Shown here: piece by piece, positions 1-64,000 of the stretch
Position numbering within the stretch: position 1 is the stretch's first letter
How the letters are laid out: each line of letters begins with the position of its first letter
DNA from: Cyanidioschyzon merolae
Taxonomy: Eukaryota
DNA length: 64,000 nt
Assembly: GCA_000091205.1 (NCBI GenBank)
Contig: AP006484.2
Reading direction: 5' to 3' (one strand)
The notes under the pieces: generated by a model
Databases searched by the model: none
What the model saw: the letters and a program-made list of their open reading frames with translations, nothing else
What the model was told of the DNA's origin: nothing
Program-made: the position numbers and the translations under genes

Positions 1-774
1 GCGCATGTTTCCCGCGCGCTGTGTGCTGGGCGGTGCCGCTAACATTGCCCCTGCCGAGTCCAGTGCGAAACTAGTCTAAACGATATGTCGTCGGTAACCA
101 GTTTCAGACCCGTACGAGAGCTCCTGTTGACACTGGCACAATGACTGCGAATTGCGACGTACAAGTGCCTGTTGAATCACACGAGTCCCGCTCACGACGT
201 CGCACTCCAACACCTTCACTGAATATCAATAGCAAAAACTCGAGGTCCCAGCGAGTTTCCCAAACAGAATCCACAAACACCGTTCACTCGGTACGCAAAG
301 AAAACCGTCTGACTGGTGCTGGTCCACGCTGCTAGCCCTCGTTGGGCTATCAAACGTACCTACTTCCAAAAACAAGCTGAAGCCGTACCAGCGGTTACCA
401 GACACCCTACGAAGGATATGCCAAGCGCAACGCGACCGCTGCGACGTGAGAATCGAGCTCGCCACACACAAACACACACAGAGGTATATATGCTTGTAGG
501 AAAAAGCGCTTCAAAGTCGTCGACAACGAAGCACACCGCTCTACCCAAACGTAGACACCAAAAGCGAAACACCGCAACGCATCGCAGCGCGTATGGCCGC
601 CTTTGCGATGCGGCGTTTTGAAAATCGATGCCTGTCGCTGGCACATCAGCCGTTTCAAGTGCGTCTGGGGCGCTGCGAGCCTCGCTCCCAGACACTGCAA
701 CGTCATTTGAACGGCAGCAACTGGTATCGTAACTGCCTGTTCCCTCAATCTCTCTATAGAGCTCTCTGTCTGAC

Positions 775-821
775 TGTGTGTTCGTGTGTGTGTGTGTGTT
801 TGTTTGTTTGTTTGTTTGTTG
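775..821. repeat. Compound microsatellite, (TG)n followed by (TTTG)n
   Basis: Direct reading: tgtgtgttcgtgtgtgtgtgtgtgtg followed by tttgtttgtttgtttgtttgtt, just upstream of the TOP2 start. Confidence 0.9.
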
Positions 822-1031
822 GTCGATTGGTTCCGTCATAGACAGTCAGGGTAGACGGTGCTGTTTTTCGGTGTTCGCTTTGTCTGAACGCTGAAGGAAA
901 CCTCCAGACTGGGTGCGTGAACGTCCGGTCGGGCAAGAAACGCAACCTGTAACCAACCGGTGTACTTGTCAACGTAGCTGGTGCGATACGCTGTTGACAC
1001 TGGTGTTTCGAGGTGCGAGCAATCCGAAAGC

Positions 1032-4000
1032 ATGAACACAAGCTCGGCGAGTTCGGCGCTATCCTCGACGGCTTCGAGGCCCAAGTCCATAGAAGAAACG
1101 TATCAGAAGCTGTCTCAGTTGGAGCACGTGCTCTTGCGTCCAGATACGTATATAGGGTCGACCCAGCGGACGAGTGAGAAGCTGTGGGTGCTCGACGATA
1201 CCATAGCGGAGGAGGGTGCATCCCAGGGAAGCTCGCGTCGTGTTGTATTTCGCGATGTGTCGTACGTTCCAGGCCTGTACAAGATATTCGACGAGATTCT
1301 TGTCAACGCCGCGGATCATAAACAGCGTGACCCAACGCTCGACGAGATTCGCGTTGACGTAGATGCTGAAAACAATCGCATCACGGTCTATAACAACGGC
1401 TCGGGGATTCCGGTTGAGATTCACAGCAAGGAAGGGTGCTACGTTCCGGAACTCATTTTCGGCCACCTGCTTACGTCGAGTAACTACGATGATGAGGAAC
1501 GGAAGGTCACAGGCGGCCGGAATGGTTTCGGGGCGAAGCTTGCAAACATCTTTAGCACAGAGTTTATCGTAGAGACTGCGGATGGTCGTCACTGCTTTCG
1601 TCAGGTGTTCCGCTCGAACATGCAGCGGTGCGAGGAGCCTCAGATAAGGCCGTGCTCCGCGAAAGACAATTACACAAGAGTATCATTCGTGCCGGATCTA
1701 CAGCGGTTTGGCATGAATGCGCTCGATGCGGATACGCTGGCGCTCATGGAGAAACGCGTCCACGATATTGCCGGATGCAATCCTGGCGTGAAGGTGTACT
1801 GGAACGGTTCTCGCCTGCCCATCCGCTCATTCCGCGACTACATCAAACTCTATCTGGCCGAACGCGAGGACACCAGCTTTGTTTACGAACGCGGGCATGA
1901 ACGCTGGGAGCTGGCAGTTGCGCCTAGCGATGGCCAGTTTCAGCAAGTCAGCTTCGTGAATTCTATTTGGACAATCAAAGGAGGCACGCATGTCAATCAT
2001 ATTGCAGACCAGATCGTGAATGCGGTCCTGGAGCATCTCAGTCGGAAGCACAAAAACCTCAAAGTGAAACCTTTCCAGGTGCGTAACCACCTATGGTTGT
2101 TCGTGCGTTGCTTGATCGAGAATCCCGCCTTTGATAGCCAAACGAAGGAGACGTTGACATCGCGGCCTCAGTCGTTCGGATCTCGCTGCGAACTAAGCGC
2201 AGAATTCACGCGCAAACTGCTCCGGAGCGATATCATCGGGAACGTGCTCGAGTTTGCTCGTTTTCGACAGGATGCTGAGCTCAAAAAAACCGACGGGGGT
2301 AAGCGCCAACGCGTGCTCGGTATTCCAAAGCTCGATGACGCCAACAAGGCCGGAACCCGTGAGTCCGCCAAGTGTACCCTCATTCTCACCGAGGGCGATT
2401 CGGCCAAGGCGCTCGCTATTTCGGGGCTCTCCGTTGTTGGTCGCGACTACTACGGCGTCTTTCCACTGCGAGGCAAACTCCTGAACGTCCGAGAGGCCAC
2501 ACACAAACAAATCATGGAAAATACTGAAATCAATCTCCTCAAAAAGATCCTGGGGCTCCAACACGGCAAGGAGTACGATCAGGATAGCGTTCGGCAACTC
2601 CGATACGGCCACGTGATGATCATGACTGATCAGGATCACGATGGATCTCATATCAAGGGCCTGTTGGTGAATTTTTTTCACCACTTTTGGCCTTCGTTGC
2701 TCCGCATCCCAGGATTTCTACTGGAGTTCATCACACCGATTGTGAAGGCGACTGCAAAGCGCGGAGAACGCCTTGAAGAGGTGGTGTTCTTCACGATTCC
2801 CGAATACCAGCAGTGGCGACAGTCCCAGAGCAGCCTCCGAGGATGGACCATCAAGTACTACAAAGGTCTGGGTACATCGACCGCTGCTGAGGCACGAACC
2901 TATTTCAGTAACCTGTCCCGTCACCAGATTCCTTTTGTCTGGCAAAATCACGCTGACTACGAGTCGATCGAACTTGCATTTAGCAAGCACAAAGTCCAGG
3001 AGCGGAAGGACTGGCTTGCTGCCCACAAACTCGGCACATACTTCGACCACGCCGCCGATACGCTCACCTATGCGAACTTTGTGCACAAAGAGTTGGTGCT
3101 GTTCTCTCTCGCCGATAACGCCCGTTCTATCCCGTGCCTCATCGACGGTCTGAAACCCTCCCAGAGAAAAGTGCTCTTTGCTTGTTTCAAGCGCAAACTC
3201 TATCAGGAGATCAAGGTTGCCCAGTTGGCCGGTTATGTAAGCGAGCACGCTGCGTATCATCATGGTGAGGCGAGTCTTATGGCCACGATCATAGGACTCG
3301 CCCAAAACTTTGTGGGCTCGAACAACCTGAACCTTCTGGTTCCTGCGGGCCAGTTCGGTACGCGGCTATCTGGTGGTAAGGATGCAGCCTCACCTCGTTA
3401 CATCTTCACATGTCTCGCTCCGGTTGCACGTGCGCTCTTTCCCGAGGCCGATGATGTGCTTCTCGAGTACCTCGAGGAGGACGGCCTCTCCATTGAGCCC
3501 AAATGGTACTGCCCCGTCATTCCGCTCGTGTTGGTGAACGGCGCTGAAGGTATTGGAACTGGGTGGAGCACCAACATTCCGTGTCATAATCCCCGGGATC
3601 TCGTGCGTATACTCCGAAGCATGCTACTGGAGTCGCACGGCGCTCTGGATGCAGATAACGAAAGCGCGACGCTGGTGCCGTGGTATCGCGGCTTTCGCGG
3701 TTCCATTGTCGCTGTACCGCATCATCCGACGAACTATGAGGTGTTTGGTTGCATGGCTCGATCGTCGGACGGGCGTGTTCGCATACGCGAACTGCCACTG
3801 CGCACCTGGACGCAGCCGTACAAGGAATGGCTGGAAACGCTCGTCGTTGGCAACAGCAGCACGAGTAGCAGTAGTAGTGGTAGTGGTAGTAGCGCGTCGT
3901 CTGCTGCGCAGCAGACGAGCCGACCCTTCCTCAAAGAGGTCGCCGACAACAGCACCGAGACGCTGGTGGACTTTACGCTCCACTGGGCGAATGGCGCAGA

Positions 4001-5762
4001 ACTGGAACAAGCAGATGCAGCAGCGCTTTTCAAGAAGCTGCATCTCAGCGGTTCGCTTTCTACCGCCAACATGGTGCTCTTCGACTCCAACGGACGCATA
4101 CGTCGTTACGATACCATCCAACAGATACTGGTTGAATTCTACCAGATGCGACTCGAGCTTTATCGAAAACGCCAAGCGTGGATAGTTCGCGCTCTGGAAC
4201 GTGAGCTCATCCGTCTCGATAACAAAGTGCGCTTCATTATGGCGGTGATCGAGAACCAGATCATCATTGCGAATCGGAAGCGCAGCGAACTACTCGACGA
4301 ACTGCATCAACGCAACTTTGCCCGTTTGCCTACCGGCAACAATGCAGACCGTGAGCAACGCGTTTCCGAGGCAGCGTCTGGTGACGGAACTCCAGACGGC
4401 ACGTCTAGCGATCAGGTTGGTGGTAATGGTGTCCATGCTGATCACCCGAAGGATGCAACCGGATACGATTACCTGCTGAGCATGCCGCTGTGGAGCTTGA
4501 CCAGAGAGCGCGTGCAGGAACTGCAGCGCCAGCACCAGGAGAAAGCGGCAGAGCTGGCGCGCATGCAAGCCACTCGGCCGTCGGAGTTATGGCTCGACGA
4601 TCTGACACGTCTGGAGCAAATCCTCGACCGCATCGATAGCGAACTCGCACAGGATGCCCAAGACGCCAAGCGAACGCGTCGTGCGCCCAGGGCTGGTCGC
4701 GGACGTGCACGCCATGCCGCTGCCGCTGCCGCTACCAGCAACCGTACCAGCGTCGATGACGACGATGACAGCAATGACGACGACGACGACAAAGATGCGA
4801 CGTTCGTGCCCGTACCGACCCCGGTGCCGGGCGCAACGGCAGTGCGACGCGGAAGACGCCAGAGCACACGCTGCACGACCGCCGTGGCAGACACGCGCAG
4901 CCAGGCGGACGATGCGTCAAGCACGTGCACAAGTTCGAGTCTCGTGGGCATCGATGATCGCGAAAGCGGCGAGACAGAGGTCAACGTTCGCGAGCATGTG
5001 CAGCGCGTACGCCAGGAAGCAGGCACCGCTGGTGCCGCGGACGCGAGTGCACTGGCGACGATGCGTATCGCCTCTGCTTCTGATCGTGCAACCACGACAA
5101 GGCTCGCGCGTCAAGGCCAACGCAAGAACAGGGATACAGGGGCTGTAGCGCCCCGACGGCACCCAGTGCCGCCGCCCTTGAACACGTTCGCAGGCGCCGC
5201 TGCCCTGAACTCGAGTGATACGCAACGCGACACAGACGCCACGCCCGCTCATTCAGCGAGTCTGAGTACCAGGGCGGAGCGCTCGCTCAGTGAACGACTC
5301 GCAGCGCGTCTGCGTATTGCGAGCGACACGAGCGGGAGCGCTATGCCCAGCGTTGCGCACGCCACTGGCGGTTCGGTCACATCTCGCAAAGATGCGGACG
5401 CCGTTTCCGAGACCGCTGCGAGCTACGAAGCGCACTGGCAGCCTCGCTCATCGGAGGAGCGTTCCAGAGAGACGGCAAAGCAGGCGGCATGCTCGGCACT
5501 CGGCGGTGCAGGTCGTGGAGCAGGGCGCGCACGGCGTCCTGCGCCGCGTGTCCTGCCCTCTGACGACGACGACGACGACGACGAGTCGAGTGACGGAGCG
5601 GTACGCACACGGCGCTCGCGTGCCGGAGCAGGAGCACGACTCGCAAACGAGCATGATGATGATGATGATGACAACGACGACAGTGAACATAGCGTCATTG
5701 ATGTCGACGATGACGATGACGATGAATTCATTCCCTCCGAAGACGATAACGACGATGAGTAG
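1032..5762 (+). CDS. TOP2: DNA topoisomerase II (type IIA), with a ~550-aa low-complexity acidic/Ser/Ala/Arg-rich C-terminal tail
   Basis: Continuous 1593-codon ORF. Motifs: LEHVLLRPDTYIGS (ATPase N-terminus), GGRNGFGAKL, TOPRIM EGDSAKA and QDHDGSHIKGL, and the catalytic-Tyr region QLAGYVSEHAAYHHGE. The track start at 981 is GTG; the first in-frame ATG is 1032 (MNTSSAS...). The tail ends in poly-Asp runs. Confidence 0.9.
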   Translation: MNTSSASSALSSTASRPKSIEETYQKLSQLEHVLLRPDTYIGSTQRTSEKLWVLDDTIAEEGASQGSSRRVVFRDVSYVPGLYKIFDEILVNAADHKQRDPTLDEIRVDVDAENNRITVYNNGSGIPVEIHSKEGCYVPELIFGHLLTSSNYDDEERKVTGGRNGFGAKLANIFSTEFIVETADGRHCFRQVFRSNMQRCEEPQIRPCSAKDNYTRVSFVPDLQRFGMNALDADTLALMEKRVHDIAGCNPGVKVYWNGSRLPIRSFRDYIKLYLAEREDTSFVYERGHERWELAVAPSDGQFQQVSFVNSIWTIKGGTHVNHIADQIVNAVLEHLSRKHKNLKVKPFQVRNHLWLFVRCLIENPAFDSQTKETLTSRPQSFGSRCELSAEFTRKLLRSDIIGNVLEFARFRQDAELKKTDGGKRQRVLGIPKLDDANKAGTRESAKCTLILTEGDSAKALAISGLSVVGRDYYGVFPLRGKLLNVREATHKQIMENTEINLLKKILGLQHGKEYDQDSVRQLRYGHVMIMTDQDHDGSHIKGLLVNFFHHFWPSLLRIPGFLLEFITPIVKATAKRGERLEEVVFFTIPEYQQWRQSQSSLRGWTIKYYKGLGTSTAAEARTYFSNLSRHQIPFVWQNHADYESIELAFSKHKVQERKDWLAAHKLGTYFDHAADTLTYANFVHKELVLFSLADNARSIPCLIDGLKPSQRKVLFACFKRKLYQEIKVAQLAGYVSEHAAYHHGEASLMATIIGLAQNFVGSNNLNLLVPAGQFGTRLSGGKDAASPRYIFTCLAPVARALFPEADDVLLEYLEEDGLSIEPKWYCPVIPLVLVNGAEGIGTGWSTNIPCHNPRDLVRILRSMLLESHGALDADNESATLVPWYRGFRGSIVAVPHHPTNYEVFGCMARSSDGRVRIRELPLRTWTQPYKEWLETLVVGNSSTSSSSSGSGSSASSAAQQTSRPFLKEVADNSTETLVDFTLHWANGAELEQADAAALFKKLHLSGSLSTANMVLFDSNGRIRRYDTIQQILVEFYQMRLELYRKRQAWIVRALERELIRLDNKVRFIMAVIENQIIIANRKRSELLDELHQRNFARLPTGNNADREQRVSEAASGDGTPDGTSSDQVGGNGVHADHPKDATGYDYLLSMPLWSLTRERVQELQRQHQEKAAELARMQATRPSELWLDDLTRLEQILDRIDSELAQDAQDAKRTRRAPRAGRGRARHAAAAAATSNRTSVDDDDDSNDDDDDKDATFVPVPTPVPGATAVRRGRRQSTRCTTAVADTRSQADDASSTCTSSSLVGIDDRESGETEVNVREHVQRVRQEAGTAGAADASALATMRIASASDRATTTRLARQGQRKNRDTGAVAPRRHPVPPPLNTFAGAAALNSSDTQRDTDATPAHSASLSTRAERSLSERLAARLRIASDTSGSAMPSVAHATGGSVTSRKDADAVSETAASYEAHWQPRSSEERSRETAKQAACSALGGAGRGAGRARRPAPRVLPSDDDDDDDESSDGAVRTRRSRAGAGARLANEHDDDDDDNDDSEHSVIDVDDDDDDEFIPSEDDNDDE

Positions 5763-6153
5763 GGCGCCTAGGCTCGCATCATGCGGCTGTCGCTGCGACC
5801 GGGGCAGCGCAACCCGCACTTGCGCCCGCTTGTCCGACGCTCCTACCGATACGCTTGTTTTCCCGAATGACGGCATTGGATGCAGTGCACACACCTGTAT
5901 AAACAAGTCGGAAACGCTTCCATCGAGCAGCATCGCGAGCGTCTGGTGACCCCACCCCCCGAGTCCATCGTAAACGCGGGAGCGCGTGCCGGGTCGGTGC
6001 ACCGTACCCAACCGGCAGCAGTTGCACCACTACCAGTTCGAGTGCTTCTCGCCGACGGCGTGCGGGGTACCACCGCCTGGTTCATGCGTCCGAGAACACA
6101 GTCTCGCTGCTCCGATACGCGGCGCTGTCAAGACGAACGCCAGCCCGGATCAA

Positions 6154-6630
6154 CTACGGCTGTTGTTGAGCATGCTGGAGTGTCCACTCGCGTGCTGTCC
6201 GGTCGAAGGCTGCGCGATTTGTCCGAAACACGCGTGCAACATCAGCTTCGAGTGCATCATGGGGGTTCGGTTCAACCAGTAGTTGCTGCAGTGCCGCGAG
6301 GACGGCGATAAGGTTCGCGCTGGGTCGCCAGCTCCCCTGCGGCGGCATCTGCAGCAAGTCGAGACAAACTCTCCCAGCGCTATCGATGTTCGGATGATAG
6401 ACCCGAGTCTGGAATCGAACGATGGGTGGTTCAAAGGGGTACCGCTCTGGTACGGTGACCTCGACACGAAAGCGCCCGCCTGCGTACGGCGTGTCGGGGG
6501 CGCCCTCTATCAGCGCCTCGAAGACTTCGAGCGAGTCCGGCGAGCGCGGCCAAGCGTGAACATACGGGGGCGGTTGTCGTTGCAGGATGTCCCATTCACG
6601 TTGTAAACGTTTCTCCCGAACCAGAGACAT
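6154..6630 (-). CDS. UBE2T: Ubiquitin-conjugating enzyme E2, UBE2T-like
   Basis: 158 aa with an ATG start at 6630. UBC fold with HPNIDSAGRVCLDLL (active-site Cys). Strong similarity to UBE2T in the blocks TPYAGGRFRVEVTVPERYPFEPPIVRF and WRPSANLIAVLAALQQLLVEPNPHDAL. Assignment is from recalled family sequence. Confidence 0.8.
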   Translation of the reverse strand: MSLVREKRLQREWDILQRQPPPYVHAWPRSPDSLEVFEALIEGAPDTPYAGGRFRVEVTVPERYPFEPPIVRFQTRVYHPNIDSAGRVCLDLLQMPPQGSWRPSANLIAVLAALQQLLVEPNPHDALEADVARVFRTNRAAFDRTAREWTLQHAQQQP

Positions 6631-6978
6631 AAACGCGTTCGGACGTTGTGGCGCTCTGCACGGTACAGCAGCAGAGCGGCAAAGTGCGCGCCAAACGCGC
6701 AGCGTATCGACGTCGTGGAACTGCCCGCTCGGACTCGCGTACGGACGACGAGCGTTCTTGGTTCGGTACTAGACGCTGCACGGTACGCGCTGTGTATACC
6801 ACAGAGCAGTAAAGTGTTCCATTGCGTACGTTCCAGTTGCAGATAATGATGGTAATGCTTCCGATACCATCGTGCAAGGTGTGTATGGATGCGCGTACAC
6901 TCCATGCGTGATACCGCGCAGCGTGCAACTGCGAGACGGACAGACTGCACGTATGCGGGCACGGTGAAGAGCTCTGGT

Positions 6979-7005
6979 GCCTGCCTGCCTGCCTGCCTGC
7001 CTGCC
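6979..7005. repeat. (CTGC)n tetranucleotide microsatellite in the divergent E2 promoter region
   Basis: Direct reading: ctgcctgcctgcctgcctgcctgcc. Confidence 0.9.
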
Positions 7006-7428
7006 CAAGAAACATCCTAGAGCGATGTGATGACGGTGTTGTATCCGCATTGGCGCGTGGAGGACGCTCGCGGATGCAGCAAGCAGACATCGACATCGGC
7101 ACCGGATGGAAAACACGAAACGCTACGTACATCCAAAGGCAAGTACGGGGCATGGACGTCTCATGAAGCAAGTCCGACGCTCTCCCTATCACCGATACCC
7201 CTTGCAAAGTTTAGCATCTCTGGTTCAAGGACACGATCTGTCTGACAAAAAGCAAAGTGTCACTCTACGGGATCATCAACATCATTATCGACATCACTAC
7301 CAGTATCAGTGAGATGATTGGTAGCGTGCTAGGGCAGCGCGGCAAAACGCTGCTGCGCTCGTTCAAATGCGCGCGCGCTCACCATGCGTGCAGCGCTGCT
7401 GCTGAACGAGCGCAAACGCACCTGCTGC

Positions 7429-7545
7429 TCCTACAGTTGCTACTTTTGTTCCTACAGTTGCTACTTCTATTCTTACAGATACTACTGCTGCTATTCTTAC
7501 AGTTACTCTTGTTGCTCCTGTAGTTGCTGCTGTTGCTCCTGTTTT
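7429..7545. repeat. Imperfect ~21-24-bp tandem repeat (tcctacagttgctactt...), about five units
   Basis: Direct reading of successive units tcctacagttgctacttttgt / tcctacagttgctacttctat / tcttacagatactactgctgctat / tcttacagttactcttgttgc / tcctgtagttgctgctgttgc. Lies in the 5' region of the UBE2E-like gene. Confidence 0.7.
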
Positions 7546-7638
7546 GTAAACAGGTGTGCAAGCGACTGCTCCTGGAAGCGTCGTTGCAATACGTTTGGGT
7601 CACGTCGGGGCTAGTCGTGTCGCGTTTCGTTTTCGTGA

Positions 7639-8208
<570 letters not shown>

Positions 8209-11200
8209 TGGGCACCATCAGCCGAGAAACGCCCCCCGCAGACGACATGCCGCTGCACCGCAGCCGCGGCGTATTCGTCGCGGACGCACAACATGGCGGT
8301 GTGCATGGATAACGGGGTGTTTTAGGGCAAGTGTGTATGTGTGTGCCTATGGGTTTGTGGATGTGGTGCACAGCACGCGCGCGCTTACGGAACCTGTTAT
8401 CCCTAGTTCAGAGGTGAACGCGGCGGCGGCGAGTGTGTTCACAAGGCGCCCTCGTAAGCTCACGTCTGATGAATATGGAGCACTAAACTACTCGCTGTGT
8501 TCATGTGCTGCGATTCTTTTCTGATCACGCTTAGATGTACAGCCTCGACATTCGACGTACAGGCAAGCGGGTTTCAGGATGCTTACATGGTTTTCGGACC
8601 GTTGGTCATCTGTTCGGAGTGGCACGCTCGACGCTTTGTCTGTGGAGTTCGTGACGTCACTGAAATCAAGTTGATTCGTACCGCCATCAAAAGTCGGTAC
8701 GTAAAGTAACCGAAATCATCCTTCAGTCTATATGTACGAGGCTCCACGCTGCTCCATTCCTTACGGATAGCGTGCTCAGACTACGAACGCTTCAAGCCTT
8801 CGATCATTCTGCACCAAGGCAGTAGGCGAGCGCATCCATTCGCGCTGCTTGGCCGTCTAGGAAACGAAAACGCGACAAGCTCTCTTGAAGAGAGCATCAG
8901 AGGCCCACGCCGAGCGTTCACTGAACTACCCATCTCAAATGATCGATTTCATTCGAAAAGCAAATGCTTATTGTTTCATTGCGGTCGACGACAACCCGTT
9001 CGACAGCTGCCGCACGACATCTCCTATAGGATGTGTTCCCAGAGGGCCCGCCTATTCCGTTGTGCTTGGAAAGGGTCTTGGGCACGGGCGCGCGTCTTTG
9101 TATCGAGCGATGCTTCCAAGCGGGGCGTTCGTCATCGCCTTGGTCGAATAGAGCCTAGTAAACGGACCGGTGTTACTCCGTTTGGCCTTCAGCCAGGATG
9201 CTCCGTCCGGTACAAGGAAGATCTTGGGTAAAAACAGGTACTGTGCATGAAATCCATCAGAGAACAGAGGATGGATGAGCCAGCCTATGCGGTCGGCTTC
9301 ATCTCCATGGCTCAACCTGCCTGGGAATGTTTCCGGGGCTGTGCAGCATGGATTCCGGGAGCCTATGCAAGTTTCGGTACCTTGGCTCATCCTTGGTACA
9401 AAATGAGGCTGGATGCTTCAGGCGAAGCGACTCGATCGAGCGGGCTTATTGGAACTAGTTTACGCAATTCGTTGTTGTTCGGAAATCGCGGATTTCCGAA
9501 GCGGCATCAATAAAAAAGTTGAACAATGAGCAAAGAATGAATATAGACTGCATGTTTATCAACAAAGGCGTACAACCCAAGCACATCAGATATCCCAGTG
9601 AAGTAACTGTGTACGAGTAATAGAGAAATCCAAGAGTGTTCTGAAGACACGAGCGTACCGCGCCCAGAGACTGTCGCCAGTGCAGGACGGGAGGTCGTCC
9701 CGCACAAAGCGCATCGCTTGAGCGCGCTGTCGGACGAGGTGCTGCTGGTGCGGCTCCGCTACGACACTACGAGTGTAAAGCGAGACTGCGAATCGTAGAC
9801 GGTCGTGCCGGACCACATCGTCCGCGTAGAAGAATATGTACAGTTTTTTGGCAGCAAGCTCCAGCAGCGTGCTTACCCGGTTCACATGCCAGCGCATTTC
9901 CGCTGCAGCGAGGAATCCGTAAAAGCGGACAAGTTCGTCGAGGCGCTGTTGACACGGACGGATTTTCATGCCCTCATGCCTGCCCGAGCACACATCGGAT
10001 GCTCCTCATGTCCGCCGCCTGCACTTCTCGATGCCGAACGCGCTTTGTTTCCCAGGTTGAGCGAATTTGTGGTTGTCGAGCGCCTCGTTCGCTCGGTGAC
10101 GCAATGCGGCCTGGGGAACCCAAACAAGTACTTTGGGAAATAAATACGCACGACGAACCTGAAGCAGATCAGGGTTCATCTTCGCAGGCACTCCATGGAT
10201 TCGATGACGTGGAAGCGAACGCATGACGAGTCGGTCATCCGCCTGGATAGCATGCACGAGCTCGTGGGGACCAGCGCTCCTCCAAAGTCCATAAAGGGGA
10301 GGATGCGGAGCGCTCGATGACGCCCTGTCGAGTCCTGCGCAAAGTCGGAGACGCCGAGCAGAGGATGGTGATGTCGCCTGCGAGAAAGCCGCCGAGGCAA
10401 GCCATCCTGCTTCGGCATCGAGCGTGCTGTTTAACAACCACTGAAAGGAGCAGATTTGCGCCTTTTTTGGAATGCATCTCGCCGTCGATGGTACCGGCCT
10501 CGCGATTCGCACAGTTCTCACTTCGTCGTGGAGCGTGCGCCTGCGCAACAACGAGGCAGAAACGTCCGATGGAGAATAGGATCGTCGAAGAAGAAGAGGC
10601 GCTTATCGAGCACATGGATTTCATGAAGCGAACTGCGGATAATTCGCCCGAGGCTTTAAGGGAATTTGTGATCCGCCAAATAGATGAAAAGCGCCAGAAG
10701 CTCAAAAAACTTCGAACAAGAAGTAAAACGGGATGATCCAGAAGCTAGCTTTCTAGCGAGCAGACGTGGTGTCCTCTTTCGAGAGGGATGCTGTGGCGGT
10801 GTCCGTCGTCGTCGATGGTAAACGCGGTTCTTGCTTCCCGGTGCGCGCAGAGCTCTGACGCATCCCTGCACACGAGAGGGCATTCAAGGAGAAGCAACGA
10901 CCAGAACAGAGGTATGACCTCGAGAATGTACGCCCATTTGAGGTTGGGCCCGGCCTGCACCCAGGGATCGCGTACCTCTGCGTCTGCGTTTCCCTCAAAT
11001 CAGGAAAACCGTCGGGTTCCTGTGTCGAAGCTGATGAGGGTCTGGAGGCGGGCGTCACGGACTCTGCAACTTGAACGTCCAGTCGCCAGTTCGATTCGCA
11101 CGCCTCGTCTTTACGTCACAGAAGAGGGGAACGAATGAAAGACTGGTACAAGGAGCGAGCGAAATACGTGTCCACGGAAAGCTCCGCTCGCATCGTTGCA

Positions 11201-12226
11201 AGTGAACCGCACATGTGGACACCATACCCCCGCGAGTGTACAAGGGACCTCGATGTTCGCCACGCTCATCGGCATGTTCTGCTACGAAGGATACGCAGAA
11301 AATCGAATAGCCTGCAAGGAAGCGGACGATGCGTTCTCGCGTGGAACCGCATGCGCTTGTGCGTTCAGCGGACAGCGTACTCGCCGACGGTATCGCGCAA
11401 CAGGCGCCTGTGAGCCGCGGGTTGCGGCAGCGGTGTCGGGAATCGGAGAACGACGTCAGCGGCAGGCTCTCGTACCCGTCAAAGGCATGTCATAAGTGAT
11501 GGACACAGCGTCCATGTGAAACAGGGCAGTATCCAGTAGAAAAGCAGGCGCGTTGCTGGGTTTACGCAAACCCCTGACCCATCCGATTGTCATCGGTTTG
11601 GCGGGCGCACCACAGCGCTCCTAGAAACAACATGAAAACGGCAAGAAATGCGTAGATGGCATATTCGGACGTTGCGAGAAGGGCGTCGACGTTGGCACCA
11701 AGCGAGTGCAGTCGACACTTGAGCACCGCTACCAGCAGCCACCGGCTATGAAGCGTACAGCAAGAGCGCAAGGTATTACCGGCGTTTTTAAAGGCGGAAA
11801 TAAGCGAATGGAAAAGAGAGCGGCCACAGAAACCCCCAGCGAAATCCCGGTTTCGATGTCAGTGGAAAACGTTGCTATGTACACGAGTCAGCTAGGTGGA
11901 CGCGTTCTATGCGCTACGAACATCGGCATCGATCGCACGAGTCTGCCGCCGCGTCAACGTCGGGCGTTCGGCGCTGGGCGCCGCGCGTGCGCGAACCAGA
12001 GCCCCGCTCATCAGGCGGCACACGGATCGCAGATGGCCGGCGCTGGTGTCGCGGCAGGGCGCGGCGCACCCAGCCCTGGGCGATTGATTCATCAGGTTCC
12101 GTAACATCCATAAATATTCACGTATGATCTATGAAATGCAAAGTTGTTCAGGTTTTGATCGGGGCCTAGACGGCGCCATCCCGGCCCAATGCGTCGTCCG
12201 TACGAGTCGCATTGCCATTCCTCCTT

Positions 12227-12245
12227 GTGTGTGTGTGTGTGTGTT
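12227..12245. repeat. (TG)9 microsatellite ~45 bp upstream of the RPL18 ATG
   Basis: Direct reading: tgtgtgtgtgtgtgtgtg. Confidence 0.9.
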
Positions 12246-12289
12246 GTGCGCCTGCTTCACCAGGCAGAAGAAAACGACCAGGTTACAAC

Positions 12290-12859
12290 ATGGGTATCGA
12301 TCTGCGCGCTGGCGGCCGAAGTAAGAGAAAACAGCGGGATGCGCCGCGCTCTCAGGATCCCTACCTGCAACTCTTGGTGCGTCTGTACGCGTTCCTTGCA
12401 CGGCGCACTGGGGCACCCTTCAACGCCGTCGTGTGGAAGCGGCTGTGCATGTCGCGGACGAACCGTCCGCCCATTTCGCTTTCTCGTCTCCTTCGGTATT
12501 ACGATGATTCAAAGCGTAAAGAGGGACGGATCGCTGTTGTCATTGGCAAGGTGCTTGACGACGAGCGAAAGCTACGTGTGCCGCCAAACATTCGACTCTG
12601 TGCGTTGCAGATCAGCGATACCGCACGGGCGCGCATTGAAGCGGCAGGAGGCCAGGTCATGACACTGGATCAGTTAGCGCTTGTAGCGCCTCGCGGAGAG
12701 AATACGATACTGATTCGAGGGCGTCTGCACCAGCGGCGCTGCTACAAACACTTTGTCGGCGTCACGGGCCGGGAGCACGTCCGGCCGTACACGCTCTCCA
12801 AGGGACGCAAGTTTGAACGCGCACGCGGACGCCGCAAGAGCCGCGGCTTCAAAGTATAA
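12290..12859 (+). CDS. RPL18: 60S ribosomal protein L18 (eL18)
   Basis: MGIDLRAGGRSKRKQRDAPRSQDPYLQLLVRLYAFLARRTGAPFNAVVWKRL... at typical eL18 length (189 aa). The track ORF starts upstream at 12212 in (TG)n-derived codons; 12290 is the ATG of MGIDL. Confidence 0.85.
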   Translation: MGIDLRAGGRSKRKQRDAPRSQDPYLQLLVRLYAFLARRTGAPFNAVVWKRLCMSRTNRPPISLSRLLRYYDDSKRKEGRIAVVIGKVLDDERKLRVPPNIRLCALQISDTARARIEAAGGQVMTLDQLALVAPRGENTILIRGRLHQRRCYKHFVGVTGREHVRPYTLSKGRKFERARGRRKSRGFKV

Positions 12860-12974
12860 ACCGCAGGCATCGACGCGCCGTCTCCAACGAAGCTGAACAC
12901 TGTGACGTGTGTTGCGAGCCACCAGCGCAGCGCGTAGGTCATGCGCCGGGCGGCTGCAGTACACAGCACTCTGT

Positions 12975-13992
12975 TTACAAAGACGATGTCTTTTGGCGTT
13001 GAATCTCGCGATCTAATTGGCGACGAAGCTGTAGGTAGAGTGTCGCGGAGCCGCTGCCGCCACCTGCTTGTACGCGGTCGTCACCAGGCTCTAGACGCCG
13101 AGTGCGCCGCGCCCCGCCACATTGGATGCTGGACGTGTGCGCTGGGTCAGTGCTGCCGCGAGCTGGCTGCTCAGCGACATGCTCGGCTTTTCGAATGCGA
13201 ATACCGGCGTATTGACCGCGACTGACGTGTGCGCGAGCTTGGGCATCGGCCTGGGCTTGTGCCTGTTGTACCACCCGCAGCGCTTGCTCGTAAACGACCT
13301 GCTGATCACGATCCGTCTCTCCCGCGATACGCGACTCATGCCGAGAACGGCCGCGCGACTTGGCCTCCCAGGCCGCAATCGAGTCCCGCAGGGCTGCCTC
13401 CTGGAGCCACTCGGTTGCACGCTGACGCTGCTCGGCTGTTTCACGCTTTCGACGCAGGCGACTGCGCACCAGTCGTTTAAGGCGATTTCGCCGCGTCCGA
13501 CGACTCGAACGCGACGCTTCCGTATCGCCCTGCTTGAGCCGTAGTGACGCATCGGTGTCGACACCAAGGCGCGAGGCCTGCTCACGGACTGGATCGCGAG
13601 CGACGCGCTGCTCCGCAAGCGCCGCCGCCTCCGCTCCCGGTACATCGCCACGACCCAAAACCATCCAAGGCGCTTCTCCGACAGCAACCGTTTGTGTCGC
13701 ATCGGATACCAGCTTTTGCGGTCGCAATGACCAGCCGTCCGCGACCGCGAATGACCTGGTTTCCAGTACTCGCTCTGCCACCTCAGTCTGTGTCGCGATT
13801 GCGGAAGCCAGCTCCCCGAACAACGCATCCACCTGTTGCTCTAGCGGATTCCGGGGCGATTTCGGCGTCTGCGTCGAGGCGCCACGCACGATGCCCTGCG
13901 CCCCGGCTGTGGCAGCGTCGCGGCCGGCGTAGAGTTCAGCGAGGCCCTGCGCTGAGCGCTCCTGCGATAGCTCGAATGCGCCAGCATCAGGC

Positions 13993-14023
<31 letters not shown>

Positions 14024-15836
14024 CCGCCGCCGAAGGCCGCACGCGCCGCTGCACATCATCGAACGCCTGATCAAGGACACGTTGCAGGACACGTCGTCGG
14101 ATGCTCGCCTCCGTGAGCACATGCGTGTCCGTGTCCTGTGACGTGTCCGTGTCTGAATCTGCAGCGCGATCCGAGATCGCCGCTTCATCGACGTGGTTGC
14201 CTGCGAGCGCTGCCTCGTAGGCGTGCGTGCGAATGCGCGGTCGACGCGCCACCGACAGATCAAAGTCTAGCTCGGCATCGAGGACGGAGTCTACGGGGCG
14301 CTCATGACCGGTAACTTCACCGCGAAGCTGCCAGGGCTTCTCCTCTAGGTTAAATTTCTCTAGTGAACGGGCTCGGGTTCGCAACAGCGCCTCGCACCGT
14401 TCAAACGCGGATGTTTGGGCGGGTTCAGGTGTTGTCACTGGTGTGCACGTGGACGTGTTATCCAGAGTTGGCGCCGCTGTTGAAAGCTTGTGTGCGTTGT
14501 GCTTGCTGTCGTGTCTATTCTCCGCCGGTTGCGACTTGGTATCCATTGTAGCGTTTGTATATTGGTTGCGCTTTCTGTGTGGAAATGATTGCTCGCGTGG
14601 CGATGCATCGGAGCGCAACGAGTCGGATGCCTCTGAGCCGAAAAACTGCTCGTAATAGACATCATCTTCCGGAGAAGCTGAGGATTCCAGTGTGCCTGAG
14701 TCATCATCTGTCCCGAACGAATCTAACGAGGCATCGTCTATGTTGTCGATACTTGCTGTTGGTGATTCCGCGCTTGACCATGACGCATCTGGTGTCTGCT
14801 CGATCCAGGGGTCCAACTGGGCCACATGCGACGGCAACGCTTCACTGCGATTGTTTGCGTTGGAGTGCTGCGGCAGGGACTGGGCCTCGGAACCGGAGGC
14901 AGATGCACCGGCGGTGTTCGCTTCAGGCGCTGCAACATTGTGCGCCGATTCAATGGCGTTATCGCAGGTATCGCTATGACCTGGGCCTTTTTCATTCGAT
15001 TCGTCAGAGAGCAGGCAGTCTGGTGCCGATTCATCCGCTACGGACGCCGCGTTCGTACTCAGGGCGCGTCTCTTCACCGACGCAGCAGCATCTGACGCAA
15101 GCGAGTTTAACTCCATATCCGCACTCGTATGGCCAAACTTGCGTAGCGCTTCGTGGCCGACGTTCGCACCAAAGTCGCCACACGCTGCTTCATCCATTTC
15201 GTCCCGCTCACTGGAGTCTGAGGTCGACGAACCAGCATCATACATGGTATCGCACGCCTCCAGCATCGCATGCCCGATGATAAATTCATCATTGTCATTT
15301 TCATCGTCATCGTCATCGAAGAAAAAGTTTGGCGACATGCAGCCAACCTCCTCGTCTTGGTCCCGAACAAATTCCCGCGTTTCATTGCGCTCGTCATCGA
15401 AGCGTACCCGCTTCAGTGTCCCGTTATCCTGGCTCGGCGCTGTGTCCGCGGTAGAAGCAACCTCTATACATTGAGCGCTTCCGCCGCCCGTTGCAAACTC
15501 ACTTTCTATTCGCTCAAGCGTTTTCCTCGCAGCTGCACATAACGATCGGTTTCGTGTTTCGAGTTCGGCCCAAACTTGCTCGAGATCGAAACCGGCGATG
15601 CTCAATCGCTTGAGTTCGCCGAGCGTTGATCGCAAAGCCGCTGCGCGCCTTCCCAGGCATCGCCGCTTCGTTTGCCACTCAAGCGTCTTCGCAGCCGAGT
15701 CAAACAGCAGCTTACACAAGATACGGAGTTCCGAGGCCCCGCTCGGTTCCGCAACTCGTCCGGGGTCCGTTTGCGCTGCCTCCCAGGACAGCAGGCGAGC
15801 GTGCCACTCGCGCAGTGCGGCTGCTGTTTCGTGCAT
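12975..15836 (-). CDS. Hypothetical protein, 953 aa, low-complexity, with acidic D/E runs, poly-Ala and a basic Arg-rich C-terminal segment
   Basis: Long uninterrupted ORF with an ATG at 15836. No recognisable catalytic motif. Contains the (GCA)n-encoded poly-Ala at 13993-14022. Could be a nucleolar or charged scaffold protein. Coding status rests on the length of the ORF in GC-rich DNA, which is weak evidence. Confidence 0.4.
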
Positions 15837-16534
15837 GCCAGTACGACACTTGGAACGCTCCTTGCTTTCGCCAAAATCGCCCGCAGTTCACGCCAAAATC
15901 AGTTCTGAAAACGAAGTTGATAACCTTGGCTTCCACCACTACAACTACAAAGACCACCGGTACCAGTACCGAGTTTGAGGCAGCTCGTCGTCAAGCGTCC
16001 TGTGTCAGCGCAAACAGGTTCATGAATGAACGCAGGGCGGACGCGTGCCGACGTCGACGCCTGCGCTTCCGCCGGTCAACGAGAGCTGTGCAAGCAGACC
16101 GGCCACAGGCGGCTCGGAAGCTGTCCATGCGACGCTGTGCTCGTATCGTTACGCGTTATTCAAGGTATCCAGGGAGCTCCGAGTCCGAGTTGTACATTGC
16201 CGTCAGGAAAAGCATACATCAATGAGCACCAGATCCTCGGGGTTTCAGCAGTCGGCACGACCCGGGCTTCGCTCGGGGCATGTACGTCCGTTCCGACAAG
16301 CCTCGGGGTGCCGAGTGCCTGTCGCGAATGCTTCCAACGATGCCTGTATCGTCGCTGCGGACACAGCGTCGAGACGAAACGACATTGTCGTACGCTTTGG
16401 GACGCATGGAACCTGAGCCTCTCGCTACGAGGTGCCGCTCAACGCATGACCAGAACTGAGGCAGCTGGAGCATATTCCCTCCGCATGGCAATGATGGTAT
16501 GGACCCTGGAATGAAGACTGCCGCAGAACCTCTG

Positions 16535-16571
16535 GTGTGTGTGTGGGTGTGTGTGTGTCTGTGTTTGTGTC
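16535..16571. repeat. (TG)n microsatellite
   Basis: Direct reading: tgtgtgtgtgtgggtgtgtgtgtgtctgtgtttgtg. Confidence 0.9.
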
Positions 16572-19500
16572 TATGGAGAGCCTGCATCAACGGCGTGCCG
16601 GATACGAAAGCGCTATAGGCGTGGAAGCTACCGCGCATGCTTACAGACCGTGCCTCGTAGAGAGGGTATGTTGTTGCGGCCTCTTTGGTTGCAGAGGGGC
16701 TCGTTCGTCGGCCTCGCAGGTTGATATCCGTACATCAGCATACGTTTCAAAGTTTACGTCGGAAACGGCACTGCTAGAAAGGTTTCTCTCTCGTGAAGAG
16801 CCGCAGGACTAGTACCGACACTGCAGCCTCTTCCCAGACTCCGGGGCCGCTGCGTACTCGAGCGGGTCCAGGAACTGTGCGCCGTTTTTGGAGACAACTG
16901 CGTCAGTGACTGGACACCAACTGGGAGCTGCTGAGAACATGCACTGAGTTGCAGCGTGCGCTGCTCAGCCTGCGCTGGACAGGCAGGCGACCTTGCTTCG
17001 ACGCTGCCGGCGCCTTCTCGAGGCCGCCTTCCAGGACATCTAGTGGACCGGCCTGCAGCATTAGCGTTGCTTTGAGGACACGTGTGTATGCAAGTATGCA
17101 CCAGCCAGTTGGAGCGCTGGTTCGCTGCTGATGGACGAAGGCTGCGCACTAGTCGCAGTTGTCACGCGGAAAGCTTTCATGAGCTTTCTCGCACGGCGCG
17201 CTCCGAAAGCCGCGTCATCATAGGCATCCATTCCGCGGATGCACCTGCCGAGGACACGATTCGGAAGCCAGCGTCGCCTTTGCGCTTGCTGATGCTGCTA
17301 ACTCTGCCGAGCAGTGTGCGATGTGGCATCGCTGCTTTCTGCAAACGAACCTAGAACGCATTCTACGCTGCATCGACGCCCGAGATGCATACTCGGAACC
17401 GCGCGCTCGCGAATACTTGATCTCTCTTGGTAGGTTCGTTACGAGACGCGAGGTCTTGTCTCTGGAGCAGGTCCATCTTGTGTTGCGCTCACGAGGCTAC
17501 CGAGCGGAAACTTCTGCGGATCGAGCGATTCCGCGGTGCTCGGTACCGTTTCCAGGCCTGTGCACCTCGGCCGCCACGCGCGGCAACTGGGACCTCTCGG
17601 ATGAGCGAATGCTAGCCCGGGGTATCGCTCTGGTTGCCGAGTTTCTCCAGCGTGTCGCTTTGCATCGCTGTCGGGTCGCTTACGTGAGCTACCTGTCGTT
17701 ACCCAGACCGATATCGAGCCCCGAGCCCGCGTCGAGTACGCTGCACCTCGAATGGATGCGCGTAAAGGTGCTGCGAAGTCGTCGTATCGCCAGGGCAGTG
17801 ACAGCAGCGATGCAGATAGGATTGCGCTATGCACGAAACCCGTGGATGCATACCTCGTCCGGTCTTGTATTCCCTAGCAGAGTGCTGTTCTGAAAGTGAT
17901 GCAACCTGGGTGTTAACGTGTCAGCGCTGAAGTACATAGCCTCATCGATGGCGCCTGATTTGCCGCATCGATCCCTGACCACCTGGGTCGCGGGCGTGCA
18001 GCGCCTCGTTCGACCAGATGCATATGCACCTTGAGACACAACAATATCGACAAACATGTACCGTGCGATTCACGAGCGGGACTTTGACATATTGCAGCGT
18101 CCCCGGTGCGCGGTCTGCGACAGCGGCATGCGGCATGTGAGCGCTACCGCTGGCGTCGCAAACGTGCCCGCCGAGAACCCGAAGCACAACTAGAGCCGCG
18201 TTGGATTAAAGTGGGACAGTGAACTGCTTGTTCTGTTCCTGTTATTCGATTCATTCACGGATTTTGTAGACGTACAGCCTCGACGCTCAAGCCAAGTCCC
18301 GCTGTAACGGCCTACGGATTCGAAAGCAATGCTGAAGACTCTCAGTCGTTTATTCGGAGTTGCTCCTTTGACGCCTCGCTGCTGGAGTTCCTTGCCCTAA
18401 TGGTATCAAAATGAACCGCGACGCTCTGGGACTAAAGTTCGTGAACCAATGGATACCATCATCGGTGCCGTGCGTTACGCATTCCCAAATGACGCATTCT
18501 GCATGTTTTCGATCCTTACGTTTCAAGGCAACTTGTGGGCACAGTCATTGGCCTCGCTAAATTGTCGCGGAGAAACGACTTGATGTCATTCGTTGGGAAA
18601 CTCTATGCGAGATCATCTCGCAAGTCCATTGAACTTGTTACGTCAAATCATCGATTCCGTTCCCAAGACACATCCTGTTTCGCACATCGCCATCGACGAC
18701 ACAATATTCAGCATCTGCATATTACATCGCATCGGAAACACCCCGAGAGGCTCATGTCTCTGCTATTTGCATGGAAACGGGTCCTGGACTCGGACTTGAG
18801 TCGTCCCAGCGATCGGTTCGGGTGGAGCATGCGTCACCGCCTTGCACGAAGGCAACGTGTGCTGATCGGGATATTTCGATGAGCTCTGTATCCTCGATTT
18901 ACCTACCGGTGCTTGTTTCATCATGGATAACATTGCGTTCAACAAAGTCTCTCTTGAATGGAGCGGCGTGCGCTTGCGACTGCAGCGGACTGCGTACTCG
19001 CCAAGAGCGTTGCACAGCAGAAGCGCATGATCATAGGGCAAGGCACCGCGCGCGCGAAATCGGAGGACGACATCCCAGTGAGCAGTTTTTCACATGTCTG
19101 GGGCATGCACCAATCCACGAAGCAAGCCGTGGAGCGCCAGAGGGCTGCACTCGGCGGGCAAAATGGGGTGTCCATAGAGGAGCACCTCAGCCCAGTCCGG
19201 TGTCACCGCTGGGATGAGCGCATCGATGCCATGCACATTGAAGATGAATACAGGAAGCGAAGCGTCGATCACGAATTCCGCCTGTCCATGACTTGCATTG
19301 ACTAGAACTTGAAGAGGCGAAATCAGTACATGAACGCTGCCACCAATATCCCAAGACGGCAGAAAATGGAGCCCGAGGGAAGCTGGACAACCATCGTACA
19401 CGCACCCAGAGGCCAGAATGAGGAATGGAAAGCAGTCGCAGCAGAACAAACCAGCAAGGTCTGGTGTTCATGTCAATCGGAAGAGACCCATTTTCTAGTC

Positions 19501-19841
19501 TGTACGCCGGAGTTTGCATAGTTGATCCGTTCCATTTCTTTCTGACATTAGTGCAGCGCTTTCGCGATACCGATGTGTACCAGCGGGAACGCGACGTTGA
19601 AGCCGAACGGAACGACATTGGAGAGCGTTCCCCAGGGACCAGTTTCCGAAAGCACATATCTGGCTCTAACCATGCGAGCATTCACCGACTAACCAATCTC
19701 CGTGTTTACCTTCGTTATACGGTGAAGAGACACTGCCTGCGAATGTTCAATTGACGCCGTCATGGATACCGTGAGAAATGATTCAAATCATGATACGGGG
19801 AATCACCATGGTTCGGTCAGACGTTGTGCTTGGACGCCCAT

Positions 19842-21626
19842 CTAGTAGTAGGATTCTCCTGGAATATCGTCCATGCCATCGTCGGCGCCTTTCTTGTCGT
19901 CCTTCTTTTCGGGAATCTCTACAACCAGCGCCTCGGTTGTAAGCACAAGGCCCGCCACACTTATCGCGTTTTCGATCGCACTGTTTGTCACTTTCACGGG
20001 ATCGAGGATACCCATTTCGATCATGTCGCCGTACTCTCCGGTAGCTGCATTGTATCCGTATCCAAAGGGTTTCCCGGCCACGTTTCCGAGCACGACCTCT
20101 CCCTCAAGACCGCAGTTCTCCGCGATCTGGACAAGTGGTGACTTGAGAGACCGCCGCAGCAGCTCCACTCCCAGTTGTGTGTCCTCGTCGCCGCCGACCT
20201 TGGCCTTGATCTCATCCATCTTCTGCATCATATAGACGAGCGTTGCCCCGCCGCCTGGAACAATACCCTCCTCGATCGCTGCTCGGCAGCTATTAATCGC
20301 ATCCTCGTACCGCAGCTTTTTGTCTTTGAGCTCGCTCTCGGTAGCGGCACCCACTCGAATTCGAGCGACACCTCCGCTGAGACGGGCAATGCGCTCATCG
20401 CACTTTTCGCGGTCGAACTGGGTGTCAGCGTCTTCTCGCTCCTTACGAATCTGCTTGATGCGCTCTCTTACCTCTGCCTCATGGGATCCATCCGAGATAA
20501 TTGTCGTCGTCTCCTTGCCGACGACGATACGCTCAGCGCGGCCAAAGTCCTTCTCAGTGACACCCTCTAGCGTCATACCAAGCTCACCGGCAACCACTGT
20601 GGCTCCAGTCACGATAGCGATGTCCTGCAGGTACGCCTTGCGCCGGTCACCAAACCCGGGCGCTTTGATCGCACAGACATCAAGAACGCCGCGCATCTTA
20701 TTGACCACCAGCGTTGAGAGCGCCTCGCCCGTTACATCGTCGGCGATAATGAGCAGGGGCTCTTTGTCTTTGACGCATTGCTCAAGAATTGGAATGATTT
20801 CGTTCACGTTCGAAATTTTCATATCAGTGATCAGGATTCGCGGCCTCTCTAGCGTGCAAGTCTGGCGATCCTGCTCCTTCACGAAATATGGCGACAGGTA
20901 ACCACGATCGATCTCCATGCCCTCGGAGAACTCGACATCGTCCGTGATCGTTTGCGACTCCTCCACAATCGTGCTGCCGTTCTCTCCAACTCGCTCAAAA
21001 GCCTGCGCAATGATACGCCCAAACTCCTCGCTATTGCCTGATGCAATCGTCGCGATTGCTTCAATGTCCTTGGGGCTCTTGATCGGCACTGCTAGTTTGC
21101 GGATCTCCGCGCGCAACAGCTGGCCTGCCTTGTCCAGACCGCGCTTCAGTGCAATGGGGTTCGCGCCAGACTCAACCAGCTTCAGACCCTGGTTAATGAT
21201 AGACTGAGCGAGCACTGTAGAGGTTGTGGTTCCGTCCCCGGCCCGCTGATCCGTCTTCGACGCCACCTCCTGAAGGAGGCGCGCACCCACGTTCTCCGTG
21301 GGATCCTCAAGAGAAATATCTCGCGCGATCGTCACCCCGTCGTTCACGACTTCAGGTGCACCGTACGAGCGCTCCAGAACGACATTACGCCCCTTTGGAC
21401 CCAACGTGATGCGTACCGCATCTGCAACTGCATTGATACCGCGAACAAGCCGACGACGAGACTCCTCGTGGAACACCACCTGCTTGGCAGCCATACTCAC
21501 AGACAGCACCGAAGAGCGCCCCGGCGTCGTCCTCCTTGACAGTTTCTGCCCCATCTGCAGACGACCTGACGCATCAAACCTTCCAACGAAGCCATTAGCG
21601 ACGAACATGCACTGCATTGGAACCAT
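19842..21626 (-). CDS. CPN60: Chaperonin 60 (GroEL family), plastid-type, with an N-terminal presequence
   Basis: AAKQVVFHEESRRRLVRGINAVADAVRITLGPKGRNVVLE, AGDGTTTSTVLAQ, GYLSPYFV, KAPGFGDRRKAYLQDIAIVTGATVV, GYGYNAATGEY (plastid Cpn60-like rather than mitochondrial GYDAMAGDF). The track start at 21692 is GTG. In-frame ATGs lie at 21626, 21617 and 21608. A ~45-aa R/S-rich leader precedes the mature domain. Confidence 0.85.
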   Translation of the reverse strand: MVPMQCMFVANGFVGRFDASGRLQMGQKLSRRTTPGRSSVLSVSMAAKQVVFHEESRRRLVRGINAVADAVRITLGPKGRNVVLERSYGAPEVVNDGVTIARDISLEDPTENVGARLLQEVASKTDQRAGDGTTTSTVLAQSIINQGLKLVESGANPIALKRGLDKAGQLLRAEIRKLAVPIKSPKDIEAIATIASGNSEEFGRIIAQAFERVGENGSTIVEESQTITDDVEFSEGMEIDRGYLSPYFVKEQDRQTCTLERPRILITDMKISNVNEIIPILEQCVKDKEPLLIIADDVTGEALSTLVVNKMRGVLDVCAIKAPGFGDRRKAYLQDIAIVTGATVVAGELGMTLEGVTEKDFGRAERIVVGKETTTIISDGSHEAEVRERIKQIRKEREDADTQFDREKCDERIARLSGGVARIRVGAATESELKDKKLRYEDAINSCRAAIEEGIVPGGGATLVYMMQKMDEIKAKVGGDEDTQLGVELLRRSLKSPLVQIAENCGLEGEVVLGNVAGKPFGYGYNAATGEYGDMIEMGILDPVKVTNSAIENAISVAGLVLTTEALVVEIPEKKDDKKGADDGMDDIPGESYY

Positions 21627-21744
21627 GAAAACTGGTAAAGCGCACTGGAAAAGAGCTCGCTTCGACGCTATCCCAATGCCTCGGACGCACACTCAGGAAT
21701 CACCAGATGCTATTGATGATGACGAAGTTGATCGAAGACGCCGT

Positions 21745-21780
<36 letters not shown>
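21745..21780. repeat. (CGG)12 trinucleotide repeat upstream of the Cpn60 start
   Basis: Direct reading: cggcggcgg x12. Generates spurious poly-Arg and poly-Gly ORFs in the track. Confidence 0.95.
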
Positions 21781-21781
<1 letters not shown>

Positions 21782-22084
21782 CACGCGCCATTGAGGCGCG
21801 CGCGCGATGTGCATCACGGATCGAGAAAGAAGCGGGTCGACGCCCGCTGTGGTACGGCAACGCCGCTCTGTTTCCGTGCAGCATCCGCACCGGCGCCTGA
21901 GGCGCCATGGCGGTCAATCAGGACAGGCACCCGGCACACGATAGAACGTATGAAACGACCAGAATATCCGAGAAGAAGTAAAGGTAATGGAATTTGGAAT
22001 CAGGGCGTGGATCGACGGATGCTTCACCGTGCACTGAAGAATACAAACAAAAGAAAAAGAGAGAAAAGTGCTCGATTAGAGAAC

Positions 22085-22660
22085 GCTGGCCTATTTTTCA
22101 GATGACAAATCGTTTACATTGACCATGGATCGCAGCATTCGGAATGGAGAATGGCTTTCGGGAAAGCGTCCATCATGAAGCACCTCCCTTCAAGTTCCAT
22201 TACCAGTACTTCTTCTTATCAGATATACAGGTCGTTTCGTATGTTGTGTCGTGCGCCGAGCCTGCCGAAAGCGACAGCAATAGCGCATATACCGCTGAAG
22301 CAGGTGCGACACGGAGACAGAACGGCTTTGCCATTACCAATGAAAGCGTCGACTCGAGGCGTGGTTCCTCCGACATAGGGTCGGAGCACATAGTAATTCT
22401 GGGAGCCTGCAAGCTGCCCAGACGGACGTGCAACCTGCGACAGCGCGAAGCGATATACTAGGAGTCCGCTGCGACCAGGGCGACGCCCGGGCGCAGCATA
22501 ACTGCGCTTATTCCCGGAAGGAACTGTGTTGAGGACGAGCTGTTCATGTCTCGCCACAGCACCCGCCACTGGGGGAGCACGAAGCACGAGCCCGGGACAC
22601 TCGTCCGGCTCGCGGGGCCTTCTACCTAGAAGGTAAACTTTCGAAGATACGGGAACTTTT
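22085..22660 (-). repeat. Copy A of a ~590-bp non-coding repeat family (minus orientation), left arm of the head-to-head inverted pair
   Basis: Reverse complement is near-identical to 23428-24015. The track shows identical 122-aa and 105-aa artefactual ORFs on opposite strands in both arms, with one substitution (H/Y). Confidence 0.85.
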
Positions 22661-23427
22661 CACCGTTCCAACGCTCATTATCAAGGTCAAAAGAAACTGT
22701 TATCTAGTTGCTGGTCAGTGTTTAGTTTCTGTTCTTTCTTCCCTAGGAGAATGCTCTCTGCTCGCGGCCTGGCACAACTGGAGGGCCCACCAGTCCGAGG
22801 ACTAGCCTTTGTTGCCGCTGTTTCTATGCAAAGCTCTGCCGCGCGCGCTCCTTCTCTCTTTCTCTCTCTACATTCTCCTGTCCGCGCCCTTGGCCAAAAC
22901 TCTGAAAAGATATCGCTCGCGTCACTCGTGTTCCTATGTAGGGTATATAGATACGCACTCACAGACGCCTCCGGGCCTTTCCTTGACGGGCCGCGTGCTA
23001 CCGGATTCAGCTTCTCCTCGTACACTACGAGCCTGTCATCGTTTTCTGCTGCTGCCTCCGGCCCTCCGTTCGTTGCGGCCAAGGTCCCTGTCATGGGCTT
23101 CCTTCCCCGTCGCTCGAACACCCCGAGTGAACCCACTTTCAGAGCTTCGCCGAAACAACTAGACCTCTCAGACGGGGGTGGTGTGTGTGGGGCTTTAAGA
23201 TACTTGCTCTTTAGTACACAGTCTGTGGCTAGTTTGTTTTGTTGTTTTTTTCTTTTGTGTTTGGGCAGGTGTCTCCGTCTTGATTGGCTGCGTATCGATG
23301 AATATCACGCGTCGTGTCTCATGCCTGCCTGATCTCCCAGGCGCGCTCACCAAGCGAACTATAGAATCACGTACAGAGACTCATGACTAACGCGCAACGA
23401 TATGAAAATTTCCCCCTCTGAGCTAAA

Positions 23428-24015
23428 CGTTAAAAAGAGGAAAAGCTTCCCGTATTTCAGAAAGTTTACCTTCTAGGTAGAAGGCCCCGCGAGCCGGACG
23501 AGTGTCCCGGGCTCGTGCTTCGTGCTCCCCCAGTGGCGGGTGCTGTGGCGAGACATGAACAGCTCGTCCTCAACACAGTTCCTTCCGGGAATAAGCGCAG
23601 TTATGCTGCGCCCGGGCGTCGCCCTGGTCGCAGTGGACTCCTAGTATATCGCTTCGCGCTGTCGCAGGTTGCACGTCCGTCTGGGCAGCTTGCAGGCTCC
23701 CAGAATTACTATGTACTCCGACCCTATGTCGGAGGAACCACGCCTCGAGTCGACGCTTTCATTGGTAATGGCAAAGCCGTTCTGTCTCCGTGTCGCACCT
23801 GCTTCAGCGGTATATGCGCTATTGCTGTCGCTTTCGGCAGGCTCGGCGCACGACACAACATACGAAACGACCTGTATATCTGATAAGAAGAAGTACTGGT
23901 AATGGAACTTGAAGGGAGGTGCTTCATGATGGACGCTTTCCCGAAAGCCATTCTCCATTCCGAATGCTGCGATCCATGGTCAATGTAAACGTTTTGTCAT
24001 CTGAATAATCAGGTG
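23428..24015 (+). repeat. Copy B of the ~590-bp repeat family (plus orientation), right arm of the inverted pair
   Basis: Begins taaacgttaaaaagaggaaaagcttccc... and ends ...ggtcaatgtaaacgttttgtcatctgaataatc. The 5' end faces the 770-bp spacer, as does the 5' end of copy A. Confidence 0.85.
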
Positions 24016-24210
24016 CGCATCGGACACGTGCCTGTCACCTGTCCGCGCGCCGCAACGCCGGATCCGGATGCAGCGATACACGTCGCATAACCCGAGATGC
24101 GGGCGCTTATGCATCACTGCATACACGCATGACGGGCGTCCATGTAACACCGAACGCGCCTTTTTGTTCATTGTCTAGACGAGTTAAAAGGTTGATTATC
24201 CTGTGAATTG

Positions 24211-24888
24211 ATGACGTCGCAGACACTTGAGAACAGCGAGGACACCGAGAGCCGGCGGGTGGGAACGCTAGCCGACCGCGAGCTCGTTGCCGAGCTCATG
24301 TACCCGACCTCCGAAGAAAGCGCGTTCAGTTGTTTCCGGTGCGAAAACTGCGCAAGAACGGTGTGGGTGTGCCTTTGCGGCGCCGAAATAGTGCCCGGAA
24401 CGACACGGACGGAAGATCTTGTACCCTTACGTCGGGAAGGAGGGCGTTTGTCCCTGGTATCCTCGGGGTGGTCGGCTGCGAGTCAGTGTTCCACAGTCGG
24501 GTCGCCGTCGCTAAAAGCGCCTCCAACTCCAACAGCTGGCCATCGGGTGCCATCATGCGATCCTGTGCTGGATGTGAAGTACGCGGCAAGCAATGGACCG
24601 GTGCTCGGCGATGATGGAAAGACGGTGTTTTGCAGCATGGACTGTTATTGGAGTGCGTCGTTGGACCCAAATTGTCAGCGGATTCGCCTGGTTTACGAGA
24701 GAAAGGGCGCGCGCCCTAAGATTCTGGAACGTCGATGCGGTAAACCCGGCGGCACATTGGAGGCGGGAGCGCCTTGTCGTCCGACACGCGGGCGTCCGCC
24801 AACCGATGAGCGAGGAGCACCCGCCGCGTTGCTGCATCGCCGCCCCGATGCCATCGAGTGCAACGCGGGGGCGTCGTCACCGCAGCTG

Positions 24889-24920
<32 letters not shown>

Positions 24921-25158
24921 CCGCGTCGATGTATCCAAGAGGCTGCTCCAGAAACAAGCACAGCTACTGCGAATTCCGCAGTCGACGCGCACTGCAGAAG
25001 AAAACGATGCCTCGCTCTGGGACCGTCTGCGGTGTGGGAACCAGTGCCATCAGTCGGGTGATGTACAGCATGCGATGTACGAGCACCATGCCTACTTTGG
25101 AGGAACCTTCCGCCGAACGGTTGGTGTTGAAGTGCTTCGACGATACACCTGGTGCTGA
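24211..25158 (+). CDS. Hypothetical Cys-rich protein (possible zinc-binding protein)
   Basis: ~315-aa ORF. Cys clusters CFRCENCARTVWVCLCG and VFCSMDCYW, a poly-Ser run, no confident family assignment. The track start at 24208 is TTG; the ATG is at 24211. Confidence 0.3.
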
Positions 25159-26674
25159 TGTCTACCAGGAATGACTGCGAACGGATCTGCCCTTTCCTGT
25201 ACAGGTATACTAGCGTCACGATTCAGACATCCGGATCGGTACTGTTGGGTTTTTTGTGTACGATTTTTGTCTAACCATTCCCCAGTCCATTACTCTGTGT
25301 ACGTGCTCATCATCTATAAAAGATCGCGTAGCGATGATTCAAACACAATCGGATAGGGCGAGCAGCCACAGCTCGGACCTGAACTCGGGGAGCGTTTTCA
25401 TGACGTATCGCGTACAGGCAGTCGCAGGTTTCGGGTCGACGATGAGATCGCAGCGCCGCAGCACCAGCGTCGGCACACCATTACGAAAACGGTGCTCGCA
25501 TCCACCGAAGCTTTCATGAAGGAACAGTGCGTCGCGGACGTCGTCGTTGCATGGCCTTTGGTGGAGTGCGTGCGCTTCAAGGTGTCAACGCGGCTGCCTT
25601 GTAAGCAACAAGCGCGCCCTATGCAGACGTTTGTGGGTACCTCAACTGCATCATGAGGTACACACAGCGACAGCCCTACTCCTGGGCGTTCGAACAGCCC
25701 ATACGACGTCGCCCGGTGGTGAACAGTAGTATATGCTTATCTTGGGTGTCCAGATTTGGCAGCGCACGTACCCGAATTCACTACAATTGCGAATGGATGC
25801 CCACGAGATATCGAGCCTAACGTAAGCATTTGGTCTTCATCATGCGAGAGTGATGCGTGGGACGAGAAGCTCCAGCTCGCATAGATGATGCTGATGCCGC
25901 ATTTTTCGTGCATAGAGCTCCTGTCCTGAGCGGATTCCTGCGAATACCGCAGCCCCCAGTTCAGTGTTTCCCCTCGGACCAGAGCTTTATTGGATCTAGC
26001 GATCCGCCCAGTGGCTCGTCCGCTGCGCACGACTCGAGGAGGCGGGGCGCTGTTTTGCTTTATACGGTTTTGCAATGATAAACCTAACGACGGATCCCTC
26101 TGATGCACCACAATTACCGGAATGAGGACGTATTTGCCTGCAGAGTGTCGGACACGTGTCCATCATCGATCGGAGTAGCGTCTCGCGCGGTGCACGCATT
26201 GCGCACCGTAAGCGCGCCTGGGAGATCGGGCAGTCAACTGACGCGACGCGCGTGCCGTTGTTGAAGGGAAATGGGATCCTGATCAGGAGCGTGTAGCTCT
26301 CTTTTAAAAGTTGTATTTCCGTTAACTTGCTAGGCAAGTGTAGTTTTTCAGCTCACTCGTGTTTCAAACCTCAAGTAAAAATATTCGATTGGGGTTTACC
26401 GGTTTATAACAGAAGCGTTCAAAAGCGTTTTTTTTCCAAAAAAAAAACTAAAAAAGGAAAGCTATGAAAAAAGTTGACGATCTTGGAGGCCCAGTGTCGC
26501 TGGCTGCCAGAAAAAAAAACAAAAACCAGTGCCGAGTACAGAAGAAAAGGAAGAGGAAAAGAAGCAAACAATTTAGAGGGCCTACGTCGTAGGCAGCAAG
26601 AAAGACGCCTGTACGACGAGACGGTGGTGAAAGTCTGTTTTCTTGAACATGACTAGGATCCGTACGATGAAAAG

Positions 26675-28697
26675 TTGCGAGACGCTATCAGAAACCATGT
26701 CGACTCGTTCGCCAAGAGTATTGTCAAGGCGTCGTCAGGATTGGTGCATTTGGCGAGGGAGATGCATTGCAACGTGACGCACATGGAAACGGTCGAGATT
26801 CCGAATGAGTTCTTCGATAAGACCTTTACTCGTCACCTGATGCTTGGTACAGAGGAAACGCGGAAGGAAAATGAGCTGGTGCAAATCCTCCACGAAAAAC
26901 ATCCCCTTTACAGCTTCAATGGTACTCGATACTAGGCTTACCGGGATATTTATCCATATGGGCCCATGAAGTACCCCACGAATCTGAAGGACCATTTGAC
27001 GGTGAACCTCGAACGTTTCATGATACGTGCCGTGGTTACACTCTACCTGGGCCTATCTCGCAATGGAAAATGGGCGATTATCAATGGCGTCACGAACGAC
27101 CGCAAGCGTGAAGATGAGGTCGAATTTGTCGACAAGAAGACATCACGCAGGAGCACGAATGAAGCTTCTGGAATCCGTGCGGTTACAGAAGAGCACCGTG
27201 CGGTACTGGGGTTGGTTCATCCAACAGACAAGATATCAGAGTTGAAAAAAGACAAGGAAAGATACTATCGCCTCGTCCTGCGATATTTCGTGTTTTTGGA
27301 CCGAGAACTCGAACACAAGGTGGAGATGAAGCTGAATGGCGAAAAATGAAGAGTGGGAGAGACCGAAGGCTTTCCTAAAGGGGAAGCGCTTAAACGTGGT
27401 TCCAATGTGCAACATCAGGTCACATTTCGTGACTATCGACTCCAGAATCCTTTACGGCATCATGAAAGGGATCAGTACCGTGTTCAATGTTAGCAGGGAA
27501 TACTTCACCGGCGAAAACCGGGAGACGTACTGGAAGAATATCTTCGATTTCAAACGCCTGAGAGTGAGCAAGCAGAAATTGTTCACTGGGATGATCGAAA
27601 GCGATGGAGTAGCCTTGTGTGTACACGATCGGCGGTTGAAGACAAATCGTCCAGTTCCGCCCTCGGTCTCGCCCGTGCCGAAGCGTGAAGAAAAGGAGGC
27701 GGATCCTGTGACGCAGGAGGTGGAGGATAACGACCTTGTCGTTGATGCGGTGAAGCATGAAGAAAACAAGCAGGCGGATCCTGAGACGCAGAAAGTGCAT
27801 AACAACGACTTTGTCGTTGGCGCGGACCCCGGAAACACAAATATCATAACCATCGCAGTACCCAAACGTGCGGAGGATTGTACTGACGGTAACTTACGTC
27901 AGAAAGACATACGTATTTTTAAGTTCTAAAGATAGAGGCATTACCGAGAATCCGGTATAATAAATGCGAAGAAGAAAATCGGGACATGGAATGCAGGAGT
28001 CAAAGAGCACCTTGAAGCTTTGAGCGAGGTGACGAGCCGCGGAATAGACTTTCAAACTTTTCGGGAGTTCATGAAAGTTCTCGTTCCTCATTGGTAGGCG
28101 CTGTGGGAGGCGTATACAAAGCCCCGGTGGGCTCGTCTGCGTATGAACGTTTACTGCGGGAAACAGCGTGCATTCGCGAACTTTTTCAATGAGTTGAGTG
28201 CCTTCACAGATGATGAAAGTCACAGGCTCGTAGTAGCGTACGGAGCAGGGCGCTGGGCGTCGAGAACAGGTACTACGCCAGTTCCGTCAACAAGAACGTA
28301 CAAGGAGTGCGCGAGGCATTTTGCCGCAATGCCTGTACATGTGTTCCGAACATCGTATACACACCACGACTTGGAGTGCACACTTCTGAAAGTCGAGGTG
28401 GAAAAGTGCCAGCGGAGCCCGGAGGATATCAAATTGTACGGACCGCTGAAGGAAGAGCAAATGGAAAGCAGGGCAAAACTTCGAGAGCTACTTGCGCTTG
28501 TGTGCACAACCAATGATGGCAAGAAACGTATAAAATTCCTGTATCGCGACTTTAAGGCCGCTATCAATATGAGGACATGTGCAGTGCTGGAGAACAGAGC
28601 TCCGGAATGGACAGGAGGGAATTTGTGGGGCAACATCTCAAAGTGGAACTATATGAGAAACAATTGGAACCATTCGTACGTGACCGGTCGAGGATAA
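26675..28697 (+). pseudogene. Pseudogenised TnpB/Fanzor-like nuclease ORF (copy 1)
   Basis: Frameshifts between the N-terminal fragments. In-frame TAA AGA TAG at 27927-27935 (shared with copy 2). Copy-specific TAG at 28095-28097 where copy 2 has GAT. Confidence 0.5.
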
Positions 28698-28812
28698 CTG
28701 GGAAGCGTCTGCACCTCAGTGGATGACCTCGTGTCTGGGGCGCGTCACTCGCCAATATTCTACTCCGCTGGCGGCAGCGTTTTTCTTCTGAAAGGCGTTT
28801 GTTGTTGCTGGC
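26675..28812 (+). mobile_element. Degenerate TnpB/Fanzor-like (RuvC-fold, OrfB_IS605-type) element, copy 1, including the conserved 115-bp 3' flank; 5' boundary uncertain (could extend to ~26400)
   Basis: Fragmented ORFs at 26675-26935, 26966-27349, 27336-27929 and 27936-28697 are co-linear with paralogous fragments at 50918-52555 (minus). RuvC-I-like [16 protein letters not shown] (Asp codon ~27825). RuvC-III-like RDFKAAINM (~28549). Zn-ribbon-like FRTSYTHHDLEC. Reconstructed protein ~670 aa. Homology with copy 2 continues 115 bp past the stop, to ~28812. Confidence 0.5.
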
Positions 28813-28815
28813 GAT

Positions 28816-30543
28816 ATGCTCAGGTGGTCCGGATCTCAACAGGTAACCGACCGGAACCGAGCCGAACAGCATGGCCTGGTCGTGGCGTTCGCTTTTCCTG
28901 CTCGAGCACCGCGCCACAGCGAAGCAACACACGAGCGCTGGACTGGGCTGGCGCAGCGCGAACGCGGCTTGTGTGTACCGTTGAAAGCGACCAAGTGGAA
29001 ACGAGACTTGTGGCACTCGCGAAAGCTTCAAATGCAGGAGCCTGCACAGCGGAACAGAGAGCAGGTGCAAGCGCTAGTAGTAGGCTCTGGAGTGACTGGC
29101 TCTTCGTTCGCGTTCCTGCTGCAGCACGCTGGAATAAGCGATGTGATTTGCACCGAGGCACGAGGTGAAGTTGGTGGAAACCTTATTTCGCGTTCCAAAG
29201 ACGGCTACCTTTGGGAAGAAGGGCCCAACACCTTCCAACCAACACCGGTGATTCTGAAACTCGCGCGAGACGCGGGTCTCGAGTCCGAGCTTGTCTTCGC
29301 CGACGCCAAACTCCCTCGATACGTATACTGGGAGGGGGTTTTGCACGCGCTCCCGAGTTCGCCTGCAGACCTGATCACCGGCCGTTTCCGCCTGTTATCG
29401 AATGCGGGGAAGGCTCGGGCAGCGCTCGGAGCGCTCGGGTTCGTAGGCGCACCCAAACGCGTCGCACGGCAAGCTGGACCCGAGCCCAGCGAGGATGCTG
29501 ACCTAGCAGACGAGTCTGTAGAGGAATTCGTGACTCGCCATCTAGGCCGCGAAGTTTTCCTGAAGATTATAGACCCCTTCGTGAGCGGTGTGTATGCAGG
29601 CGATCCCAGCAAACTCTCCATGGCTGCAGCTTTCAAGCGCGTGTACGCACTCGAGCAGCTTGGCGGAACACGCGGGATTCTCGAAGGGGCGCTCATCCGT
29701 CTGCAACAACGTCGACGGGAACGTCAACGCTGGGCGGCAGAGAATCTCCCCAAGGTGAAAGCGGGTGCACTGGGCTCCTTCCGCGAGGGCCTGCAGCAGT
29801 TGCCGCTCACAGTGGCGACTCGGCTGGGCCCTGAGCGAATGCGAACTCGGTATGCACTGCGCCAAATTGAATACAATGGAGCAAAACGTGGAAAACGTCG
29901 CTATACTGCCCGCTTCGAAACCCCAGATGGCGAACGAGTTATCGAAACAGATGCCCTCATTCTTACGATCCCCGCACATGCGGCGTCACCGCTCTTGCAA
30001 GGTCTGGGTGTCTCTGGGAGTGAGCTGCTCCAGGAAATCGACTTTCCGCCGGTATACTCGGTAACTTTGGCATACCCAAAGTTTGCAGCGCGGTTTCCCC
30101 TAAACGGTTTCGGGAACCTGATACCGCGCTCTGCCGGTATTCGCACCCTCGGGATGGTCTGGTCGTCGAGTTTGTTTCCGGAACGAGCGCCTCCCGATAT
30201 GAATATGGTGCTCTCATACATCGGCGGTGCGCGTGATCCTGGTATCCGCGAATGCACCCCGGATGAAGTCGCTGCCCTCGTAGACGCGGACATGCGTCGC
30301 GTCCTCCTACGTGCCGATGCACCTTCGCCGCAAGTTCTTGGTGTGAGACTTTGGCCGCGGGCGATTCCACAATACAACCGGGGTCACTTGCGGCGCTTGG
30401 AAGCCTGCAACCAGGGTCTACAAGGCTTTCCTGGTCTCTTTTTAGGCGGAAACTATCTGAGTGGCGTTTCCTTCGGTGACTGCGTACAGTGGGCGTACGA
30501 TAATGTGCCTCGAGTGCTGACGTTTCTGCAGGAGACGGCTTGA
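28816..30543 (+). CDS. PPOX: Protoporphyrinogen IX oxidase (HemY-type, FAD amine-oxidase fold)
   Basis: ALVVGSGVTGSSFAFLLQHAGISDVICTEARGEVGGNLIS (dinucleotide-binding GxGxxG), ...YLWEEGPNTFQP..., and a conserved C-terminal HemY-like region. The first ATG at 28816 gives a ~72-aa leader (possible transit peptide); an alternative ATG is at 29032. Confidence 0.8.
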   Translation: MLRWSGSQQVTDRNRAEQHGLVVAFAFPARAPRHSEATHERWTGLAQRERGLCVPLKATKWKRDLWHSRKLQMQEPAQRNREQVQALVVGSGVTGSSFAFLLQHAGISDVICTEARGEVGGNLISRSKDGYLWEEGPNTFQPTPVILKLARDAGLESELVFADAKLPRYVYWEGVLHALPSSPADLITGRFRLLSNAGKARAALGALGFVGAPKRVARQAGPEPSEDADLADESVEEFVTRHLGREVFLKIIDPFVSGVYAGDPSKLSMAAAFKRVYALEQLGGTRGILEGALIRLQQRRRERQRWAAENLPKVKAGALGSFREGLQQLPLTVATRLGPERMRTRYALRQIEYNGAKRGKRRYTARFETPDGERVIETDALILTIPAHAASPLLQGLGVSGSELLQEIDFPPVYSVTLAYPKFAARFPLNGFGNLIPRSAGIRTLGMVWSSSLFPERAPPDMNMVLSYIGGARDPGIRECTPDEVAALVDADMRRVLLRADAPSPQVLGVRLWPRAIPQYNRGHLRRLEACNQGLQGFPGLFLGGNYLSGVSFGDCVQWAYDNVPRVLTFLQETA

Positions 30544-31414
30544 TGCAGCCTCATGAAGACGCTCACACGTGAATCACTGACGCAGCGATGCATGAACGCA
30601 CGGAATCTGGATACACCCCAGAACCGAGCAACGTCCCCAGTGTCGTAACCGTTGGTGTTGTCGCACACACGAACGCTGCAGATATAGAACTGAGAATCGA
30701 ACAGCATCCCTAGGATTGAAACCGTTATTGTTACGGTAAACAACAACAATGCGTTTATGCGTGTAAAGCACCCGGTTGCTGTCCGAAGTTGCCAACTTGG
30801 TGTCCGGTTCAACGCATGAGCCGCACGGAAAGCCGCAGATTGCATGCCGTAGCGGATGCGATGACGTGCAACGGTACTCAGTGTTGCTTCCGTGCCGACG
30901 TACGCCCCCAGATACCCCGAACAGCACCCAAACATGAGGCTGTGAGCGTTCCCTCGCGATATCGGCAACAGTGTCAGCGGGCTGAGCGCTATCGCGCCGT
31001 ACGCATCCTGAACGTGCGTTGGTCAATGCGCGCCCCACACTTGAACCGAGCTTTGATTGGATGCCAGGATCAGTGGAGGCGGCCTTTCATGCCCAGGGGC
31101 CAAGCATTCGATTCTAAAACGATTCCGTGAGGCGCCTCCGCTCATCCGTCCGGGAAACGGTTTCCAGTGCTTTCCAATGATCAGCGAGAATCGAGCGCAC
31201 AGGTCCATTGTGCAACCTGAAACCCGTAAGCCAACCTGCAAGACGTCATGCAAATGTGTGAGGAAATCCTGCAAGTTGACGTTCCTGATCATGCATTGCT
31301 ACCCGTGTTTGCGATGATGATCACCATCGAAATAAACTAGCTTCGGTCGCGGGCGTGATACACATCACTTCAGGGCAATAATCGAGAGCGCCGCGAGCCA
31401 ACGCAGTCGACTAT

Positions 31415-31978
31415 TCAGGAAACGTCGGCATCCTGCGGACCCTTGCGCTCTTCATGTTGATGTTGAGCGGCGGTTGGCGGCCGCCACCGCAGCACCAGCG
31501 CCTGTGCTTGCGGCATCCATCGTCGAGGATAGTAGTTGTCGATGACTTCGTCGTCGGATTCGAAACCACAGCTGCGATAAAACGCAACCAACTCTGTAGC
31601 TTGCAAAGGTGTGTGCAGGAAGACCTCGCGCACCTCCAGTCCATCAGGCAAGCATGGCGTCAGTACGCGTAGCAGCAGACGACTCCCGATACCTTGACCT
31701 TGAAAGACGGCATCAACCGCTACCGCATCAATGTACACCTGGGCACAACACGTGCGACGAGTCGCCACCCGGGCCAGGAGCACACCGACAACCTTCTCTG
31801 CATTGCCGGCCAGTCGACAGAGCGCCACCTGAGCAAGTCCAAGCCGAGCATCCCGTTCATAGGCTTCCTCGAGCCGCTGATGAAGACGTGGCAATGGCAC
31901 CAGGAGCGTGCCTCTGAGCAGCGCTAGCACTTGGCTCCCGTGTTGGCGCTCCAAGGGTGCAAACTCGACCCCGTGCAT
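31415..31978 (-). CDS. GNAT-family N-acetyltransferase
   Basis: 187 aa. Acetyl-CoA-binding signature QGQGIGSRLL (Q/RxxGxG/A), YIDAVAVDAVF, FYRSCGFE. ATG at 31978. Confidence 0.6.
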   Translation of the reverse strand: MHGVEFAPLERQHGSQVLALLRGTLLVPLPRLHQRLEEAYERDARLGLAQVALCRLAGNAEKVVGVLLARVATRRTCCAQVYIDAVAVDAVFQGQGIGSRLLLRVLTPCLPDGLEVREVFLHTPLQATELVAFYRSCGFESDDEVIDNYYPRRWMPQAQALVLRWRPPTAAQHQHEERKGPQDADVS

Positions 31979-32842
31979 GACGCTGAAGCCGAGGTTGTGC
32001 TCCTTTCAACGACGAAACGAACGTCGAAGACTGCCTCGGTCCGTTGAGAGCGACTTGCTGTTCCCGCTGCTTTTCTGTATAGTTCTTAACGGAAGCGCTG
32101 CTGCCAGCTCCTCGAGAACGCGCCGCAAGCGCACGTCCCGAACGACTCTCGAGACTCTTCAAGTCCGGAAGCTTTCTCCTCAATGGGTCTAGTACAGGGC
32201 TTTGGCTCGGGTATTCTGTTGTAGAGCTCCGAACACCTTCTACGAGCTGCTTTGTAGACACTCGTTTGTACGAGCTCGTCCCGGGTCGAGCGAAACAAGG
32301 TACGGGTGCTGCCTTTCGCAGAAGCGCCTTTTACGAGCTGTTCTCGTGACACCGTGAGGCTTGTTTCGCTGGATCCAGCTCAAGCAAAACAAGTTCAGAA
32401 CGCTTGCAGCGGAATATCCCGCGGGACACCTCGATCGCTGCAGCAACTGCCTAGTCGGGTAGCTTCACATAAAACATACCAACTTGTAGGACGACAACGT
32501 TCTGACCCGAACTATTCTTTCAGGCGATAGGAAGCGTGTCGAGCTCGCCAGGCGCCTGAAGTACCAAGTGCCTGTGCCGGCTTCCCGCGGGACCAGGAAG
32601 ACACCGAGCGCACGCGCCAGTATATGCGCTACTCGTTTAGACATGATCCCCAGAAAAACAGCACCTGACGCGACACATATTCGCCAAGCGTCGGACTCGC
32701 AGTGAAAACGCTTCGACCGACCAGCAGCAGACTCCCTCAGCTGACCGCATCACACGTCAGGACTTGTAGACTGCTATAACGCATGGTATGTGGTCGAGCA
32801 TCTCGCCGCTATGCCTGCCATATGAAGATACAGGCGCATCGC

Positions 32843-35173
32843 TCAAGGTTTCCAGCCCCAGACTTCGAGCACGACACATTCAAACTCGCCAAGGGATACC
32901 TCATTCGCGGGCGCATCGAGACAGAGCGGCGGGTTATCGAAGGTTTCGCTGTACCCCGAAGTTCCGGATAGCAACGCGTCATCCAGTGAGAGCGCGAAGT
33001 GGGCGCCCCCGCCAACGGCGATGAAACGCGGTCCCGAATACTGGAAGAATGTATTCTTGCCGGTCCAGGGATAAGGTTCAACGTGTCCCTGAGCATCTGC
33101 TCGGAAGACGAAACACTCACCGGTCCCGTAGAAGGTGCTCGCGTTCGATCGCCAAGTCTCTGTGACGAAGGCCCCGAAAACATGACCAGCACGATCCCGC
33201 ACAGCAACAACGCTCTGCGAAGCGTGCTGGGTACGGTGGTAAAACGTATAGAGCGATGCCCCATGAATCGCGGTGGAGTACACGAGACACCAGACCGCGT
33301 CTCGATAGCGATGTGGCAGTGCGTTTCGTAGGGACTCGAAATGATCAGGCGAGAGCACTTGCGAGTGAAAATTCGCCGCTAATGTCACTGTGGCTGTTGC
33401 TGGAGCAGTGACAGCGGTAGTGGCGCCTGCTGGAGGCAGCGCGACCAATGACGACGACGACGTCGACGACACCACTCTTGACGTATGCATTCGAGACGAT
33501 CCCTCAGGTGCTTCTGAGCATGTATGCGCGGGATACGCAGCGACGTCGCAAGTCGATGACGTCCTCGTTCTAGCCGGACTCTCAGATGCCTCCCCGGATA
33601 CATGCGCACGGTCCATAGCCGAGTCGTGCGCTTCAGGCGCTCCGCGTGTCGCAAGAGGCGCAGACTTGTCTGCTGCGGTGCTTCTTGTCTCTAAAGCCGG
33701 CGAAGATGCCGCAGCACGCATTGCGCTCGAGTGGACGCGAGCATGGGCACTTCCATCATCGGCCGATTCCCGCTCTAATGATGGAACCGGGAAAGCGTCT
33801 GTCGTCGCTTTAGCAGCTGGCTGGCTCGGAGGCCATGCATCGACTCCACTCGCTGGGCTCCATTGGCTACTGATGTTGTCGTCGTCGTCGTCGGGAGCCG
33901 AAGCCTGCGACCATACCCACCGGCTTAGCATCCGACCAAAACTGCCCCAGAGATCATTTCCCGTTCCAGCGTCTTTCGTCGACTGCTCCGATCGGGCAAT
34001 GTCGATCGGATTTGTTGAGACATTCGCAGCCGAGGCAGCGCTGGGAGCTTGCCTCTCTTCCAGCTCATCGACGGTGCGCTGCTGGACAGTGATCTGCTCC
34101 AATAAAGCCGATATGGTCGTATTGCGGCAGAGAAACGCAAGTCTCTCCGTATCTGCTCCAGAATCCGTTTGAGCATCTGCTCGAGGTGTGCACGGCGAGC
34201 AGTCCACCTCCAGCCATGCCCATTCCGCGGGATTGATGAGCTGCTGGAAATCCTCAGCACAAGCCGGACGAATCTTCCAGCGTCTTCGAGTTGGTCCCAA
34301 TGGAAGTGTGATGTTATTCGCCTTATTGTCGTCGTCGTCGTCGGTATGAAGCGCGTCGGCTCCCAGCTGCCGCTCCAGGATGCACTGCAACACTGCAAAA
34401 GCCGACGGATTCGTGGGCGGAACAAGGTTGACAGAGCCTTCAAACGTAGCGTTGCCTACCCGAATCCAACCCACAAGGCTTTGTTGATGGCTGTTCGATG
34501 AATGATGATCCGCATGACTCGTGGCAGAACGTGCTGAGGTCGCTGGAGACGCGCTCCGGCCACTACTCTGTGGTGTGGCCGGCTGGATCGTGCACCAAGT
34601 TTCTGGACCTGCTTCTCTCACCGCGTCCTGCAAATAACGCTGGAGCAATTTTTGGAGCCGAACAATGTCAGCACGCAGGCTCTCTACTTCTCTTTCCACT
34701 AGTCTCCGACTGAAACGCATCTGGTCTACCTGGGTTCGCATCGCGGCGAGCTCCGCTTCCCAGCGATGTCTTTCCCAGGAACGACGTTGGTCGTCCATAC
34801 ATCCAGCAGCTTCTAAAGCTGCATCTGTGCGGATAACAGGTGATTGTTCGGGTGTCCGCTGCTGTTGTTTCTGCCCCACTGATACCCGCGGTTGCGTACC
34901 CGGTGGTGACAGTTGCTGGTCGGCGGAAGCGTCGGGTTGCTGCGGGTCAGGTCGAGTCCCTTTTCCTGCCTCCGAACGCGACGAGGCTTGCGGCTCCTTT
35001 CGATTATCGAGCACAAGAGCGCTCTTGCCCGAGTTCGTGTAGTTCAGGGGCGCTTGCTGCACGAAGCGGAACGGCTGTTCCAGGGAGACGCGTTCGCGCT
35101 CGTTCACAGTACCAGCAGCAGCAGCAGTTGCTGCTGCTGCTGCTGACTGCCTGGTACGTTCGTCCACATCCAT
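32843..35173 (-). CDS. TLDc-domain protein (OXR1/NCOA7-like C-terminal domain) with a long low-complexity N-terminus
   Basis: 776 aa. C-terminal ~160 aa LPHRYRDAVWCLVYSTAIHGASLYTFYHR...GAFVTETW...GTGECFVF...NTFFQYSGPRFIAVGGG...GEFECVVLEVWGW matches the TLDc domain pattern. ATG at 35173. Confidence 0.65.
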   Translation of the reverse strand: MDVDERTRQSAAAAATAAAAGTVNERERVSLEQPFRFVQQAPLNYTNSGKSALVLDNRKEPQASSRSEAGKGTRPDPQQPDASADQQLSPPGTQPRVSVGQKQQQRTPEQSPVIRTDAALEAAGCMDDQRRSWERHRWEAELAAMRTQVDQMRFSRRLVEREVESLRADIVRLQKLLQRYLQDAVREAGPETWCTIQPATPQSSGRSASPATSARSATSHADHHSSNSHQQSLVGWIRVGNATFEGSVNLVPPTNPSAFAVLQCILERQLGADALHTDDDDDNKANNITLPLGPTRRRWKIRPACAEDFQQLINPAEWAWLEVDCSPCTPRADAQTDSGADTERLAFLCRNTTISALLEQITVQQRTVDELEERQAPSAASAANVSTNPIDIARSEQSTKDAGTGNDLWGSFGRMLSRWVWSQASAPDDDDDNISSQWSPASGVDAWPPSQPAAKATTDAFPVPSLERESADDGSAHARVHSSAMRAAASSPALETRSTAADKSAPLATRGAPEAHDSAMDRAHVSGEASESPARTRTSSTCDVAAYPAHTCSEAPEGSSRMHTSRVVSSTSSSSLVALPPAGATTAVTAPATATVTLAANFHSQVLSPDHFESLRNALPHRYRDAVWCLVYSTAIHGASLYTFYHRTQHASQSVVAVRDRAGHVFGAFVTETWRSNASTFYGTGECFVFRADAQGHVEPYPWTGKNTFFQYSGPRFIAVGGGAHFALSLDDALLSGTSGYSETFDNPPLCLDAPANEVSLGEFECVVLEVWGWKP

Positions 35174-35596
35174 GAGTGGGCAGCAGAGCGCGCTTCAGCG
35201 TAACCTGCGTGGACGCTCACGGCATCCAGCTCTGTCGAGCGCTGTTTGCTCGCTGGTCACGAAACGCTCGAGCGCTTGCGCCTTACGGCGACTCGCGGGT
35301 CTCGAGCTTCGGTAGTCACTGTGATAGCGTTCAGACAAAAACCTGATGAAAAACTTGCACACCGATCTGGTCGAAGCGGAGAAGCTCAGCGGCGTTATGA
35401 GGGAGAGGAATCCCGTCTGTAAAGTCAGGTACGATGCGGATGGTGAGCCATTCTGGTCTTTCAAGTAAATTTTATTGCACCATTGCTGCAGTGTATAGCC
35501 GGAGATCGAAACCACGATGCAACGTACCGTATCGAAAACGAACAGACACGAACTTTTACATGGTAACGAGATAACAATTTCGTTCGACCTGTGCGG

Positions 35597-36190
35597 TAAA
35601 CGTTAGAGGGGAAAGCTTTCCGAATCGTCGAAAGTTTGCGTTCAGAGCGAAAGGTCCCTAGAACTGTACGAGTCTGCAGGGCTAGTGCTTCATGCTCTCA
35701 CAAGTGGCTGGTGCTTTGGCGAGACGTAAGCAAATCGTCCGCAACAAAGGTTATTCTGGGACTAGGAGGGGGTAGGCTGTGTCGGGGCGTCGCCCTGGTC
35801 GCAGTGGACTCCTAGTACATCGCTTCGGGCTACAGGCAGTAGGTCTGTCTCCGCAGCTTCCTGGCTCCCGGCATGCTTATGTACTTCGACCCTCTGTCCG
35901 GTGAGCCACGCCACGCGGAGATGCCCGCAGTGGTATGGCAACGCCGTACAGTGTCCTTGATGCATCCGCTCCAGCGGCATAACTGCTATTACGAATGCAG
36001 CAGGGGAGGTACTCGGTGCAAGATAGAACGTATGGAACAACCAGTACATCCGAAAGGAAGTATACACAATGGGAATTGCAGCTAGGGTGCAGCATGATAG
36101 ACACTTTCCCCAAAGCCAATACCCATGCATTCCGCATCCTGGAATCCAAGGTCAACGTAAACGTTCTGTCATCGGCAAATAATCCGTTGC
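35597..36190 (+). repeat. Copy C of the ~590-bp repeat family (diverged, plus orientation)
   Basis: Shares with copy B the 5' block taaacgtta..gaaagctttcc..gaaagttt, a 33-mer gggcgtcgccctggtcgcagtggactcctagta (1 mismatch), GTGCTTC.TGCTC...AGTGGC.GGTGCT.TGGCGAGAC, ggaggtactcggtgca, atccgaaaggaagt, and the 3' block ggtcaacgtaaacgttctgtcatcgg.aaataatcc. Confidence 0.75.
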
Positions 36191-36198
36191 GGTCTTAT

Positions 36199-36625
36199 CC
36201 ATCCTGTCTATGATATCCAATATTATACGTTTTCAGAATCTTCCTCGATGCAGCGTGTCCATAGAGCTCACTGCCATCCTGTCTATAATGTCCAATATTA
36301 ATCGTTTTCAGAACCTTCCTCGTTGCAGCGTGTCGATGGCGCTCACTGCCATCCTGTCTATAATGTCCAATATTATCCCTATTCAGAACCTTCCTGAATG
36401 CAGCGTGTCGATGGCGCTCACTGCCACCCTGTCTATAATATCCAATATTATCCCTATTCAGAATCTTCCTCGATGCAGCGTGTCGATGGCGCTCACTGCC
36501 ATCCTGTCTATAATATCCAATATTATCCCTATTCAGAATCTTCCTCGATGCAGCGTGTCGATGGCGCTCACTGCCATCCTGTCTATAATATCCAATATTA
36601 TCCCTATTCAGAACCTTCCTCGATG
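36199..36625 (+). repeat. 75-bp minisatellite, ~5.7 tandem units, immediately 3' of repeat copy C and in frame with the bromodomain ORF
   Basis: Unit cagcgtgtcgatggcgctcactgccatcctgtctataatgtccaatattatccctattcagaaccttcctgaatg (75 bp = 25 codons). The track ORF translates MQRVDGAHCHPVYNIQYYPYSESSS three times. Confidence 0.9.
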
Positions 36626-38632
36626 CAAGTCCCCGCGCCATTCCCGCATACTCCGCTGCGCCCTCTGGTTCGTATTTGCGACGTGCAGCGCACCAGTTCC
36701 ACCTGGATGCGTCGTACCCGCCAGCATGCACCCTTTGCTGGTAACAGTATATCCTATAGCGCTCGGGAAGATGACGGTTTCCCCGATAGAGAGGATCCCG
36801 GCGATCTCGCCCTCCCGGACGACAGCTGGTCGGCGACGGGCGACGACACCGAGTCCAGTGCAGCGACGACTCGGCGCCAGCGGGTAACGCGGCGGCGAGG
36901 TCGGGCTTCGTCTCCGAGCACCGACACCAGTGAGCCTGCGCGTCAACGACAGCGACGCTCGCGCACCTCTCACATCAGTGTCGGTGACGAGTCCGGACAA
37001 CGACCGACTATCCGGACGCGCTCGGCATCGTCGCTAGAAGCAGGCGGCGTGCCCCGAGCCACTTCATCTGATCAGGATACGTTTCGGAATACCGTGGCTA
37101 TTCTCATTGAGCAGGTACGGCAGCATGATCGTTATGGGTTCTTCTGTGCCCCGGTTGATCCGGAGGAGGCGCCTGACTATCACGAAGTGATCCCAGAGCC
37201 GATGGATCTCGGTACCATGCAGAGGAAGCTCGAGACAGGCAAATATCGGCGCCTCGACGAAGTTGAGCGTGACCTAGATCTTATCTGGCGCAACTGTTTC
37301 ACATATAATCCAACAAATAGCATTTACTACCGCGAGGCGGCACGAATGCAAAAGTGGGCGCTGAAACGGGTCCAGTGGGCGCGTCAGCGACTCTGCGGCA
37401 TTACGGGAGCGCCCAGTCCCGCCGAAGGACAAAGCTTCAGTACGTCAACGCATTCTCGTGATGAAAAGGTACAGCACACCCATTCGAGGATGGTGAAAGG
37501 CGTATCGCGTGGGTCCGCGGTGGCTCTGGACTCGGCACCGCGGATGACGGTACGACTCCAGACAGAACGTCATCGGGACCCGGCTGCAGTGCCCGGCACG
37601 AGCTCGGAGCTGCCTACCGCAACCGAAACTGAAGGCAAACCGAAACCCGTTGCCGAAATGGATGTTGTTCTGGATGAGGCGCTGGACCCAGAGGCATCGT
37701 ATGCGGTGGCAGCGCAGGACCCTGGCGCCTTTATCGAGCGCGTATGGCGAGCGTTCGTGACTCGCCAAGAGCGCTTGCGTATCGAGAAGGAGCACGAACG
37801 ACTGTATCACTATCCGCGTCACAGTTCGGAGGGCGAGCGTGCTGCTGCTGACCTAGCCAGGACGATGCTTTCGCAATGGCTCGGGAAAACGATCAAACGG
37901 GCTCCGAACGATGCGGAGAAATATTTGCTGGAAATTCTTTCCGCTGCAGAGCTACCCGCCGAAACTCTCCAGCGAATGGCAACAGCATTCACGAGTCAGC
38001 AGCAGAACGGAGCAACTGCAGCAGCATCTGTTGAGGAAAACCCGTCTTTGAAGTCGAGGCCTACAGTCGGACGTGGTACACATGCAGCCGCTTCGCATGA
38101 CGATGCCCAGACCCGAGGAGCGAGTGCTTCAGCAACGGACGACTCGCCCGAGACATCAAAGGACGCGTTCATCGCCTCGCGTTGGTATGCCTTGCGACGC
38201 TCTCTTGCAGCGCTCCGGTTGGCCCAGATACAGAACGCACCCCTTTCCGAGCAACTCCGCCGCTATGATACGGTGCTCGCGCTCCTAGCACGCCAGTTGG
38301 AGACCATCCCGCCACGATTGCTCTTAGCCGAGGGTGGAGTCGAGAGCATCCGCGCATTTGCGCAGCGCCTTGTCCAATATGAAGATTCTCGTGCCGAAGA
38401 CGCAACGCCAAATGCTGAGAGTTCTGGACAAACACCGATGGCGAGTGATCCAGATGCGACGCAGCCGCAAAAGGGTGCTACAGATGGCCATAGCGTCGGT
38501 CATCACCCGGCAGCGACACCAGGAGCCGCTCATGCAAACGATGGGGGCGCTCAGACGGATCGCCCGCATGACATCAAAGTCGACGGCGTTTTTTCTGCGG
38601 GGAACGCAACTATGCTCAGACCGCAGGTTTAG
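36398..38632 (+). CDS. Bromodomain-containing protein (start codon uncertain; N-terminus may include minisatellite-encoded 25-aa repeats)
   Basis: Bromodomain FFCAPVDPEEAPDYHEVIPEPMDLGTMQRKLETGKYRRLDEVERDLDLIWRNCFTYNPTNSIYYREAARMQKWA (conserved Y...N pair). Alternative ATGs lie downstream of the repeats (~36623, ~36695). Confidence 0.7.
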   Translation: MQRVDGAHCHPVYNIQYYPYSESSSMQRVDGAHCHPVYNIQYYPYSESSSMQRVDGAHCHPVYNIQYYPYSEPSSMQVPAPFPHTPLRPLVRICDVQRTSSTWMRRTRQHAPFAGNSISYSAREDDGFPDREDPGDLALPDDSWSATGDDTESSAATTRRQRVTRRRGRASSPSTDTSEPARQRQRRSRTSHISVGDESGQRPTIRTRSASSLEAGGVPRATSSDQDTFRNTVAILIEQVRQHDRYGFFCAPVDPEEAPDYHEVIPEPMDLGTMQRKLETGKYRRLDEVERDLDLIWRNCFTYNPTNSIYYREAARMQKWALKRVQWARQRLCGITGAPSPAEGQSFSTSTHSRDEKVQHTHSRMVKGVSRGSAVALDSAPRMTVRLQTERHRDPAAVPGTSSELPTATETEGKPKPVAEMDVVLDEALDPEASYAVAAQDPGAFIERVWRAFVTRQERLRIEKEHERLYHYPRHSSEGERAAADLARTMLSQWLGKTIKRAPNDAEKYLLEILSAAELPAETLQRMATAFTSQQQNGATAAASVEENPSLKSRPTVGRGTHAAASHDDAQTRGASASATDDSPETSKDAFIASRWYALRRSLAALRLAQIQNAPLSEQLRRYDTVLALLARQLETIPPRLLLAEGGVESIRAFAQRLVQYEDSRAEDATPNAESSGQTPMASDPDATQPQKGATDGHSVGHHPAATPGAAHANDGGAQTDRPHDIKVDGVFSAGNATMLRPQV

Positions 38633-40387
38633 GGAAGCGCGGAAAAATGTCGCCAATTCGTGCATTCGCTTTCCTGAGGCGTAACGTTTGTCGCCCAACG
38701 CGCTTCGTGATCGGCAGTGATGGCTCCTCACTTCACCAGATACGTCTCTGAAAGCCGCATGACTCACGATAAACGCCTTGTTTGCTTCCGAAGAGTTGCG
38801 AGCGGCACTTGTGTAGCACCGAGGCGGCGTCCATGTGCGAATGCTTTCAGCGACACGCGCCGGCTTGCTACTGTGTCCGAAGCTCATTGCGCAGCTGCGG
38901 TGGTTTCGTGAACGTCACCACCTAGACGCGCGTGGCAAGTGCGCTGGAGGTGTCGTGGAGGTCCCTTTGGTTATCGCCGTTGTGTTTGCTGGCGAAGCAG
39001 ATGGATGAACCGAGGATTGCCCGCTGTCTGGTGGGTATGCTGGGGCTCCACCGCGCTTCGGCATCGGAACGCTGATGGAGAACATTGCACTGAAACCGCT
39101 TCCAAGAAAGACACGGCGTCATCGGACTCCAACATGGAAAGGCACCGACACGCTGGGAAGACTAACCGGATTGAAACCGCTTCCACGAGAGATGCGGCCC
39201 CGTCCATGACTGTCTTTGGGGAACTCTCCATATGGGCAAGTCCTCACTGAACAGGACACCTACGCAAATATACTCTGATGACGAGCTCGCCATATGTCAT
39301 GCGTGGTCGGATCCAGTAACACCATTGCCCTCTGGATGCCGGTTCAACATCCTTGCGCCCCAATAGAAGACCAGATATGGACAGGGAATAGACTCCGGGT
39401 GTACATCCACGGCAGAAAACTCGGATGTGCACGCTAAAGCTGGGGTCTCTCGTATGCGTTATCATCAACACCAGCCGTTGCAGGCATTCTTCGTTGGATA
39501 CTTGCTCATCCTCCACTGTCCTCGGGTTTCAATACGCCGGTCGCGACTGCTCCCGGAGGTCCGTTGTCAGCGGTCGAAACGTGTTCATTGCTGGGAGTGA
39601 GTCCCGATCTCTCTGCTTCCGCTTGTTATTGTGGAGTTTCATGTACACGTAAAAGTCGCGATCTGCGTTTCGCTTCCCGTTGTTGTCTTCTTCCTGTACA
39701 GCCTCGTCGTGCACATCGCAACGGTGAAACTTGACTGTGGTCAGGTGCTTCCAAGAGTCGGCTACACACCATGCTCCGAAGGCGGAGCTGTATCGCGTGA
39801 ACGCTTGGTTCATCGCTCGACTCGGGCGCTCGAAGGGAACAAGAGGCCCCGCTCAATGTCGTAATCCGGTTTCACGCCAGATACCATACCCGACGATCCG
39901 GGGCTTTTTCTTCCAGGTATTATTGTCGCCGAGTAGTCTGTCTGCTGCACAAGTAGATGCAGGCGGTTCCATTCGGCAGAGGATTTGTGGTGCGCGATAA
40001 TGCCCACCATGAAACATGTACCGGAAGCAGCATCCAGTTTGGAGAAGAATCCGAAAATCTTGGATCCGTCTACGCTTGCTTCGTGGAAACCGGTGACGCG
40101 CTCTCCACTGGAAGCGAATGTTGCGGTGGCTAAATTACGAGTCCAAGACTTTTTTCCATGCAAACAGAAGAGACTCTGCACTCAACCAGCATATCCGGTT
40201 AGAGGGATCGTGTCGCTGCTGCATTCAGTTTCGCGGATGGCCATCGGAAAGCCTAGGATTTGTATTTCGAACGGATTCCTTTCATGGATGTCGAAAATAA
40301 GGGGTTTTTCGACATGAGCTTGCACGCAAGCAGTCAAGTAACGACGTCTACCGTATTGATTGCCGCCTATCCAGCGGCGTTGATCGC

Positions 40388-40410
40388 CACACACATACAT
40401 ACACACACAC
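40388..40410. repeat. (CA)n microsatellite
   Basis: Direct reading: cacacacatacatacacacacac. Confidence 0.85.
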
Positions 40411-41340
40411 GAGTTGCCTTGAAAGAGAAAGATCGAAACGTTAAACACAGCGTAATTCGAGCATGCTACGTGTAACGAAAACAGAATAATGGAGGCTTGA
40501 ACATATGACCTGGAAGAGAATGTCAGTTGTTGAACGAACCCGTATTCAAGTTCGTCGCAGATCATCTTTATTCCGATCACGGAACGTATCCCAGTGGTAA
40601 AAGTTCGACACTGCATTTTGTGAAACACGTCCAGGAATCTCCATAAAAGTACCACTATATTTGCATCCGGCAGCATTGAGTACTGCACGTCGACTGTCCA
40701 CGCTGCACATTTATGAACAATTTCGGAACGAAAAACGAATACGGCGGGATGAGGTCGAGCAGTTCGGCGTTCCTTGTGCATCTGACACTTGTTTTATGAT
40801 TGCGTGACAAGACGCGAGACTTTGCACCACCTGGTCCTGGTTTATGATGTAGTATTCGTCTTACAAGCAACGTGAGCAACCTCCTATCCTGGAGACCACA
40901 CCATCACGCTATTGAATATTCGAACATGCACTGGAAGGTATACTCTTCAACGTCTTCATTGTTTGAAGCTCAGTACTAGGCGAGTAAAGTCTCTGGCTGT
41001 GGAGCGCAAGACACAGAGTTCCGGTGTCAGTGAATCGCTGGCCATCGCCTTGCTCTCGGTGCTGGCCTCAGGAGTACACGCGTACGCTCAGCGATACTGT
41101 CAAATATCAAACGCTGATCACGGAATGCAATGATGGACTGCTCTGGCTACCATGGATCATTATCATGATCATTGGGTCAATGGTTCCTGAAAAAACCGCA
41201 CAATAGATATCGCTGAACTTGCATGCGATCGAGTCTCCTATGAATTCCTTGAATAGACCGAATACACACGAAATACATTTCTCTATCCCGCGAAACGAGC
41301 ACCCATGCGACGATTCCAAGGACTTGTTCGGTAAACGAAA

Positions 41341-41366
41341 GCACACACACACACACATACACACGG
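41341..41366. repeat. (CA)n microsatellite
   Basis: Direct reading: gcacacacacacacacatacacac. Confidence 0.85.
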
Positions 41367-41674
41367 AATGCCTTTTATGTCGTGCTGAACTGGCCTGTAA
41401 TCGGGCTCGAAGGGAACAAGCTCCCCGATGAGGTTATCGTCTAGGCGACCTCGACTCTCGTGCAGCCGGGTTCGCCCATGAAACCAGTGGATAAAACCCC
41501 CGTCGACGCACGGAACTATCAACGAGATGACAGCACCGGCTTTATCATGAAGACACCGTCTCATGGCATATGCTCGCCAGGGACTGCGCGTTCACTCCGC
41601 AATCATCATTGCAGTCATGTGTGGCGTCTGTTATCATGCACAGAGTCACGAGCAGTCTCCAAGTGGTATATCCA

Positions 41675-44431
41675 TCACGACATCGACGACGAAGCGTTCG
41701 GTCTGCCCGGTGCATTCAAGGGATCCCCGCTCGCGCCGCCTGCGCCTTGCGAGTTCTTCTGTACGCGTGAGGTGTGACGCCACAAATTCGGAGGCCGCTG
41801 CCGCTTATATTTGACCCAGAAGAGGCCACAGGCGTTGCAGAGCCGCTGCTCCTTGTTCTCTCCCTGACGCCACCCCGGTGTCTCTGTCGTACCGCAGTTG
41901 GCACAGCTCAGGGGCATCTCGGGTGTCGCGCTTTTAGCCCAGGTTGCACTGGATGACGGGCGCATGCCCTTCAGCGCAGAGCTCACCGCAACTTTCAAGT
42001 TGCCTGCACTCGCGGACGTTCTTGGTATCGCTGTTCGTCCTGTGGATGCCGGGGCAGCAACCCGGCCTAAACCGTCAAGCGGGCGTTGCATCGCGGCCGT
42101 CAACGGGTGCAGTGGTCTGCTGTGTACCAGAGCTTGGGCAGACGACGTCGATGTGGTCGTTATCGCCCCCGCTGGCGCTACTTTGCCAGGCATTGCCCGG
42201 GCGAGGGTCTCCTCGTAGGACCCGTCCATAGCCGCAGCAACAAGCCGTCTGGGTAACGCTGCGGCACCGGCCGTGGACGCCTGTTCCGTCACCTGAATCA
42301 TCGACTCTAAATAGGGGATACGCTTCCCGCGCGTATTCGTGCGTTCCCATAGATAGTCTCGAAGTGCGCGCAGCTCTGCAGCAGCCACTCCGTAGGGCAA
42401 GTCTTCGCGCAACGAGTCCAAAGGCACCGCTTCGACCTGTTCAGCAAGCTCCGGATCCAAGACAGTATCCAGTAACCAGTCTAGGTCGAGACCGTCGTGT
42501 TGCAGTTGCTGTACTTTGGCACGGAACGCTCCATAACATCGCTCAAATTGTGCTAAGCGAGCTTCCTGCTCATCTTCAAGCTTTCTCTCCCAGGCAAGCA
42601 CATCATTTTTCCACTGTTGAAGTAGTCGCTCGTGCTCCTTCTCCGGTGATAGCAGCTCATCCACGATTCGATGCGCCATGAGGCCAGCATCCGTCACATA
42701 GCGACGCAACGAGTTTGCGTAAGCATCCAAGGCTAAAAAGGTGCGTCCCTGCAGAGGTCGACAGGGATTCGCCCTGTACAGACTCGCTGCTCCGACCGAA
42801 TCTCCGTGCAGATGCTCCTCATGAGGGCATTGTGAACGCGACGATTCCTTGGTTGCCTGATCTGTTGGGCGCACCGTGAACGGCGCTGTCGTTATCGACG
42901 TAAGCGGACGCTCTCGAAGCGACCATCCGGGCCGTTTCCGCGAGATCTGACTCAGCAGGTGCCGAAACGAAACAGCCGAACGAGGCGCTGGTCCAGCCAC
43001 CAGACCAGTATTCGTATCCTTCAACGCAGCAGAGCGCGAATAGCGTTGCCGCAGCCACTCTTTGGCCATCACCTCTTGGAGATGCAGATACGAGGAGGAG
43101 ATCCGACTGAGGAGAGACGGCCACCATCGATGCTGCTGTTGCACGAGTTCGAGCCAGAGCGGCTGGCGAGCGCCACCGCTCCCTGAACTAGATTCATTTT
43201 TGGCATAACGAGGCCCGCCGGCACCCGCTTCCGTCCCTTGAACATCATTCACCGCAGACGCTTCGCTCCGCGTCAGGTTGGTTTGGTTCCCGCCATCGCT
43301 TTGAGAGGCAATGTTTCGCGAGGCTACGGTAACTGATCCCTGCTCGAGAAGTGAGATGCGAATCGCTAGCATCGACGGCTGACCAGTCGTAGAATGCTCA
43401 CGGTCCGCAGGCACGAGTGCGGTTGAGGCGGCAGTTCGACGAGGCTGCTCCGCTGACGACTCCCCCGGACTCGAGTCCTCGCTAGGAAGACAGCTCGCTC
43501 GAAAGCGCACCGTCGATGGCCACGTGCTCGTATCGGAACGTTCAGGGACTACCGAAGCACGTTGGGTATACGAGCTGACTGCAGCGTCGCCAGTTAACTG
43601 CCGCTCATTGCTCCCGACTGGAGCCTGTTGTGACTCATTCAAGGATGAAGCATCACTTTTGGCATGTGCTCGAGGGCGACTCTGCCGTGGATGCGAACGC
43701 AGAAAGCGCTCGACGGCTTCTCGCAAGGTCGGCTCGTTCCGCAGGCGAAGAAGCCGTTCTCGGGCATTTTTCCAGGCTTTCCGTGCTTCCTGTTTACAAG
43801 CCTTGCCAGCTTGATAAAAAATGGAGTCTGGTGGGTTAAACTGGAAACAGTTACGCCAGACCAAGTCGCAGTCATGCAGCACTTGGCTGAAGCTCGTATA
43901 CGCCGCGCTCTCGATCCGCTGTCTAATCGTTCCCAGGTCCATGGGCTCTTTGATGATATCTAGATAGGCGGGAACGGCTACCGGGTCGACGGGCTCCGCA
44001 AATATTCGATGTATGTCACGCCTTTGGATGCCATCGATCGCTTTCAACAGAATGGCTTTAATGGAAGGCCAAGCGTTTCCGAGTTCTCGCTCGGAAATCG
44101 TCACGACAGCACTGCGGGGACGTTTCCGCTGTCGAGTTCGCTCGACGGTGCCGCTGTTGATCCTCTTGGACCTGGACTCGCCAGGCGGTTCGTAGGATGT
44201 GTTTGTCTCTGTCAAGTTCGATGCAGATAATCCTCCAAATGAAACATTCGGTGTCGCTTGAGGCCCGTGTGCCATCGATGCATCTTGGTTGCCAGCTACC
44301 GACAGTGTACGGTTTTCGCTCCCCAGCTCGGTAGCACTGGGCACAATTGTTTGTGTGGCACCAGTTGCAGCTGTACTTGTCGTTGCGTCGACTTTGGTAG
44401 TCGAGTGCGTTGCGCTTCCAGAGATCTCCAT
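41675..44431 (-). CDS. Bromodomain protein with a C-terminal GATA-type zinc finger
   Basis: Bromodomain IFAEPVDPVAVPAYLDIIKEPMDLGTIRQRIESAAYTSFSQVLHDCDLVWRNCFQFNPPDSIFYQAGKA. GATA finger CANCGTTETPGWRQGENKEQRLCNACGLFWVKYKRQRP (C-x2-C-x18-C-x2-C, plant-like spacing) near the C-terminus at ~41.9 kb. The track start at 44446 is GTG; the ATG is at 44431. Confidence 0.7.
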   Translation of the reverse strand: MEISGSATHSTTKVDATTSTAATGATQTIVPSATELGSENRTLSVAGNQDASMAHGPQATPNVSFGGLSASNLTETNTSYEPPGESRSKRINSGTVERTRQRKRPRSAVVTISERELGNAWPSIKAILLKAIDGIQRRDIHRIFAEPVDPVAVPAYLDIIKEPMDLGTIRQRIESAAYTSFSQVLHDCDLVWRNCFQFNPPDSIFYQAGKACKQEARKAWKNARERLLRLRNEPTLREAVERFLRSHPRQSRPRAHAKSDASSLNESQQAPVGSNERQLTGDAAVSSYTQRASVVPERSDTSTWPSTVRFRASCLPSEDSSPGESSAEQPRRTAASTALVPADREHSTTGQPSMLAIRISLLEQGSVTVASRNIASQSDGGNQTNLTRSEASAVNDVQGTEAGAGGPRYAKNESSSGSGGARQPLWLELVQQQHRWWPSLLSRISSSYLHLQEVMAKEWLRQRYSRSAALKDTNTGLVAGPAPRSAVSFRHLLSQISRKRPGWSLRERPLTSITTAPFTVRPTDQATKESSRSQCPHEEHLHGDSVGAASLYRANPCRPLQGRTFLALDAYANSLRRYVTDAGLMAHRIVDELLSPEKEHERLLQQWKNDVLAWERKLEDEQEARLAQFERCYGAFRAKVQQLQHDGLDLDWLLDTVLDPELAEQVEAVPLDSLREDLPYGVAAAELRALRDYLWERTNTRGKRIPYLESMIQVTEQASTAGAAALPRRLVAAAMDGSYEETLARAMPGKVAPAGAITTTSTSSAQALVHSRPLHPLTAAMQRPLDGLGRVAAPASTGRTAIPRTSASAGNLKVAVSSALKGMRPSSSATWAKSATPEMPLSCANCGTTETPGWRQGENKEQRLCNACGLFWVKYKRQRPPNLWRHTSRVQKNSQGAGGASGDPLNAPGRPNASSSMS

Positions 44432-44937
44432 CAAAACCCACGACACTCAGGATAGTACAGTCTTGTGTGGCTTGCTTCGAGCGCTCTCGCGCCCACTGTT
44501 CAGCGTTCGGGCTGGAGAGGCGGCGCGGCTCAGGTGTGATGCCCCGAGGTCGCCACGCTGCCTCTCCCTGCAGGAGAGTAACTCCGTTCGAAGGGTTTCG
44601 AGCCTTCAATTGCCCTGCAAATCAAAAGCAAAGTCCTGCCCCGCGCCAGAGACGCTGCAGTGAAACGTCTGCGCCGCGTCCTGGAAGCTCACCGGCGGGA
44701 GACACCGAGCGCACGCGCGTTGGCGCCTAGTCCAACGATGAACCCTAATCTTGTTCGACGCTGGCGAAGAACTCTCCAACACTTTAGCGCTCCAGCAAGC
44801 GAACTTGCCGCCGTTTGCCTCTGAAAGAAACGTCCTAGTAGTGAGCTCGTGGAGCACGATTGCTATGAAAGTCGACGTTGGCCAGCACGACTGATACGGA
44901 TCCAGCCTCGCGTTCGGGTCAGCCAAGTAACCCGGAT

Positions 44938-45101
44938 GCGATAAACTGTATACATAGGGATGAAATGGGACAGAATTCTCCTCTTCGTCACCTGAACGCC
45001 AACTTGATTGCTAAACGATGCGATAAACTGTATACATAGGGATGAAATGGGACAGAACTCTCCTCTTCTTCACCTGAACGCCAACTTGATTGCTAAACGA
45101 T
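44938..45101. repeat. Tandem duplication, 2 x 82 bp
   Basis: gcgataaactgtatacatagggatgaaatgggacagaa(t/c)tctcctcttc(g/t)tcacctgaacgccaacttgattgctaaacgat occurs twice back-to-back. Confidence 0.9.
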
Positions 45102-45861
45102 ATTGGCCAATCTTGTTACCCGAAAACCTTTTCTTATTTCGTTAGCGTGCCATCCGAGTTGTCTTTGGCGTGCGTAACAACCGGTGGACACAATTTGCTG
45201 TGGTGCGCTAATAACTGCTCGGAAACCTGGTCCAGTGCACTTGTTTTGTGCGGAACGCGTCGGGGTACAGCGCTACCTAACGGACCCGTGTTCGCTGGTG
45301 GGCGTGTGTGTGTGAAGCGGCCAGGTTTCCAGAAACGAGCGTTCGGAACTCTTCACGATATCGAGGCGTTTTTTCGAGGCATTCGAGTGGTGGCGCAACC
45401 TCGTTCAATACCGAGAAAGGAAGCACGCTGTGTGTCCTGCGAACGCGCTTCCAGCAACTTGCGTCGTTCGAGTGCTCCGTCCGCTCTGCATCTAAACGAC
45501 TGCACACGCTTTAGCTCCCGCTTGAGGAGGTATTTGGACACTTCGCACTAGTCAGCAATTGCGCTGCTGGCACGCAACCGAGCCGAAGTAGCCGACTACT
45601 GCAACTCGCGGAAGAACCGGGTCAAGTGTGCAGGGCTCGCTCGCGAGTCTCCGAGACGCGTCTGAGCTCACAAAGGTGAGCGCCTCAAGGCACTGCCTTG
45701 AAAACCGGTGCCCATCTTTGCCATGGCGGGGTGCTGTCATTGCACCCGCCCAGCAACCTCGTCGCTGAAGCACGACACAGGCAGCACACAGCTTGCCAGT
45801 GCTTGACGCTCTGCACGAACCTGTGAACCTGAGATCTGGACCTTGGGTATCCCCCGAAGCA

Positions 45862-47979
45862 ATGAACGACTCGATTTGTGCTCAGTTGGCTGCCCAAGAG
45901 TGCGGCGCAGCGGGTAGCTCCGCCCGCTTGCAAAGCATTTTTAAGACCTTTGCCCAGAAACAGATGAAAGCGGATCGATTCCGACGCCTCAAGATGCCAC
46001 TACAGGCTCCTCTAGGCTCGGCACTGGCTCTGGATCATGTGGAGTCGCGGTGGCTGCTGAGTGCTTTCAGTGACGGCCGCAGCGGACGTCTCGTGCTCTT
46101 CGACGTCCAGCCAGATGCGGGATGGACGATTGAACGACACTCCACTCGCTCAAACGTTTACCCTCGGTCGGATACATCCGTACAGTGTACCGCCCTGTCA
46201 TCAGAGCAAAACGTGGAGCGCTTACCTATCATGGAAACTACGGTTGCAGGCGAACAACTCAGACAGCGTCATGCCGTCGCGTCGGTGCAGGTCCGGGAGC
46301 CATCTTTCTCGGACGGTGGCGGACGCGTGGCGCAGGCAGCATATCGCCATCTGTGGACAGGACTGGCCTGGTACCCGCTCGATAACGGACTTTTCGTGAG
46401 TGCCGATGCACAAGGCCTTGTTTACGTTTTCGACGCGGCGACGTTTCGTTCAGTCTCGAGATTCGCGTTCGGCCCACCGGTTCGCTCCATAGACTGGAAT
46501 CGAGGCCTGCGACAGGTACCCGCTCAAGCGTCACAAACTGGGAGCGCGCTTCCTGGATCGAACTTCCGCGGCAGTGCCGCGAGTCCGTACTTGCTTGCGG
46601 TTGCGTCTGCGGAACCCGAACATCAGTTGCGACTGCTTGACTTGGTGAGCGGAGCTACAACGCATTCATTACTGGGTCACTCGGCTGCGATCACATCGGT
46701 GCGTTGGTTTCCATTTCACGAGTACTGGCTGGTAAGCGGCTCCCTGGACAGTAGTATTCGTCTCTGGGATATTCGCAAAGGTGGACGAGCCGCATGTTTT
46801 GCGATCCTCGATGCTGACAAGCAGGTTCCTGTGACATCCACTGAGGTTGGTGGCAGGCGCCAGTACGCCGCCTCGAATGAGGCAGCGTCGGAGAGTGCGT
46901 ACCTGCTTCCACGGCACGACGCAAGAGGCCATTTCTTGCGCCAGTCACGCCCTGTGGACGCTGATCATTGCCTGGGGTATCGATGCTGGTCTGATTCGTG
47001 CTTCGCTGGCATTCCAGAGGGTATTCCCGCAGCGCCCGAGCACGACGCTGTGATCTATGACGAAGCACAGTTTCTGTCGCTACCTCAGACGCCGCGGCAA
47101 CGAGACCCCAGCGGCAAGAGGGCGCACCACTGGCACAAGCAAACGAGCAGGACACGCGTCTCAAGGCGTCCTCTGGCATGGGCCAAGCGCGCCCAGTTGA
47201 CCGGCCCCGAATCGAGTCATCGTGCCGAGGACTGGATCTATCTGGAACCGGCTGCACCGGCTCCGCAGCAGTCTGATCAGTTGCCAACGCTTCGGTCTTG
47301 CCGAGCGCATCCCGCGTCCGAGAGAGGCATCTTGAGTGTGCGCTTCTCCGCCGATGGTCGATACCTCGTGTCCCGCTGCGAGCGCATGCTTCTGGTCTGG
47401 GACGCGCTCACTGGTCATCGTTATCGCCGTGCGGCGCTTGAGCTCTCCGAGCACTTTGGTGTGGAGGCTCGTGCCGGGGAGCTTCATGCTCCCTGGCGCA
47501 GTGCGCGGAGTAACAGGCGACGACCTGGCGAAACACTTGGACGCCGCATGGCGATCTACTGTTGGGACTTGCCGGACTTGCCTTTTTATCTGGGTGACCA
47601 GCGCATCGCAACTGGCGCTGGGACGGATGCTTCCGGATGCTGTTGGCTCGCTCGTGATGCCACGGTGTATGCGGTGCGGTGCTCGCCGGCACTGGCAACC
47701 AGCGACGGTCGCCAACCGCTGGTGAGGTTCGCTGGCCCTATCCGCAGCTCGGTGTATGCACTGGAAACCCATCCGTCGCGCATCGAAGTCTACACAACCG
47801 GTGCTGGTGGTCTCGTTCAGGTATGGAGCGGCCTCACATTGCCAGCCAGGTGTGTGTCTCGTTCATTGGCGGAATGCCCGCTGTCGTTGTCGCAGGATCT
47901 GCCGAGTGCTGCCGCCTCCGAGCGTCTGCAACCGGATGTAGATACGTGGCTCACCGAAATGGAGTTTCCCGCTGACTGA
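45862..47979 (+). CDS. WD40-repeat protein, ERCC8/CSA-like (transcription-coupled repair)
   Basis: WD repeats including LLGHSAAITSVRWFPFHEYWLVSGSLDSSIRLWDIRK. Co-linear similarity to CSA blocks (RWLLSAFSDGRSGRLVLFDVQ; HLWTGLAWYPLDNGLFVSADAQGLVYVFD). Long insertions relative to animal CSA. The track start at 45793 is TTG; the first ATG is at 45862. Confidence 0.55.
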   Translation: MNDSICAQLAAQECGAAGSSARLQSIFKTFAQKQMKADRFRRLKMPLQAPLGSALALDHVESRWLLSAFSDGRSGRLVLFDVQPDAGWTIERHSTRSNVYPRSDTSVQCTALSSEQNVERLPIMETTVAGEQLRQRHAVASVQVREPSFSDGGGRVAQAAYRHLWTGLAWYPLDNGLFVSADAQGLVYVFDAATFRSVSRFAFGPPVRSIDWNRGLRQVPAQASQTGSALPGSNFRGSAASPYLLAVASAEPEHQLRLLDLVSGATTHSLLGHSAAITSVRWFPFHEYWLVSGSLDSSIRLWDIRKGGRAACFAILDADKQVPVTSTEVGGRRQYAASNEAASESAYLLPRHDARGHFLRQSRPVDADHCLGYRCWSDSCFAGIPEGIPAAPEHDAVIYDEAQFLSLPQTPRQRDPSGKRAHHWHKQTSRTRVSRRPLAWAKRAQLTGPESSHRAEDWIYLEPAAPAPQQSDQLPTLRSCRAHPASERGILSVRFSADGRYLVSRCERMLLVWDALTGHRYRRAALELSEHFGVEARAGELHAPWRSARSNRRRPGETLGRRMAIYCWDLPDLPFYLGDQRIATGAGTDASGCCWLARDATVYAVRCSPALATSDGRQPLVRFAGPIRSSVYALETHPSRIEVYTTGAGGLVQVWSGLTLPARCVSRSLAECPLSLSQDLPSAAASERLQPDVDTWLTEMEFPAD

Positions 47980-48923
47980 CGAGAGCAGGAATCTGCCGTC
48001 TTTTCCCGATACAGTGTATGGAATACTGATCAGCATACCTGTGATGCATCAGATTTCGGTCTGAATCCCGTTGACGATAGCGGTGTAGAAACTCAATCAT
48101 GGTTACCGGTCGCCAGGGCCTGCTCTTGTGGTGTGATGAACCTGCGCTTGGCCGTTTCGGGAATTATCACCGATGCACCTGTGTGTGTTTGTGTGCAAAG
48201 TACGAAACGCGTACCTCCGAAGCTGTGTCCAGGCACTCGCCTTCGTTGAGCAGAACCTGGCAGCGGGTATGGTAGGCGTCTAGGAAACGCTGGTTGTCGT
48301 TCGGGAGCGGTCCATACCACTTGTCGCCACTCGGGAGATCATCCAGCTGGTAGACTCAGTTGTATTTCGGGCGCGCTTCCACCGACGGGTTTCTTTACTG
48401 AGATAGATTCCCGACGCGGGTATATACTTCCTGGATGCTCAAAGATGAATTTTATGTATAAACGCACAAGTGAATCCTCCTTATACGTTCTTGAAATGAA
48501 TCCTCTCGATACACTCATAGATCGCGGGGAGCGGCTTGGCGCAGGGCACCTGCTCGGGCGAGAAATCCTCTGCGATCCACGTGTTTGCATCGGCTGCTGC
48601 TCTTTCTCCGTTATATTAGGAAACACTTGTGCGTATTTGTTTCTCAAATGGATTTGTTGCTGGCGTTCTCACTGCCAATCACGTCCTCTGTACAGCGTGT
48701 CCCTGTATCGAGTCTCAGGGCTTGTTGTGCTGAGCGAACAGGGCCGCGTTTCCGGGGGCTTTACCAAACCACCCGACACGTGGCCGTGCCTCGTGGTGAA
48801 CGCCACGCCCCGGGTTTTTGCGGTGCACCAGCGCCATGTGCTTCTTGTGGGCTATCGAGTCTCAAGCTTTCGAGCGGTGCGCAGCGGTCAACGCGCGAAG
48901 ACGCTGTGCTTCTTCGAGTTGCG

Positions 48924-50438
48924 ATGATAGGCACAGGCTACGTGGGGTTGGTGTCAGGTGCGTGCTTCGCGGACGCCGCGCACTGCTGTGTCGTCTGCGT
49001 GGACTCGAACGCTCAGAAGATCGACGCGCTCAAGCGGGGTGAAATGCCGATTTTCGAGCCAGGCCTCGCCGACCTGGTTCGAAGGAACGTTCAAGAAGGA
49101 CGTCTGAGCTTCTCGACTGACCTCGCTGCAGCCGTTCGCGACGCGCAGATCGTGTTCATCGCTGTTGGAACGCCATCTCGTCGAGGTGACGGTCACGCCG
49201 ACCTCAGTTACGTATTCCGTGCTGCAGAGGCGATTGGGAAAAGCCTCCGATCGCCAGGTTTTACCTTGATTGTGAACAAGTCGACGGTGCCGGTGGGCAC
49301 TGCACGACGCGTACGCGAACTCGTTCAGCGAAACTGCGCCCCTGGCGCGAGCTTTGAGGTTGTCAGCAACCCAGAATTCCTACGTCAGGGTACAGCGGTT
49401 CAGGATTTCATGTACCCGGAACGTGTGGTCATTGGCATGTGGGAAAACCGGTTTCAACGGCAGCATGAATGCACTGCGTTTAGGTCAGCGCCGCTCCATC
49501 TTCATGAGCGTCGTTTCGTGGCGGATACAGAGCCCGGGTTCGATACACGCAAAAACGCGCAGACGCTCATGACACAGCTGTATACGCCCATTGCGCGAAT
49601 CAGTGGAGCACCCGTTCTTTTCACGAATGTGGAGGAAGCCGAATTGGTCAAGTACGCTGCAAACGCTTTCCTGGCTATGAAACTCGAGTTCGCGAATGAA
49701 ATTGCGGACTTGTGTGAGGTTGCCGGTGCCGACATCAGCGTGGTCACGCATGCCATTGGCCTCGATGCTCGCATCGGACCAGACTATCTGCAGGCTGGGC
49801 CGGGCTTCGGTGGCTCATGTTTGCCAAAGGACACACGAGCCTTAGCGCGGATCGCACAGGAGTTGTGGCGTCCGTGTCGCCTCGTGGAGACAGTCATCGA
49901 GGGCAACGAGGCGCGAAAACGGCGGATTGCCCAGAGAATTGCCCTCGCAGTCGTTGGTAACAGCGCTGACATGAATCACGTCTACGGGCGATGTATTGGG
50001 GTGCTCGGTCTGACATTCAAGGCACACACGGACGATACTCGTGACTCACCTGCAGTGTTTATTGTGCGAGAGCTAGTGGAACTTGGGGCCAAGGTGCGAG
50101 CATACGACCCCCAAGCGAATCATCGAGAAGTGCATCAAATACTGGGGGAAGATGTCGAACTCGTCTGCAGTGCACAGGAAGCAGCCCGAGGCGCCGATGT
50201 GCTCGCGGTCCTCACAGAGTGGCCCGAAATTCGTCAAGCTTGCGACGCGCTCGGGCCAGAAGGACTAGGGAGCCTGATGCGTCACCGTGTTATCTTCGAC
50301 GCACGAAACCTCTGGAGACCAGAGGACTGGCTCCATAGCGGCTTTACCTACCATTCCATTGGGCGTCCCACTATTTATGCCGACACCGCTGCCTCGTTCG
50401 CAGACGCCTCCGTACATACGACTCAACGGTTGCGCTGA
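48924..50438 (+). CDS. UGD: UDP-glucose 6-dehydrogenase, bacterial-type (UDPG/GDP-mannose dehydrogenase family)
   Basis: MIGTGYVGLVSGACFADAAHCCVVCVDSNAQKIDALKRGEMPIFEPGLADLV, IVFIAVGTP, catalytic GGSCLPKDTRALA, C-terminal UDP-binding domain. The core starts at the ATG at 48924. The upstream in-frame ATG at 48648 would add a ~92-aa leader; the track start at 48585 is TTG. Confidence 0.8.
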   Translation: MIGTGYVGLVSGACFADAAHCCVVCVDSNAQKIDALKRGEMPIFEPGLADLVRRNVQEGRLSFSTDLAAAVRDAQIVFIAVGTPSRRGDGHADLSYVFRAAEAIGKSLRSPGFTLIVNKSTVPVGTARRVRELVQRNCAPGASFEVVSNPEFLRQGTAVQDFMYPERVVIGMWENRFQRQHECTAFRSAPLHLHERRFVADTEPGFDTRKNAQTLMTQLYTPIARISGAPVLFTNVEEAELVKYAANAFLAMKLEFANEIADLCEVAGADISVVTHAIGLDARIGPDYLQAGPGFGGSCLPKDTRALARIAQELWRPCRLVETVIEGNEARKRRIAQRIALAVVGNSADMNHVYGRCIGVLGLTFKAHTDDTRDSPAVFIVRELVELGAKVRAYDPQANHREVHQILGEDVELVCSAQEAARGADVLAVLTEWPEIRQACDALGPEGLGSLMRHRVIFDARNLWRPEDWLHSGFTYHSIGRPTIYADTAASFADASVHTTQRLR

Positions 50439-50777
50439 GTCGCCTGTCGCGCTCGTTGCTTCTGCAACGCCGTCCGTCGCAGTCGCTTCTCCGTGTTGCT
50501 TTCGAAGAACTGTCGACGCTTCACTTCCTGCAGGATGCCGGCTTTCACCACCTCCTTCTTAAACCTTCTCAGCGCACTATCGACGGGTTCTCCCGGGTTC
50601 ACGAGCACCCGAACCCGCATCTCAATTGACGTGTCACTCGCCGGTCGCTGACATGTCGGAGCACAGGTGCCGACCCCACGCCCCGCGACAAACGAATGAT
50701 AGGGCACAGCAGCTATCTTGGAAGCAGTTAACGTAACGAACATGGGTTTAATCTTTGAAAACTCGTCGCTTGTAATG

Positions 50778-52690
50778 CGGTGCCAACGACGAACGCTTCA
50801 GAAGTCGAAAGCAGTCGCCGTCACGGGTACAGTAGTGGCGGCGAACGCGCCTTGGACAAATTGGCTCCAAATGACGTGCAGATGCTTCCTAGGCTTTCTC
50901 GCCCGGCCACCTCCAACTTATTCCAACTGTTTCTCATATAGTTCCACTTTTAATGATTGTCTAACAAAGTTCTCTCTTGTCCATTCTGAAGGTCTTCTCT
51001 CCAGCACCGCGCTTGTCTTTACATTGATAAGGGCGTTCAAGTTTCGATTTGCAAACTCCATACGGTTGTAGCCGTTGGGAGTTGTCCTCATCAGTGCAAG
51101 CAAACCTCGAACTTTCGCACTCCTTTCCATTTGCTCTACCGTCAGCGGTCCGTACTTTGCTAGTTCCTCAGGGCTCCGTTGGCACTTTTCCATCTCCTCC
51201 CTCTGAGGTGTACACCCCAGTTCATGGTGTGTATACGATGTTCGGAACTCGTCTACAGGTATTGTGGCAAAACGCCTCGGGCACTGCTTGTACGTTCTCG
51301 TCGTTGGAGCTGGAGTAGTCCCTTTTTGTGTCTTCCATCGGCCTGCTCCGTACGCTACAACGAGCCTTTGACCCTCGTCCTCCTTCGGGGCGCTCAACTG
51401 ATTGAAAAAGTTGGCGAACGCCCGCTGCTTACCGCAATACAGATTTATTCGCAAACGAGCCCACCGGGGCTTGGTATACTCCTCCCACAGCGCATCCCAA
51501 TGGGCAACACGAACTTCCATGAATTTCCGAAAAGCTGTAAAGTCCGCCCCGCGGCTCGTCACCTCGCTCAAAGCTTCCAGGTGATCCTTCATTCCTGCAT
51601 TCCATGTCTCGATTTTTTCCTCGCATTCATTATAACGGATTCGCGGTAATGTCTCTATCTTTAGAACTGAAAAAGACGCATGTCGTTCTGACGTAAGTTG
51701 CCGTCAGTACCATCTTCCCCACATTTGGGTGCTGCAATGGCTATGATATTTGTGTTCCCGGGGTCTGCGTCAACGATAAACTCGTTATCCTCTACCTACT
51801 GCGTCGCAGGATCCTCCTCCTTCTCATCTTCATGCTTCGCCGAAGGCAAAGCCGCGGGCGGAACATGGCGATCCGCCTTCAACCGCCGATAGCGTACACA
51901 CGTTGCCACTCCATCGGTTTCGATCATCCCAGTGAATGCCTTTTGTTTGCTCGCTTTCAGAAGTTTGAAACTGAAGATGTTCTTCCAGTACGTCTCCCGG
52001 TTTTCGCCGGTGAACTCCTCCCTGTTCACATCGAACTCCGGACAGATAACCCTCATGATGCCATAAAGGACTCTGGAATCGATAGTCATAAAATGTGACT
52101 TGATATTGCACATTGGAAACATGTTGCAGCGCTTACCCATTACGAAAGCCTTCCGTCTCTCCCACTCTTCATTTTTTCCTCACTCAGCTTCATCTTCGCA
52201 TTGCGTTCGAGTTCTCGGTCCAGATACTCGAAATACCGCAGGATGAGATAATAGTATCTTTCCGTATCTTTTTCCAAGTATGATATCTTTTCTGCTGGAT
52301 TCGCCAGCCCCAAGTCTGCGCGATGCTCTTGTCTAACTGCACGGATCTCAGAAGCTTCATTATTTCTCCTGTGTCATGTCTTCTTGTCGACAAATTCGAT
52401 CTTTCCTTCGTTCTTACTATCGTTCGTGATGCCATTGATGATGGCCGATCTCTTTCCTCTGGAGAGAGACCTCGGTACCGTGCAAACACGGTGCGTATCA
52501 TGATATGTTTCAGGTTCACAATCACACTGAGCTTCAGGCTCATGAGGTACTGCATCGCCCCGTCACAGTTGATTCTGGGACTCGGAGCGGGTAGCCTGCG
52601 TCTTGGCGTCGAGCTGGTTCATTTGGAATCCCAGGACCTCGTTTCGTGCAGCCACATCAAGTATGTCTGTCTGCACAACTTGTAGGCTCT
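50778..52690 (-). mobile_element. Degenerate TnpB/Fanzor-like element, copy 2 (minus strand), 5'-truncated, including the conserved ~140-bp 3' flank
   Basis: Fragments 52190-52555, 51796-52140 and 50918-51592 are paralogous to copy 1 (e.g. [70 protein letters not shown]). 3'-flank homology runs to ~50778. 5' homology with copy 1 is lost at ~52690. Confidence 0.5.
50918..52555 (-). pseudogene. Pseudogenised TnpB/Fanzor-like nuclease ORF (copy 2)
   Basis: Premature TAG (GAG in copy 1) near 51797. The same in-frame TAA AGA TAG as copy 1 near 51655-51666. A 1-nt deletion relative to copy 1 just downstream. N-terminal truncation. Confidence 0.5.
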
Positions 52691-52719
52691 CAGAATGATC
52701 ATCACCCCCGATCCCGTAT

Positions 52720-53025
52720 TGAATGCATCAAGCCTCCAGCCGACGTCTGCAGCGGTATGGCAAAGCTATTTTGCCGCTGTGATGCATTGGCATCAGCGGT
52801 GTAGGCGCTACGGCGGGTGCAGCAACGGAGGTACTCGGCGCATGATACAACGTACAAAACCACCAATAGATCCGAAAGGAAGTGAAACTAATGCAACTTG
52901 CAGGTAGAGTGAAGAATAATGAGCGTTTTCATTGATTTCAATATCCATCCTGCAAACTGGAATCCCAGGTCAACGCAACGATATTGTCATCGAAAGAAAT
53001 CGGACGACCAGCGTAATATGCGCCG
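52720..53025 (+). repeat. Copy D of the ~590-bp repeat family: 3' ~310-bp fragment, abutting the truncated 5' end of TnpB-like copy 2
   Basis: Aligns to the 3' half of copy C: cagcggtatggcaa, gatgcat, ggaggtactcggcgca, aacgtacaaaaccacc..atccgaaaggaagt, ggaatcccaggtcaacgcaacgatattgtcatcg. Confidence 0.65.
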
Positions 53026-53192
53026 CCGCCATGGTCGACACGCATTCGGGCCTTTTTTGATCAATCCTATAATTATCTTGAATAATTTGTAGGAAGTAGA
53101 TCAAACGATCCTAGGGCGCGCCATGTGCCGCTCCGGAAAAGGCGGGTATTTCAAAATTCCCCTTGTACTGGGGTGTTTGCGAGCCCATAGCC

Positions 53193-55301
53193 ATGTCGGA
53201 CCTGAAACCGATCTCCGTACGCGACCGATTAGCTTATTTCAACCAAAGCTCGTTTATAGACGATGATTCTGGTCGGCAGCGGGCAGTTTACGCGGCTGAA
53301 CGACAGGAACAACGCTTGGCTGGTCCGTTGATCGCGCCCGACACTTTGCATTACGAAGCGAACGACTGGGGGACGCTACGGGCGCCGCCTCGGATGGCGC
53401 CCCCACCGACGCCACCGTCGATGACGGCTACACCGCTTTCTCAACAACGGGAGGTATGGCGGGAAGCGTCGTCCACGGGAAACACTCAGACTGGTTCAAC
53501 GAGACAGGGCTTCACGGGACTTGATTCGAGCGGGCGTCCGAACGGAGCCGGGCGCTCCACGCGGAAACCGGCAATCATTCGCACACCAGTTCCTCAGACA
53601 CCAAGCCCACCTACACCATGGAGTTCGGAGAATGCGCGCTCACAGTCATCACAATCAGTGAGAGGCCCCACGGAAGACGTCACCCGGTCCACCGATTACC
53701 AGGGACACGTCTCGGAACGACGCACGCCGCCTGCCATGCGCGTGCTCTGCATCGTTTATGACTATGTGGAGGACACGGAGTTCTTCGTCGCTGAAGCGGC
53801 GCTACGTGCCGTAGGCATCGACGTAGATGTGGCATCGCCGTCCGCGACCCGAGCGGGTTCCGTGGTTCGCTCTGTGGTGCGCGTCAGTGACGACACCGCC
53901 GGTGAGGCAGTGCTCCGTGCTGCAGATCTCGACGGGCATCGAATAAGAACCAACTTAGGCTTCTTGCAGGCAACGCAGACGCATCATGCTCGGGAGAGCG
54001 GGCAGCGTCAGTCGTCTGTCCCAGATGCCAAAACTGCGTCTTGTCTGGCCCCAGCAGAAGAAGCCATCATTCGGGAGTGGTCGGAACGGTACGCGGCACT
54101 GATTCTACCGGGAGGTCGCCTGAGCGGCGCACTCGCCGTAGCCCACCGGTACCCTTCACTGCTGCGCCTTATCCAAGCGTTTCATGAACGAGGTCGTATC
54201 ATCGCCGCTATCTCGACAGCGCCAGTGTTGCTTTCCGCTGCAGGTCTGACCGTCACCGGTGAACTAGGAGTCTCCTTGACTGCACATCCTCTGGTCAAGG
54301 ACGACATTTACCCGCCCTCTGCCTACTTGCAGCGAATAGACTGGGAGCCGGACGAGCTCGAGCAGCAGCGGTGCGACTCGGGTGCGGCACGGAACGAGCC
54401 GCCTGCCTCCGTCGCGGTCGCAGACGCCAATGTGGTGACGGCGGCTTGCTGGCAGGGGCACCCCCAGTACCTCTCTCAGGTTTTGTGCATGCTGGGTGTC
54501 ACTGTCAGAGGCAACGACCTCCGCGTCCTGGTGCTTACCGAGTCCGGCTGCGAGCTCACTGAAATCCTCGCAAGCGTACAGGTCTTGCAGACGCTGGGTC
54601 TTACCGTGGACGTTGGCCTACCACCACCGCCGCAGCCAGCGGGTTCGGGAGAGGCTTCAGCAACTAGACGCCGCCGCTTCTTTACCGTGTTGCGCGAGTA
54701 TGAGGCAAGGCCTGCTGTCCAGGGCGAACCCTCGACCGATGAGGAGCCACTTATTTACCACGAACGCCCATGTCGTTCGTTTGAGGCCAGTATTTCAGAC
54801 GTTACCAGCGTCTCTCCGTATGAATACGATGGAATCCTCATCACTGGTGGAAGCTCTGCGTGGCGAATACGCAGCCATGAGCGCGTACTCCAGTGGATTG
54901 CAAAGCCGCTGTTGCGTCCGACGCGGAAGCGCGAAACGCATATAGAGACGCATACGGCAGCGGGTAGCACTGCGGCCGTTGCAGGAACGCGCACCACCTC
55001 ATGGACGCAACAACAACAGCAACAGCAACAGCAACAGATGCTTCCAGGTGCACCTGTGATCGGTGCGATCGGTGAGGGTGCCCTGGTGCTGCTCGCAGCA
55101 ACGCGCTTCGTCGGTGCAAACACGTGTCGAGAGGTGACTGGCTTTCCTGGGTATGTGCCGCCCGGGAGCGGCTTTGTGATGCCTCGCACACCCTTCGATA
55201 TTCATTGGGATGGACATGTGGTGACTTGTGCTTCTTGGCTAGCGGTACCGGAGTTTCTTCGGACATTCCTCGAGGCCATGGGTTGCGAAACACACGTGTG
55301 A
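53193..55301 (+). CDS. Tandem DJ-1/PfpI (class I glutamine amidotransferase-like) domain protein with a ~190-aa low-complexity N-terminus
   Basis: Two DJ-1-like units: MRVLCIVYDYVEDTEFFVAEAALRAVGIDVDVASP ... ALILPGG, and LRVLVLTESGCELTEILASVQVLQTLGLTVDVGLP ... YDGILITGGSSAW. Poly-Gln run near the C-terminus. The track start at 53163 is TTG; the ATG is at 53193. Confidence 0.5.
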   Translation: MSDLKPISVRDRLAYFNQSSFIDDDSGRQRAVYAAERQEQRLAGPLIAPDTLHYEANDWGTLRAPPRMAPPPTPPSMTATPLSQQREVWREASSTGNTQTGSTRQGFTGLDSSGRPNGAGRSTRKPAIIRTPVPQTPSPPTPWSSENARSQSSQSVRGPTEDVTRSTDYQGHVSERRTPPAMRVLCIVYDYVEDTEFFVAEAALRAVGIDVDVASPSATRAGSVVRSVVRVSDDTAGEAVLRAADLDGHRIRTNLGFLQATQTHHARESGQRQSSVPDAKTASCLAPAEEAIIREWSERYAALILPGGRLSGALAVAHRYPSLLRLIQAFHERGRIIAAISTAPVLLSAAGLTVTGELGVSLTAHPLVKDDIYPPSAYLQRIDWEPDELEQQRCDSGAARNEPPASVAVADANVVTAACWQGHPQYLSQVLCMLGVTVRGNDLRVLVLTESGCELTEILASVQVLQTLGLTVDVGLPPPPQPAGSGEASATRRRRFFTVLREYEARPAVQGEPSTDEEPLIYHERPCRSFEASISDVTSVSPYEYDGILITGGSSAWRIRSHERVLQWIAKPLLRPTRKRETHIETHTAAGSTAAVAGTRTTSWTQQQQQQQQQQMLPGAPVIGAIGEGALVLLAATRFVGANTCREVTGFPGYVPPGSGFVMPRTPFDIHWDGHVVTCASWLAVPEFLRTFLEAMGCETHV

Positions 55302-55877
55302 TGCACGATGCGACGCACTGGTTCCTCCAAAACGCTGCGCAATAGGTGTTCATGGCGGTATGAAAGCGCGCGAACGACACCGGTGCTCACGGTGCTGCTG
55401 TGCAGGAAGAGTGCGTAGTAGCGCGGCTGCGGATCGTATGATGCAGCTGGGGATGGTGCAGGTGCACGGCCTCGGTGGGTTCCGACTCCAATGGCTCTGG
55501 GAAGTGCGTACCAGAGCACTCGATGGAGATTGTTTTTGGTGCATTTGCGAGGAGCCGGTTTTGCGGCAGCCGACAGCGGTGTTGCGTGCTTGGTATGAGA
55601 CTTGTTTTTCGGCTTGTGATAGAGCGCAGCCCAGCTCAGGTAACGCGCTGGCTTTCGTTCGAGCATTTTTTCTTTAAAGTCTACTGTGCGCATGGGTAGC
55701 GCTCGATAGCATATCGCGGGCGTGTACAACTGCGATCTGGTTTGTGCTGGAGCTCGAGAAACTGTAAACGCGCGGGTCTCGTTACTGCAAGTCGCAGCGC
55801 CCGACTCGACTCGACCGAACCGAATAGAGCGCGATGATGAATCCGAGCACCCGCGCATCACTGGTGATGAATGCACT

Positions 55878-58037
55878 CTAACGTGCTGCAGCGTGGCTGT
55901 GTCGAGTTCGCTTCGTGCGTGGTGTCCTCGTTCGTTGACGAGCGCTTCGATTTGCACGGGCAGATGCGTTACGTTGCACATTCCCGCTGTTGGCTGAGGT
56001 TCGCTGGCGTGCCCGTCCCTGCGACCGCTCGTTCAGCACTTCAGGATCGCTCGAATCGCCCAGTGACGTTGACGTTGACGGTGATGTTGTGCAGCTGCGA
56101 GTCATGATGCCCCCATGGCTATGTGTTTCCGACCACTGCCGATCATCATCGAGCATTTCGAATCCAGCGGTTGACGGCACTGAGGCATTCGTGCTCCGGA
56201 CACCGGGCTCAGTGTCCGTTGGATGCTCATTCGGCTCACGCAGGAGCGCCTCGAGTAGACGCAGTTTGTTTGGTGATAAATACGACGATCTGCGGTGGAT
56301 CCATGAACAAGTCGAAGCAGCTGTCCTTGTATTCGCTGTGAGCTCGTCATTCGTCGACGGACCGGCCGATGAGGAGACACCAGCTCCGGCGTCTGACACC
56401 CGGAAACCGGCCCTGTTTGCCTGCTGCTGGGCGAAGCGCCGCGTTTCCTGCAGGAGCTCTTCCTGGTCAGTGATCGGCGCGTTACGATGCCGTTTCTCGA
56501 GATGATCAATAAGGCGGGCAATCCAAATCTCCACATGATCGGAGACAGCCCGTATCTCACCCTTGTTCACAAAATGATCGACTGCCTCAGCGATTTTCCA
56601 GTCAGGAAGGATGCTCATCTGTTGCTCGGTGTGCGATAGCAGGAAATTCGCCAGGTCGAGCACTGATATACTCGCCCACGGGTCGTTCTCCGCAGTCTCC
56701 TCGGATCGAAGCGTGGTCGCATTTGGCGCATGTCCACCGGCTATGGCACATATCCCTGCCGAAGGATCGCCTCCAGACGTTCGCCCAGTTGCATCCGCCT
56801 TGTGCGAGGGCGCTCGCGGTCGGCGGTGGAAAGCAACCATATCTGACGGGTTCGCAACTCGACCGAGAAAGTTTCTCCCGAACCGAACGGGGCCTAGTGG
56901 AGTAAAGCCCTCATCGTACTCGATCCGAAGTCGCATCAACGGCTGTCGCAACTGGTCGGGCACGAGATCCGCACCGTAAACGTGCTGTCGCCGGGTAAAT
57001 TCCTCGTCGAGTTTCCGAAGACGCCCCTCGACGTGCTCGCGAAGGTACCGTTCCAAAACCACGGGATCCCTGTAGACCTCATGCGTCGAGCGTGCCAGAT
57101 GCAATTCTTCATAATGAAACGGGCGAACGCTCCGGAGCGGTAGCGGCTTCCAGCGCCAGCTGGTGCCTTGGATTTCCAGCAAACCCACGTGTTTCTCGAG
57201 CGCTTCTCCTTGCGTCAAAGCAGTCGCTACCGTCGAGCCGGGCTGCGTGATCGCGGGCTGCATTCCATCCAGTTCGATATGACAGGGATGCTCGTGCCCC
57301 CAAATAACCAAATCTAACCACGGCGGGAGCAGGTCGCGAGTGACAGCCTTGGTATGGCCGCGGCGTTCCCGATTCTGATGCAAGACGAAGACGTGGACAT
57401 ACTCTCCCTGTTCGGAATCGCTCTCAAGACTTGGTGGTTCCACAAAGACAAGGCGCTTCTCGACTTGCCACGTTGCATAGAGCCGTTCCTCGCGGACGTG
57501 ACCGAGGCCATAGAGCGCAACGCTCGACACGCCTTTCCGCAAGATGAGCGGCAGAACGCGAATGGTGTCATTGTCGGTGGTGCCGCCCCAGTAGTACAGC
57601 AACCCAGCCGCTTGTAGAATATCCAGTGGCGAGAGGCTAAGGCGTGCGCTAACCACGGGATCGTCGTGGTTGCCGTGGATGGCAAACACCGGGGGTGCAG
57701 CCCTGCGCTGCATATGCCAGCTGGCGCTCGTCCGGTTGGCTTTTGCCGAGTGCTCACCGTCCTCAATGGTTTCTAATACTACACGAGAGCTCATCGCCTC
57801 GCGATTATATTCCTGCAAAAGCTTCATGCAACGATACAGGCACTCGCGTGACGGTTTGTTATCGTGAAATAGGTCTCCGCCCAGGAGAACGAGGTCGACC
57901 GCCTCAGAACGCGCAATGGAGAGCACCTCCGCGAACGCCAGGAACGAGTCGTCTCCACGAATCGCATCTCGCTCTTCAAACCCCAGATGATTATCTGTGG
58001 TGACCAGGATTCGCAGAGGTGCCACGTCCTGCACCAT
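55878..58037 (-). CDS. MRE11: Double-strand break repair nuclease MRE11
   Basis: LRILVTTDNHLGFEERDAIRGDDSFLAFAEVLSIARSEAVDLVLLGGDLFHDNKPS (phosphoesterase motifs I-II), FAIHGNHDDP (motif III), LDLVIWGHEHPCHIELD (motif V). 719 aa, ATG at 58037. Confidence 0.85.
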   Translation of the reverse strand: MVQDVAPLRILVTTDNHLGFEERDAIRGDDSFLAFAEVLSIARSEAVDLVLLGGDLFHDNKPSRECLYRCMKLLQEYNREAMSSRVVLETIEDGEHSAKANRTSASWHMQRRAAPPVFAIHGNHDDPVVSARLSLSPLDILQAAGLLYYWGGTTDNDTIRVLPLILRKGVSSVALYGLGHVREERLYATWQVEKRLVFVEPPSLESDSEQGEYVHVFVLHQNRERRGHTKAVTRDLLPPWLDLVIWGHEHPCHIELDGMQPAITQPGSTVATALTQGEALEKHVGLLEIQGTSWRWKPLPLRSVRPFHYEELHLARSTHEVYRDPVVLERYLREHVEGRLRKLDEEFTRRQHVYGADLVPDQLRQPLMRLRIEYDEGFTPLGPVRFGRNFLGRVANPSDMVAFHRRPRAPSHKADATGRTSGGDPSAGICAIAGGHAPNATTLRSEETAENDPWASISVLDLANFLLSHTEQQMSILPDWKIAEAVDHFVNKGEIRAVSDHVEIWIARLIDHLEKRHRNAPITDQEELLQETRRFAQQQANRAGFRVSDAGAGVSSSAGPSTNDELTANTRTAASTCSWIHRRSSYLSPNKLRLLEALLREPNEHPTDTEPGVRSTNASVPSTAGFEMLDDDRQWSETHSHGGIMTRSCTTSPSTSTSLGDSSDPEVLNERSQGRARQRTSANSGNVQRNASARANRSARQRTRTPRTKRTRHSHAAAR

Positions 58038-59239
58038 AAGCGAGGCGCTCCTCCAGACGCCGAAGAAGCACTGTAGAAACCCGATCGAACTGGTTGGGAA
58101 ATGGCGCGCACTGCGTGCACGCTTAGGTGTTTTCCCTTATATTTTTCTTGATGCTTTCATTCACGTACTTGATCATAAATAAATCAGCACCGAACAAATC
58201 TTTGCTTTCGATTCGATATAGGATAGCGTTGCGATGGGTTTCAGGGCACTTGTATCTCTGCCAAGCGAGTTGTGCAGCGTATGCATCGTTTGGGACCTTT
58301 CAGGTGTGGCATGCAGGGCAACGTCATGGACACGATGCATCCGTTAGCGGTAGCGTTGCGCTAACGGGACAGTGCATCATGCCTTCTTTCACGTTCCCGT
58401 GGCGGGTTCTGTTGCACGGGCTACAAGTTTGCTCGCAATTGCAGTTCCTGGTCAGTCGTTGTTTCCCGCTGGTGCGACGTGCTGGCGCTGCTTTCCGGAA
58501 TAATAGTGTGCCCGCGACAACGTCGGCCCCAACGACGAATCCCAAGTCGAGGCGTGCGCAGGCCCTGTGGGCGTTTTTGCGCTGTCACAAGTCGCTTCTT
58601 CGGTGGGGTGACGGCTTGCGTACAGAAGCCGCGAACACCTGTCCGAAAACTTATACAGCGTTGATGTTCGTCCCAATCAGAGAGACTGAGTCGCATCGCG
58701 GAAGTAGGTGTTGTCAGGTCGTTGACGTTGCAACACTCGTTACGATCAATGCGGAGGCAATCGTCGAGGCTGGCGTTGCAGCTGCAAGGGTGAATAAACA
58801 ATGCTACGACGGATAAATCTTGCAATGTTGAGTCGCTCCGAAACCATCGAGGAACAGCTCGCCAACGACCTGCGCGATCAGATTCGCACTATGAGTTGTG
58901 AGGTGCTCGCCCAGGAGGAGAATACACCGTCAGTAGAGTTTTCGCACAGATGCAACGTTTGACTGCTTCTGGAGCTCTACCATGACCTCAGGCTGGATTT
59001 GAGCCGTGCCCAAGACGGCTGGCAGTCGCTGGGGCGGCAGAAACCTGGATCCCTGCCAATGCAACGAATCCATTCTACATTGCTGTACTTTTCTGAATAT
59101 TATTAGAAGAAACTAGAACGGGCAATACCGGAGGGCGCTGGCGATCGACGCCCGGGGACGCATCTGCCGACAAGACTGCCTAGACGTTCGTTCAAGCGTG
59201 CTGGGCTATCGGTATTGATCGGGGTCAGCGAGGTCGCTC

Positions 59240-60055
59240 ATGTTTGTGCAACAGTTCTTTCTTCATAAACGACCAGGTCGACGAAAGCTGCCTCATGACG
59301 TAGGTCACAAGAGCATCTTTTGCTGTTCCATGTCGCAACATAACGCCTGTGCTGCGCGTAACGACTTTGTAGAGCACTACGTTCGTCAGGTGCGAGCGTG
59401 GGAGTCCAGACCTTCGCGTGCTGGGTTCTTCAACGGTCGTCAAGTTCCTGCTCCTAGACCAAGAGGAGCCGTCCGAGCGGCCCGACACATCACTTCGAAC
59501 GCAACGGCTACTGGTCGCCAGACACATGTAGCGCGAGCGCCGTACTTTAGTGAATCGAACCTGTGGGGCGGCGACGGCTGTGCCCAACAGCGAAACCTAT
59601 ATTTGGCGTGGCGGGAGACACTGGAGGCCAGTGAGCTTTGGCGGAGTTCAGAATCGAGCGATGATCTGTACGCGGAGTTCCTTTCCTGGTGGATCCGATT
59701 CGAAGAGGCCTACAAGGGGCGTTCATGTGCCGAGCAACAGGCTGGAAGCGAACACAGCGAGCGACAGCGTGCCGCTGGGGACCACACCGATGCAGCTCAC
59801 GAAGAGTTGGATCCGTATGCCGTGCTTGGAGTTGCCGAGGATGCAACGCTTGAAACCATTCGTGCCGCGTACCGCCTCGAGGTCAAACGATGCCACCCCG
59901 ATGCGTTGGGAACCGGTGTGAGCGGCACCACGGATCCGGCTGCACTTGCTCGTTTCATAGCAGTTCAGGAGGCCTGGCAGGTTCTGTCGGACTCGGACTT
60001 GCGTCGGCAGTATGACCTGAGTCGTCGTCTGCAGAAGAAATCTGGATACAGATAA
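59240..60055 (+). CDS. J-domain (DnaJ/Hsp40-type) protein with a C-terminal J domain
   Basis: DPYAVLGVAEDATLETIRAAYRLEVKRCHPDALGTG...FIAVQEAWQVLSDSDLRRQYD, including the HPD tripeptide. The N-terminal ~190 aa is unassigned. ATG at 59240. Confidence 0.55.
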   Translation: MFVQQFFLHKRPGRRKLPHDVGHKSIFCCSMSQHNACAARNDFVEHYVRQVRAWESRPSRAGFFNGRQVPAPRPRGAVRAARHITSNATATGRQTHVARAPYFSESNLWGGDGCAQQRNLYLAWRETLEASELWRSSESSDDLYAEFLSWWIRFEEAYKGRSCAEQQAGSEHSERQRAAGDHTDAAHEELDPYAVLGVAEDATLETIRAAYRLEVKRCHPDALGTGVSGTTDPAALARFIAVQEAWQVLSDSDLRRQYDLSRRLQKKSGYR

Positions 60056-61696
60056 GCAGTCAAAAACCTCGAGCTAGACGGTGCTGCAGGTGGTTGTCTC
60101 GAAGTCTCGGAGCAGCAGGTCACTGCCTGAGGAGCCCTGGCTGTAGGAACGAAACGCTGCCCAAAATGTTACCAACGCGCAGTTTACCTTGAGTCGCTGG
60201 CGCCGAAGCAGGTAACCTCGAAAGTTGTTCGCTTCACCTAAGTTTTCTGTGTTGCTGTTCGAGATTCAAAATCATGGATGACGCAGTGCCGGTGGCGCGA
60301 GGCTCGTCTCCGTTGACCAGGTCTACACGAGTGCTTGCATTGGGCGGCGGCGGCGGAGGCACAGCTTGTTGACCGATGTCCCGACAAGATCGGCTGCTAA
60401 TGAGACACGGTTGCGCCGTTCCATCCACTGGCGGACCATGGGTGCTCGCAAGGCAGCGATCCAGCTGATCAGGACGCTCTCGAGCATCTTGCAACCGCCC
60501 CTGAATGCTGGTTGCATCACATGCTAGAGCAATGTGCCGTGCGGTATATCGCATGCTCTCACCAGAGACGCACGCGTTATGGTGAGCCTTATCTTGACCA
60601 TGCGTCGGCACGCTGCGAAGCGTTTCGTAGAGTAAGCGCTTGTCACTGGACATTGCGCAACCAGCACTTGACTGAGCACGGGTCGGGAACGGGATCTTGC
60701 GCACAAACTTGGGTCAAGCACACAGCGAACATCATGACGACATCAATACCATACAAGGACGCATGTTGCACAGGATCATGTTCATAGGAAAAAATCTGGA
60801 AAGTCGGAACAATCGGGGTTGCGCAAGCTCAGCTGCCTAGCGCACCACGTACACAAGCAGACAGTGAGCGACCTCTTGGTTCCGTGTAGCGCAGCGGAAT
60901 GCTTGTGCTTGGATGCATCCTAACACGGAGGTATGATGCAGGACAGATTTCCTTGTTTCGGCATTCGCGTCTACGTTCGTTGACGCACGACCATACAAAC
61001 GACGTGAATCAATCTGTTCTGCAAGTGCGAACGCGACTGGTAATAGGGGCTCTGACCTCAGCTCGTCTGGGGACGCTCGCACTCGCCGCAGTTTTCAGAG
61101 CCGTGTATTCCTAAACAGTACAGGCTGAATCTATTCACCGACTCGTCGTACACTCAGAAACACCATATATCGGAATGCCATGATCGTTCACCAGTTGCTG
61201 AGGAAGATCGTTCCCAGTGTGTCGATATGGCGCTTGAGCCTTGCCGGATTGCTGAACCGCACCGTACAAGTGTCGTATACGTGGCGAGAATCCATTGCCT
61301 CCTGTTTTGGGCGCTTCGTTTTTTCACCACAAGTCGTTCGCGTTTCAGGCCAATGCACTCACAAAGAATCCAACGATTCGCTGGAAAGTTCGCGTTACAG
61401 AAAAATCTTGAGCACTCCAGATGCTCGACTCATTTCCGGACGTTGCTCAAGGCGTTCAAGTCCTGGTGCACCACGTGCTTGCGTGCCCGGTTGTTGGTGA
61501 AGTCACAGCGCAGCGAACCCGTCACCTGCGACTGCTCGCCATTGGACGTTCGATCCGCTTCTTGTACACCGTTTTTGGTGCACCTGTCCAGGGTTCAAAC
61601 GCTTCATGTTTGCCAGTTTCAACCTGCACCTGCGCGTATGACACCTGCATGTCATCTGGAACGCATCGATAGATATCGTGGAGAATCGAGTTTCGC

Positions 61697-61763
61697 ATGC
61701 ACGCACAAATGCACGCACAAATGCACACAAATGCACACAAATGCACACAAATGCATGCACAAA
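61697..61763. repeat. 10-bp microsatellite (GCACACAAAT)n, ~6 units
   Basis: Direct reading: atgcacgcacaaatgcacgcacaaatgcacacaaatgcacacaaatgcacacaaatgcatgcacaaa. Confidence 0.85.
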
Positions 61764-61901
61764 CTCTACGCTCTTGTCGAAGGATCACGAGTGCAACCTT
61801 TGCATGCTACAGCATCACGTCAGTTTTCGATGGAGGCGGTTCATTGCTCTGAACGCGTCGCAGCAACATGCTCACCTCTGAACAAACGCAGCATCGACCG
61901 G

Positions 61902-63980
61902 CTACTGCGGATGCGCGAGCACTGCAAAGCAGCTGGCCAGTTGCACGAGGCGAACAACCAGTTCGCTTGTCTGGTCCGCTGCGAACGCTGCCAAAGCCTC
62001 TGTAACCGAGAACCATATGGACCAGTCTTGGATGCATGGATGCTCTGTTGCGCAGTGCTCTGCGTCTCTCTGCATCCAAGCAAACACTTCGCCTGATACC
62101 GCGAGTCGAAGAAGCGCCGAGCGTTCCGGCTGCTCGCGGATCGCCAGGGCCAGCTGCGCTCGCGCGATACGCACCAGCTCGACAAGATCATCATCCGCGA
62201 TGGTCATGGGCAGCTTTGCCGTATCAAGGTGCCGCAGCAACGCTAACGCAACGCGCACATCATGACCCATCGCCAGACGTAGACTGATGCCCAGAGCTCG
62301 GTGCATCGCGTCTCTGGTTTCCGCGACGTAGACAGCATCTCCCCAGTGCGCCGTTCCCGAACGCAACGCGGCAGGCGAGTTACCGCACCCGGCCTCATCG
62401 CTTCGATCATCGATATGCCCGGGCGCTTTGGCGGCTTTCCATCGATCGCAATCATCATGCAATGGTAGAACGGGCCCACCGAAGCACGTGTTCCACCGAA
62501 ATACACTCCAGTCATCAACAAGCCAGACGTGCTCGTGATCGAGAAACGGACGGAGCAATTGCTGTGCTGCAAACCAGCTGCAAAACGCCCATTCGACTAC
62601 GTCGTGTAGCTTTTGCATCCACAGCACTGAAACGCCGCGTGCACTGCCGCGTGGCGCTATCGACGCTGCGGTGCGTGTCAACGGGTCATGGCCGCGCACC
62701 ATCGAATACAGGATATGGAGCGCTGTAGCACCTGGGATCGGCGGGTTATGCAGTATCGCATCAAAGAAGAGCGTATCCATCGTGGACGGAGCGTGAAGCA
62801 TCGGTACTGCTGCGCTTTCCGCCCAGAACGTTTGCCATATTCGTTGCATCGGGTGTAGCCAGGTGTCCTGAACGAAGCCCTCGAGGGCGTGCCGCATACG
62901 AAGCGCATCGCCCCCGCTCAACGTCCTATCCACATCTGTACCGTATCGAAATGGTGCGCATCTGCGTTGTGAACGGGTCCGTGATCCTTCCAGAAATGTC
63001 TGAAAAATTACACGAATGACAAGAAAGGCAACATCGACGGTGCTCAGGCCGGTAGCCAGCAACGCCTCCGCATCAATTCCAGGTACAGGGGTATGCCCTG
63101 CATTCGTCGTCATTGTTGTCATATTGTGTACTTGTCGGTTTGCATCGTTAGGAACAAGTGCGCTTGCGAGAGCCGTTTCAATCCAACGGGTTTCAGGTAA
63201 GGCGGATTGCCACTTCTCGCGATGCAACATGAGAATGAGAGAGGCGCCCGGGGCTGGCGCAGTGCTCCACCTTATCTCGAAGGTCTCAAGAACCTGATGA
63301 AATGTGGGTATTGTGTCAGGTGCCGAAGAGGCGTGCCCAGGGTTTTTGTCCAGGAAGCGTAACGTCCCGTGAACGCGTACCGCAGACGCTTTTGTAAGCG
63401 AAGCGTACCAGAGCGCTAGCGCTTCCACGTACTCCGCTTGTCGCCAGAAAAGGATCCAGGAGCGAGGCCAAGCGTCGTTCAGGTGCTCGTGAACGAGTGC
63501 TTCCCAGCGAATCCAGGCTCGGTTAACTGTGGTGGCCACGATTTCCGCGAGAGCGCGTTTGTCAATGCTGTCCCATGCACAAGGAAGCCATTCGGTTGCA
63601 GTGATGAGTTCCCATAGCAGCAAATGAATGCGCTCGAGCCAGCAGGTCAGCGATGGGGGTGTTCGGTGTCCTGTCGCATCGCCGACGGCCTCGAGGCCTG
63701 ACTGCTTTGCGTCGGAGTGCGCTTCCAAGGTGCTCGGTAAAGAATCCCGCTCTTCCTTCGCATCCTCCAGCGACACCAGGATTGCGTCTATAGTCTGGGA
63801 AAGATGCTCTGCCTTGGACATCGACTCGTTGCATGCACCATCATGTGCTCGTTCCGAACATAATATTACTTCTGGTGGAGATGCGGTTTCCATCGGTGCT
63901 GCTGTGGCAGCTTCTGGTGCTTGTTTCTCCAAGAGTCCCTGCAGCTGCAGTTGACCTCGTTTTTGCTCAATCATTTTCAT
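61902..63980 (-). CDS. Hypothetical protein (~690 aa), N-terminus possibly outside the window
   Basis: Long ORF. The track start at 63998 is GTG and the frame is still open at the window edge. First in-frame ATGs at 63980 and 63974. No family recognised. Confidence 0.4.
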   Translation of the reverse strand: MKMIEQKRGQLQLQGLLEKQAPEAATAAPMETASPPEVILCSERAHDGACNESMSKAEHLSQTIDAILVSLEDAKEERDSLPSTLEAHSDAKQSGLEAVGDATGHRTPPSLTCWLERIHLLLWELITATEWLPCAWDSIDKRALAEIVATTVNRAWIRWEALVHEHLNDAWPRSWILFWRQAEYVEALALWYASLTKASAVRVHGTLRFLDKNPGHASSAPDTIPTFHQVLETFEIRWSTAPAPGASLILMLHREKWQSALPETRWIETALASALVPNDANRQVHNMTTMTTNAGHTPVPGIDAEALLATGLSTVDVAFLVIRVIFQTFLEGSRTRSQRRCAPFRYGTDVDRTLSGGDALRMRHALEGFVQDTWLHPMQRIWQTFWAESAAVPMLHAPSTMDTLFFDAILHNPPIPGATALHILYSMVRGHDPLTRTAASIAPRGSARGVSVLWMQKLHDVVEWAFCSWFAAQQLLRPFLDHEHVWLVDDWSVFRWNTCFGGPVLPLHDDCDRWKAAKAPGHIDDRSDEAGCGNSPAALRSGTAHWGDAVYVAETRDAMHRALGISLRLAMGHDVRVALALLRHLDTAKLPMTIADDDLVELVRIARAQLALAIREQPERSALLRLAVSGEVFAWMQRDAEHCATEHPCIQDWSIWFSVTEALAAFAADQTSELVVRLVQLASCFAVLAHPQ

Positions 63981-64000
63981 GACGTACTCGGGTAGCACGG

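Follow-up and report, generated by a model that had tools for sequence, protein, structure and literature searches.

A near-identical inverted repeat in Cyanidioschyzon merolae is best explained as two old transposon leader copies homogenised by gene conversion

The transposon family CMe-1A is present in Cyanidioschyzon merolae in about 150 copies of about 3 kb, which encode a Fanzor1 protein, are approximately 80% identical to their consensus and have no terminal inverted repeats; target site duplications (TSDs) could not be determined when the family was described (PMC3627910). TE-N2_CMe, with about 70 copies, is 95% identical over its whole length to the 5' 635 bp of CMe-1A (PMC3627910). 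The same paper also lists white spot syndrome virus as a Fanzor1 carrier and describes the MCi-2 elements of Mucor circinelloides as Fanzor1 elements without terminal inverted repeats and with 11-12-bp TSDs (PMC3627910). The genome paper of C. merolae reported a transcribed repeat that averages 3.2 kb, accounts for about 5% of the genome and carries a truncated ORF weakly similar to WSV486 (PMC1955436, Nozaki et al. 2007). Size, copy number and the viral link suggest that this 'WSV repeat' is the CMe-1A family: the average of 3.2 kb compares with a consensus of 3.17 kb, and Bao and Jurka list Fanzor1 in that virus. H3K27me3 is found on about half of the annotated repetitive elements of C. merolae (PMC5405695, Mikulski et al. 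2017).

The window analysed here is a 64,000-nt stretch of chromosome 2 of C. merolae 10D, with about 55% G+C and approximately twelve long intron-less ORFs. It contains a 570-nt inverted repeat, the arms of which (22093-22661 and 24009-23440) are 98.6% identical by BLAST; a repeat search of the window returned arms of 568 nt (22093-22660 and 23442-24009) that are 98% complementary and separated by 781 nt. An inverted repeat of this length and identity cannot have arisen by chance within 64 kb. The repeat reported in the initial annotation is therefore real, and the limits given there (22085-22660 and 23428-24015) were a few bases too generous. The ORFs noted within the arms were also found as described, those of 122 aa being identical and those of 105 aa differing by one residue (EHIVILG versus EYIVILG; His/Tyr). 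A more distant 'copy C' is likewise present (35565-36191, 72%), and BLAST within the window detected two other diverged copies, copy D (52564-52995, 67%) and fragment E (21833-21996, 71%).

The initial annotation missed that the arms belong to a dispersed transposon family. The 3,169-bp CMe-1A consensus, taken from Additional file 2 of Bao and Jurka 2013 (PMC3627910) and aligned to the window by BLAST, has a Fanzor1 ORF at nt 906-3110 (734 aa) and matches six pieces of the window; a 2024 paper on 'dispersed repeats' (PMC11050394) contains no usable family definitions. Copy A (22093-22741, plus strand) is of the TE-N2_CMe type and aligns with consensus nt 2-640 at 22101-22741 (81.7%, E 2e-178), preceded by a T-rich terminus of about 8 nt. 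Copy B (23308-24009, minus strand), a 3'-truncated copy of the CMe-1A type, aligns with nt 2-697 at 24001-23308 (81.1%). The near-identical part of arm A (22093-22661), which lies in the plus orientation of the element, corresponds to consensus nt 1 to about 560 of CMe-1A and TE-N2_CMe; that of arm B (23440-24009, minus strand) was delimited by the repeat search, BLAST and the consensus alignment. The alignment shows the arms, at the level of sequence, to be copies of the non-coding 5' leader module of CMe-1A, about 640 bp long, and together with the published statement on TE-N2_CMe it identifies the stand-alone leader as that element. The arms comprise the leader module alone, without the Fanzor1 ORF, because they stop at nt 640 and nt 697, before the ORF.

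The remaining family pieces include two with a degenerate Fanzor1 ORF. F1 (26209-28797, plus strand) is a solo CMe-1A body that matches consensus nt 657-3169 at 83-84% and ends 18 nt before the start codon of the protoporphyrinogen oxidase (PPOX) gene. Copy D and the adjoining F2 (50817-52992, minus strand) form a CMe-1A element with an internal deletion, in which consensus nt 1-423 (76%) is joined to nt 1399-3147 (85%), and the 5' terminus lies toward a DJ-1 gene. Copy C (35530-36174, minus strand) is of the TE-N2_CMe type (nt 1-644, 79.8%) and has its 5' terminus toward a bromodomain gene; fragment E (21838-21998, minus strand; nt 90-248, 81%) lies between arm A and cpn60. In tblastn comparisons the consensus Fanzor protein was 71-80% identical to F1 and F2, and the ORF of the larger element contains the RuvC-type motifs VGVDPGNTN ... 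IPVDEFRTS ... NRDFHAAINI (D...E...RD). Pfam returned no domain in the Fanzor-like ORF fragments or in the two F2 ORFs; the Fanzor assignment therefore follows the published classification and the visible RuvC-type motifs.

Placing the two copies on the consensus altered the description of the locus in two respects. The spacer had been described as 770 bp of unique sequence. However, diverged family sequence continues inward from both arms, over about 80 nt beside arm A and about 130 nt beside arm B, so that the non-family spacer between copies A and B is only about 566 nt (22742-23307). Two other loci in metagenome contigs contain sequence that resembles part of it (23035-23256; 78-83% similarity). 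The inverted arrangement had also been termed head-to-head, a polarity that was arbitrary; once the element is read in its published orientation, the two copies are convergent, with their 3' ends on the spacer side and their 5' termini pointing outward.

The gene for the plastid chaperonin Cpn60 (BAM78846; 19842-21626, minus strand) is divergent from the 5' terminus of copy A. An ORF of 315 aa from its first ATG (24211-25158, plus strand), in which Pfam returned no domain, lies 202 nt beyond the 5' terminus of copy B in divergent orientation and has an ortholog in Cyanidiococcus. Seven proteins encoded in the window match entries of C. merolae 10D exactly; besides Cpn60 they include protoporphyrinogen oxidase (BAM78848), Mpp10, a bromodomain protein and MRE11. 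At orthologous loci of the Cyanidiococcus type, the gene order cpn60, 305-aa gene, PPOX is kept and the intergenic regions are shorter. Searches of those contigs by blastn and tblastn found no family sequence at these loci, so that at this locus only the Cyanidioschyzon lineage has the insertions. It was also considered whether copy B and F1, which lie on opposite strands and overlap by 41 nt of consensus (nt 697 versus nt 657), are one element split by an inversion. This idea is unparsimonious and was rejected, because a reversal of the inversion would put the 315-aa gene in an orientation at odds with the Cyanidiococcus gene order, and because other loci also have solo bodies that begin at nt 648-657.

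The structure of the family was examined with a degenerate 31-nt motif common to all five window copies, for which no chance matches are expected. The motif matched 75 stretches of hot-spring metagenome contigs, which resolve into approximately 24 distinct loci, each seen in two to five strains. The copies are 67-82% identical to arm B and have sharply defined limits; in an alignment of 23 loci, one end and the adjacent 280 nt or so are common to all copies, and the other end is variable. In consensus coordinates, copies start at nt 1-10 (68 copies) or nt 648-657 (7), and end at nt 250-288 (49), nt 634-663 (23) or nt 3141-3169 (20). A second window repeat (26960-28807, inverted at 50784-52561) adjoins the leader unit at many loci, and in several contigs the leader unit, a linker of about 760 nt and the body are contiguous as one repeat of about 3.3 kb. 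As the copy limits are discrete, the leader (nt 1 to about 640) and the Fanzor body (about nt 650-3169) also occur separately. In the eight copies inspected for terminal inverted repeats, comparison of the initial 40 nt with the reverse-complemented final 40 nt gave a longest common word of 5-6 nt.

Exact TSDs abut the termini at two loci, one of 13 bp (CGCAGCTCGTGAT; contigs L024, L055 and L069) and one of 12 bp (ACCCGAGGTGAT; L082, with one mismatch in L048), and the 5' TSD copy runs directly into the short T-rich run of the element. Two loci of about 24 are too few to fix the insertion mechanism. Degenerate TSDs for copies A and B, with 9 of 13 positions matching by eye, were not significant and are not claimed. 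As a separate observation on placement, at 19 of 22 loci the first ORF outward of the 5' terminus begins at a distance of 50-650 nt and in divergent orientation to the element (binomial p ~0.0009), and the 5' terminus of each of the four complete window copies (four of four) faces a divergent host gene start.

The pattern of identity along the two copies indicates how their near-identity arose. Over consensus nt 1-541, copies A and B are 99-100% identical to one another, and each arm is 74-88% identical to the consensus over nt 101-500. Over nt 501-560, the copies are 93% identical (85-88% to the consensus), and over nt 561-640 they are 56% identical, each arm being 71-75% identical to the consensus and still transposon sequence. 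Copy A ends at nt 640, copy B runs on to nt 697, and the family alignment places their inner ends in different subtypes. Because nt 561-640 are only 56% identical and yet transposon sequence in both copies, the arms are two old paralogs that were recently homogenised and not a fresh duplication. The suggestion in the initial annotation of ongoing gene conversion is supported as the explanation of the near-identity, with a 99-100% tract set against inner ends of 56%. The homogenised tract is bounded on the outside by the element terminus, where homology ends, and on the inside within the element. In environmental strains an arm marker (22110/23992) is polymorphic on both arms, each of which can carry either state, a sign that the arms may still be exchanging sequence.

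The best explanation is that the arms are two separate old insertions of the CMe-1A leader in opposite orientation, homogenised by gene conversion and without a dedicated function, and we consider this highly probable. In this scheme, two leader modules would have inserted separately and in opposite orientation between cpn60 and the 315-aa gene, so placed that their 3' ends point toward one another and a host gene start lies opposite each 5' terminus. Intrachromosomal gene conversion, a mechanism that we infer from the identity pattern, would then have replaced the sequence of one module by that of the other between the 5' terminus and roughly consensus nt 560, and the innermost parts of the copies would have kept their original diverged sequence. 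The inverted repeat would thus be a by-product of transposon insertion and ectopic homologous recombination. The same picture would result if an inverted duplication had taken the place of precisely the homologous stretch of a copy already present, an event that differs from gene conversion only in name.

Crossovers between the arms would be expected to invert the spacer. The locus could accordingly be an invertible segment, in which arm crossovers flip the spacer of about 780 nt, both isomers occur in natural populations and the expression of cpn60 or of the 315-aa gene is possibly affected; we place the likelihood of this slightly below even. Across samples and assemblers, three metagenome contigs hold the spacer in the window orientation (L005, L015 and L018) and eight hold it inverted (L002, L003, L004, L006, L007, L013, L014 and L016). 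Contigs of different samples show all four flank/spacer-end junctions, and identical spacer haplotypes are found in both orientations. The arms would also be known to recombine, if gene conversion is accepted, and homologous recombination is efficient in C. merolae (PMC3764038). However, the environmental arms share an identical core of about 530 nt, which is longer than short reads and typical inserts, and the assembly graph therefore allows either orientation. Two of the inverted contigs (L006 and L014) proved to be chimeras in which one end derives from other family copies, showing that these assemblies make arbitrary joins in the repeat, and no functional element was identified in the spacer. 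Haplotype and spacer orientation were not correlated, so haplotypes are of no help in separating a real inversion from an assembler choice. The contig orientations fit frequent flip-flop and assembler ambiguity equally.

A more far-reaching proposal, which we regard as unlikely, is that the leader is not scattered at random and that its placement near divergent gene starts reflects promoter-targeted integration, or retention as a promoter or boundary element, and that the two modules at this locus form a recombination-driven invertible cassette with isomers that coexist naturally.

The initial annotation had also put forward a recent palindromic duplication, which in terms of the family would mean that a lone transposon copy was duplicated in inverted form where no second copy had existed before. 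In its favour, the arms are 98.6% identical when other family copies differ by 20-33%. The proposal is nevertheless contradicted by the diverged yet homologous inner ends: a 56% identical extension (nt 561-640) on both sides would not be expected, nor would inner ends that belong to different subtypes and stop at nt 640 in A and nt 697 in B. We judge it very improbable.

The arms are non-coding, as the initial annotation had held: they show no 3-nt periodicity and no frame conserved among copies, and the ORF of the element begins only downstream of them, at consensus nt 906. Scores in tblastx comparisons between copies were approximately equal in all frames and required frame switches, and in the 23-locus alignment column identity by codon phase was 0.763, 0.766 and 0.750, with no lag-3 autocorrelation peak. 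The 105- and 122-aa ORFs were considered as genes and rejected, there being no signal in tblastx or codon-phase conservation; the only entry for the 105-aa ORF in the protein collection is a 'hypothetical protein' from a metagenome.

Multi-copy, non-coding sequence with a strongly conserved core of about 280 nt, in a repeat family reported to be transcribed (PMC1955436), might represent a pair of structural non-coding RNA genes, either divergent or convergent, with promoter elements common to both in the spacer. No Rfam family matched at the gathering score over the whole window, a permissive threshold over 21700-24300 returned only lncRNA noise (E > 0.28), and no tRNA was found in the window. 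For the conserved core of 23 non-redundant copies, RNAalifold gave -0.89 kcal/mol in sense and -0.25 kcal/mol in antisense, with nine and three pairs, respectively, none of them compensatory. A single arm folded no better than shuffled sequences (z -1.4 and -1.5), and neither folding nor covariation analysis gave a signal on either strand, whether for the core or for full-length units. Moreover, the discrete nested ends and TSDs are those of a mobile element, and the sequence precedes a transposon ORF as its 5' leader. The specific form of the idea in the initial annotation, two genes sharing a bidirectional promoter, is further opposed by the spacer-facing ends being the 3' ends of the element. 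We regard an RNA gene pair as very improbable.

A long-hairpin RNA or siRNA locus that silences the transposon family is scarcely credible, although any RNA transcribed across both arms would fold into a hairpin with a perfect stem of 570 bp (MFE -1460 kcal/mol). C. merolae is stated to be without RNA interference machinery (PMC11376382), which makes such a locus unlikely; its repeats are instead associated with H3K27me3 (PMC5405695). Short JGI contigs were not used as evidence of transcription, because they have no poly(A) ends and two of them are chimeric. The description of the locus as a foldback or cruciform-prone element holds as a statement of physical property only.

Inverted repeats are a classic source of misassembly, but, as regards the presence of two inverted arms, an artefact of the reference can be dismissed with near certainty, since two independent 17-kb metagenome contigs from two samples (L002 and L003) bear out the inverted arrangement by spanning flank, arm, spacer, arm and flank at about 99% identity, about ten shorter contigs span single arm junctions, and the reference itself was finished without gaps from Sanger sequence (PMC1955436).

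These observations place the inverted repeat within ordinary repeat biology of an already known family; they do not support a pair of RNA genes or an siRNA locus. Since two copies of a known, named transposon account for the locus, it does not merit follow-up as a candidate RNA gene or as a site of silencing. It does illustrate cleanly how gene conversion acts between transposon copies in inverted orientation, with the boundary of the tract mapped. The family, in addition, shows TSDs of 12-13 bp and discrete modules (nt 1 to about 640 and about nt 650-3169), neither of which was determinable in the original description, and its 5' terminus is strongly biased toward host gene starts. All three points may be of use to those working on Fanzor or on C. 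merolae, but none of them is surprising enough to change the verdict of known repeat biology.

In plastid inverted repeats and in the palindrome arms of sex chromosomes, arm-to-arm gene conversion keeps the copies near-identical and crossovers invert the segment between them. The present locus resembles these systems in its concerted, near-identical arms. It differs in that they are large and long-lived and carry genes in their arms, whereas the arms here are 570-nt transposon leaders and inversion is putative. Read on the opposite strand, the family might be taken for a SINE-like non-LTR retroposon, with a short A-rich run at the common terminus, TSDs of 12-13 bp at two of about 24 loci and nested ends (nt 250-288, 634-663 and 3141-3169); the ends of the family are, however, discrete and not scattered, and the ORF would be antisense. 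MCi-2, like the present family, is a Fanzor1 carrier without terminal inverted repeats, with TSDs and with one end common to the copies and the other variable. When the two are compared by description, the common end of MCi-2 is the 3' end and the variable end the 5', in contrast to the C. merolae family, in which the 5' terminus is the common end. CMe-1A and TE-N2_CMe are from the same organism, and the identity of about 81% over the 5' 640 nt or so is the divergence that their authors report for typical copies; copies A and C end at nt 640-644, close to the 635 bp of TE-N2_CMe, and terminal inverted repeats are lacking in both CMe-1A and the copies described here. The original description of CMe-1A reports no TSDs and no positional bias, both of which were found here in environmental copies. 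At the level of the family there is otherwise no difference, and it is the inverted pairing with gene conversion that is particular to this locus.

The leaders of CMe-1A, a Fanzor1 transposon family, and of TE-N2_CMe, which consists of the leader module alone, mostly lie with their 5' termini close to the starts of host genes. The orientation of these termini was counted over the window copies and the metagenome loci L020-L094, and at 19 of 22 loci a divergent host ORF was found to start 50-650 nt from the leader 5' terminus (p about 0.0009). The four complete copies in the window (5' termini at 22093, 24009, 36174-36183 and 52992-53002) all face a divergent gene start, the genes being cpn60, a 315-aa gene, the bromodomain gene and DJ-1. 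These observations suggest that the leaders are subject to promoter-proximal targeting or retention.

The junction between leader and body was also considered. Copy B, the minus-strand leader of the inverted pair, extends as far as consensus nt 697, whereas nt 657 is the first position of the solo body F1, which lies on the opposite strand at a distance of 2.9 kb and with a host gene in between (window 23308-23350 and 26208-26250); the two share 41 nt of consensus, in which they are 84% identical. At L094:7241-8818, a body starting at consensus nt 648 is directly adjoined by an inverted leader fragment. A breakpoint or module junction thus located at consensus nt ~640-660 is recurrent.

The start codon of protoporphyrinogen oxidase (28816) lies only 18 nt past the 3' end of F1 (28797; region 28742-28818). 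As a gene-sized environmental contig (L001) starts within the final ~56 nt of the element, the 5' UTR or promoter of this gene may be transposon-derived. The Cyanidiococcus ortholog carries no element at the corresponding position.

Short environmental contigs were chimeric at family copies (L006:1-120, L014:1-900 and L012:1-5150), their chimeric ends being more similar to other loci than to the one in the window. Contig structure within the CMe-1A family should not be trusted without read-level support.

A tandem array of a 75-nt unit (36124-36702) extends into the N-terminus, as annotated, of BAM78851, the 744-aa bromodomain protein. Its environmental variants are 669, 694, 719 and 744 aa long and thus differ in steps of 25 aa, or one repeat unit, and the array is therefore a coding copy-number polymorphism. 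Upstream of cpn60, contig alignments are interrupted at a (CGG/CCG)n simple repeat (21693-21780), suggesting length polymorphism; in spurious ORFs this repeat is translated as poly-Arg or poly-Gly. The Mpp10-cpn60 interval (15836-19842) comprises ~4 kb without long ORFs, its Cyanidiococcus equivalent being only ~1.4 kb. The spacer between the inverted arms is otherwise unique, but part of it (23035-23256) is 78-83% similar to two other loci on metagenome contigs (L089:8899-9106 and L053/L083/L092), matches no part of the CMe-1A consensus, and may represent a further small repeat family. The window also holds a weak inverted repeat pair (18756-19000 versus 39930-40174; 66% over 245 nt) and an 82-nt tandem duplication (44935-45098; 98%).

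Target-site duplications were not found at ~22 of the family loci, presumably owing to decay. Two TE-N2-type copies are flanked by exact duplications, one of 13 bp (CGCAGCTCGTGAT; L024:8388-9020, L055 and L069) and one of 12 bp (ACCCGAGGTGAT; L082:6200-6838 and L048:1211-1849), a feature left undetermined in the original description of the CMe-1A family (PMC3627910).

Follow-up and report, generated by a model that had tools for sequence, protein, structure and literature searches.

Two disrupted, related coding segments lie in the 64-kb stretch of DNA analysed here (the window) and raise a simple question: what did they encode, and can either of them still encode it? A sequence-only reading had taken them for decaying copies of a TnpB/Fanzor-like RuvC-fold nuclease element in the nuclear genome of a GC-rich, plastid-bearing protist. 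The host was well guessed: five proteins encoded in the window are identical to entries of Cyanidioschyzon merolae 10D (BAM78840, BAM78845, BAM78846, BAM78850 and BAM78857), and these exact matches identify the DNA as nuclear DNA of this red alga. Both segments are, almost certainly, dead copies of CMe-1A, a Fanzor1-carrying transposable element of the same species. Fanzors are eukaryotic RNA-guided nucleases that have been prominent since 2023, which makes identifying one from raw sequence a sound call. The finding itself is not new: the description of the family in C. merolae dates from 2013 (Bao & Jurka), and the novelty implied for an RNA-guided endonuclease family in this host does not hold.

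As published, CMe-1A has a 3169-bp consensus, about 150 copies and a 734-aa Fanzor1 protein (Bao & Jurka 2013, Mob DNA 4:12; PMC3627910). Its copies are ~80% identical to the consensus and lack terminal inverted repeats (TIRs), its 5′ 635 bp are shared with TE-N2_CMe, and intact copies were reported in C. merolae (Bao & Jurka 2013; PMC3627910). This description agrees with our observations in the window. Both window copies, defective as they are, align to the 3169-bp consensus at 84-85% identity, and translation of their fragments yields 71-80% identity to the published protein of 734 aa; we count the identity of the window copies with the published family as demonstrated. The two copies are also homologous to each other, as had been proposed: 26960-28807 on the plus strand matches 52561-50784 on the minus strand at 78-79% DNA identity (bit scores 827 and 673), with 60-67% amino-acid identity in the coding frame. 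The protein of ~670 aa that had been rebuilt from the fragments turns out too short, as the published consensus protein has 734 aa and P0001, an intact relative, 752 aa. Three solo TE-N2_CMe-like repeats accompany the two copies, at 22101-22741 (plus strand; consensus 2-640, 81.7% identity; non-coding, with the CMe-1A 5′ end in common), 23308-24001 (minus; consensus 2-697, 81.1%) and 35530-36174 (minus; consensus 1-644, 79.8%). Two copies and three solo 5′-end relatives within 64 kb are the mark of a multi-copy eukaryotic mobile element. We know of no partner transposase, TIRs or target-site duplications for the CMe-1A family. Metagenomes contributed 71 related loci, and a search of these revealed no orthologous conserved copy and no orthologous or empty site; only one ORF of 560 or more codons in the retrieved loci was intact, and a search for TIRs around distant relatives that adjoin a DDE_3 ORF gave nothing convincing.

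Copy 1 (26145-28797, plus strand) is larger than first read. Positions 26209-28797 are 83.8% identical to consensus 657-3169; the initial 656 bp of the published sequence are missing, and a different 5′ variant stands in their place. The left end lies at 26209 or earlier, probably at 26145; the segment 26145-26208, missing from the published consensus, is common to at least ten metagenomic copies that have this second type of 5′ end. On the right, conservation among 58 related loci falls off at ~28800. The decayed Fanzor1 ORF occupies 26464-28738 (consensus ORF 906-3110), its remnant beginning at the ATG at 26464, and is 71-72% identical over residues 50-729 in tblastn searches with P0001 and the published CMe-1 protein as queries. 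It is interrupted by four frameshifting indels (26511, 26568, 27337 and 28621) and six in-frame stops (26654, 26933, 27927, 27933, 28095 and 28724). Just 5′ of the RuvC-I motif lies an acidic repeat of 72-nt (24-aa) units (27677-27825, plus strand) in which copy 1 exceeds the consensus by one unit, a 72-nt in-frame insertion; 27680-27750 and 27752-27825 match each other. P0001 has five such units, and the region is disordered in its AlphaFold2 model (pLDDT <50 at residues 374-471). A private mutation of copy 1 was considered as the source of the duplication and rejected, as the repeat varies in number across the family.

Copy 2, on the minus strand, is not merely shorter, as had been thought, but consists of two pieces. 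The 3′ portion (50790-52563; consensus 1399-3169, 85.3% identity) carries a decayed Fanzor1 ORF, of which the C-terminal three quarters are present, and the 5′ portion (52566-52992; consensus 1-423, 76% identity) shows that this copy has the TE-N2_CMe-like end of the published element. Copy 2 is flanked by the UDP-glucose dehydrogenase and S21 genes on one side and by the ORF at 53163-55301 on the other. Between them, a 975-bp internal deletion, across which the 5′ piece directly abuts consensus position 1399, has taken out the start codon and the first 164 codons; alignments to 70 loci place an abrupt junction at 52563/52564. What is left of the ORF contains three frameshifts, all 1-nt deletions (52462, 52178 and 51617), and five stops (52376, 51798, 51663, 51657 and 50920).

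Were the two copies disrupted independently, as the sequence-only reading held? Largely so: most defects are private to each copy, but two stops, at consensus codons 465 and 467, are common to both. Here TAA and TAG replace Ser465 and Ala467 of the consensus, at 27927-27935 (plus strand) in copy 1, at 51655-51663 in copy 2 and in the same patch of one metagenomic copy, L067. Short introns were rejected as an explanation of these shared stops, the sole GT..AG span across them being 13 nt long. A short intron at the frameshift near 27340 was likewise rejected, as an A7 run lies there and the copies have lost different lengths (−2 and −1 nt).

Among the RNA-guided TnpB/Cas12 nucleases, Fanzor1 forms the eukaryotic branch. 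A single repaired window sequence reaches only E = 0.38 for Fanzor1 homology. At E ≤ 0.001, 146 homologues were found, among them the intact 752-aa P0001. A profile of 25 intact relatives searched against the PDB gave only two significant matches, PpFz1 of Parasitella (9cf0, E = 9.8e-15) and SpuFz1 of Spizellomyces (8gkh, E = 7.4e-9). Structure prediction, one of the checks proposed along with the sequence-only reading, pointed the same way. The AlphaFold2 model of P0001 (pLDDT 76) has a large helical N-terminal half of the Fanzor1 type, and in a Foldseek search of the PDB its best seven matches were all Fanzor1 (E = 1e-15 to 1e-13), followed by much weaker matches to Cas12 variants, in line with the Fanzor1 fold of WED, REC, RuvC and NUC domains. 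The TnpB/Fanzor-like call was thus correct, and profile, fold and the end-to-end DNA alignment with CMe-1A narrow it to Fanzor1. The Pfam search that had also been proposed is not decisive, because it returned only sub-threshold matches to PF07282 (Cas12f1-like TNB; cut-off 26.3 bits), seen in 15 of the 25 relatives with a best E of 0.0019. At curated thresholds, neither the repaired window proteins nor the published consensus protein nor the intact relatives matched any Pfam family, and an NCBIfam scan of the same proteins found nothing relevant.

The catalytic residues can be followed through both copies. In the cryo-EM structure of SpuFz1, D383, E541 and D606 coordinate the metal (Saito et al. 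2023); D484, E656 and D725 of P0001 align with them in this order and are invariant in 25 relatives, so that conservation of the triad in intact relatives is demonstrated. The motifs quoted in the sequence-only reading could all be located. RuvC-I, with its Asp kept, lies at 27819-27857 (plus strand) in copy 1, and copy 2 has DADPG at 51733-51771 (minus strand). The canonical RuvC-II site, RLVVAYGAGRW, lies at 28224-28256 (plus) in copy 1, with its counterpart at 51335-51367 in copy 2; it has no Glu, and the canonical position is Ala or Gly in both window copies and in 25 of 25 relatives. The suspicion that this pointed either to a faulty motif alignment or to a catalytically dead lineage is settled by what is known of Fanzors, where the residue at canonical RuvC-II is inert and an alternative Glu lies farther downstream (Jiang et al. 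2023). The alignment was right, and by the matching of E656 to E541 the alternative Glu of this family sits in VDEFRTS. Because the Glu is relocated there as in other Fanzors, the lineage in general is very probably not catalytically dead. FRTSYTHH is found in both copies. The Glu next to it is kept in copy 2 (PVDEFRTS, 51224-51259, minus) and lost in copy 1, where the site at 28332-28367 (plus) reads PVHVFRTSYTHH in place of PVDEFRTSYTHH. At RuvC-III the situation is reversed: copy 1 retains the Asp in YRDFKAAINM (28542-28571, plus), and the RDFKAAIN(M) motif is confined to this copy, copy 2 having mutated to NRNLNALINV (51020-51049, minus) with loss of the Asp. The segment that had been read as a Zn-ribbon does not bear this out. 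SpuFz1 and TnpB have a CCCC zinc finger in common, in the NUC domain, but at the positions aligned to the ligands of SpuFz1 (C548, C551, C586 and C591), CMe-1 and its relatives have no conserved Cys, and here the clade differs from SpuFz1.

Neither window copy can make the protein. Both are molecular fossils without nuclease function, because each has three to four frameshifts, five to six premature stops and one lost catalytic residue, and copy 2 in addition has no gene start. The decay was preceded by constraint. Codon positions 1 and 2 have diverged from the consensus by 0.12-0.145 per site, as against 0.19-0.20 for position 3 and 0.21 for the non-coding 5′ part, and the lower values at positions 1 and 2 indicate that the protein was under selection for part of the copies' history.

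How would an intact element have worked? Characterised Fanzor1 proteins bind a non-coding transcript of the 3′ end of their own element, and the 3′ extension of this transcript guides cleavage of matching DNA beside a short target-adjacent motif. An intact CMe-1A, of ~3.2 kb, would encode one 734-aa Fanzor1-type protein with a single RuvC site, predicted to be formed by the Asp of GADPG, the relocated Glu of VDEFRTS and the Asp of NRDFNAAIN. By analogy, RNA from the 3′ end of an intact CMe-1 would guide DNA cleavage next to a target-adjacent motif, and such cleavage would probably aid the persistence or spread of the element; it is from the likeness to characterised relatives that we infer that intact CMe-1 proteins are guided by RNA and cleave DNA. 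More tentatively, intact members, such as the 752-aa ORF (L001/L008) from metagenomes with close Cyanidioschyzon relatives, might be functional RNA-guided nucleases with adaptations to a hot, acidic habitat, working without a canonical CCCC zinc finger or a partner transposase, and TE-N2_CMe might be a non-coding passenger that has only the 5′ end in common with them. We consider this extended picture possible but rather unlikely, and the window copies would still be dead under it.

The guide RNA would be expected at the 3′ end of the element. In copy 1, the non-coding 3′ tail and right end occupy 28739-28797 (plus strand), the expected place of the end of a guide-RNA (omega/fRNA) scaffold, and a guide RNA would be expected to run past ...GAAAGGCG into the flank. 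The tail terminates in a hairpin, and its conservation of 0.63-0.94 per 10-nt block (58 loci) is similar to that of the coding part. For the last ~210 nt of the element, RNAalifold gave no structure; a ViennaRNA structure pairs 87.6% of cells, yet its covariation is not above that of shuffles, and consensus folding yields z = −1.74, a weak thermodynamic signal. With an RNA-structure signal of this kind, we treat the 3′ guide-RNA scaffold as putative. Rfam and tRNA scans of the window returned no non-coding RNA genes.

Several other explanations compete with a decayed Fanzor1 element. The RuvC similarity could be spurious and the repeat could belong elsewhere, for instance with DDE transposases, viral proteins or a host gene family, as the missing Pfam match at threshold might suggest; with E = 1e-9 to 1e-15 against Fanzor1 only, and three catalytic residues that align exactly with those of SpuFz1, the profile and fold matches refute this, and we give it virtually no credence. 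It is scarcely more credible that the copies are bacterial-type TnpB (IS605/IS607) or Fanzor2 recently acquired from prokaryotes or giant viruses. The domain order is indeed common to TnpB, and there are the weak PF07282 matches, but profile and fold searches give significant matches to Fanzor1 structures alone, the N-terminal half is large and helical as in Fanzor1, neither TnpA nor a serine recombinase lies nearby, and the many copies in the nuclear genome are ~80% identical to their consensus.

Granted that the copies are Fanzor1, could the lineage be a catalytically dead derivative, for example an RNA-guided DNA binder? Ala or Gly at canonical RuvC-II, without exception, would fit such a role, but active Fanzors show the same substitution and use the Glu farther downstream, and the invariance of E656 and its alignment with catalytic E541 make this very unlikely. 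We are equally doubtful that one or both copies have been co-opted, either as a truncated C-terminal protein (the 224-aa ORF at 50918-51592) or as promoter or 5′UTR of adjacent genes (a protoporphyrinogen-oxidase-like ORF and S21). In favour of co-option, differences between the copies are concentrated at third codon positions, above all in the C-terminal half, and 19 bp separate the 3′ end of copy 1 from the first ATG of the ORF at 28816-30543. However, comparison with the consensus shows this bias as well, and selection before each copy died explains it, the 224-aa ORF has no RuvC-I and has lost the RuvC-III Asp, and none of the 71 related loci holds an orthologous conserved copy. Dead copies of a Fanzor1 family that is otherwise probably competent for catalysis remain our reading of both segments.

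What does the locus add? To the knowledge of C. merolae itself, little: family, consensus, copy number and protein have all been in print since 2013, and the window copies are pseudogenes. The window is, however, a clean case of a relocated RuvC-II glutamate misleading a motif reading, and it shows that Pfam by itself misses the CMe-1 clade. It also points to an uncharacterised Fanzor1 lineage of a thermoacidophilic alga, devoid of the usual zinc finger and open to biochemical study; in the literature searched, we found no biochemical test of any CMe-1 protein.

Finally, we would place CMe-1 among the systems that have been characterised. With the Fanzor1 proteins SpuFz1 (8gkh), PpFz1 (9cf0) and GtFz1 (9cer) it has the overall fold in common (TM 0.54/0.67 to SpuFz1), as well as the order of domains and a RuvC triad of Asp-Glu-Asp in which the Glu is relocated. 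In contrast, sequence identity to them is only 12-15%, the CCCC zinc finger is not conserved, a variable acidic repeat precedes RuvC-I, and CMe-1A has no TIRs. The likeness extends further out, to bacterial TnpB (e.g. ISDra2) and Cas12f, which have the same RuvC fold and, by analogy, would have in common with CMe-1 a guide-RNA gene located 3′ in the element. Weak fold matches of the P0001 model include Cas12f and other Cas12 variants. Unlike them, CMe-1 lacks the canonical RuvC-II Glu and has a much larger N-terminal half, and in contrast to bacterial TnpB, CMe-1A resides in a eukaryotic nucleus, has no TnpA and leaves the Pfam TnpB models unmatched at threshold.

Two copies of one element lie in the window, as the sequence-only reading had claimed, with boundaries that we corrected: copy 1 on the plus strand (26145/26209-28797) and copy 2 on the minus strand (50790-52563 and 52566-52992). 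In the ORF listing and the self-comparison of the window, 26960-28807 (+) and 52561-50784 (-) are 78-79% identical in DNA, and the coding frame retains 60-67% amino-acid identity between the copies. The motifs quoted earlier are in place: a 13-residue RuvC-I motif at 27819-27857 in copy 1, RLVVAYGAGRW at 28224-28256 in copy 1 and 51335-51367 in copy 2, FRTSYTHH in both, and RDFKAAINM at 28542-28571 in copy 1, but altered to NRNLNALINV in copy 2. The setting was also described correctly as a nuclear locus of a GC-rich, plastid-bearing protist: the window has long unbroken ORFs and a G+C content of 53-62%, and five of its ORFs are identical to C. merolae 10D topoisomerase II, Mpp10-like, plastid CPN60, Oxr1-like and MRE11 proteins. 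Both copies terminate very near host genes (28797-28816; 50743-50817). A gap of 19 bp separates the 3' end of copy 1 from the initial ATG of a protoporphyrinogen-oxidase-like ORF (28816-30543), and one of about 50-75 bp separates the 3' end of copy 2 from the start of an ORF for a bacterial-type ribosomal protein S21 (50423-50743, minus strand), which itself overlaps the end of a UDP-glucose-dehydrogenase-like ORF by 16 bp.

The implied novelty of these copies is nil: the family has been in print since 2013, and the window holds its fossils. Bao & Jurka (2013, PMC3627910) described for C. merolae a single Fanzor1 family, CMe-1A. Its copies, about 150 in number, each share about 80% identity with a consensus of 3169 bp that has a protein of 734 aa; the family is without TIRs, no transposase or TSD is known, and its 5' 635 bp are common to TE-N2_CMe, an element of about 70 copies. 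When consensus DNA and protein from their supplement were aligned to the window, copy 1 (26209-28797) corresponded to consensus 657-3169 at 83.8% identity, and copy 2 to consensus 1-423 (52992-52566) and 1399-3169 (52563-50790, 85.3% identity), with an internal deletion of 975 bp relative to the consensus. Translated window fragments are 71-80% identical to CMe-1, the published Fanzor1 protein of CMe-1A.

Profile, fold and consensus alignment together support the proposed Fanzor-like nuclease and narrow it to Fanzor1/CMe-1A. The Pfam search suggested at the outset was uninformative, as the conceptually repaired proteins of both copies gave no match; against the PDB, they gave a weak co-linear match to Spizellomyces Fanzor1 (E = 0.38). 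A database search returned 146 homologues at E <= 0.001, mostly from JGI metagenomes, among them an intact 752-aa protein (P0001) as well as proteins of about 700 aa that share about 35% identity. A profile built from an alignment of 25 of these relatives matched only two PDB entries, Parasitella Fanzor1 (9cf0, E = 9.8e-15) and Spizellomyces Fanzor1 (8gkh, E = 7.4e-9). Structure prediction and comparison likewise placed Fanzor1 best among PDB folds: with the AlphaFold2 model of P0001 (mean pLDDT 76), the best seven Foldseek matches were Fanzor1 structures (PpFz, SpuFz, GtFz; E = 1e-15 to 1e-13), followed by Cas12 variants, none better than E = 7e-3.

Scored against the published consensus, neither window copy is able to encode a Fanzor1 protein. 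Copy 1 keeps its start codon (ATG at 26464) and carries frameshifting indels at 26511, 26568, 27337 and 28621 and consensus-frame stops at 26654, 26933, 27927, 27933, 28095 and 28724; in copy 2, a deletion has removed codons 1 to 164, start codon included, frameshifting indels lie at 52462, 52178 and 51617, and stops at 52376, 51798, 51663, 51657 and 50920. Copy 1 has also lost the alternative catalytic Glu (PVHVFRTS) and copy 2 the RuvC-III Asp (NRN). The claim of independent disruption holds for the majority of defects, which are confined to one copy, but not for two stops, TAA at consensus codon 465 and TAG at codon 467, found in copy 1 (27927-27935), copy 2 (51655-51663) and a metagenomic locus, L067 (near 4279), as part of the same seven substitutions. 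An apparently common frameshift was discarded: it sits in an A7 run, and the number of bases lost differs between the copies.

Copy 1 and copy 2 are not each other's nearest relatives. The shared stop patch may be a gene-conversion tract, or it may stem from a dead sublineage copied in trans. Per site, codon positions 1 and 2 diverge from the consensus by 0.12-0.145 and position 3 by 0.19-0.20, and the non-coding 5' part by 0.21; the contrast persists after a split by base composition, and copy 1 compared with copy 2 shows a third-position bias as well, strongest in the C-terminal half. The lower divergence at positions 1 and 2 indicates that each lineage spent part of its history under protein-level selection, in agreement with the remark of Bao & Jurka (2013, PMC3627910) that the family's coding capacity has persisted unusually long. 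This past selection and the shared stop patch are not reconciled with each other.

Element ends were placed by alignment to 71 related loci from metagenomes. The 3' end of copy 1 falls at about 28797-28805, reading ...GAAAGGCG(TT), and is preceded by a terminal hairpin. The 5' side is heterogeneous among the aligned loci: the published consensus lacks a 5' segment of copy 1 (26145-26208, possibly from about 26040) that at least 10 metagenomic copies have, which implies that the family has a second type of 5' end. Beyond the end of the consensus ORF (window equivalent 28738), a tail of about 60 nt is conserved about as well as coding sequence and is able to pair with adjacent upstream sequence (CAGTAGTGG with CCACTACTG). 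No covariation above shuffles was found in the 3' RNA structure, and folding of the consensus 3' region (z = -1.74) gives weak support for a structured guide RNA; by analogy with characterised Fanzor1 systems, a guide RNA would be expected, at the 3' end. In an intact element, the Fanzor1 protein would then bind RNA transcribed from the element's own right end and cleave DNA matching the 3' guide of this RNA, next to a target-adjacent motif, a model drawn from Jiang et al. 2023 and Saito et al. 2023. Relatives of the P0089 type (about 700 aa, about 35% identity to CMe-1), on metagenome contigs L002-L005, directly follow a DDE_3 (PF13358) ORF that has the same orientation, a hint that they are carried by a DDE-transposase element; no convincing TIRs were found near them.

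Directly before RuvC-I (27677-27825; P0001 residues 374-471) lies a 24-aa acidic repeat, KHEE.K.ADP.TQ.V.DND.VVD, predicted to be disordered, with one unit in the consensus and in copy 2, two in copy 1 and five in P0001. Elsewhere in the window, two converging solo TE-N2_CMe-like repeats (22093-22661 and 23440-24009), about 780 bp apart, are 98.6% identical to each other over 570 bp, but each shares only about 81% identity with the family consensus, which suggests that an inverted duplication or gene conversion took place recently. A 75-bp tandem array (36199-36627; 5.7 copies, 93% match) begins 25 bp from the end of a TE-N2-like copy (35530-36174) and enters the start of ORF 36398-38632, which thus opens with 25-aa repeats (MQRVDGAHCHPVYNIQYYPYSESSS), and an intergenic 82-bp unit occurs twice at 44935-45101 (97% identity).

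Finally, we compare the active site with that of characterized Fanzors. P0001 residues D484 (GADPG), E656 (VDEFRTS) and D725 (NRDFNAAIN) are invariant in the 25-sequence alignment, and the canonical RuvC-II position, (V/I)(A/G)(Y/F)G, is acidic in none of these sequences. In the HMMER alignment of the profile, with the 394-residue MBP offset applied, the three residues correspond to D383, E541 and D606 of SpuFz1, which the cryo-EM structure shows to coordinate magnesium (Saito et al. 2023). All Fanzors have an inert residue in place of the canonical RuvC-II Glu and an essential alternative Glu about 45 residues downstream (Jiang et al. 2023). The sequence-only reading, which saw Ala for Glu and suspected either a wrong motif alignment or a dead lineage, had therefore aligned the motif correctly, and the family, judged by its matching triad with the invariant E656, is not catalytically dead. 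Its Zn-ribbon assignment is weak, because CMe-1 and its relatives do not conserve the CCCC zinc finger common to SpuFz1 and TnpB (Saito et al. 2023), either in the 25-sequence alignment or in the profile alignment to SpuFz1. Were intact CMe-1 proteins active nucleases despite lacking the zinc finger of SpuFz1 and TnpB, this would be mildly interesting, the source alga being thermoacidophilic.

Follow-up and report, generated by a model that had tools for sequence, protein, structure and literature searches.

The 115-bp flank at 28698-28812 of a 64,000-nucleotide stretch of Cyanidioschyzon merolae DNA (here called the window) is the 3′-terminal module of a CMe-1A Fanzor1 copy that is now dead, and ancestrally it was most probably, at a probability of roughly 0.7, part of the scaffold of a Fanzor1 omega RNA. 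Such a scaffold would most probably have served the Fanzor1 nuclease, the 15-20 nt of flanking sequence beyond it acting as guide, and probably doubled as the right end of the transposon. What is new here is the candidate scaffold of the family, a corrected end of its ORF and a bias in the placement of right ends beside host start codons. This red-algal Fanzor1 family has been on record since 2013 and now has its first concrete candidate for an omega RNA scaffold, whose consensus sequence and covariance model, together with the corrected ORF end, are directly testable.

Two ORFs of the window, encoding PPOX (28816-30543) and a bromodomain protein (36398-38632), are exact matches to C. merolae 10D BAM78848.1 and BAM78851.1, the loci of which lie on a 457-kb chromosome. 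Self-BLASTN pairs two element copies, copy 1 (26960-28807, + strand) and copy 2 (52561-50784, − strand), at ~78% identity over ~1.85 kb (E = 0). BLASTN against 80 metagenome loci extends copy 1 leftwards to a homology limit at ~26128-26150, and family comparison sets its right limit at ~28802-28814, giving a decayed element at 26130..28814 (+). The exact left terminus of copy 1 was not fixed by the BLASTN comparison with these loci, as 5′ regions vary by subfamily; the 5′ region of copy 1 is either subfamily-specific or truncated. Its broken Fanzor1 coding remnants, identified from the ORF list and three-frame translation, occupy 26474..28697 (+), in pieces at 26474-26656, 26675-26935, 26966-27349, 27336-27929 and 28143-28697. 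Copy 2 (50784..52561, −, from self-BLASTN and translation) is likewise decayed, carries an internal 5′ deletion and is preceded by a TE-N2_CMe-like 5′ segment at 52564-52992 (−). Three-frame translation reveals TnpB/Fanzor-like motifs in both copies, broken by frameshifts and in-frame stops, two of which (F-stop-R-stop-RHYRES, at ~27927 in copy 1) are common to copies 1 and 2, which therefore descend from an already defective source. In copy 2 the RuvC-III motif RDFNAA is replaced by NRNLNA, with loss of the RuvC-III Asp; copy 1 retains both Asp motifs, yet its ORF is broken. The acidic linker of the Fanzor ORF contains a ~72 bp internal tandem duplication at 27680-27825 (KHEE.K.ADP.TQ.V.DND repeats), the units of which differ in number between family members (e.g. 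P0011 and P0007).

Copies 1 and 2 are both dead and belong to CMe-1A, which Bao and Jurka described in 2013 as a non-autonomous Fanzor1 (TnpB-like) family of C. merolae with ~150 genomic copies of ~3 kb each and ~80% identity to the consensus, some of them still intact; the family has no TIRs, its TSDs were left undetermined, and its 5′ 635 bp are common to TE-N2_CMe (PMC3627910). Together with these reported genome copies, the two in the window and 348 related stretches found in a metagenome scan, from which 80 loci were retained, identify CMe-1A as a multi-copy mobile element. The reconstructed protein has 107 homologues, with identities of up to ~73-80%, nearly all from JGI hot-spring metagenomes. 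Neither the window ORFs nor the family proteins matched any Fanzor or TnpB model in Pfam, and a sequence search of the PDB returned SpuFz1 at a borderline E = 0.077, so a structure-based search was needed. An AF2 model of the 752-residue family member P0004 (pLDDT 69.5, pTM 0.59) was therefore compared with the PDB using Foldseek, and the top seven matches were all Fanzor1 structures (SpuFz, PpFz and GtFz; E = 1.5e-14 to 1.4e-11, TM up to 0.64). As modelled, the family protein adopts the Fanzor1/TnpB fold (WED-REC-RuvC-TNB), and three nearly invariant residues in the family alignment A6, D484 (DPG), E656 (DEFRTS) and D725 (RDFNAA), are candidate RuvC acidic residues.

The original prediction held that similarity between the copies continues past both stop codons and then ends abruptly, and both points are borne out. 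The copies align to ~28807-28814 (copy 1) and ~50784-50778 (copy 2) before diverging, and all three shared blocks that had been quoted, GGAAGC(G/A)TCTGCAC.TCA, GGCGCGT..C.CGCC and CTTCTGAA.GCGTT.GT.GTTG, are found in both. The family alignment gives 26/41 identical positions across 28698-28738 and 44/65 across 28739-28802, or 74/111 (67%) for 28698-28807 overall, as against only 6/14 across 28803-28816. The further idea that the tail had been conserved on otherwise decaying paralogs does not hold, since an identity of 67% in the tail compared with 71-78% in the ORF leaves no conserved island. The boundary recurs throughout the family: in a set of 65 unique tails from metagenome loci (47 at <96% mutual identity), all 65 keep similarity to the equivalent of ~28800, beyond which the flanks are unrelated. 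Two of these metagenome copies (L062 and L006) have ...TGCTGG(T/C)GA(T/C) in common before diverging, and by comparison with them the element may extend to ~28814-28815, which would place a GT-rich terminal stretch (TTGTTGCTGGCGAT) and the host junction at 28803..28815 (+). The module thus has the layout of a scaffold, being encoded in the sense orientation across the ORF 3′ end and the right end, kept among copies to a sharp boundary and followed by a copy-specific flank. No solo tails were found in the window, where the covariance model described below matches only the two known copies.

Where coding sequence ends within this module can be read from the family. The modal stop is a TAG 29 codons after the LYE anchor, present in 25/65 tails, with many others reading to or through this point, and the modal ORF ends in the LYE frame with ...EAVVGGRSKKTGRRLHVSWRRFV followed by the stop. 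No intact ORF ending at the modal stop was found among the 80 metagenome loci. The equivalent position in copy 1 is 28736-28738, where it reads TGG, and the stop codons of copies 1 and 2 are non-homologous and both secondary. It follows that 28698..28738 (+) is ancestral C-terminal coding sequence, and that the ~65-75 nt from 28739 to ~28814 were ancestrally non-coding. The 115-bp flank, initially taken to be non-coding throughout, is therefore ancestrally coding in its first 38 nt (about one third) and non-coding in the remaining ~65-75 nt. A general caution for annotation is that stops in decayed copies misplace the end of the coding sequence.

The consensus module spans ~135-145 nt, comprising the last ~22 Fanzor1 codons and ~65-75 nt of non-coding right end; the sequences folded here were the overall consensus (131 nt) and the consensus of the type I subfamily (130 nt). 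The predicted sense fold is a long imperfect rod closed by CAGUAGUGG/CCACUACUG (CAGUAGU(G)GG/CCACUACUG), then a terminal hairpin, after which the family consensus continues into a short GU-rich tail and the unrelated flank. The hairpin occurs as type I (CGUUCGA/UCGAACG), type II (CGUUUUUC/GAAAGACG) and a variant (CGUUCUA/UAGAACG), which differ in sequence with pairing preserved. As RNA, the overall consensus has an MFE of -51.1 kcal/mol (z = -2.79) and the type I consensus one of -62.9 kcal/mol in the sense direction (z = -4.60, with 0/200 shuffles as good), compared with -38.7 kcal/mol for its antisense (z = -1.55). Six real copies range from -46.3 to -56.6 kcal/mol (z = -1.45 to -4.44), and two ORF control segments gave -26.5 and -31.6 kcal/mol (z ~ +0.5). 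The strand asymmetry, together with the many G-U pairs, favours an RNA read in the ORF sense.

Could the tail instead be a cis-acting end at the DNA level only, its hairpins recognised by a trans-acting transposase in the manner of IS200/IS605 or of a Helitron 3′ hairpin, with no guide role? We consider this unlikely. CMe-1A has neither TIRs or TSDs nor a transposase of its own (PMC3627910), the hairpin lies 12-20 nt from the 3′ terminus, and the type I sense strand folded as DNA still beats shuffles (-26.1 kcal/mol, z = -2.41), all of which would suit such an end; this role would also be compatible with that of a scaffold, as right end and omega RNA coincide in TnpB elements. Against it, the signal is far stronger with RNA parameters and strand-specific, with many G-U pairs, the structured module reaches ~66 nt into the ORF, distant from the terminus, and the element encodes a Fanzor1, for which use of such an RNA has been demonstrated. 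Nor are Helitron-type ends (5′-TC, CTRR-3′) evident: the family ends lack a consistent CTRR terminus, at the left a T-run stands in place of TC, and the element contains no transposase ORF. We regard as very unlikely a second alternative, that the tail serves the Fanzor mRNA as its 3′ UTR, or by terminating or stabilising the transcript, and has no part as a guide; the tail does lie directly 3′ of the modal stop, and its hairpin is followed by a U-rich stretch, but half of the structured module falls within coding sequence, nothing resembling an A-rich polyadenylation signal occurs, and conservation stops exactly at the element boundary, as for a scaffold-guide junction.

Folding the tails for covariation supported the terminal hairpin and not the rod. 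RNAalifold on MAFFT alignments of the tails returned zero pairs and no consensus structure, likely a result of random pair-breaking in decayed copies and of the differing registers of the two hairpin subfamilies. In an alignment made with the covariance model, cells changed on both sides of a pair number 60, compared with 32.6 +/- 4.6 in shuffles, none of 500 of which reached 60; this alignment was fitted to the model structure and the copies are related, so the shuffle controls overstate significance. Double changes affect 5/6 pairs of the hairpin core, and compensatory changes are confined to the terminal hairpin. Covariation in the rod is not above shuffles (80.7% paired versus 80.4%), and support for the rod is purely thermodynamic, resting on the consensus sequence. 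A search of Rfam gave no relevant match in 26000-29200 at E <= 10.

As an omega RNA-like scaffold, then, the module stands at the level of the family, where a right-end module with a sharp boundary, structure on the sense strand and the anatomy of Fanzor1 omega RNAs come together, and not at the level of the window copies. The covariance model (R1) places the scaffold relic of copy 1 at 28671..28803 (+; 40.9 bits, E = 7e-6), consisting of a rod remnant at ~28671-28763 (+) and the terminal hairpin at 28774-28802 (+), the sole surviving part of the fold, and that of copy 2 at 50781..50919 (−; 51.1 bits, E = 5e-8). Each of the 81 R1 hits belongs to a different Fanzor copy and is on the same strand as its ORF, and the scores of the window copies are the lowest among them, tied only with two metagenome copies of the copy-1 locus (L076 and L085). 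Their folds are no better than shuffles (z = -0.55 for copy 1 and -0.16 for copy 2), and with their ORFs dead both copies are relics. With the ORFs broken, the rod unfolded and the tail decaying at the rate of the ORF, likeness between the tails reflects common descent and not present function, a reminder for annotation that likeness between dead paralogs is no evidence of current function.

Present omega RNA function of either window copy is accordingly not likely. It is highly improbable, and the least credible of the alternatives weighed here, that the window tails are still functional omega RNA genes under selection, used in trans by an intact Fanzor1, with the guide of copy 1 covering the PPOX start codon. 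Intact CMe-1A copies have been reported (PMC3627910), the copy 1 tail has no segregating sites in 7 strains and its terminal hairpin is intact; set against this are the collapse of the rod in both copies, their low covariance-model scores, a tail identity between copies 1 and 2 that is no higher than that of the ORF, and SNPs in the copy 2 tail.

At the other end of the element, a ~600-650 bp repeat that is probably TE-N2_CMe occurs in the window at 22093-22740 (+), 23415-24017 (−), 35565-36191 (−) and 52564-52992 (−), two TE-N2_CMe-like copies forming an inverted pair 98.6% identical and ~780 bp apart. In the metagenome loci, many Fanzor copies have this sequence as their 5′ part. Left ends of the TE-N2 type open with ...A followed by TTTTTTC(G/A)ATGACAAAACGTTTAC, the sequence that precedes the T-run being unrelated, as seen in the window at 22093-22100 and at 29 left ends in the loci (e.g. 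L048:1215 and L043:1030). This T-run could be the terminus of the element or a T-rich target/TAM-like motif, and some right ends (GGCGTTTGTTTCC) resemble it. Two tandem repeats were also noted in the window, one at 36199-36627 (period ~75 bp, 89.9-93.5% identical) overlapping the start of the bromodomain ORF, and a second of ~82 bp at 44935-45101.

The suggestion that the element sits directly on the PPOX 5′ end is upheld, as copy 1 ends 1-8 nt before the ATG at 28816. The PPOX gene (28816..30543, +) encodes 575 aa, identical to BAM78848.1 (Pfam Amino_oxidase, E = 2.9e-55), of which residues 1-72 are a probable transit peptide. Its closest annotated orthologue, Cyanidiococcus P0138, begins at the equivalent of Met73. 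In a Cyanidiococcus locus (L086) and in a third lineage (L087) the PPOX frame is open for >70 codons upstream and contains a conserved VAF..P motif and basic residues, as in a red-algal transit peptide; this open frame and motif in two sister lineages suggest that the ATG at 28816 is probably genuine. In Cyanidiococcus yangmingshanensis JANCYV010000019.1 (L086:4767-5000), the PPOX annotation (503 aa) is probably missing the transit peptide: the frame continues open upstream, where an in-frame ATG occurs 78 codons earlier and the conserved VAF..P motif is present. The insertion is present upstream of PPOX in all of the close C. merolae strains (L001-L005), and in L086 and L087 there is no Fanzor between the upstream gene and PPOX. 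Reconstruction of the exact pre-insertion site was ruled out, the intergenic DNA of L086 and L087 being unalignable.

Because the insertion moved the ancestral upstream DNA 2.7 kb away, the PPOX 5′ UTR and core promoter are expected within the 3′ part of the relic, and from this geometry we infer that its last few hundred bases carry the 5′ UTR and probably the core promoter. Across 7 C. merolae-like strains no segregating site falls within 28605-28911 (307 nt), a zone made up of the final ~210 nt of the relic plus the first 96 nt of PPOX; elsewhere in the relic there are ~1.7-2 segregating sites per 100 nt, so that ~5 would be expected here among the 7 strains, a contrast that was noticed after looking at the data and comes from a small sample. 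A zone of low polymorphism was not replicated beside copy 2, where 2 SNPs fall in the tail in a comparison of only 2 strains. The SNP-free zone fits a promoter/5′ UTR role of the relic and is suggestive.

Copy 2 has a similar setting, its right end being followed after 37 nt, on the same strand, by a gene for ribosomal protein S21 (bS21; 50423..50743, −, 106 aa; Pfam Ribosomal_S21, E = 2.1e-15) with a transit-peptide-like N-terminus, MFVTLTASKIAAVP (MFV...). An exact-sequence look-up of S21 found only two short metagenome or read-assembly contigs (Logan, JGI) and none of the NCBI genome records, so in the C. merolae annotation the gene may be missing or begin at a different start. For 47 non-redundant copies in loci L006-L085, we counted same-strand, ATG-initiated ORFs of at least 120 aa downstream of the right end, with random intergenic positions in the same loci as control. 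Such an ORF starts within 100 nt in 22/47 copies (47%; control 7.9%) and within 60 nt in 17/47 (36%; control 4.5%), an excess with a binomial p of ~1e-12, and for ~7 copies the distance from terminus to ATG is no more than ~10 nt. The ORFs so placed come from unrelated genes of the host, among them Tim17, an HCO3- transporter, a methyltransferase and a COPI-associated protein. Left ends have no start-codon bias (2/23).

We tentatively suggest that CMe-1A is inserted or retained in one orientation, with its right end ~0-100 nt from a co-oriented host start codon (PPOX, bS21 and others), though the odds are somewhat against it. One possible cause would be IS200/605-like insertion 3′ of a T-rich core-promoter motif; another would be better retention where the guide targets an indispensable site at which imprecise repair is lethal. 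If the placement reading is true, a copy so placed would have an omega RNA guide extending over the 5′ UTR and start codon of the host gene, and after death of the nuclease the relic right end would serve as the 5′ UTR and core promoter of the gene. A genome-wide bias of this kind would be informative about how Fanzor elements select or retain their insertion sites, and about the recruitment of transposon ends as 5′ UTRs and promoters of essential genes such as PPOX in a very compact genome.

The window copies agree with CMe-1A as originally described in organism, membership of a multi-copy family, ~3 kb length and lack of TIRs, and the reported 5′ part common to TE-N2_CMe has its counterpart in the TE-N2-like repeats in the window and 5′ of copy 2; that description predates the discovery of omega RNA and says nothing of a structured 3′ module, of where the ORF truly ends or of a placement beside start codons (PMC3627910). 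As with the omega RNA or reRNA of TnpB elements (IS200/IS605 and IS607), the putative guide RNA overlaps the 3′ end of the nuclease ORF and the right end, the guide would be flanking DNA, TSDs are absent and insertion would be orientation-specific at a short motif. Unlike TnpB elements, CMe-1A resides in a eukaryotic host and contains no TnpA, and its TAM is a candidate only, namely the T-run that always precedes a TE-N2-type left end.

The closest comparison is with the Fanzor1 systems SpuFz1 and GtFz1. In the SpuFz1 omega RNA the stretch from the stop codon to the right end supplies a scaffold of 75 nt, to which a guide of 14-15 nt is added, and the GtFz1 scaffold overlaps the last 17 codons (PMC10432273), with two stem-loops preceding the guide (PMC10432273; PMC11423790); Fanzor1 omega RNAs have a 5′ stem-loop, then one to three more stem-loops before the guide (PMC11423790). 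CMe-1A differs from these in a protein identity of only ~14%, in a 5′ stem that is predicted as a ~30-bp rod rather than the 7-bp SL1, in the lack of flanking inverted repeats, and in that the window copies are dead. The protein fold nevertheless matches (Foldseek E = 1e-14), and the candidate scaffold, like those of SpuFz1 and GtFz1 (Saito et al. 2023, PMC10432273; Xu et al. 2024, PMC11423790), occupies, in sense orientation, the 3′ end of the ORF together with the right end. The CMe-1A tail combines a coding end, as in the ORF overlap of GtFz1, with non-coding sequence like the ~75 nt after the SpuFz1 stop, and its predicted stem-loops are followed by a variable flank, which in SpuFz1 and GtFz1 is the guide.

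Follow-up and report, generated by a model that had tools for sequence, protein, structure and literature searches.

The window, that is, the whole 64-kb stretch of DNA that was analysed, carries eukaryotic, intron-poor genes on alternating strands, among them genes with TLDc, bromodomain, bromodomain plus GATA, UDP-glucose dehydrogenase (UGDH), DJ-1 and Cpn60/TCP1 assignments. A protoporphyrinogen-oxidase-like amine oxidase encoded here matches its nearest named relative, from Cyanidiococcus yangmingshanensis, at 78%, and those of other red algae at about 50%; identical sequences were found in JGI metagenomes only. The DNA is that of a hot-spring red alga of the Cyanidioschyzon/Cyanidiococcus type, probably not of strain 10D. 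Dispersed over the window is a non-coding repeat family of ∼640 nt, which is genuine and well outside chance expectation: searched with a profile of copies A, B and C, the window copies appear at E-values from 1e–69 to 1e–237 (7e–208 for copy C). From its sequence match the repeat appears to be the already catalogued TE-N2_CMe, equal to the first ∼635–644 bp of CMe-1A. The latter is a ∼3.2-kb element bearing a Fanzor1 gene (734 aa, eukaryotic TnpB-like) (PMC3627910). Its consensus, to which the positions below refer, was taken from Additional file 2 of Bao and Jurka 2013 (PMC3627910). The features are as follows.

Copy A: 22101-22741, minus strand; solo element matching CMe-1A positions 2-640 at 81.7% (blastn against the published consensus).
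Copy B: 23308-24001, plus strand; CMe-1A positions 697 down to 2, 81.1% over 704 nt (blastn against the consensus).
Copy C: 35530-36174, plus strand; solo element of the putative TE-N2_CMe type, CMe-1A positions 644 down to 1 in the presumed retroposon (LINE) sense, 79.8% over 652 nt.
LINE ORF2 C-terminal coding-end homology within copy C: approximately 35640-35768, plus strand; profile positions 87-215, no ORF in C.
Copy D: 52566-52992, plus strand; CMe-1A positions 423 down to 1, 76.1% over 427 nt; putative retroposon module of a composite CMe-1A copy.
Fragment E: 21838-21998, plus strand; CMe-1A positions 248 down to 90, 81% over 161 nt; profile E-value 2.5e–29.
Possible old 3' fragment: 7035-7249, plus strand; profile positions 409-625, nhmmer E-value 6.4e–7, marginal.
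F1, putative Fanzor-only unit: 26209-28797, plus strand; CMe-1A positions 657-3169, 83–84%, without the putative retroposon module.
F2, putative Fanzor1 pseudogene part: 50817-52563, minus strand; CMe-1A positions 1399-3147, 85.3% over 1752 nt.

An earlier note, made from the letters of the window, had described a family of four members. The multicopy repeat stands, but the count does not, since fragment E and the marginal stretch at 7035-7249 had gone unlisted; the latter was not recovered by blastn with the CMe-1A consensus. The limits of two copies also had to be moved. Copy C, previously placed at 35597-36190, runs from 35530 to 36174, with its 5' end 67 nt further upstream, and copy D occupies 52566-52992 instead of 52720-53025. 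Copies A and B do form the inverted pair that had been proposed; their bodies are 98.4% identical over 568 nt, while the adjacent heads share 59%. When copy C was searched against the window, copies A, B and D came out as 67–72% identical to it, together with the fifth fragment next to A. Copy C terminates in ...GTAAACGTTCTGTCATCG, after which an A-rich stretch follows. Copy B keeps ∼55 nt of the leader of a Fanzor unit beyond the boundary at which solo elements stop, and the motif that it carries at 23308-23350 is found again in inverted form where F1 starts, at 26208-26250. We also considered a trypanosomatid SIDER/Pr77 retroposon, suggested by size, GC and a CCCTGG..CAGTGG arrangement; it was excluded by the strand-alternating genes (GATA, bromodomain and UGDH among them), and further by the match of the family to the Cyanidioschyzon merolae CMe-1A consensus.

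According to Bao and Jurka (2013, Mobile DNA 4:12), TE-N2_CMe is 95% identical to CMe-1A positions 1-635 (PMC3627910). The proposed equivalence of our repeat to TE-N2_CMe is drawn from that statement combined with the match to CMe-1A 1-644, and not from a direct comparison with the TE-N2_CMe consensus itself. For C. merolae ∼150 copies of CMe-1A and ∼70 of TE-N2_CMe are reported, at ∼80% identity to the consensus; neither has terminal inverted repeats (TIRs), no target-site duplications (TSDs) could be established, and the elements are classed as 'unknown' (PMC3627910). In the window, repeat copies show 76–82% identity to CMe-1A 1-∼640, and the Fanzor parts 83–85%. The family and its link to Fanzor1 are therefore already known, having been published in 2013, and annotation of the repeat as such is routine. 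The earlier suggestion of a non-autonomous partner of TnpB/Fanzor-like elements agrees with this published relationship, in which the 5' 635 bp of CMe-1A are TE-N2_CMe (PMC3627910).

The assignment of F1 and F2 to Fanzor1 comes from their 83–85% match to CMe-1A, which Bao and Jurka class as Fanzor1 (PMC3627910), and is probable on that basis. The F1 reading frame is broken into at least four pieces, in which RuvC-like motifs, including RDFNAAINIR, can be recognised by eye, and the F2 frames are fragmented as well. ORF fragments with TnpB-type motifs recur near many repeat copies. With the consensus protein, Pfam returned only a sub-threshold Cas12f1-like TNB hit (E-value 0.51), and phmmer against PDB gave no match. 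That one repeat copy touches a TnpB-like copy, as had been noticed, is correct: D adjoins F2, a TnpB/Fanzor-like pseudogene, contiguously at 52563/52566, and the two together make up a single CMe-1A copy with an internal deletion that lacks consensus positions 424-1398. The 3' end of F1 lies 19 nt ahead of the start codon at 28816; in this very compact genome only tens of bases separate the ends of the Fanzor units from the start codons of host genes.

In the consensus the repeat occupies positions 1-644, upstream of the Fanzor ORF at 906-3108, and the strand that corresponds to the LINE sense (see below) is antisense to this ORF. Repeat and Fanzor gene thus stand head to head, around the palindromic CTATATAG. 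Units consisting of the Fanzor part alone begin at consensus 648-657 and end at 3169. The Fanzor unit and the repeat do not resemble each other at their 3' ends.

When metagenomes were scanned with a degenerate 30-mer taken from the repeat, 58 contigs came out. On them lie 61 copies with a length of 400 nt or more; grouped at ≥93% identity they make 21 clusters, each cluster being one locus seen in several samples. The downstream flanks and genes of the 21 clusters are unrelated, so we treat them as independent genomic insertions; for the same reason the possibility that they are orthologues from different species rather than paralogues was rejected. Contiguous repeat–Fanzor composites were counted at seven of the 21 loci; in all, about half of the loci are composites with the Fanzor unit. 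Seven loci carry solo elements that end at consensus positions 633-644, a discrete boundary, and three others stretch slightly past it, to positions 661, 668 and 697.

What is new in this analysis is the tie of the repeat body to the 3' end of a LINE that encodes an endonuclease and a reverse transcriptase. About 550 of the ∼640 nt are homologous to the LINE 3' end, namely to the last ∼40 codons of its ORF and the 3' UTR. At five paralogous places (L021/27, L025, L037/39/44, L060 and L063-65) an ORF extends directly into profile positions 87-215, with the remainder of the repeat downstream of it on that strand. These repeat-like tails directly follow RVT_1 ORFs (nhmmer E-values 9e–39 to 2e–66), and the junction is identical in the five paralogous LINE copies. 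RVT_1 is found in the ORF and its homologues at E-values of 3e–17 to 2e–23, above the Pfam cut-off, and the upstream ORF carries Exo_endo_phos, an APE-type endonuclease domain, at 31.3 bits against a Pfam cut-off of 24.5. The best PDB matches of the LINE proteins are R2 and LINE-1 ORF2p. All homologues of the RT ORF are fragments known from metagenomes alone, with non-LTR motifs such as FADD and YLG. On contigs L060 and L063 the order is RT, repeat tail, A-run, and the LINE copies are 5'-truncated at five different points.

The LINE-linked tails are 82–88% identical to each other (LINE bodies, 88–94%) and 62–68% identical to the repeat consensus. Because their mutual identity is high and that to the repeat is only 62–68%, we regard them as an integral part of the LINE and not as inserted repeat copies. 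The repeat itself probably represents a separate, older lineage that has its tail in common with the LINE. Its head of ∼85 nt is private, with a TATA-like motif at the boundary. No trace of the head was seen in the LINE from the RT to the 3' end, nor on the single contig extending into the endonuclease region; the 5' end of the LINE was not recovered.

Several hallmarks of retroposition accompany this homology. Most copies end in ...GTCATCG followed by GAAAAA(A), AAAAAAAA or similar, the A-rich terminal runs being short (5–8 nt) and degenerate. Copies with an intact 3' end and a truncated 5' part cover consensus positions 1-405, 2-566, 4-596 and 4-273. In one copy (c13, at 6200-6847 of contig L046) an A7 run is present, and the 12 bp ATCACCTCGGGT stand duplicated on either side of the copy, at 6185-6196 and 6848-6859. 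A duplication as long as this did not occur in any of 200 shuffles (P-value < 0.005), and the orthologue on L030 retains nine of the 12 nt. If c13 and one of its two duplicates are taken out, the flanks form a continuous alignment with CMe-1A consensus ∼2970-3050; since they rejoin as Fanzor sequence, c13 was inserted into an older Fanzor unit. This is the one clear TSD that a search of 20 scorable loci produced, and the other 19 showed nothing above shuffles. The absence of TSDs elsewhere is plausible at ∼20% divergence and matches the finding of the 2013 paper. Neither copy C nor the TSD-flanked copy on L046 has terminal inverted repeats between its ends.

Taking together the match to CMe-1A, the tail homology to an RT-encoding LINE, the A-rich ends, the truncations and the single TSD with its reconstructed empty site, we consider it probable, at roughly 70%, that the family is a LINE-dependent, non-autonomous retroposon, a product of LINE-tail retroposition and not an ncRNA gene or a MITE. 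RNA of the element would be recognised by the LINE enzyme through the common 3' tail and copied into nicked target DNA by target-primed reverse transcription, a process expected to produce copies with a short A-rich tail and a target-site duplication, many of them 5'-truncated. We infer that mobilisation was most likely in trans, by the LINE enzyme; the mode in which the element is transcribed belongs to the same inference. The non-autonomous multicopy mobile element of the earlier note is hence confirmed, and of its two suggested likenesses the SINE-like one fits (LINE 3' tail, A-rich end, 5' truncations, one TSD), while the MITE-like one fails for lack of TIRs. The family is old, with ∼80% identity to the consensus and 70–78% between copies; it predates the divergence of strains and decays at about the rate of its surroundings. 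In sum, the additions are modest: probable assignment of an unclassified TE to LINE-dependent retroposition, and its near-constant placement just upstream of co-oriented genes.

The composites and the Fanzor-only units stand against this reading; the latter (648/657-3169) cannot arise via retroposition in the sense of the repeat. On a DNA-level explanation, the repeat might be the terminal left-end module of CMe-1A as a Fanzor1 transposon moving at the DNA level, with solo copies arising as deletion derivatives or as non-autonomous DNA elements served by a transposase, and with the LINE likeness acquired by secondary capture. The seven contiguous composites among 21 loci speak for it, as do the discrete outer ends of composites, at consensus 1 and 3169 in many copies, and the published class 'unknown' with no TSDs (PMC3627910). 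Moreover, two loci whose flanking genes are unrelated carry one and the same composite with an internal deletion (∼493-1083). Since the deleted form is identical at both, a composite can be copied as a unit, and at times it may be the 3-kb composite that moves. Yet the solo copy with a 12-bp TSD, an A7 tail and a seamless empty site speaks against it, and the family has neither TIRs nor a transposase gene. The ∼550-nt homology covers a LINE coding end and 3' UTR, oriented with the A-rich run at the 3' end, and solo copies stop at the discrete positions 633-644 rather than at scattered deletion points. The two composites in which both ends are present have no TSD and so lend no positive support. 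On balance we think this explanation unlikely.

The composite CMe-1A as a whole might itself have been spread by the LINE machinery from a long transcript that runs from antisense Fanzor through the repeat to the A-tail. We rate this as quite unlikely. Several features are compatible with it: composites look truncated from the Fanzor side, at positions 661, 668, 697 and 1084; the shared deleted composite sits at two unrelated loci; and tails were repeatedly inserted into Fanzor leaders, where LINE or repeat tails sit co-oriented at positions 648, 703 and 737. Were composite retroposition true, an RNA-guided nuclease gene family would have been amplified to ∼150 copies as an antisense passenger of retroposition, without a DNA transposase, which would bear on the spread of eukaryotic Fanzor genes where no transposase can be recognised. 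A weaker variant would have outward-reading transcripts of the repeat supply guide-like RNAs.

Position relative to genes raises a further explanation, that copies were kept as exapted promoter or 5'-leader modules, or merely tolerated, as regulatory DNA spread by duplication. At no fewer than 14 of 16 scorable loci, the first 600 nt beyond the repeat 3' end contain the start of a long ORF in the same orientation, and upstream neighbours are divergent. All four large copies of the window conform to this: B precedes the gene starting at 24208, C that at 36398, D that at 53163, and A the chaperonin gene. The TATA-like motif at the 5' boundary of the repeat also fits a promoter role. Nevertheless, we see no sign of purifying selection and the downstream genes are unrelated; besides, the distance of 100–500 nt from repeat to start codon leaves space for the gene's own promoter. 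The bias in position and orientation may equally reflect the sites that the LINE endonuclease prefers, or the selective removal of insertions elsewhere in a compact genome. Between orthologous copies, substitutions at conserved positions (0.0096 per site) are no rarer than the comparison range of 0.009–0.017, and the repeat diverges about as much as its flanks once a few outlier flanks, which inflate the pooled flank divergence, are set aside. Comparisons of orthologues with paralogues and of repeat with flanks gave no signal of host-level constraint, with low power (121 changes). Exaptation on this evidence seems very improbable, and we read the placement upstream of genes as target preference or tolerance, not as demonstrated exaptation.

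The block-wise conservation proposed earlier, which had been read as the pattern of a structured RNA or of transposon termini with internal protein-binding sites, does not hold when one copy from each of the 21 independent loci is compared. Conserved fractions in 15-nt windows range from 0.71 to 0.88, the longest run of columns conserved at ≥90% is 5 (shuffle mean 5.3), and the lag-1 autocorrelation of conservation, 0.05, does not leave the null range; window means show an only weakly raised variance (P-value = 0.02). As divergence is near uniform across these loci, the apparent blocks are a small-sample effect of comparing three effectively independent copies. The motif given earlier as GTAAACGTT actually reads TAAACGTT and occurs at element positions 85 and 644, also in the family consensus. 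It should be noted that it does not make subterminal direct repeats: the 5' occurrence is ∼60–85 nt inside the element, and sharing an 8-mer is at chance level, in that 92% of shuffles of the family consensus also hold a repeated 8-mer (mean 3.2 per shuffle).

Rfam gave no match at the gathering threshold for the whole window, nor at E ≤ 1 for copy C, and ARAGORN found no tRNA in 21500-36500. RNAalifold with 20 copies gave essentially no consensus structure: in 724 columns it placed only 19 pairs, and the covariation term was –0.24 kcal/mol. A 7-bp long-range stem, GGCGTCG...CGACGCC, is retained in most copies, and where it varies it shows G–U wobble or breakage and no compensatory pairs; being near-invariant, it counts neither for nor against structure. 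Known guide RNAs of TnpB and Fanzor overlap the 3' end of the nuclease ORF. An omega-RNA-like guide or scaffold for Fanzor1 whose transcription leads out over the element end, or some other multicopy ncRNA, would draw on this stem and on a formal likeness to the scaffold-then-guide layout of TnpB (the repeat 3' end is the outer end of CMe-1A and reads into the flank), but it is barely conceivable given the empty Rfam and covariation results, the near-uniform divergence, conserved positions that are not protected between orthologues, the location of the repeat 5' of the nuclease ORF, on the opposite strand and not at the guide-RNA 3' end, and the pseudogene state of most Fanzor copies here; the earlier ideas of a multicopy ncRNA gene and of an RNA component of Fanzor fall with it.

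Among known systems, the repeat resembles MITEs in being short, multicopy, non-coding and gene-proximal, and differs from them in its A-rich 3' end and 5' truncations and in having neither TIRs nor a TSD of fixed length. With omega-RNA/reRNA modules it shares the linkage to a TnpB-family gene, the position at one element end and the outward reading; it lies, however, at the wrong end and on the wrong strand, has no conserved structure or covariation, and derives from the coding end and UTR of a retrotransposon.

The closest parallels, if the family is a LINE-dependent retroposon, are SINE/LINE pairs with a common 3' tail, as in the Okada model (UnaSINE1/UnaL2, CR1-dependent SINEs), and deletion derivatives of LINEs such as RIME/ingi, NARTc/L1Tc, SIDER and HAL1. 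Like both, the repeat shows homology in its 3' part to the 3' end of an RT-encoding LINE of the same genome and has an A-rich end, 5'-truncated copies and, at one copy, a TSD, and many of its copies are old, degenerate and near genes. It departs from a canonical pol III SINE in having no tRNA-, 7SL- or 5S-like head. In the LINE sequence recovered, its head does not occur at the 5' end, which is why the repeat cannot be named a 5'+3' deletion derivative as RIME is. It departs from both groups in that the tail is only ∼65% identical to the extant LINE and that the repeat is often fused head to head with a Fanzor gene. Likeness to the published TE-N2_CMe and CMe-1A is nearest of all: the same length of ∼635–644 bp, the same absence of TIRs, occurrence both solo and joined to Fanzor1, and a divergence of window copies equal to that reported for genomic copies. 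What differs from the published account is the link made here to a LINE 3' tail, which runs antisense to the orientation published, and one documented TSD.

The composite element CMe-1A, in which a repeat module of about 640 nt is joined to a Fanzor1 gene, has been copied as a unit: the same internally deleted form, which lacks consensus positions ~493–1083, was recovered at two metagenome loci (L019/L047/L048 and L008/L050/L051) whose downstream genes are unrelated. At the latter locus, samples diverge by 8–14% in the Fanzor part but by <1% in the repeat; gene conversion could account for this inequality, as could chimeric assembly.

Gene conversion also enters the picture for A and B, the inverted pair of repeat copies in the window. 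Their bodies (22093–22660 and 23442–24009) are 98.4% identical over 568 nt, the 85-nt heads adjoining these bodies share only 59% identity, and the outer flanks are unrelated. This pattern looks like recent conversion between two old inverted copies, rather than duplication. As for the resident LINE, whose 3' tail is homologous to the repeat, no intact autonomous copy was seen among the recovered LINE ORFs because all of them are fragmented; one copy (L061) carries an internal duplication of ~300 nt (4634–4950 and 5016–5253) immediately before its reverse transcriptase domain.

Other repetitive features of the window are as follows.

36199–36627, tandem array of a 75-bp unit, 5.7 units, 93% matches
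44935–45098, tandem duplication of 82 bp, two units, 97–98% identical
18479–18867 and 40063–40466, inverted repeat pair, arms of 59 and 112 nt, 71% identical

The 75-bp array starts 25 nt past the end of repeat copy C and overlaps the 5' start of a bromodomain ORF (36398–38632). Its copy number is polymorphic, since the orthologous region of contig L058 is shorter by ~450 nt, that is, by 6 units. The inverted repeat pair has no relation to CMe-1A and may represent a further old repeat family.

Fanzor units lie close upstream of host genes. One ends 19 nt before the start codon of a protoporphyrinogen-oxidase-like gene (the gap spans 28797–28816); the second stops 74 nt upstream of the start codon (gap 50743–50817) of a small ORF, which by eye looks like a candidate for ribosomal protein S21. 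In L021 (8511–9761) an EAP30-domain ORF directly continues the Fanzor reading frame. Given these distances and the read-through, host promoters or leaders may be located inside the Fanzor-bearing element. The leaders of Fanzor units themselves contain inserted 3' tails of the LINE or the repeat, at three consensus positions (648, 703 and 737).

L063, 2985–2997, tail insertion, co-oriented
L021, ~11983, tail insertion, co-oriented
L009, 5746–5761, tail insertion, co-oriented

These insertions mirror the family's preferred placement, a short way upstream of ORFs that share its orientation.

Follow-up and report, generated by a model that had tools for sequence, protein, structure and literature searches.

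The bromodomain gene considered here lies on the plus strand of a 64,000-nt stretch of DNA (contig AP006484.2) from strain 10D of the red alga Cyanidioschyzon merolae, which we refer to as the window. Its annotated ORF at 36398-38632 encodes 744 aa, identical to XP_005535137.1 / BAM78851.1 (GenBank/RefSeq, C. merolae 10D), and includes a bromodomain (PF00439) at aa 237-315 (about 37106-37342; 87.3 bits vs a Pfam cut-off of 21.7, E = 7e-25). The N-terminus of this ORF is composed of three 25-aa units (MQRVDGAHCHPVYNIQYYPYSE[S/P]SS) followed by MQVPAPF, and a full-length protein query found the repeat peptide in no other protein. Predicted peptides of the 744-aa ORF are VDGAHCHPVYNIQYYPYSESSSMQR, which derives from the units, MQVPAPFPHTPLRPLVR, ICDVQR and TSSTWMR. 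A literature search for the gene turned up only another C. merolae bromodomain gene, BRD1 (CMK212C). The divergent upstream neighbour, on the minus strand at 32843-35173, encodes a TLDc-domain protein, and the two genes have in common a 1.5-kb intergenic region in which the tandem array is located.

The array spans 36199-36627 and has a period of 75 bp, with 5.7 copies, 93% matches and no indels (TRF score 718); a separate repeat search and self-BLAST confirmed it. Its units are arranged head-to-tail and fall within the range of about 10-100 bp that defines minisatellites and VNTRs. An earlier sequence-only reading had described such an array with unit ATGs in the bromodomain frame, and this is correct for 10D, in which three units (36398-36622, plus strand) are ATG-initiated, open, and equivalent to annotated residues 1-75. 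The array had been drawn as far as 36700, but it ends at 36627, and 36628-36700 is unique sequence. Stops had also been reported in the earliest units, as TAG; stops do occur there, and the two earlier units (36248-36397) are closed in the bromodomain frame, but the codons are TAA (36299-36301) and TGA (36395-36397). The latter terminates the unit at 36323, which in 10D has TTG in place of ATG.

A typical unit contains a second, out-of-frame ATG located 13 nt downstream of the in-frame one. This ATG, in the context ATGGCG, occurs in each 10D unit from 36323 on (36336, 36411, 36486 and 36561) and belongs to a +1-frame ORF on the plus strand (36210-36887) that is open through the array and continues 180 nt beyond ATG 36707. 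On the minus strand, an ORF at 36195-36731 is open across the array as well. Because two further frames are thus open in 10D, frame openness is weak evidence of coding. Between the units and the conserved part of the gene is a unique 84-nt “tail” (36623-36706, plus strand), which runs from M76 (ATG 36623) to W103, contains no ATG between 36626 and 36706, and is 5' leader or, alternatively, an extension of 28 unconstrained residues. A search of 35100-36900 against Rfam (E-value mode) gave nothing in the array, the only matches being sub-threshold ones on a CAG/TGC microsatellite, and a scan of viral contigs gave 0 matches to the 75-bp unit.

On its left side the array adjoins “copy C” of a dispersed repeat (35565-36191, plus strand), which is not part of the array and ends 8-25 nt before it. 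The sequence-only reading had noted this adjacency, and had suggested that the element seeded the array. Seeding is rejected: in an alignment of all four copies and their flanks, the other three copies have no unit-like sequence at the same flank, and local alignment with shuffles found no significant similarity of the unit to the dispersed-repeat flanks or to the array's own flanks (P = 0.09-0.8 throughout). The dispersed repeat is itself not clearly coding, with a frame that changes between copies (tblastx) and a 122-aa minus-strand ORF that has no Pfam match.

Variation of the array among natural haplotypes

The copy number of the array differs among natural alleles between identical flanks. 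In the contigs that span it, the array has 2.7 copies in L003, 3.7 in L002, and 5.7 in both 10D and L004, always with an identical left boundary; these numbers come from short-read assemblies, in which near-identical units can collapse. The order of the units in L004 is unlike that in 10D. Ten natural haplotypes with about 99% identity have 0, 1, at least 2, 3 or 5 Met-initiated units joined to the ORF, and the expectation that copy-number variation would alter the count of upstream in-frame ATGs is borne out, with a range of 0 to 5.

The open frame through the repeat is not common to all alleles. The haplotypes 10D, L002, L005 and L004 each have three to five units that start with ATG and run into the ORF without a stop. 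No Met-initiated unit is fused to the ORF in four of the ten haplotypes, three of which (L015, L016 and L017) carry a proximal unit interrupted by an in-frame TAA. L003 combines TTG with TAA, and in-frame TAA and TGA codons are present in distal units of both 10D and L003. ATG 36623 is intact in all ten haplotypes, and no stop or frameshift occurs between it and M104.

Coding constraint and the position of the start codon

The array units evolve without coding constraint, the substitution test giving none in any frame on either strand. There are 26 distinct changes between units, of which 17 are non-synonymous, 7 synonymous and 2 stops, vs 72/21/7% expected under random mutation; no excess of synonymous change, as expected from purifying selection on the unit peptide, is present. 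For the +1 frame the synonymous changes number 10 of 26 vs 26% expected, which again indicates no coding constraint. By codon position, the variable sites in the units number 13, 4 and 8. Codon-usage scores of the units for frames 0, +1 and +2 are 0.042, 0.064 and -0.341 (no frame preference), compared to 0.207, -0.178 and -0.304 for the CDS, which is positive in frame 0 only. The units rank in the lowest 8% of real CDS windows by codon usage, a measure with weak discrimination on such short segments.

The tail contains 4 polymorphisms in 84 nt, all non-synonymous and none at a third codon position, vs 25 polymorphisms in the 1926 nt of the CDS (10 synonymous, 15 non-synonymous). The density of non-synonymous polymorphism is higher in the tail (odds ratio 6.4, p = 0.007), and the contrast in the non-synonymous to synonymous ratio is by itself not significant (p = 0.27), both tests being built on few sites.

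The gene order TLDc (-), bromodomain (+), bromodomain-GATA (-) is also present in Cyanidiococcus yangmingshanensis (L009) and in another cyanidialean (L010). The orthologous proteins of these two (P0002 and P0003) begin at a Met that aligns to M104 (ATG 36707), and conservation begins exactly there. Upstream of both syntenic orthologues, neither an array nor any meaningful nucleotide similarity was found over the whole intergenic region (BLASTN with word size 7; TRF), and the tail likewise has no similarity to the orthologous upstream sequences; the repeat region is thus absent from the orthologues. In L009 there is an in-frame stop 37 codons upstream of the start with no ATG between, and therefore no alternative start.

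We consider ATG 36707 most likely to be the start of the functional protein, a conserved CDS of 641 aa (36707-38632, plus strand) defined by the Met aligned with the orthologues' start and supported by Pfam, codon usage and synteny. ATG 36623 (M76) is possibly the functional start, and stays a candidate because it is intact, with an uninterrupted frame to M104, in the ten haplotypes. Since the “in-frame Met repeats” evolve as non-coding DNA does, the annotated 744-aa protein is probably over-extended at its N-terminus, and XP_005535137.1 / BAM78851.1 probably carries 75-103 residues outside the conserved protein, a correction that is relevant to tagging, expression or modelling of this protein. 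The collection searched held no exact-sequence matches to a 10D protein starting at M26, M51, M76 or M104.

A candidate upstream element and presumptive transcripts entering the array

The motif CCAATAT occurs in each unit, every 75 nt (36217, 36292, 36367, 36442, 36517 and 36592), and is the only 7-mer common to the three 400-nt upstream regions, with positions of -115, -121 and -101 relative to the conserved ATG. In a control of 5000 shuffles, a position-concordant match arose in 0.14%, and each orthologue has CCAATAT once within 1.5 kb upstream. The proximal copy in 10D (36592-36598, plus strand), with TATAAT upstream of it at 36584-36589, is a candidate promoter-proximal element. Its function is uncertain because most haplotypes (6 of 10 for CCAATAT) have mutated forms of CCAATAT and TATAAT in their proximal unit (CCACTAT, CTAATAT or CAATGAT). 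The sequences preceding the 12 long ORFs in the window have no TATA/CCAAT pattern in common. None of the endogenous promoters of C. merolae, a model organism, has been dissected so far, and for none is a TATA box or transcription start site known (PMC12770821). Judged by its sequence and position, CCAATAT may provide one concrete candidate cis-element for this alga.

Seven contigs presumed to be cDNA, a status suggested by a single poly(A) tail and by the clustering of 3' ends, bear on the transcript. Five have 5' ends in the array (36445, 36493, 36548, 36580 and 36589), reaching 34-178 nt upstream of ATG 36623, although within repeats the assembly limits where a contig ends. The other two begin downstream, at 36683 and 36689. 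At the 3' side, L012 matches 36689-39683 and continues with 10 A's that are absent from the genome, which places a polyadenylation site of the transcript covering the bromodomain gene at 39683 (plus strand); the presumptive cDNA contigs L017 and L016 end nearby, at 39680 and 39707. A transcript start downstream of 36625 had been named as the observation that would make the array purely promoter or UTR sequence. The two downstream contigs agree with such a start, but the five others enter the array, so that the array is probably at least partly 5' leader and some mRNAs probably contain unit AUGs. The fallback of the sequence-only reading, namely that the units are uORF-like or UTR, is viable. 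In 10D, initiation at an in-frame unit AUG would yield an extended protein.

Interpretation and comparison with known systems

With a probability of roughly 0.7, we interpret the array as a lineage-specific, fast-evolving, non-coding promoter/5'-leader VNTR of a conserved single-copy bromodomain gene, in other words as ordinary repeat biology plus an annotation correction. Most likely, a 75-bp segment that may have held the gene's ancestral promoter-proximal CCAATAT/TATA-like element was duplicated in tandem, by slippage or unequal exchange. The “Met-initiated repeats” would be a by-product of a stop-free unit in 10D and the longest-ORF annotation rule. Changes of array length would add or remove copies of the promoter-like motif together with upstream AUGs, two per typical unit, of which one would be in frame and the other would open the +1 frame, which continues past the real start. 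Any phenotype would therefore concern the amount of protein, rather than a maintained protein repeat.

A less probable possibility, though one deserving serious thought, is that the array, a minisatellite in intergenic or leader DNA, is selectively neutral and does not measurably alter expression, and that the annotation alone is affected. The fast turnover of units, with wide differences between haplotypes, agrees with this, as do the freely mutating motifs of the proximal unit, the lack of constraint in every frame and the elevated polymorphism in the adjacent tail. The arguments against neutrality are indirect. Depending on array length, the gene lies up to 225 nt nearer to or farther from its upstream region, and transcripts that start in the array gain or lose upstream AUGs, changes that usually affect output; the position-concordant CCAATAT, in turn, suggests that the duplicated segment was not an arbitrary one.

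It is improbable that the units are translated, as a chromatin reader with a variable N-terminal 25-aa repeat or with alternative starts, whose copy number would alter the protein. A unit length that is a multiple of three, the three to five open units of 10D, L002, L005 and L004, the presumptive cDNA contigs that enter the array and the adoption of the 744-aa ORF by the public annotation all fit translation, but they are outweighed by the haplotypes that fuse no unit (in three of these a stop closes the proximal unit), by substitutions that fit neutrality, and by two syntenic orthologues whose proteins start from M104 with no array. Frame 0 moreover has no codon-usage advantage, the two other frames are open too, and the typical unit has an out-of-frame ATG just past the in-frame one. 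The proposal that the units form a maintained N-terminal protein repeat thus finds no support in orthologues, haplotypes or substitutions.

Rather doubtful is a more elaborate version of the promoter idea, in which the array would consist of a promoter module amplified in tandem. Every unit would have the ancestral CCAAT/TATA-like element, its own transcription start and both an in-frame and an out-of-frame AUG, and copy number, along with ATG/TTG and CAA/TAA switches, would act as a reversible dial of chromatin-reader amount and N-terminal isoform. If true, such a dial would exist in a eukaryote that otherwise has hardly any repeats or regulatory complexity; the C. merolae genome is extremely compact and repeat-poor. 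An artefact of assembly or annotation, absent from real genomes, is refuted as an explanation by at least ten assemblies that were made independently, come from different samples and sequencing centres, and share the array boundary while having related but distinct units. Nothing was found in favour of an artefact apart from the fact that tandem repeats are known to cause assembly errors.

The promoter/5'-leader VNTR reading can be set against several known systems. Tandem repeats in yeast promoters modify expression (PMC3516485), those in human promoters act as expression QTLs (PMC4857002), and at hTERT the number of factor-binding sites depends on how many copies the MNS16A minisatellite has (PMC5438627). 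The C. merolae array is similar in that its units of tens of bp lie head-to-tail directly upstream of a gene, vary in number in natural alleles, evolve as non-coding DNA and contain, to judge from the sequence, one candidate factor-binding motif (CCAATAT/TATA-like) each. It differs from the promoter VNTRs with known expression effects in being known from sequence alone, and in having units that are open and ATG-initiated in the gene frame in the reference strain, which is why they were annotated as protein.

Coding minisatellites, such as those of yeast cell-wall and adhesin genes, encode in-frame protein repeats of variable number (PMC2566889). The array resembles these in its unit length, variable copy number and open frame in some alleles, but its frame is closed by stops in other alleles with no synonymous excess, and its units, which precede the conserved start codon, are not conserved in orthologues. 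Should the units be part of the mRNA, the array would also be similar to upstream AUGs and overlapping uORFs, since a typical unit would then provide two AUGs and the +1 ORF (36210-36887) would overlap the conserved start. An upstream ORF that overlaps the main start is a classic repressive arrangement. A difference is that no uORF peptide of the array is conserved.

Finally, the gene model is similar to the over-extended N-termini that result from longest-ORF annotation of intronless genes, in which the start is placed at whichever ATG comes first in the longest ORF; here, orthologues and population data indicate a downstream Met. The difference from the usual case is that the over-extension was created by a tandem repeat, and its length therefore differs among strains in 25-residue steps. 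Being polymorphic in natural Cyanidioschyzon populations, the VNTR could be used to tell strains apart in hot-spring metagenomes.

The array and its open frame in strain 10D

The 75-bp array upstream of the bromodomain gene is a real minisatellite that varies in nature and lies in the promoter-proximal or 5′-leader region of a conserved gene; judged by the sequence comparisons described here, the Met units fall in frame by accident, through the 10D alleles and longest-ORF annotation, and are no feature of the protein. Tandem Repeats Finder returned one strong array at 36199-36627 (period 75, 5.7 copies, 93% matches, 0 indels), which was also recovered by a repeat search and by self-BLAST of the window. 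The ORF at 36398-38632 (+, 744 aa) begins with three 25-residue units, MQRVDGAHCHPVYNIQYYPYSE[S/P]SS, and continues with MQVPAPF; the Pfam bromodomain covers residues 237-315 (E = 7e-25). The sequence-only reading had described such an array with three Met units running into the bromodomain ORF, and Tandem Repeats Finder and an ORF scan confirm it. A minor error concerned the stops of the earliest units, given as "tag": the two earlier units, one of which opens with TTG, contain the in-frame stops TAA (36299-36301) and TGA (36395-36397). By exact-sequence look-up the ORF is identical to BAM78851.1/XP_005535137.1 ("unknown bromodomain-containing protein", C. merolae 10D; 457,013-bp record), so the three units are already inside the public annotation.

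Further open frames cross the array (36210-36887, +; 36195-36731, -), and chance alone would leave a unit of 25 codons without stops fairly often (~(61/64)^25, or ~0.3 per frame), so openness argues only weakly for coding. The typical unit contains two ATGs, namely ATGCAG in the frame of the gene and, 13 nt further, ATGGCG in the +1 frame. The +1-frame ORF extends to 36887, beyond M104 (the Met at ATG 36707, numbered in the 744-aa protein), and there is no ATG in 36626-36706.

Natural variation and the likely conserved start

The 90% cluster of the bromodomain protein has 18 members, with lengths of 744, 719, 694, 669, 649 and 641 aa, among others. In one member, P0011 (648 aa), a duplicated part of the bromodomain region forms the N-terminus and is joined to residue ~120; this metagenomic or metatranscriptomic variant is probably an assembly chimera. 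At the DNA level we compared eleven contigs ~99% identical to the window, of which four (L002-L005) are long and collinear with it for up to 20 kb. Three of these span the array, with 3.7 (L002), 2.7 (L003) and 5.7 copies (L004, in which unit order is unlike 10D and two adjacent units are identical), and L005 begins within it. Since these different copy numbers lie behind one left boundary, at which ...GGTCTTAT meets CCATCCTG in all three, array length is polymorphic in nature; units that are nearly identical may, however, be merged in assemblies of short reads.

In 10 haplotypes, we read upstream in frame from M104 and counted the Met-initiated units continuous with the ORF. There are none in L003, L015, L016 and L017, one in L014, at least two in L001, three in 10D and L002, at least three in L005, and five in L004. 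The proximal unit of L015-L017 has an in-frame stop (CAA to TAA), while that of L003 has TTG for ATG, with TAA in the next unit. The proposal that copy-number variation alters in-frame starts thus holds insofar as array length and Met-unit count (0-5) vary, but not insofar as it implies a maintained protein repeat.

Beyond this cluster, a homologue search gave just two, both more distant (~50% identity), from Cyanidiococcus yangmingshanensis (KAK4533848.1/KAF6000498.1; locus L009) and a metagenomic cyanidialean (locus L010). Both loci retain the gene order of the window, with a divergent TLDc-domain gene upstream (32843-35173, -), the bromodomain gene (+), and a tail-to-tail second bromodomain protein with a GATA zinc finger downstream (41675-44431, -), and their bromodomain genes are therefore true orthologues. 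Both orthologous proteins start at the residue aligned to M104, exactly where conservation begins in the alignment. At L009 no longer ORF exists, since the frame is stopped 37 codons before the start and has no ATG in the interval. Neither locus has a related array, nor does their upstream DNA resemble the intergenic DNA of C. merolae at the nucleotide level; by this comparison, the array and all ORF sequence upstream of M104 are specific to the C. merolae lineage. The repeat peptide occurs in no other protein of a 5.8-billion-sequence collection, and the array has no Rfam match.

Read in the bromodomain frame, the 26 distinct changes from consensus across 22 units (17 distinct) are non-synonymous in 17 cases, synonymous in 7 and stop-creating in 2, against 72%, 21% and 7% expected from all possible single-base changes. 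The remaining frames of both strands agree with expectation as well (the best being +1, with 10/26 synonymous vs 26% expected). In the unique 84-nt tail between array and M104 (36623-36706), all 4 polymorphic sites among 10 haplotypes are non-synonymous and none is at a third codon position. The conserved CDS (36707-38632; 1926 nt, 12 haplotypes) has 25 polymorphic sites (10 synonymous, 15 non-synonymous), and the 1040 nt downstream have 17. Non-synonymous density is 6.4-fold higher in the tail than in the CDS (Fisher p = 0.007) and overall polymorphism density 3.8-fold higher (p = 0.03); the N:S contrast by itself is not significant (p = 0.27). Codon usage was scored as log-odds, with ten long ORFs from the window as the training set. 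This score separates the frames of the CDS clearly (0.207, -0.178, -0.304), but not those of the units (0.042, 0.064, -0.341) or the tail (0.051, -0.224, 0.129), and relative to real CDS windows the units rank within the bottom 8%. Together these tests show, at the level of sequence, that the units do not amount to a protein repeat under maintenance; the suggested N-terminal repeat matches random change, is unjoined in four of the ten haplotypes and is absent from the orthologues. M104 is most likely the conserved start, and M76 (ATG 36623), which is intact in all haplotypes, may be an alternative.

Indirect transcript evidence and a candidate promoter element

Seven contigs are just 3.1-3.6 kb long and confined to 36445-40177. 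One of them, L012, matches 36689-39683 and then ends in ten A's, where the genome has TGTCTTCTTC; on this mismatch, the A's are read as a poly(A) tail. Two other 3′ ends are near this site (39680 in L017, 39707 in L016), the rest being at 39846, 39861, 40002 and 40177, and long DNA contigs show no structural change in the 39683 region. We infer that the seven contigs are cDNA-derived. This would fit the Poly-A and RiboMinus metatranscriptomes that JGI produced from C. merolae-dominated Lemonade Creek (PMC11662350). The 5′ ends at 36445, 36493 and 36548 are in repeated sequence, where assemblies break; those at 36580 and 36589 are within the unique part of the proximal unit, and those at 36683 and 36689 are downstream of the array. 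With several 5′ ends inside the array, a portion at least of the mRNAs seems to carry one unit or more, so that the array would be 5′ leader at least in part.

Positions 1-91 of L012 are a foreign purine-rich sequence of 91 nt, ending in A11 and joined at 36689, whose source is not in the window; the junction is probably a template switch or an assembly chimera with the poly(A) tail of another transcript. The non-templated poly(A) after 39683, in the 2980-3096 stretch of L012, implies either a bromodomain mRNA whose 3′ untranslated region is ~1.05 kb (38633-39683), long for this compact genome, or read-through.

When the 400 nt preceding the conserved ATG are compared among the three species, CCAATAT is the only 7-mer that all share. 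It occurs at -115 in the proximal C. merolae unit and every 75 nt further upstream; the Cyanidiococcus copy is at -121 and the L010 copy at -101. In 1.5 kb of each orthologue, both strands counted, the motif is found once, with an adjoining TATA-like run. Of 5000 dinucleotide-preserving shuffles, 0.14% produced a shared 7-mer at concordant positions, the motif having been picked after viewing the sequences, and this rarity suggests that the duplicated segment held the ancestral promoter-proximal element of the gene. The suggestion is weakened by that post hoc choice, by mutations in the proximal unit (CCACTAT or CTAATAT in 6 of 10 haplotypes, an altered TATAAT in two others) and by the lack of a common motif pattern upstream of the window's other long ORFs. 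In C. merolae, according to PMC12770821, not one endogenous promoter has a known TATA box or start site.

If the array has an effect, the most plausible one, which we infer, would be on expression and would depend on how many promoter-like motifs and upstream AUGs it supplies. In kind, the array belongs with the long-recognised VNTRs in promoters and leaders of yeast and human genes (PMC3516485, PMC4857002, PMC5438627), and it fails the tests for a coding minisatellite of the sort described in PMC2566889.

Dispersed and other repeats

Four copies of a 430-620 bp dispersed repeat each lie directly upstream of, and point to, a gene: 22093-22709 (-) to Cpn60/TCP-1 (19842-21626, -), 23415-24017 (+) to a Gly-rich ORF (24211-25158, +), copy C at 35565-36191 (+) to the bromodomain gene, and copy D at 52564-52992 (+) to DJ-1/PfpI (53193-55301, +). 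These genes are unrelated to one another. The first two copies form an inverted pair (98.6% identical), to which copy C is ~72% identical; its identity to copy D is ~67%. Since frames shift between copies and Pfam gives no match, the repeat looks non-coding, and it is possibly promoter-associated. The idea that this element seeded the array finds no backing: homology among the copies stops ~20 nt before the array, the other copies have no unit-like sequence beyond that point, and the unit aligns locally to all flanks no better than shuffled sequence.

An inverted duplication of ~1.85 kb (26960-28807 vs 50784-52561; ~78% identity, 24 kb apart) abuts copy D at one end. CAG/TGC trinucleotide runs at 35113-35150, near the 5′ end of the TLDc gene, give spurious sub-threshold Rfam miRNA matches. 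An 82-bp tandem duplication at 44935-45101 (2 copies, 98% identical) also appears polymorphic, its unit seed matching once in L002 and twice, 162 nt apart, in L003.
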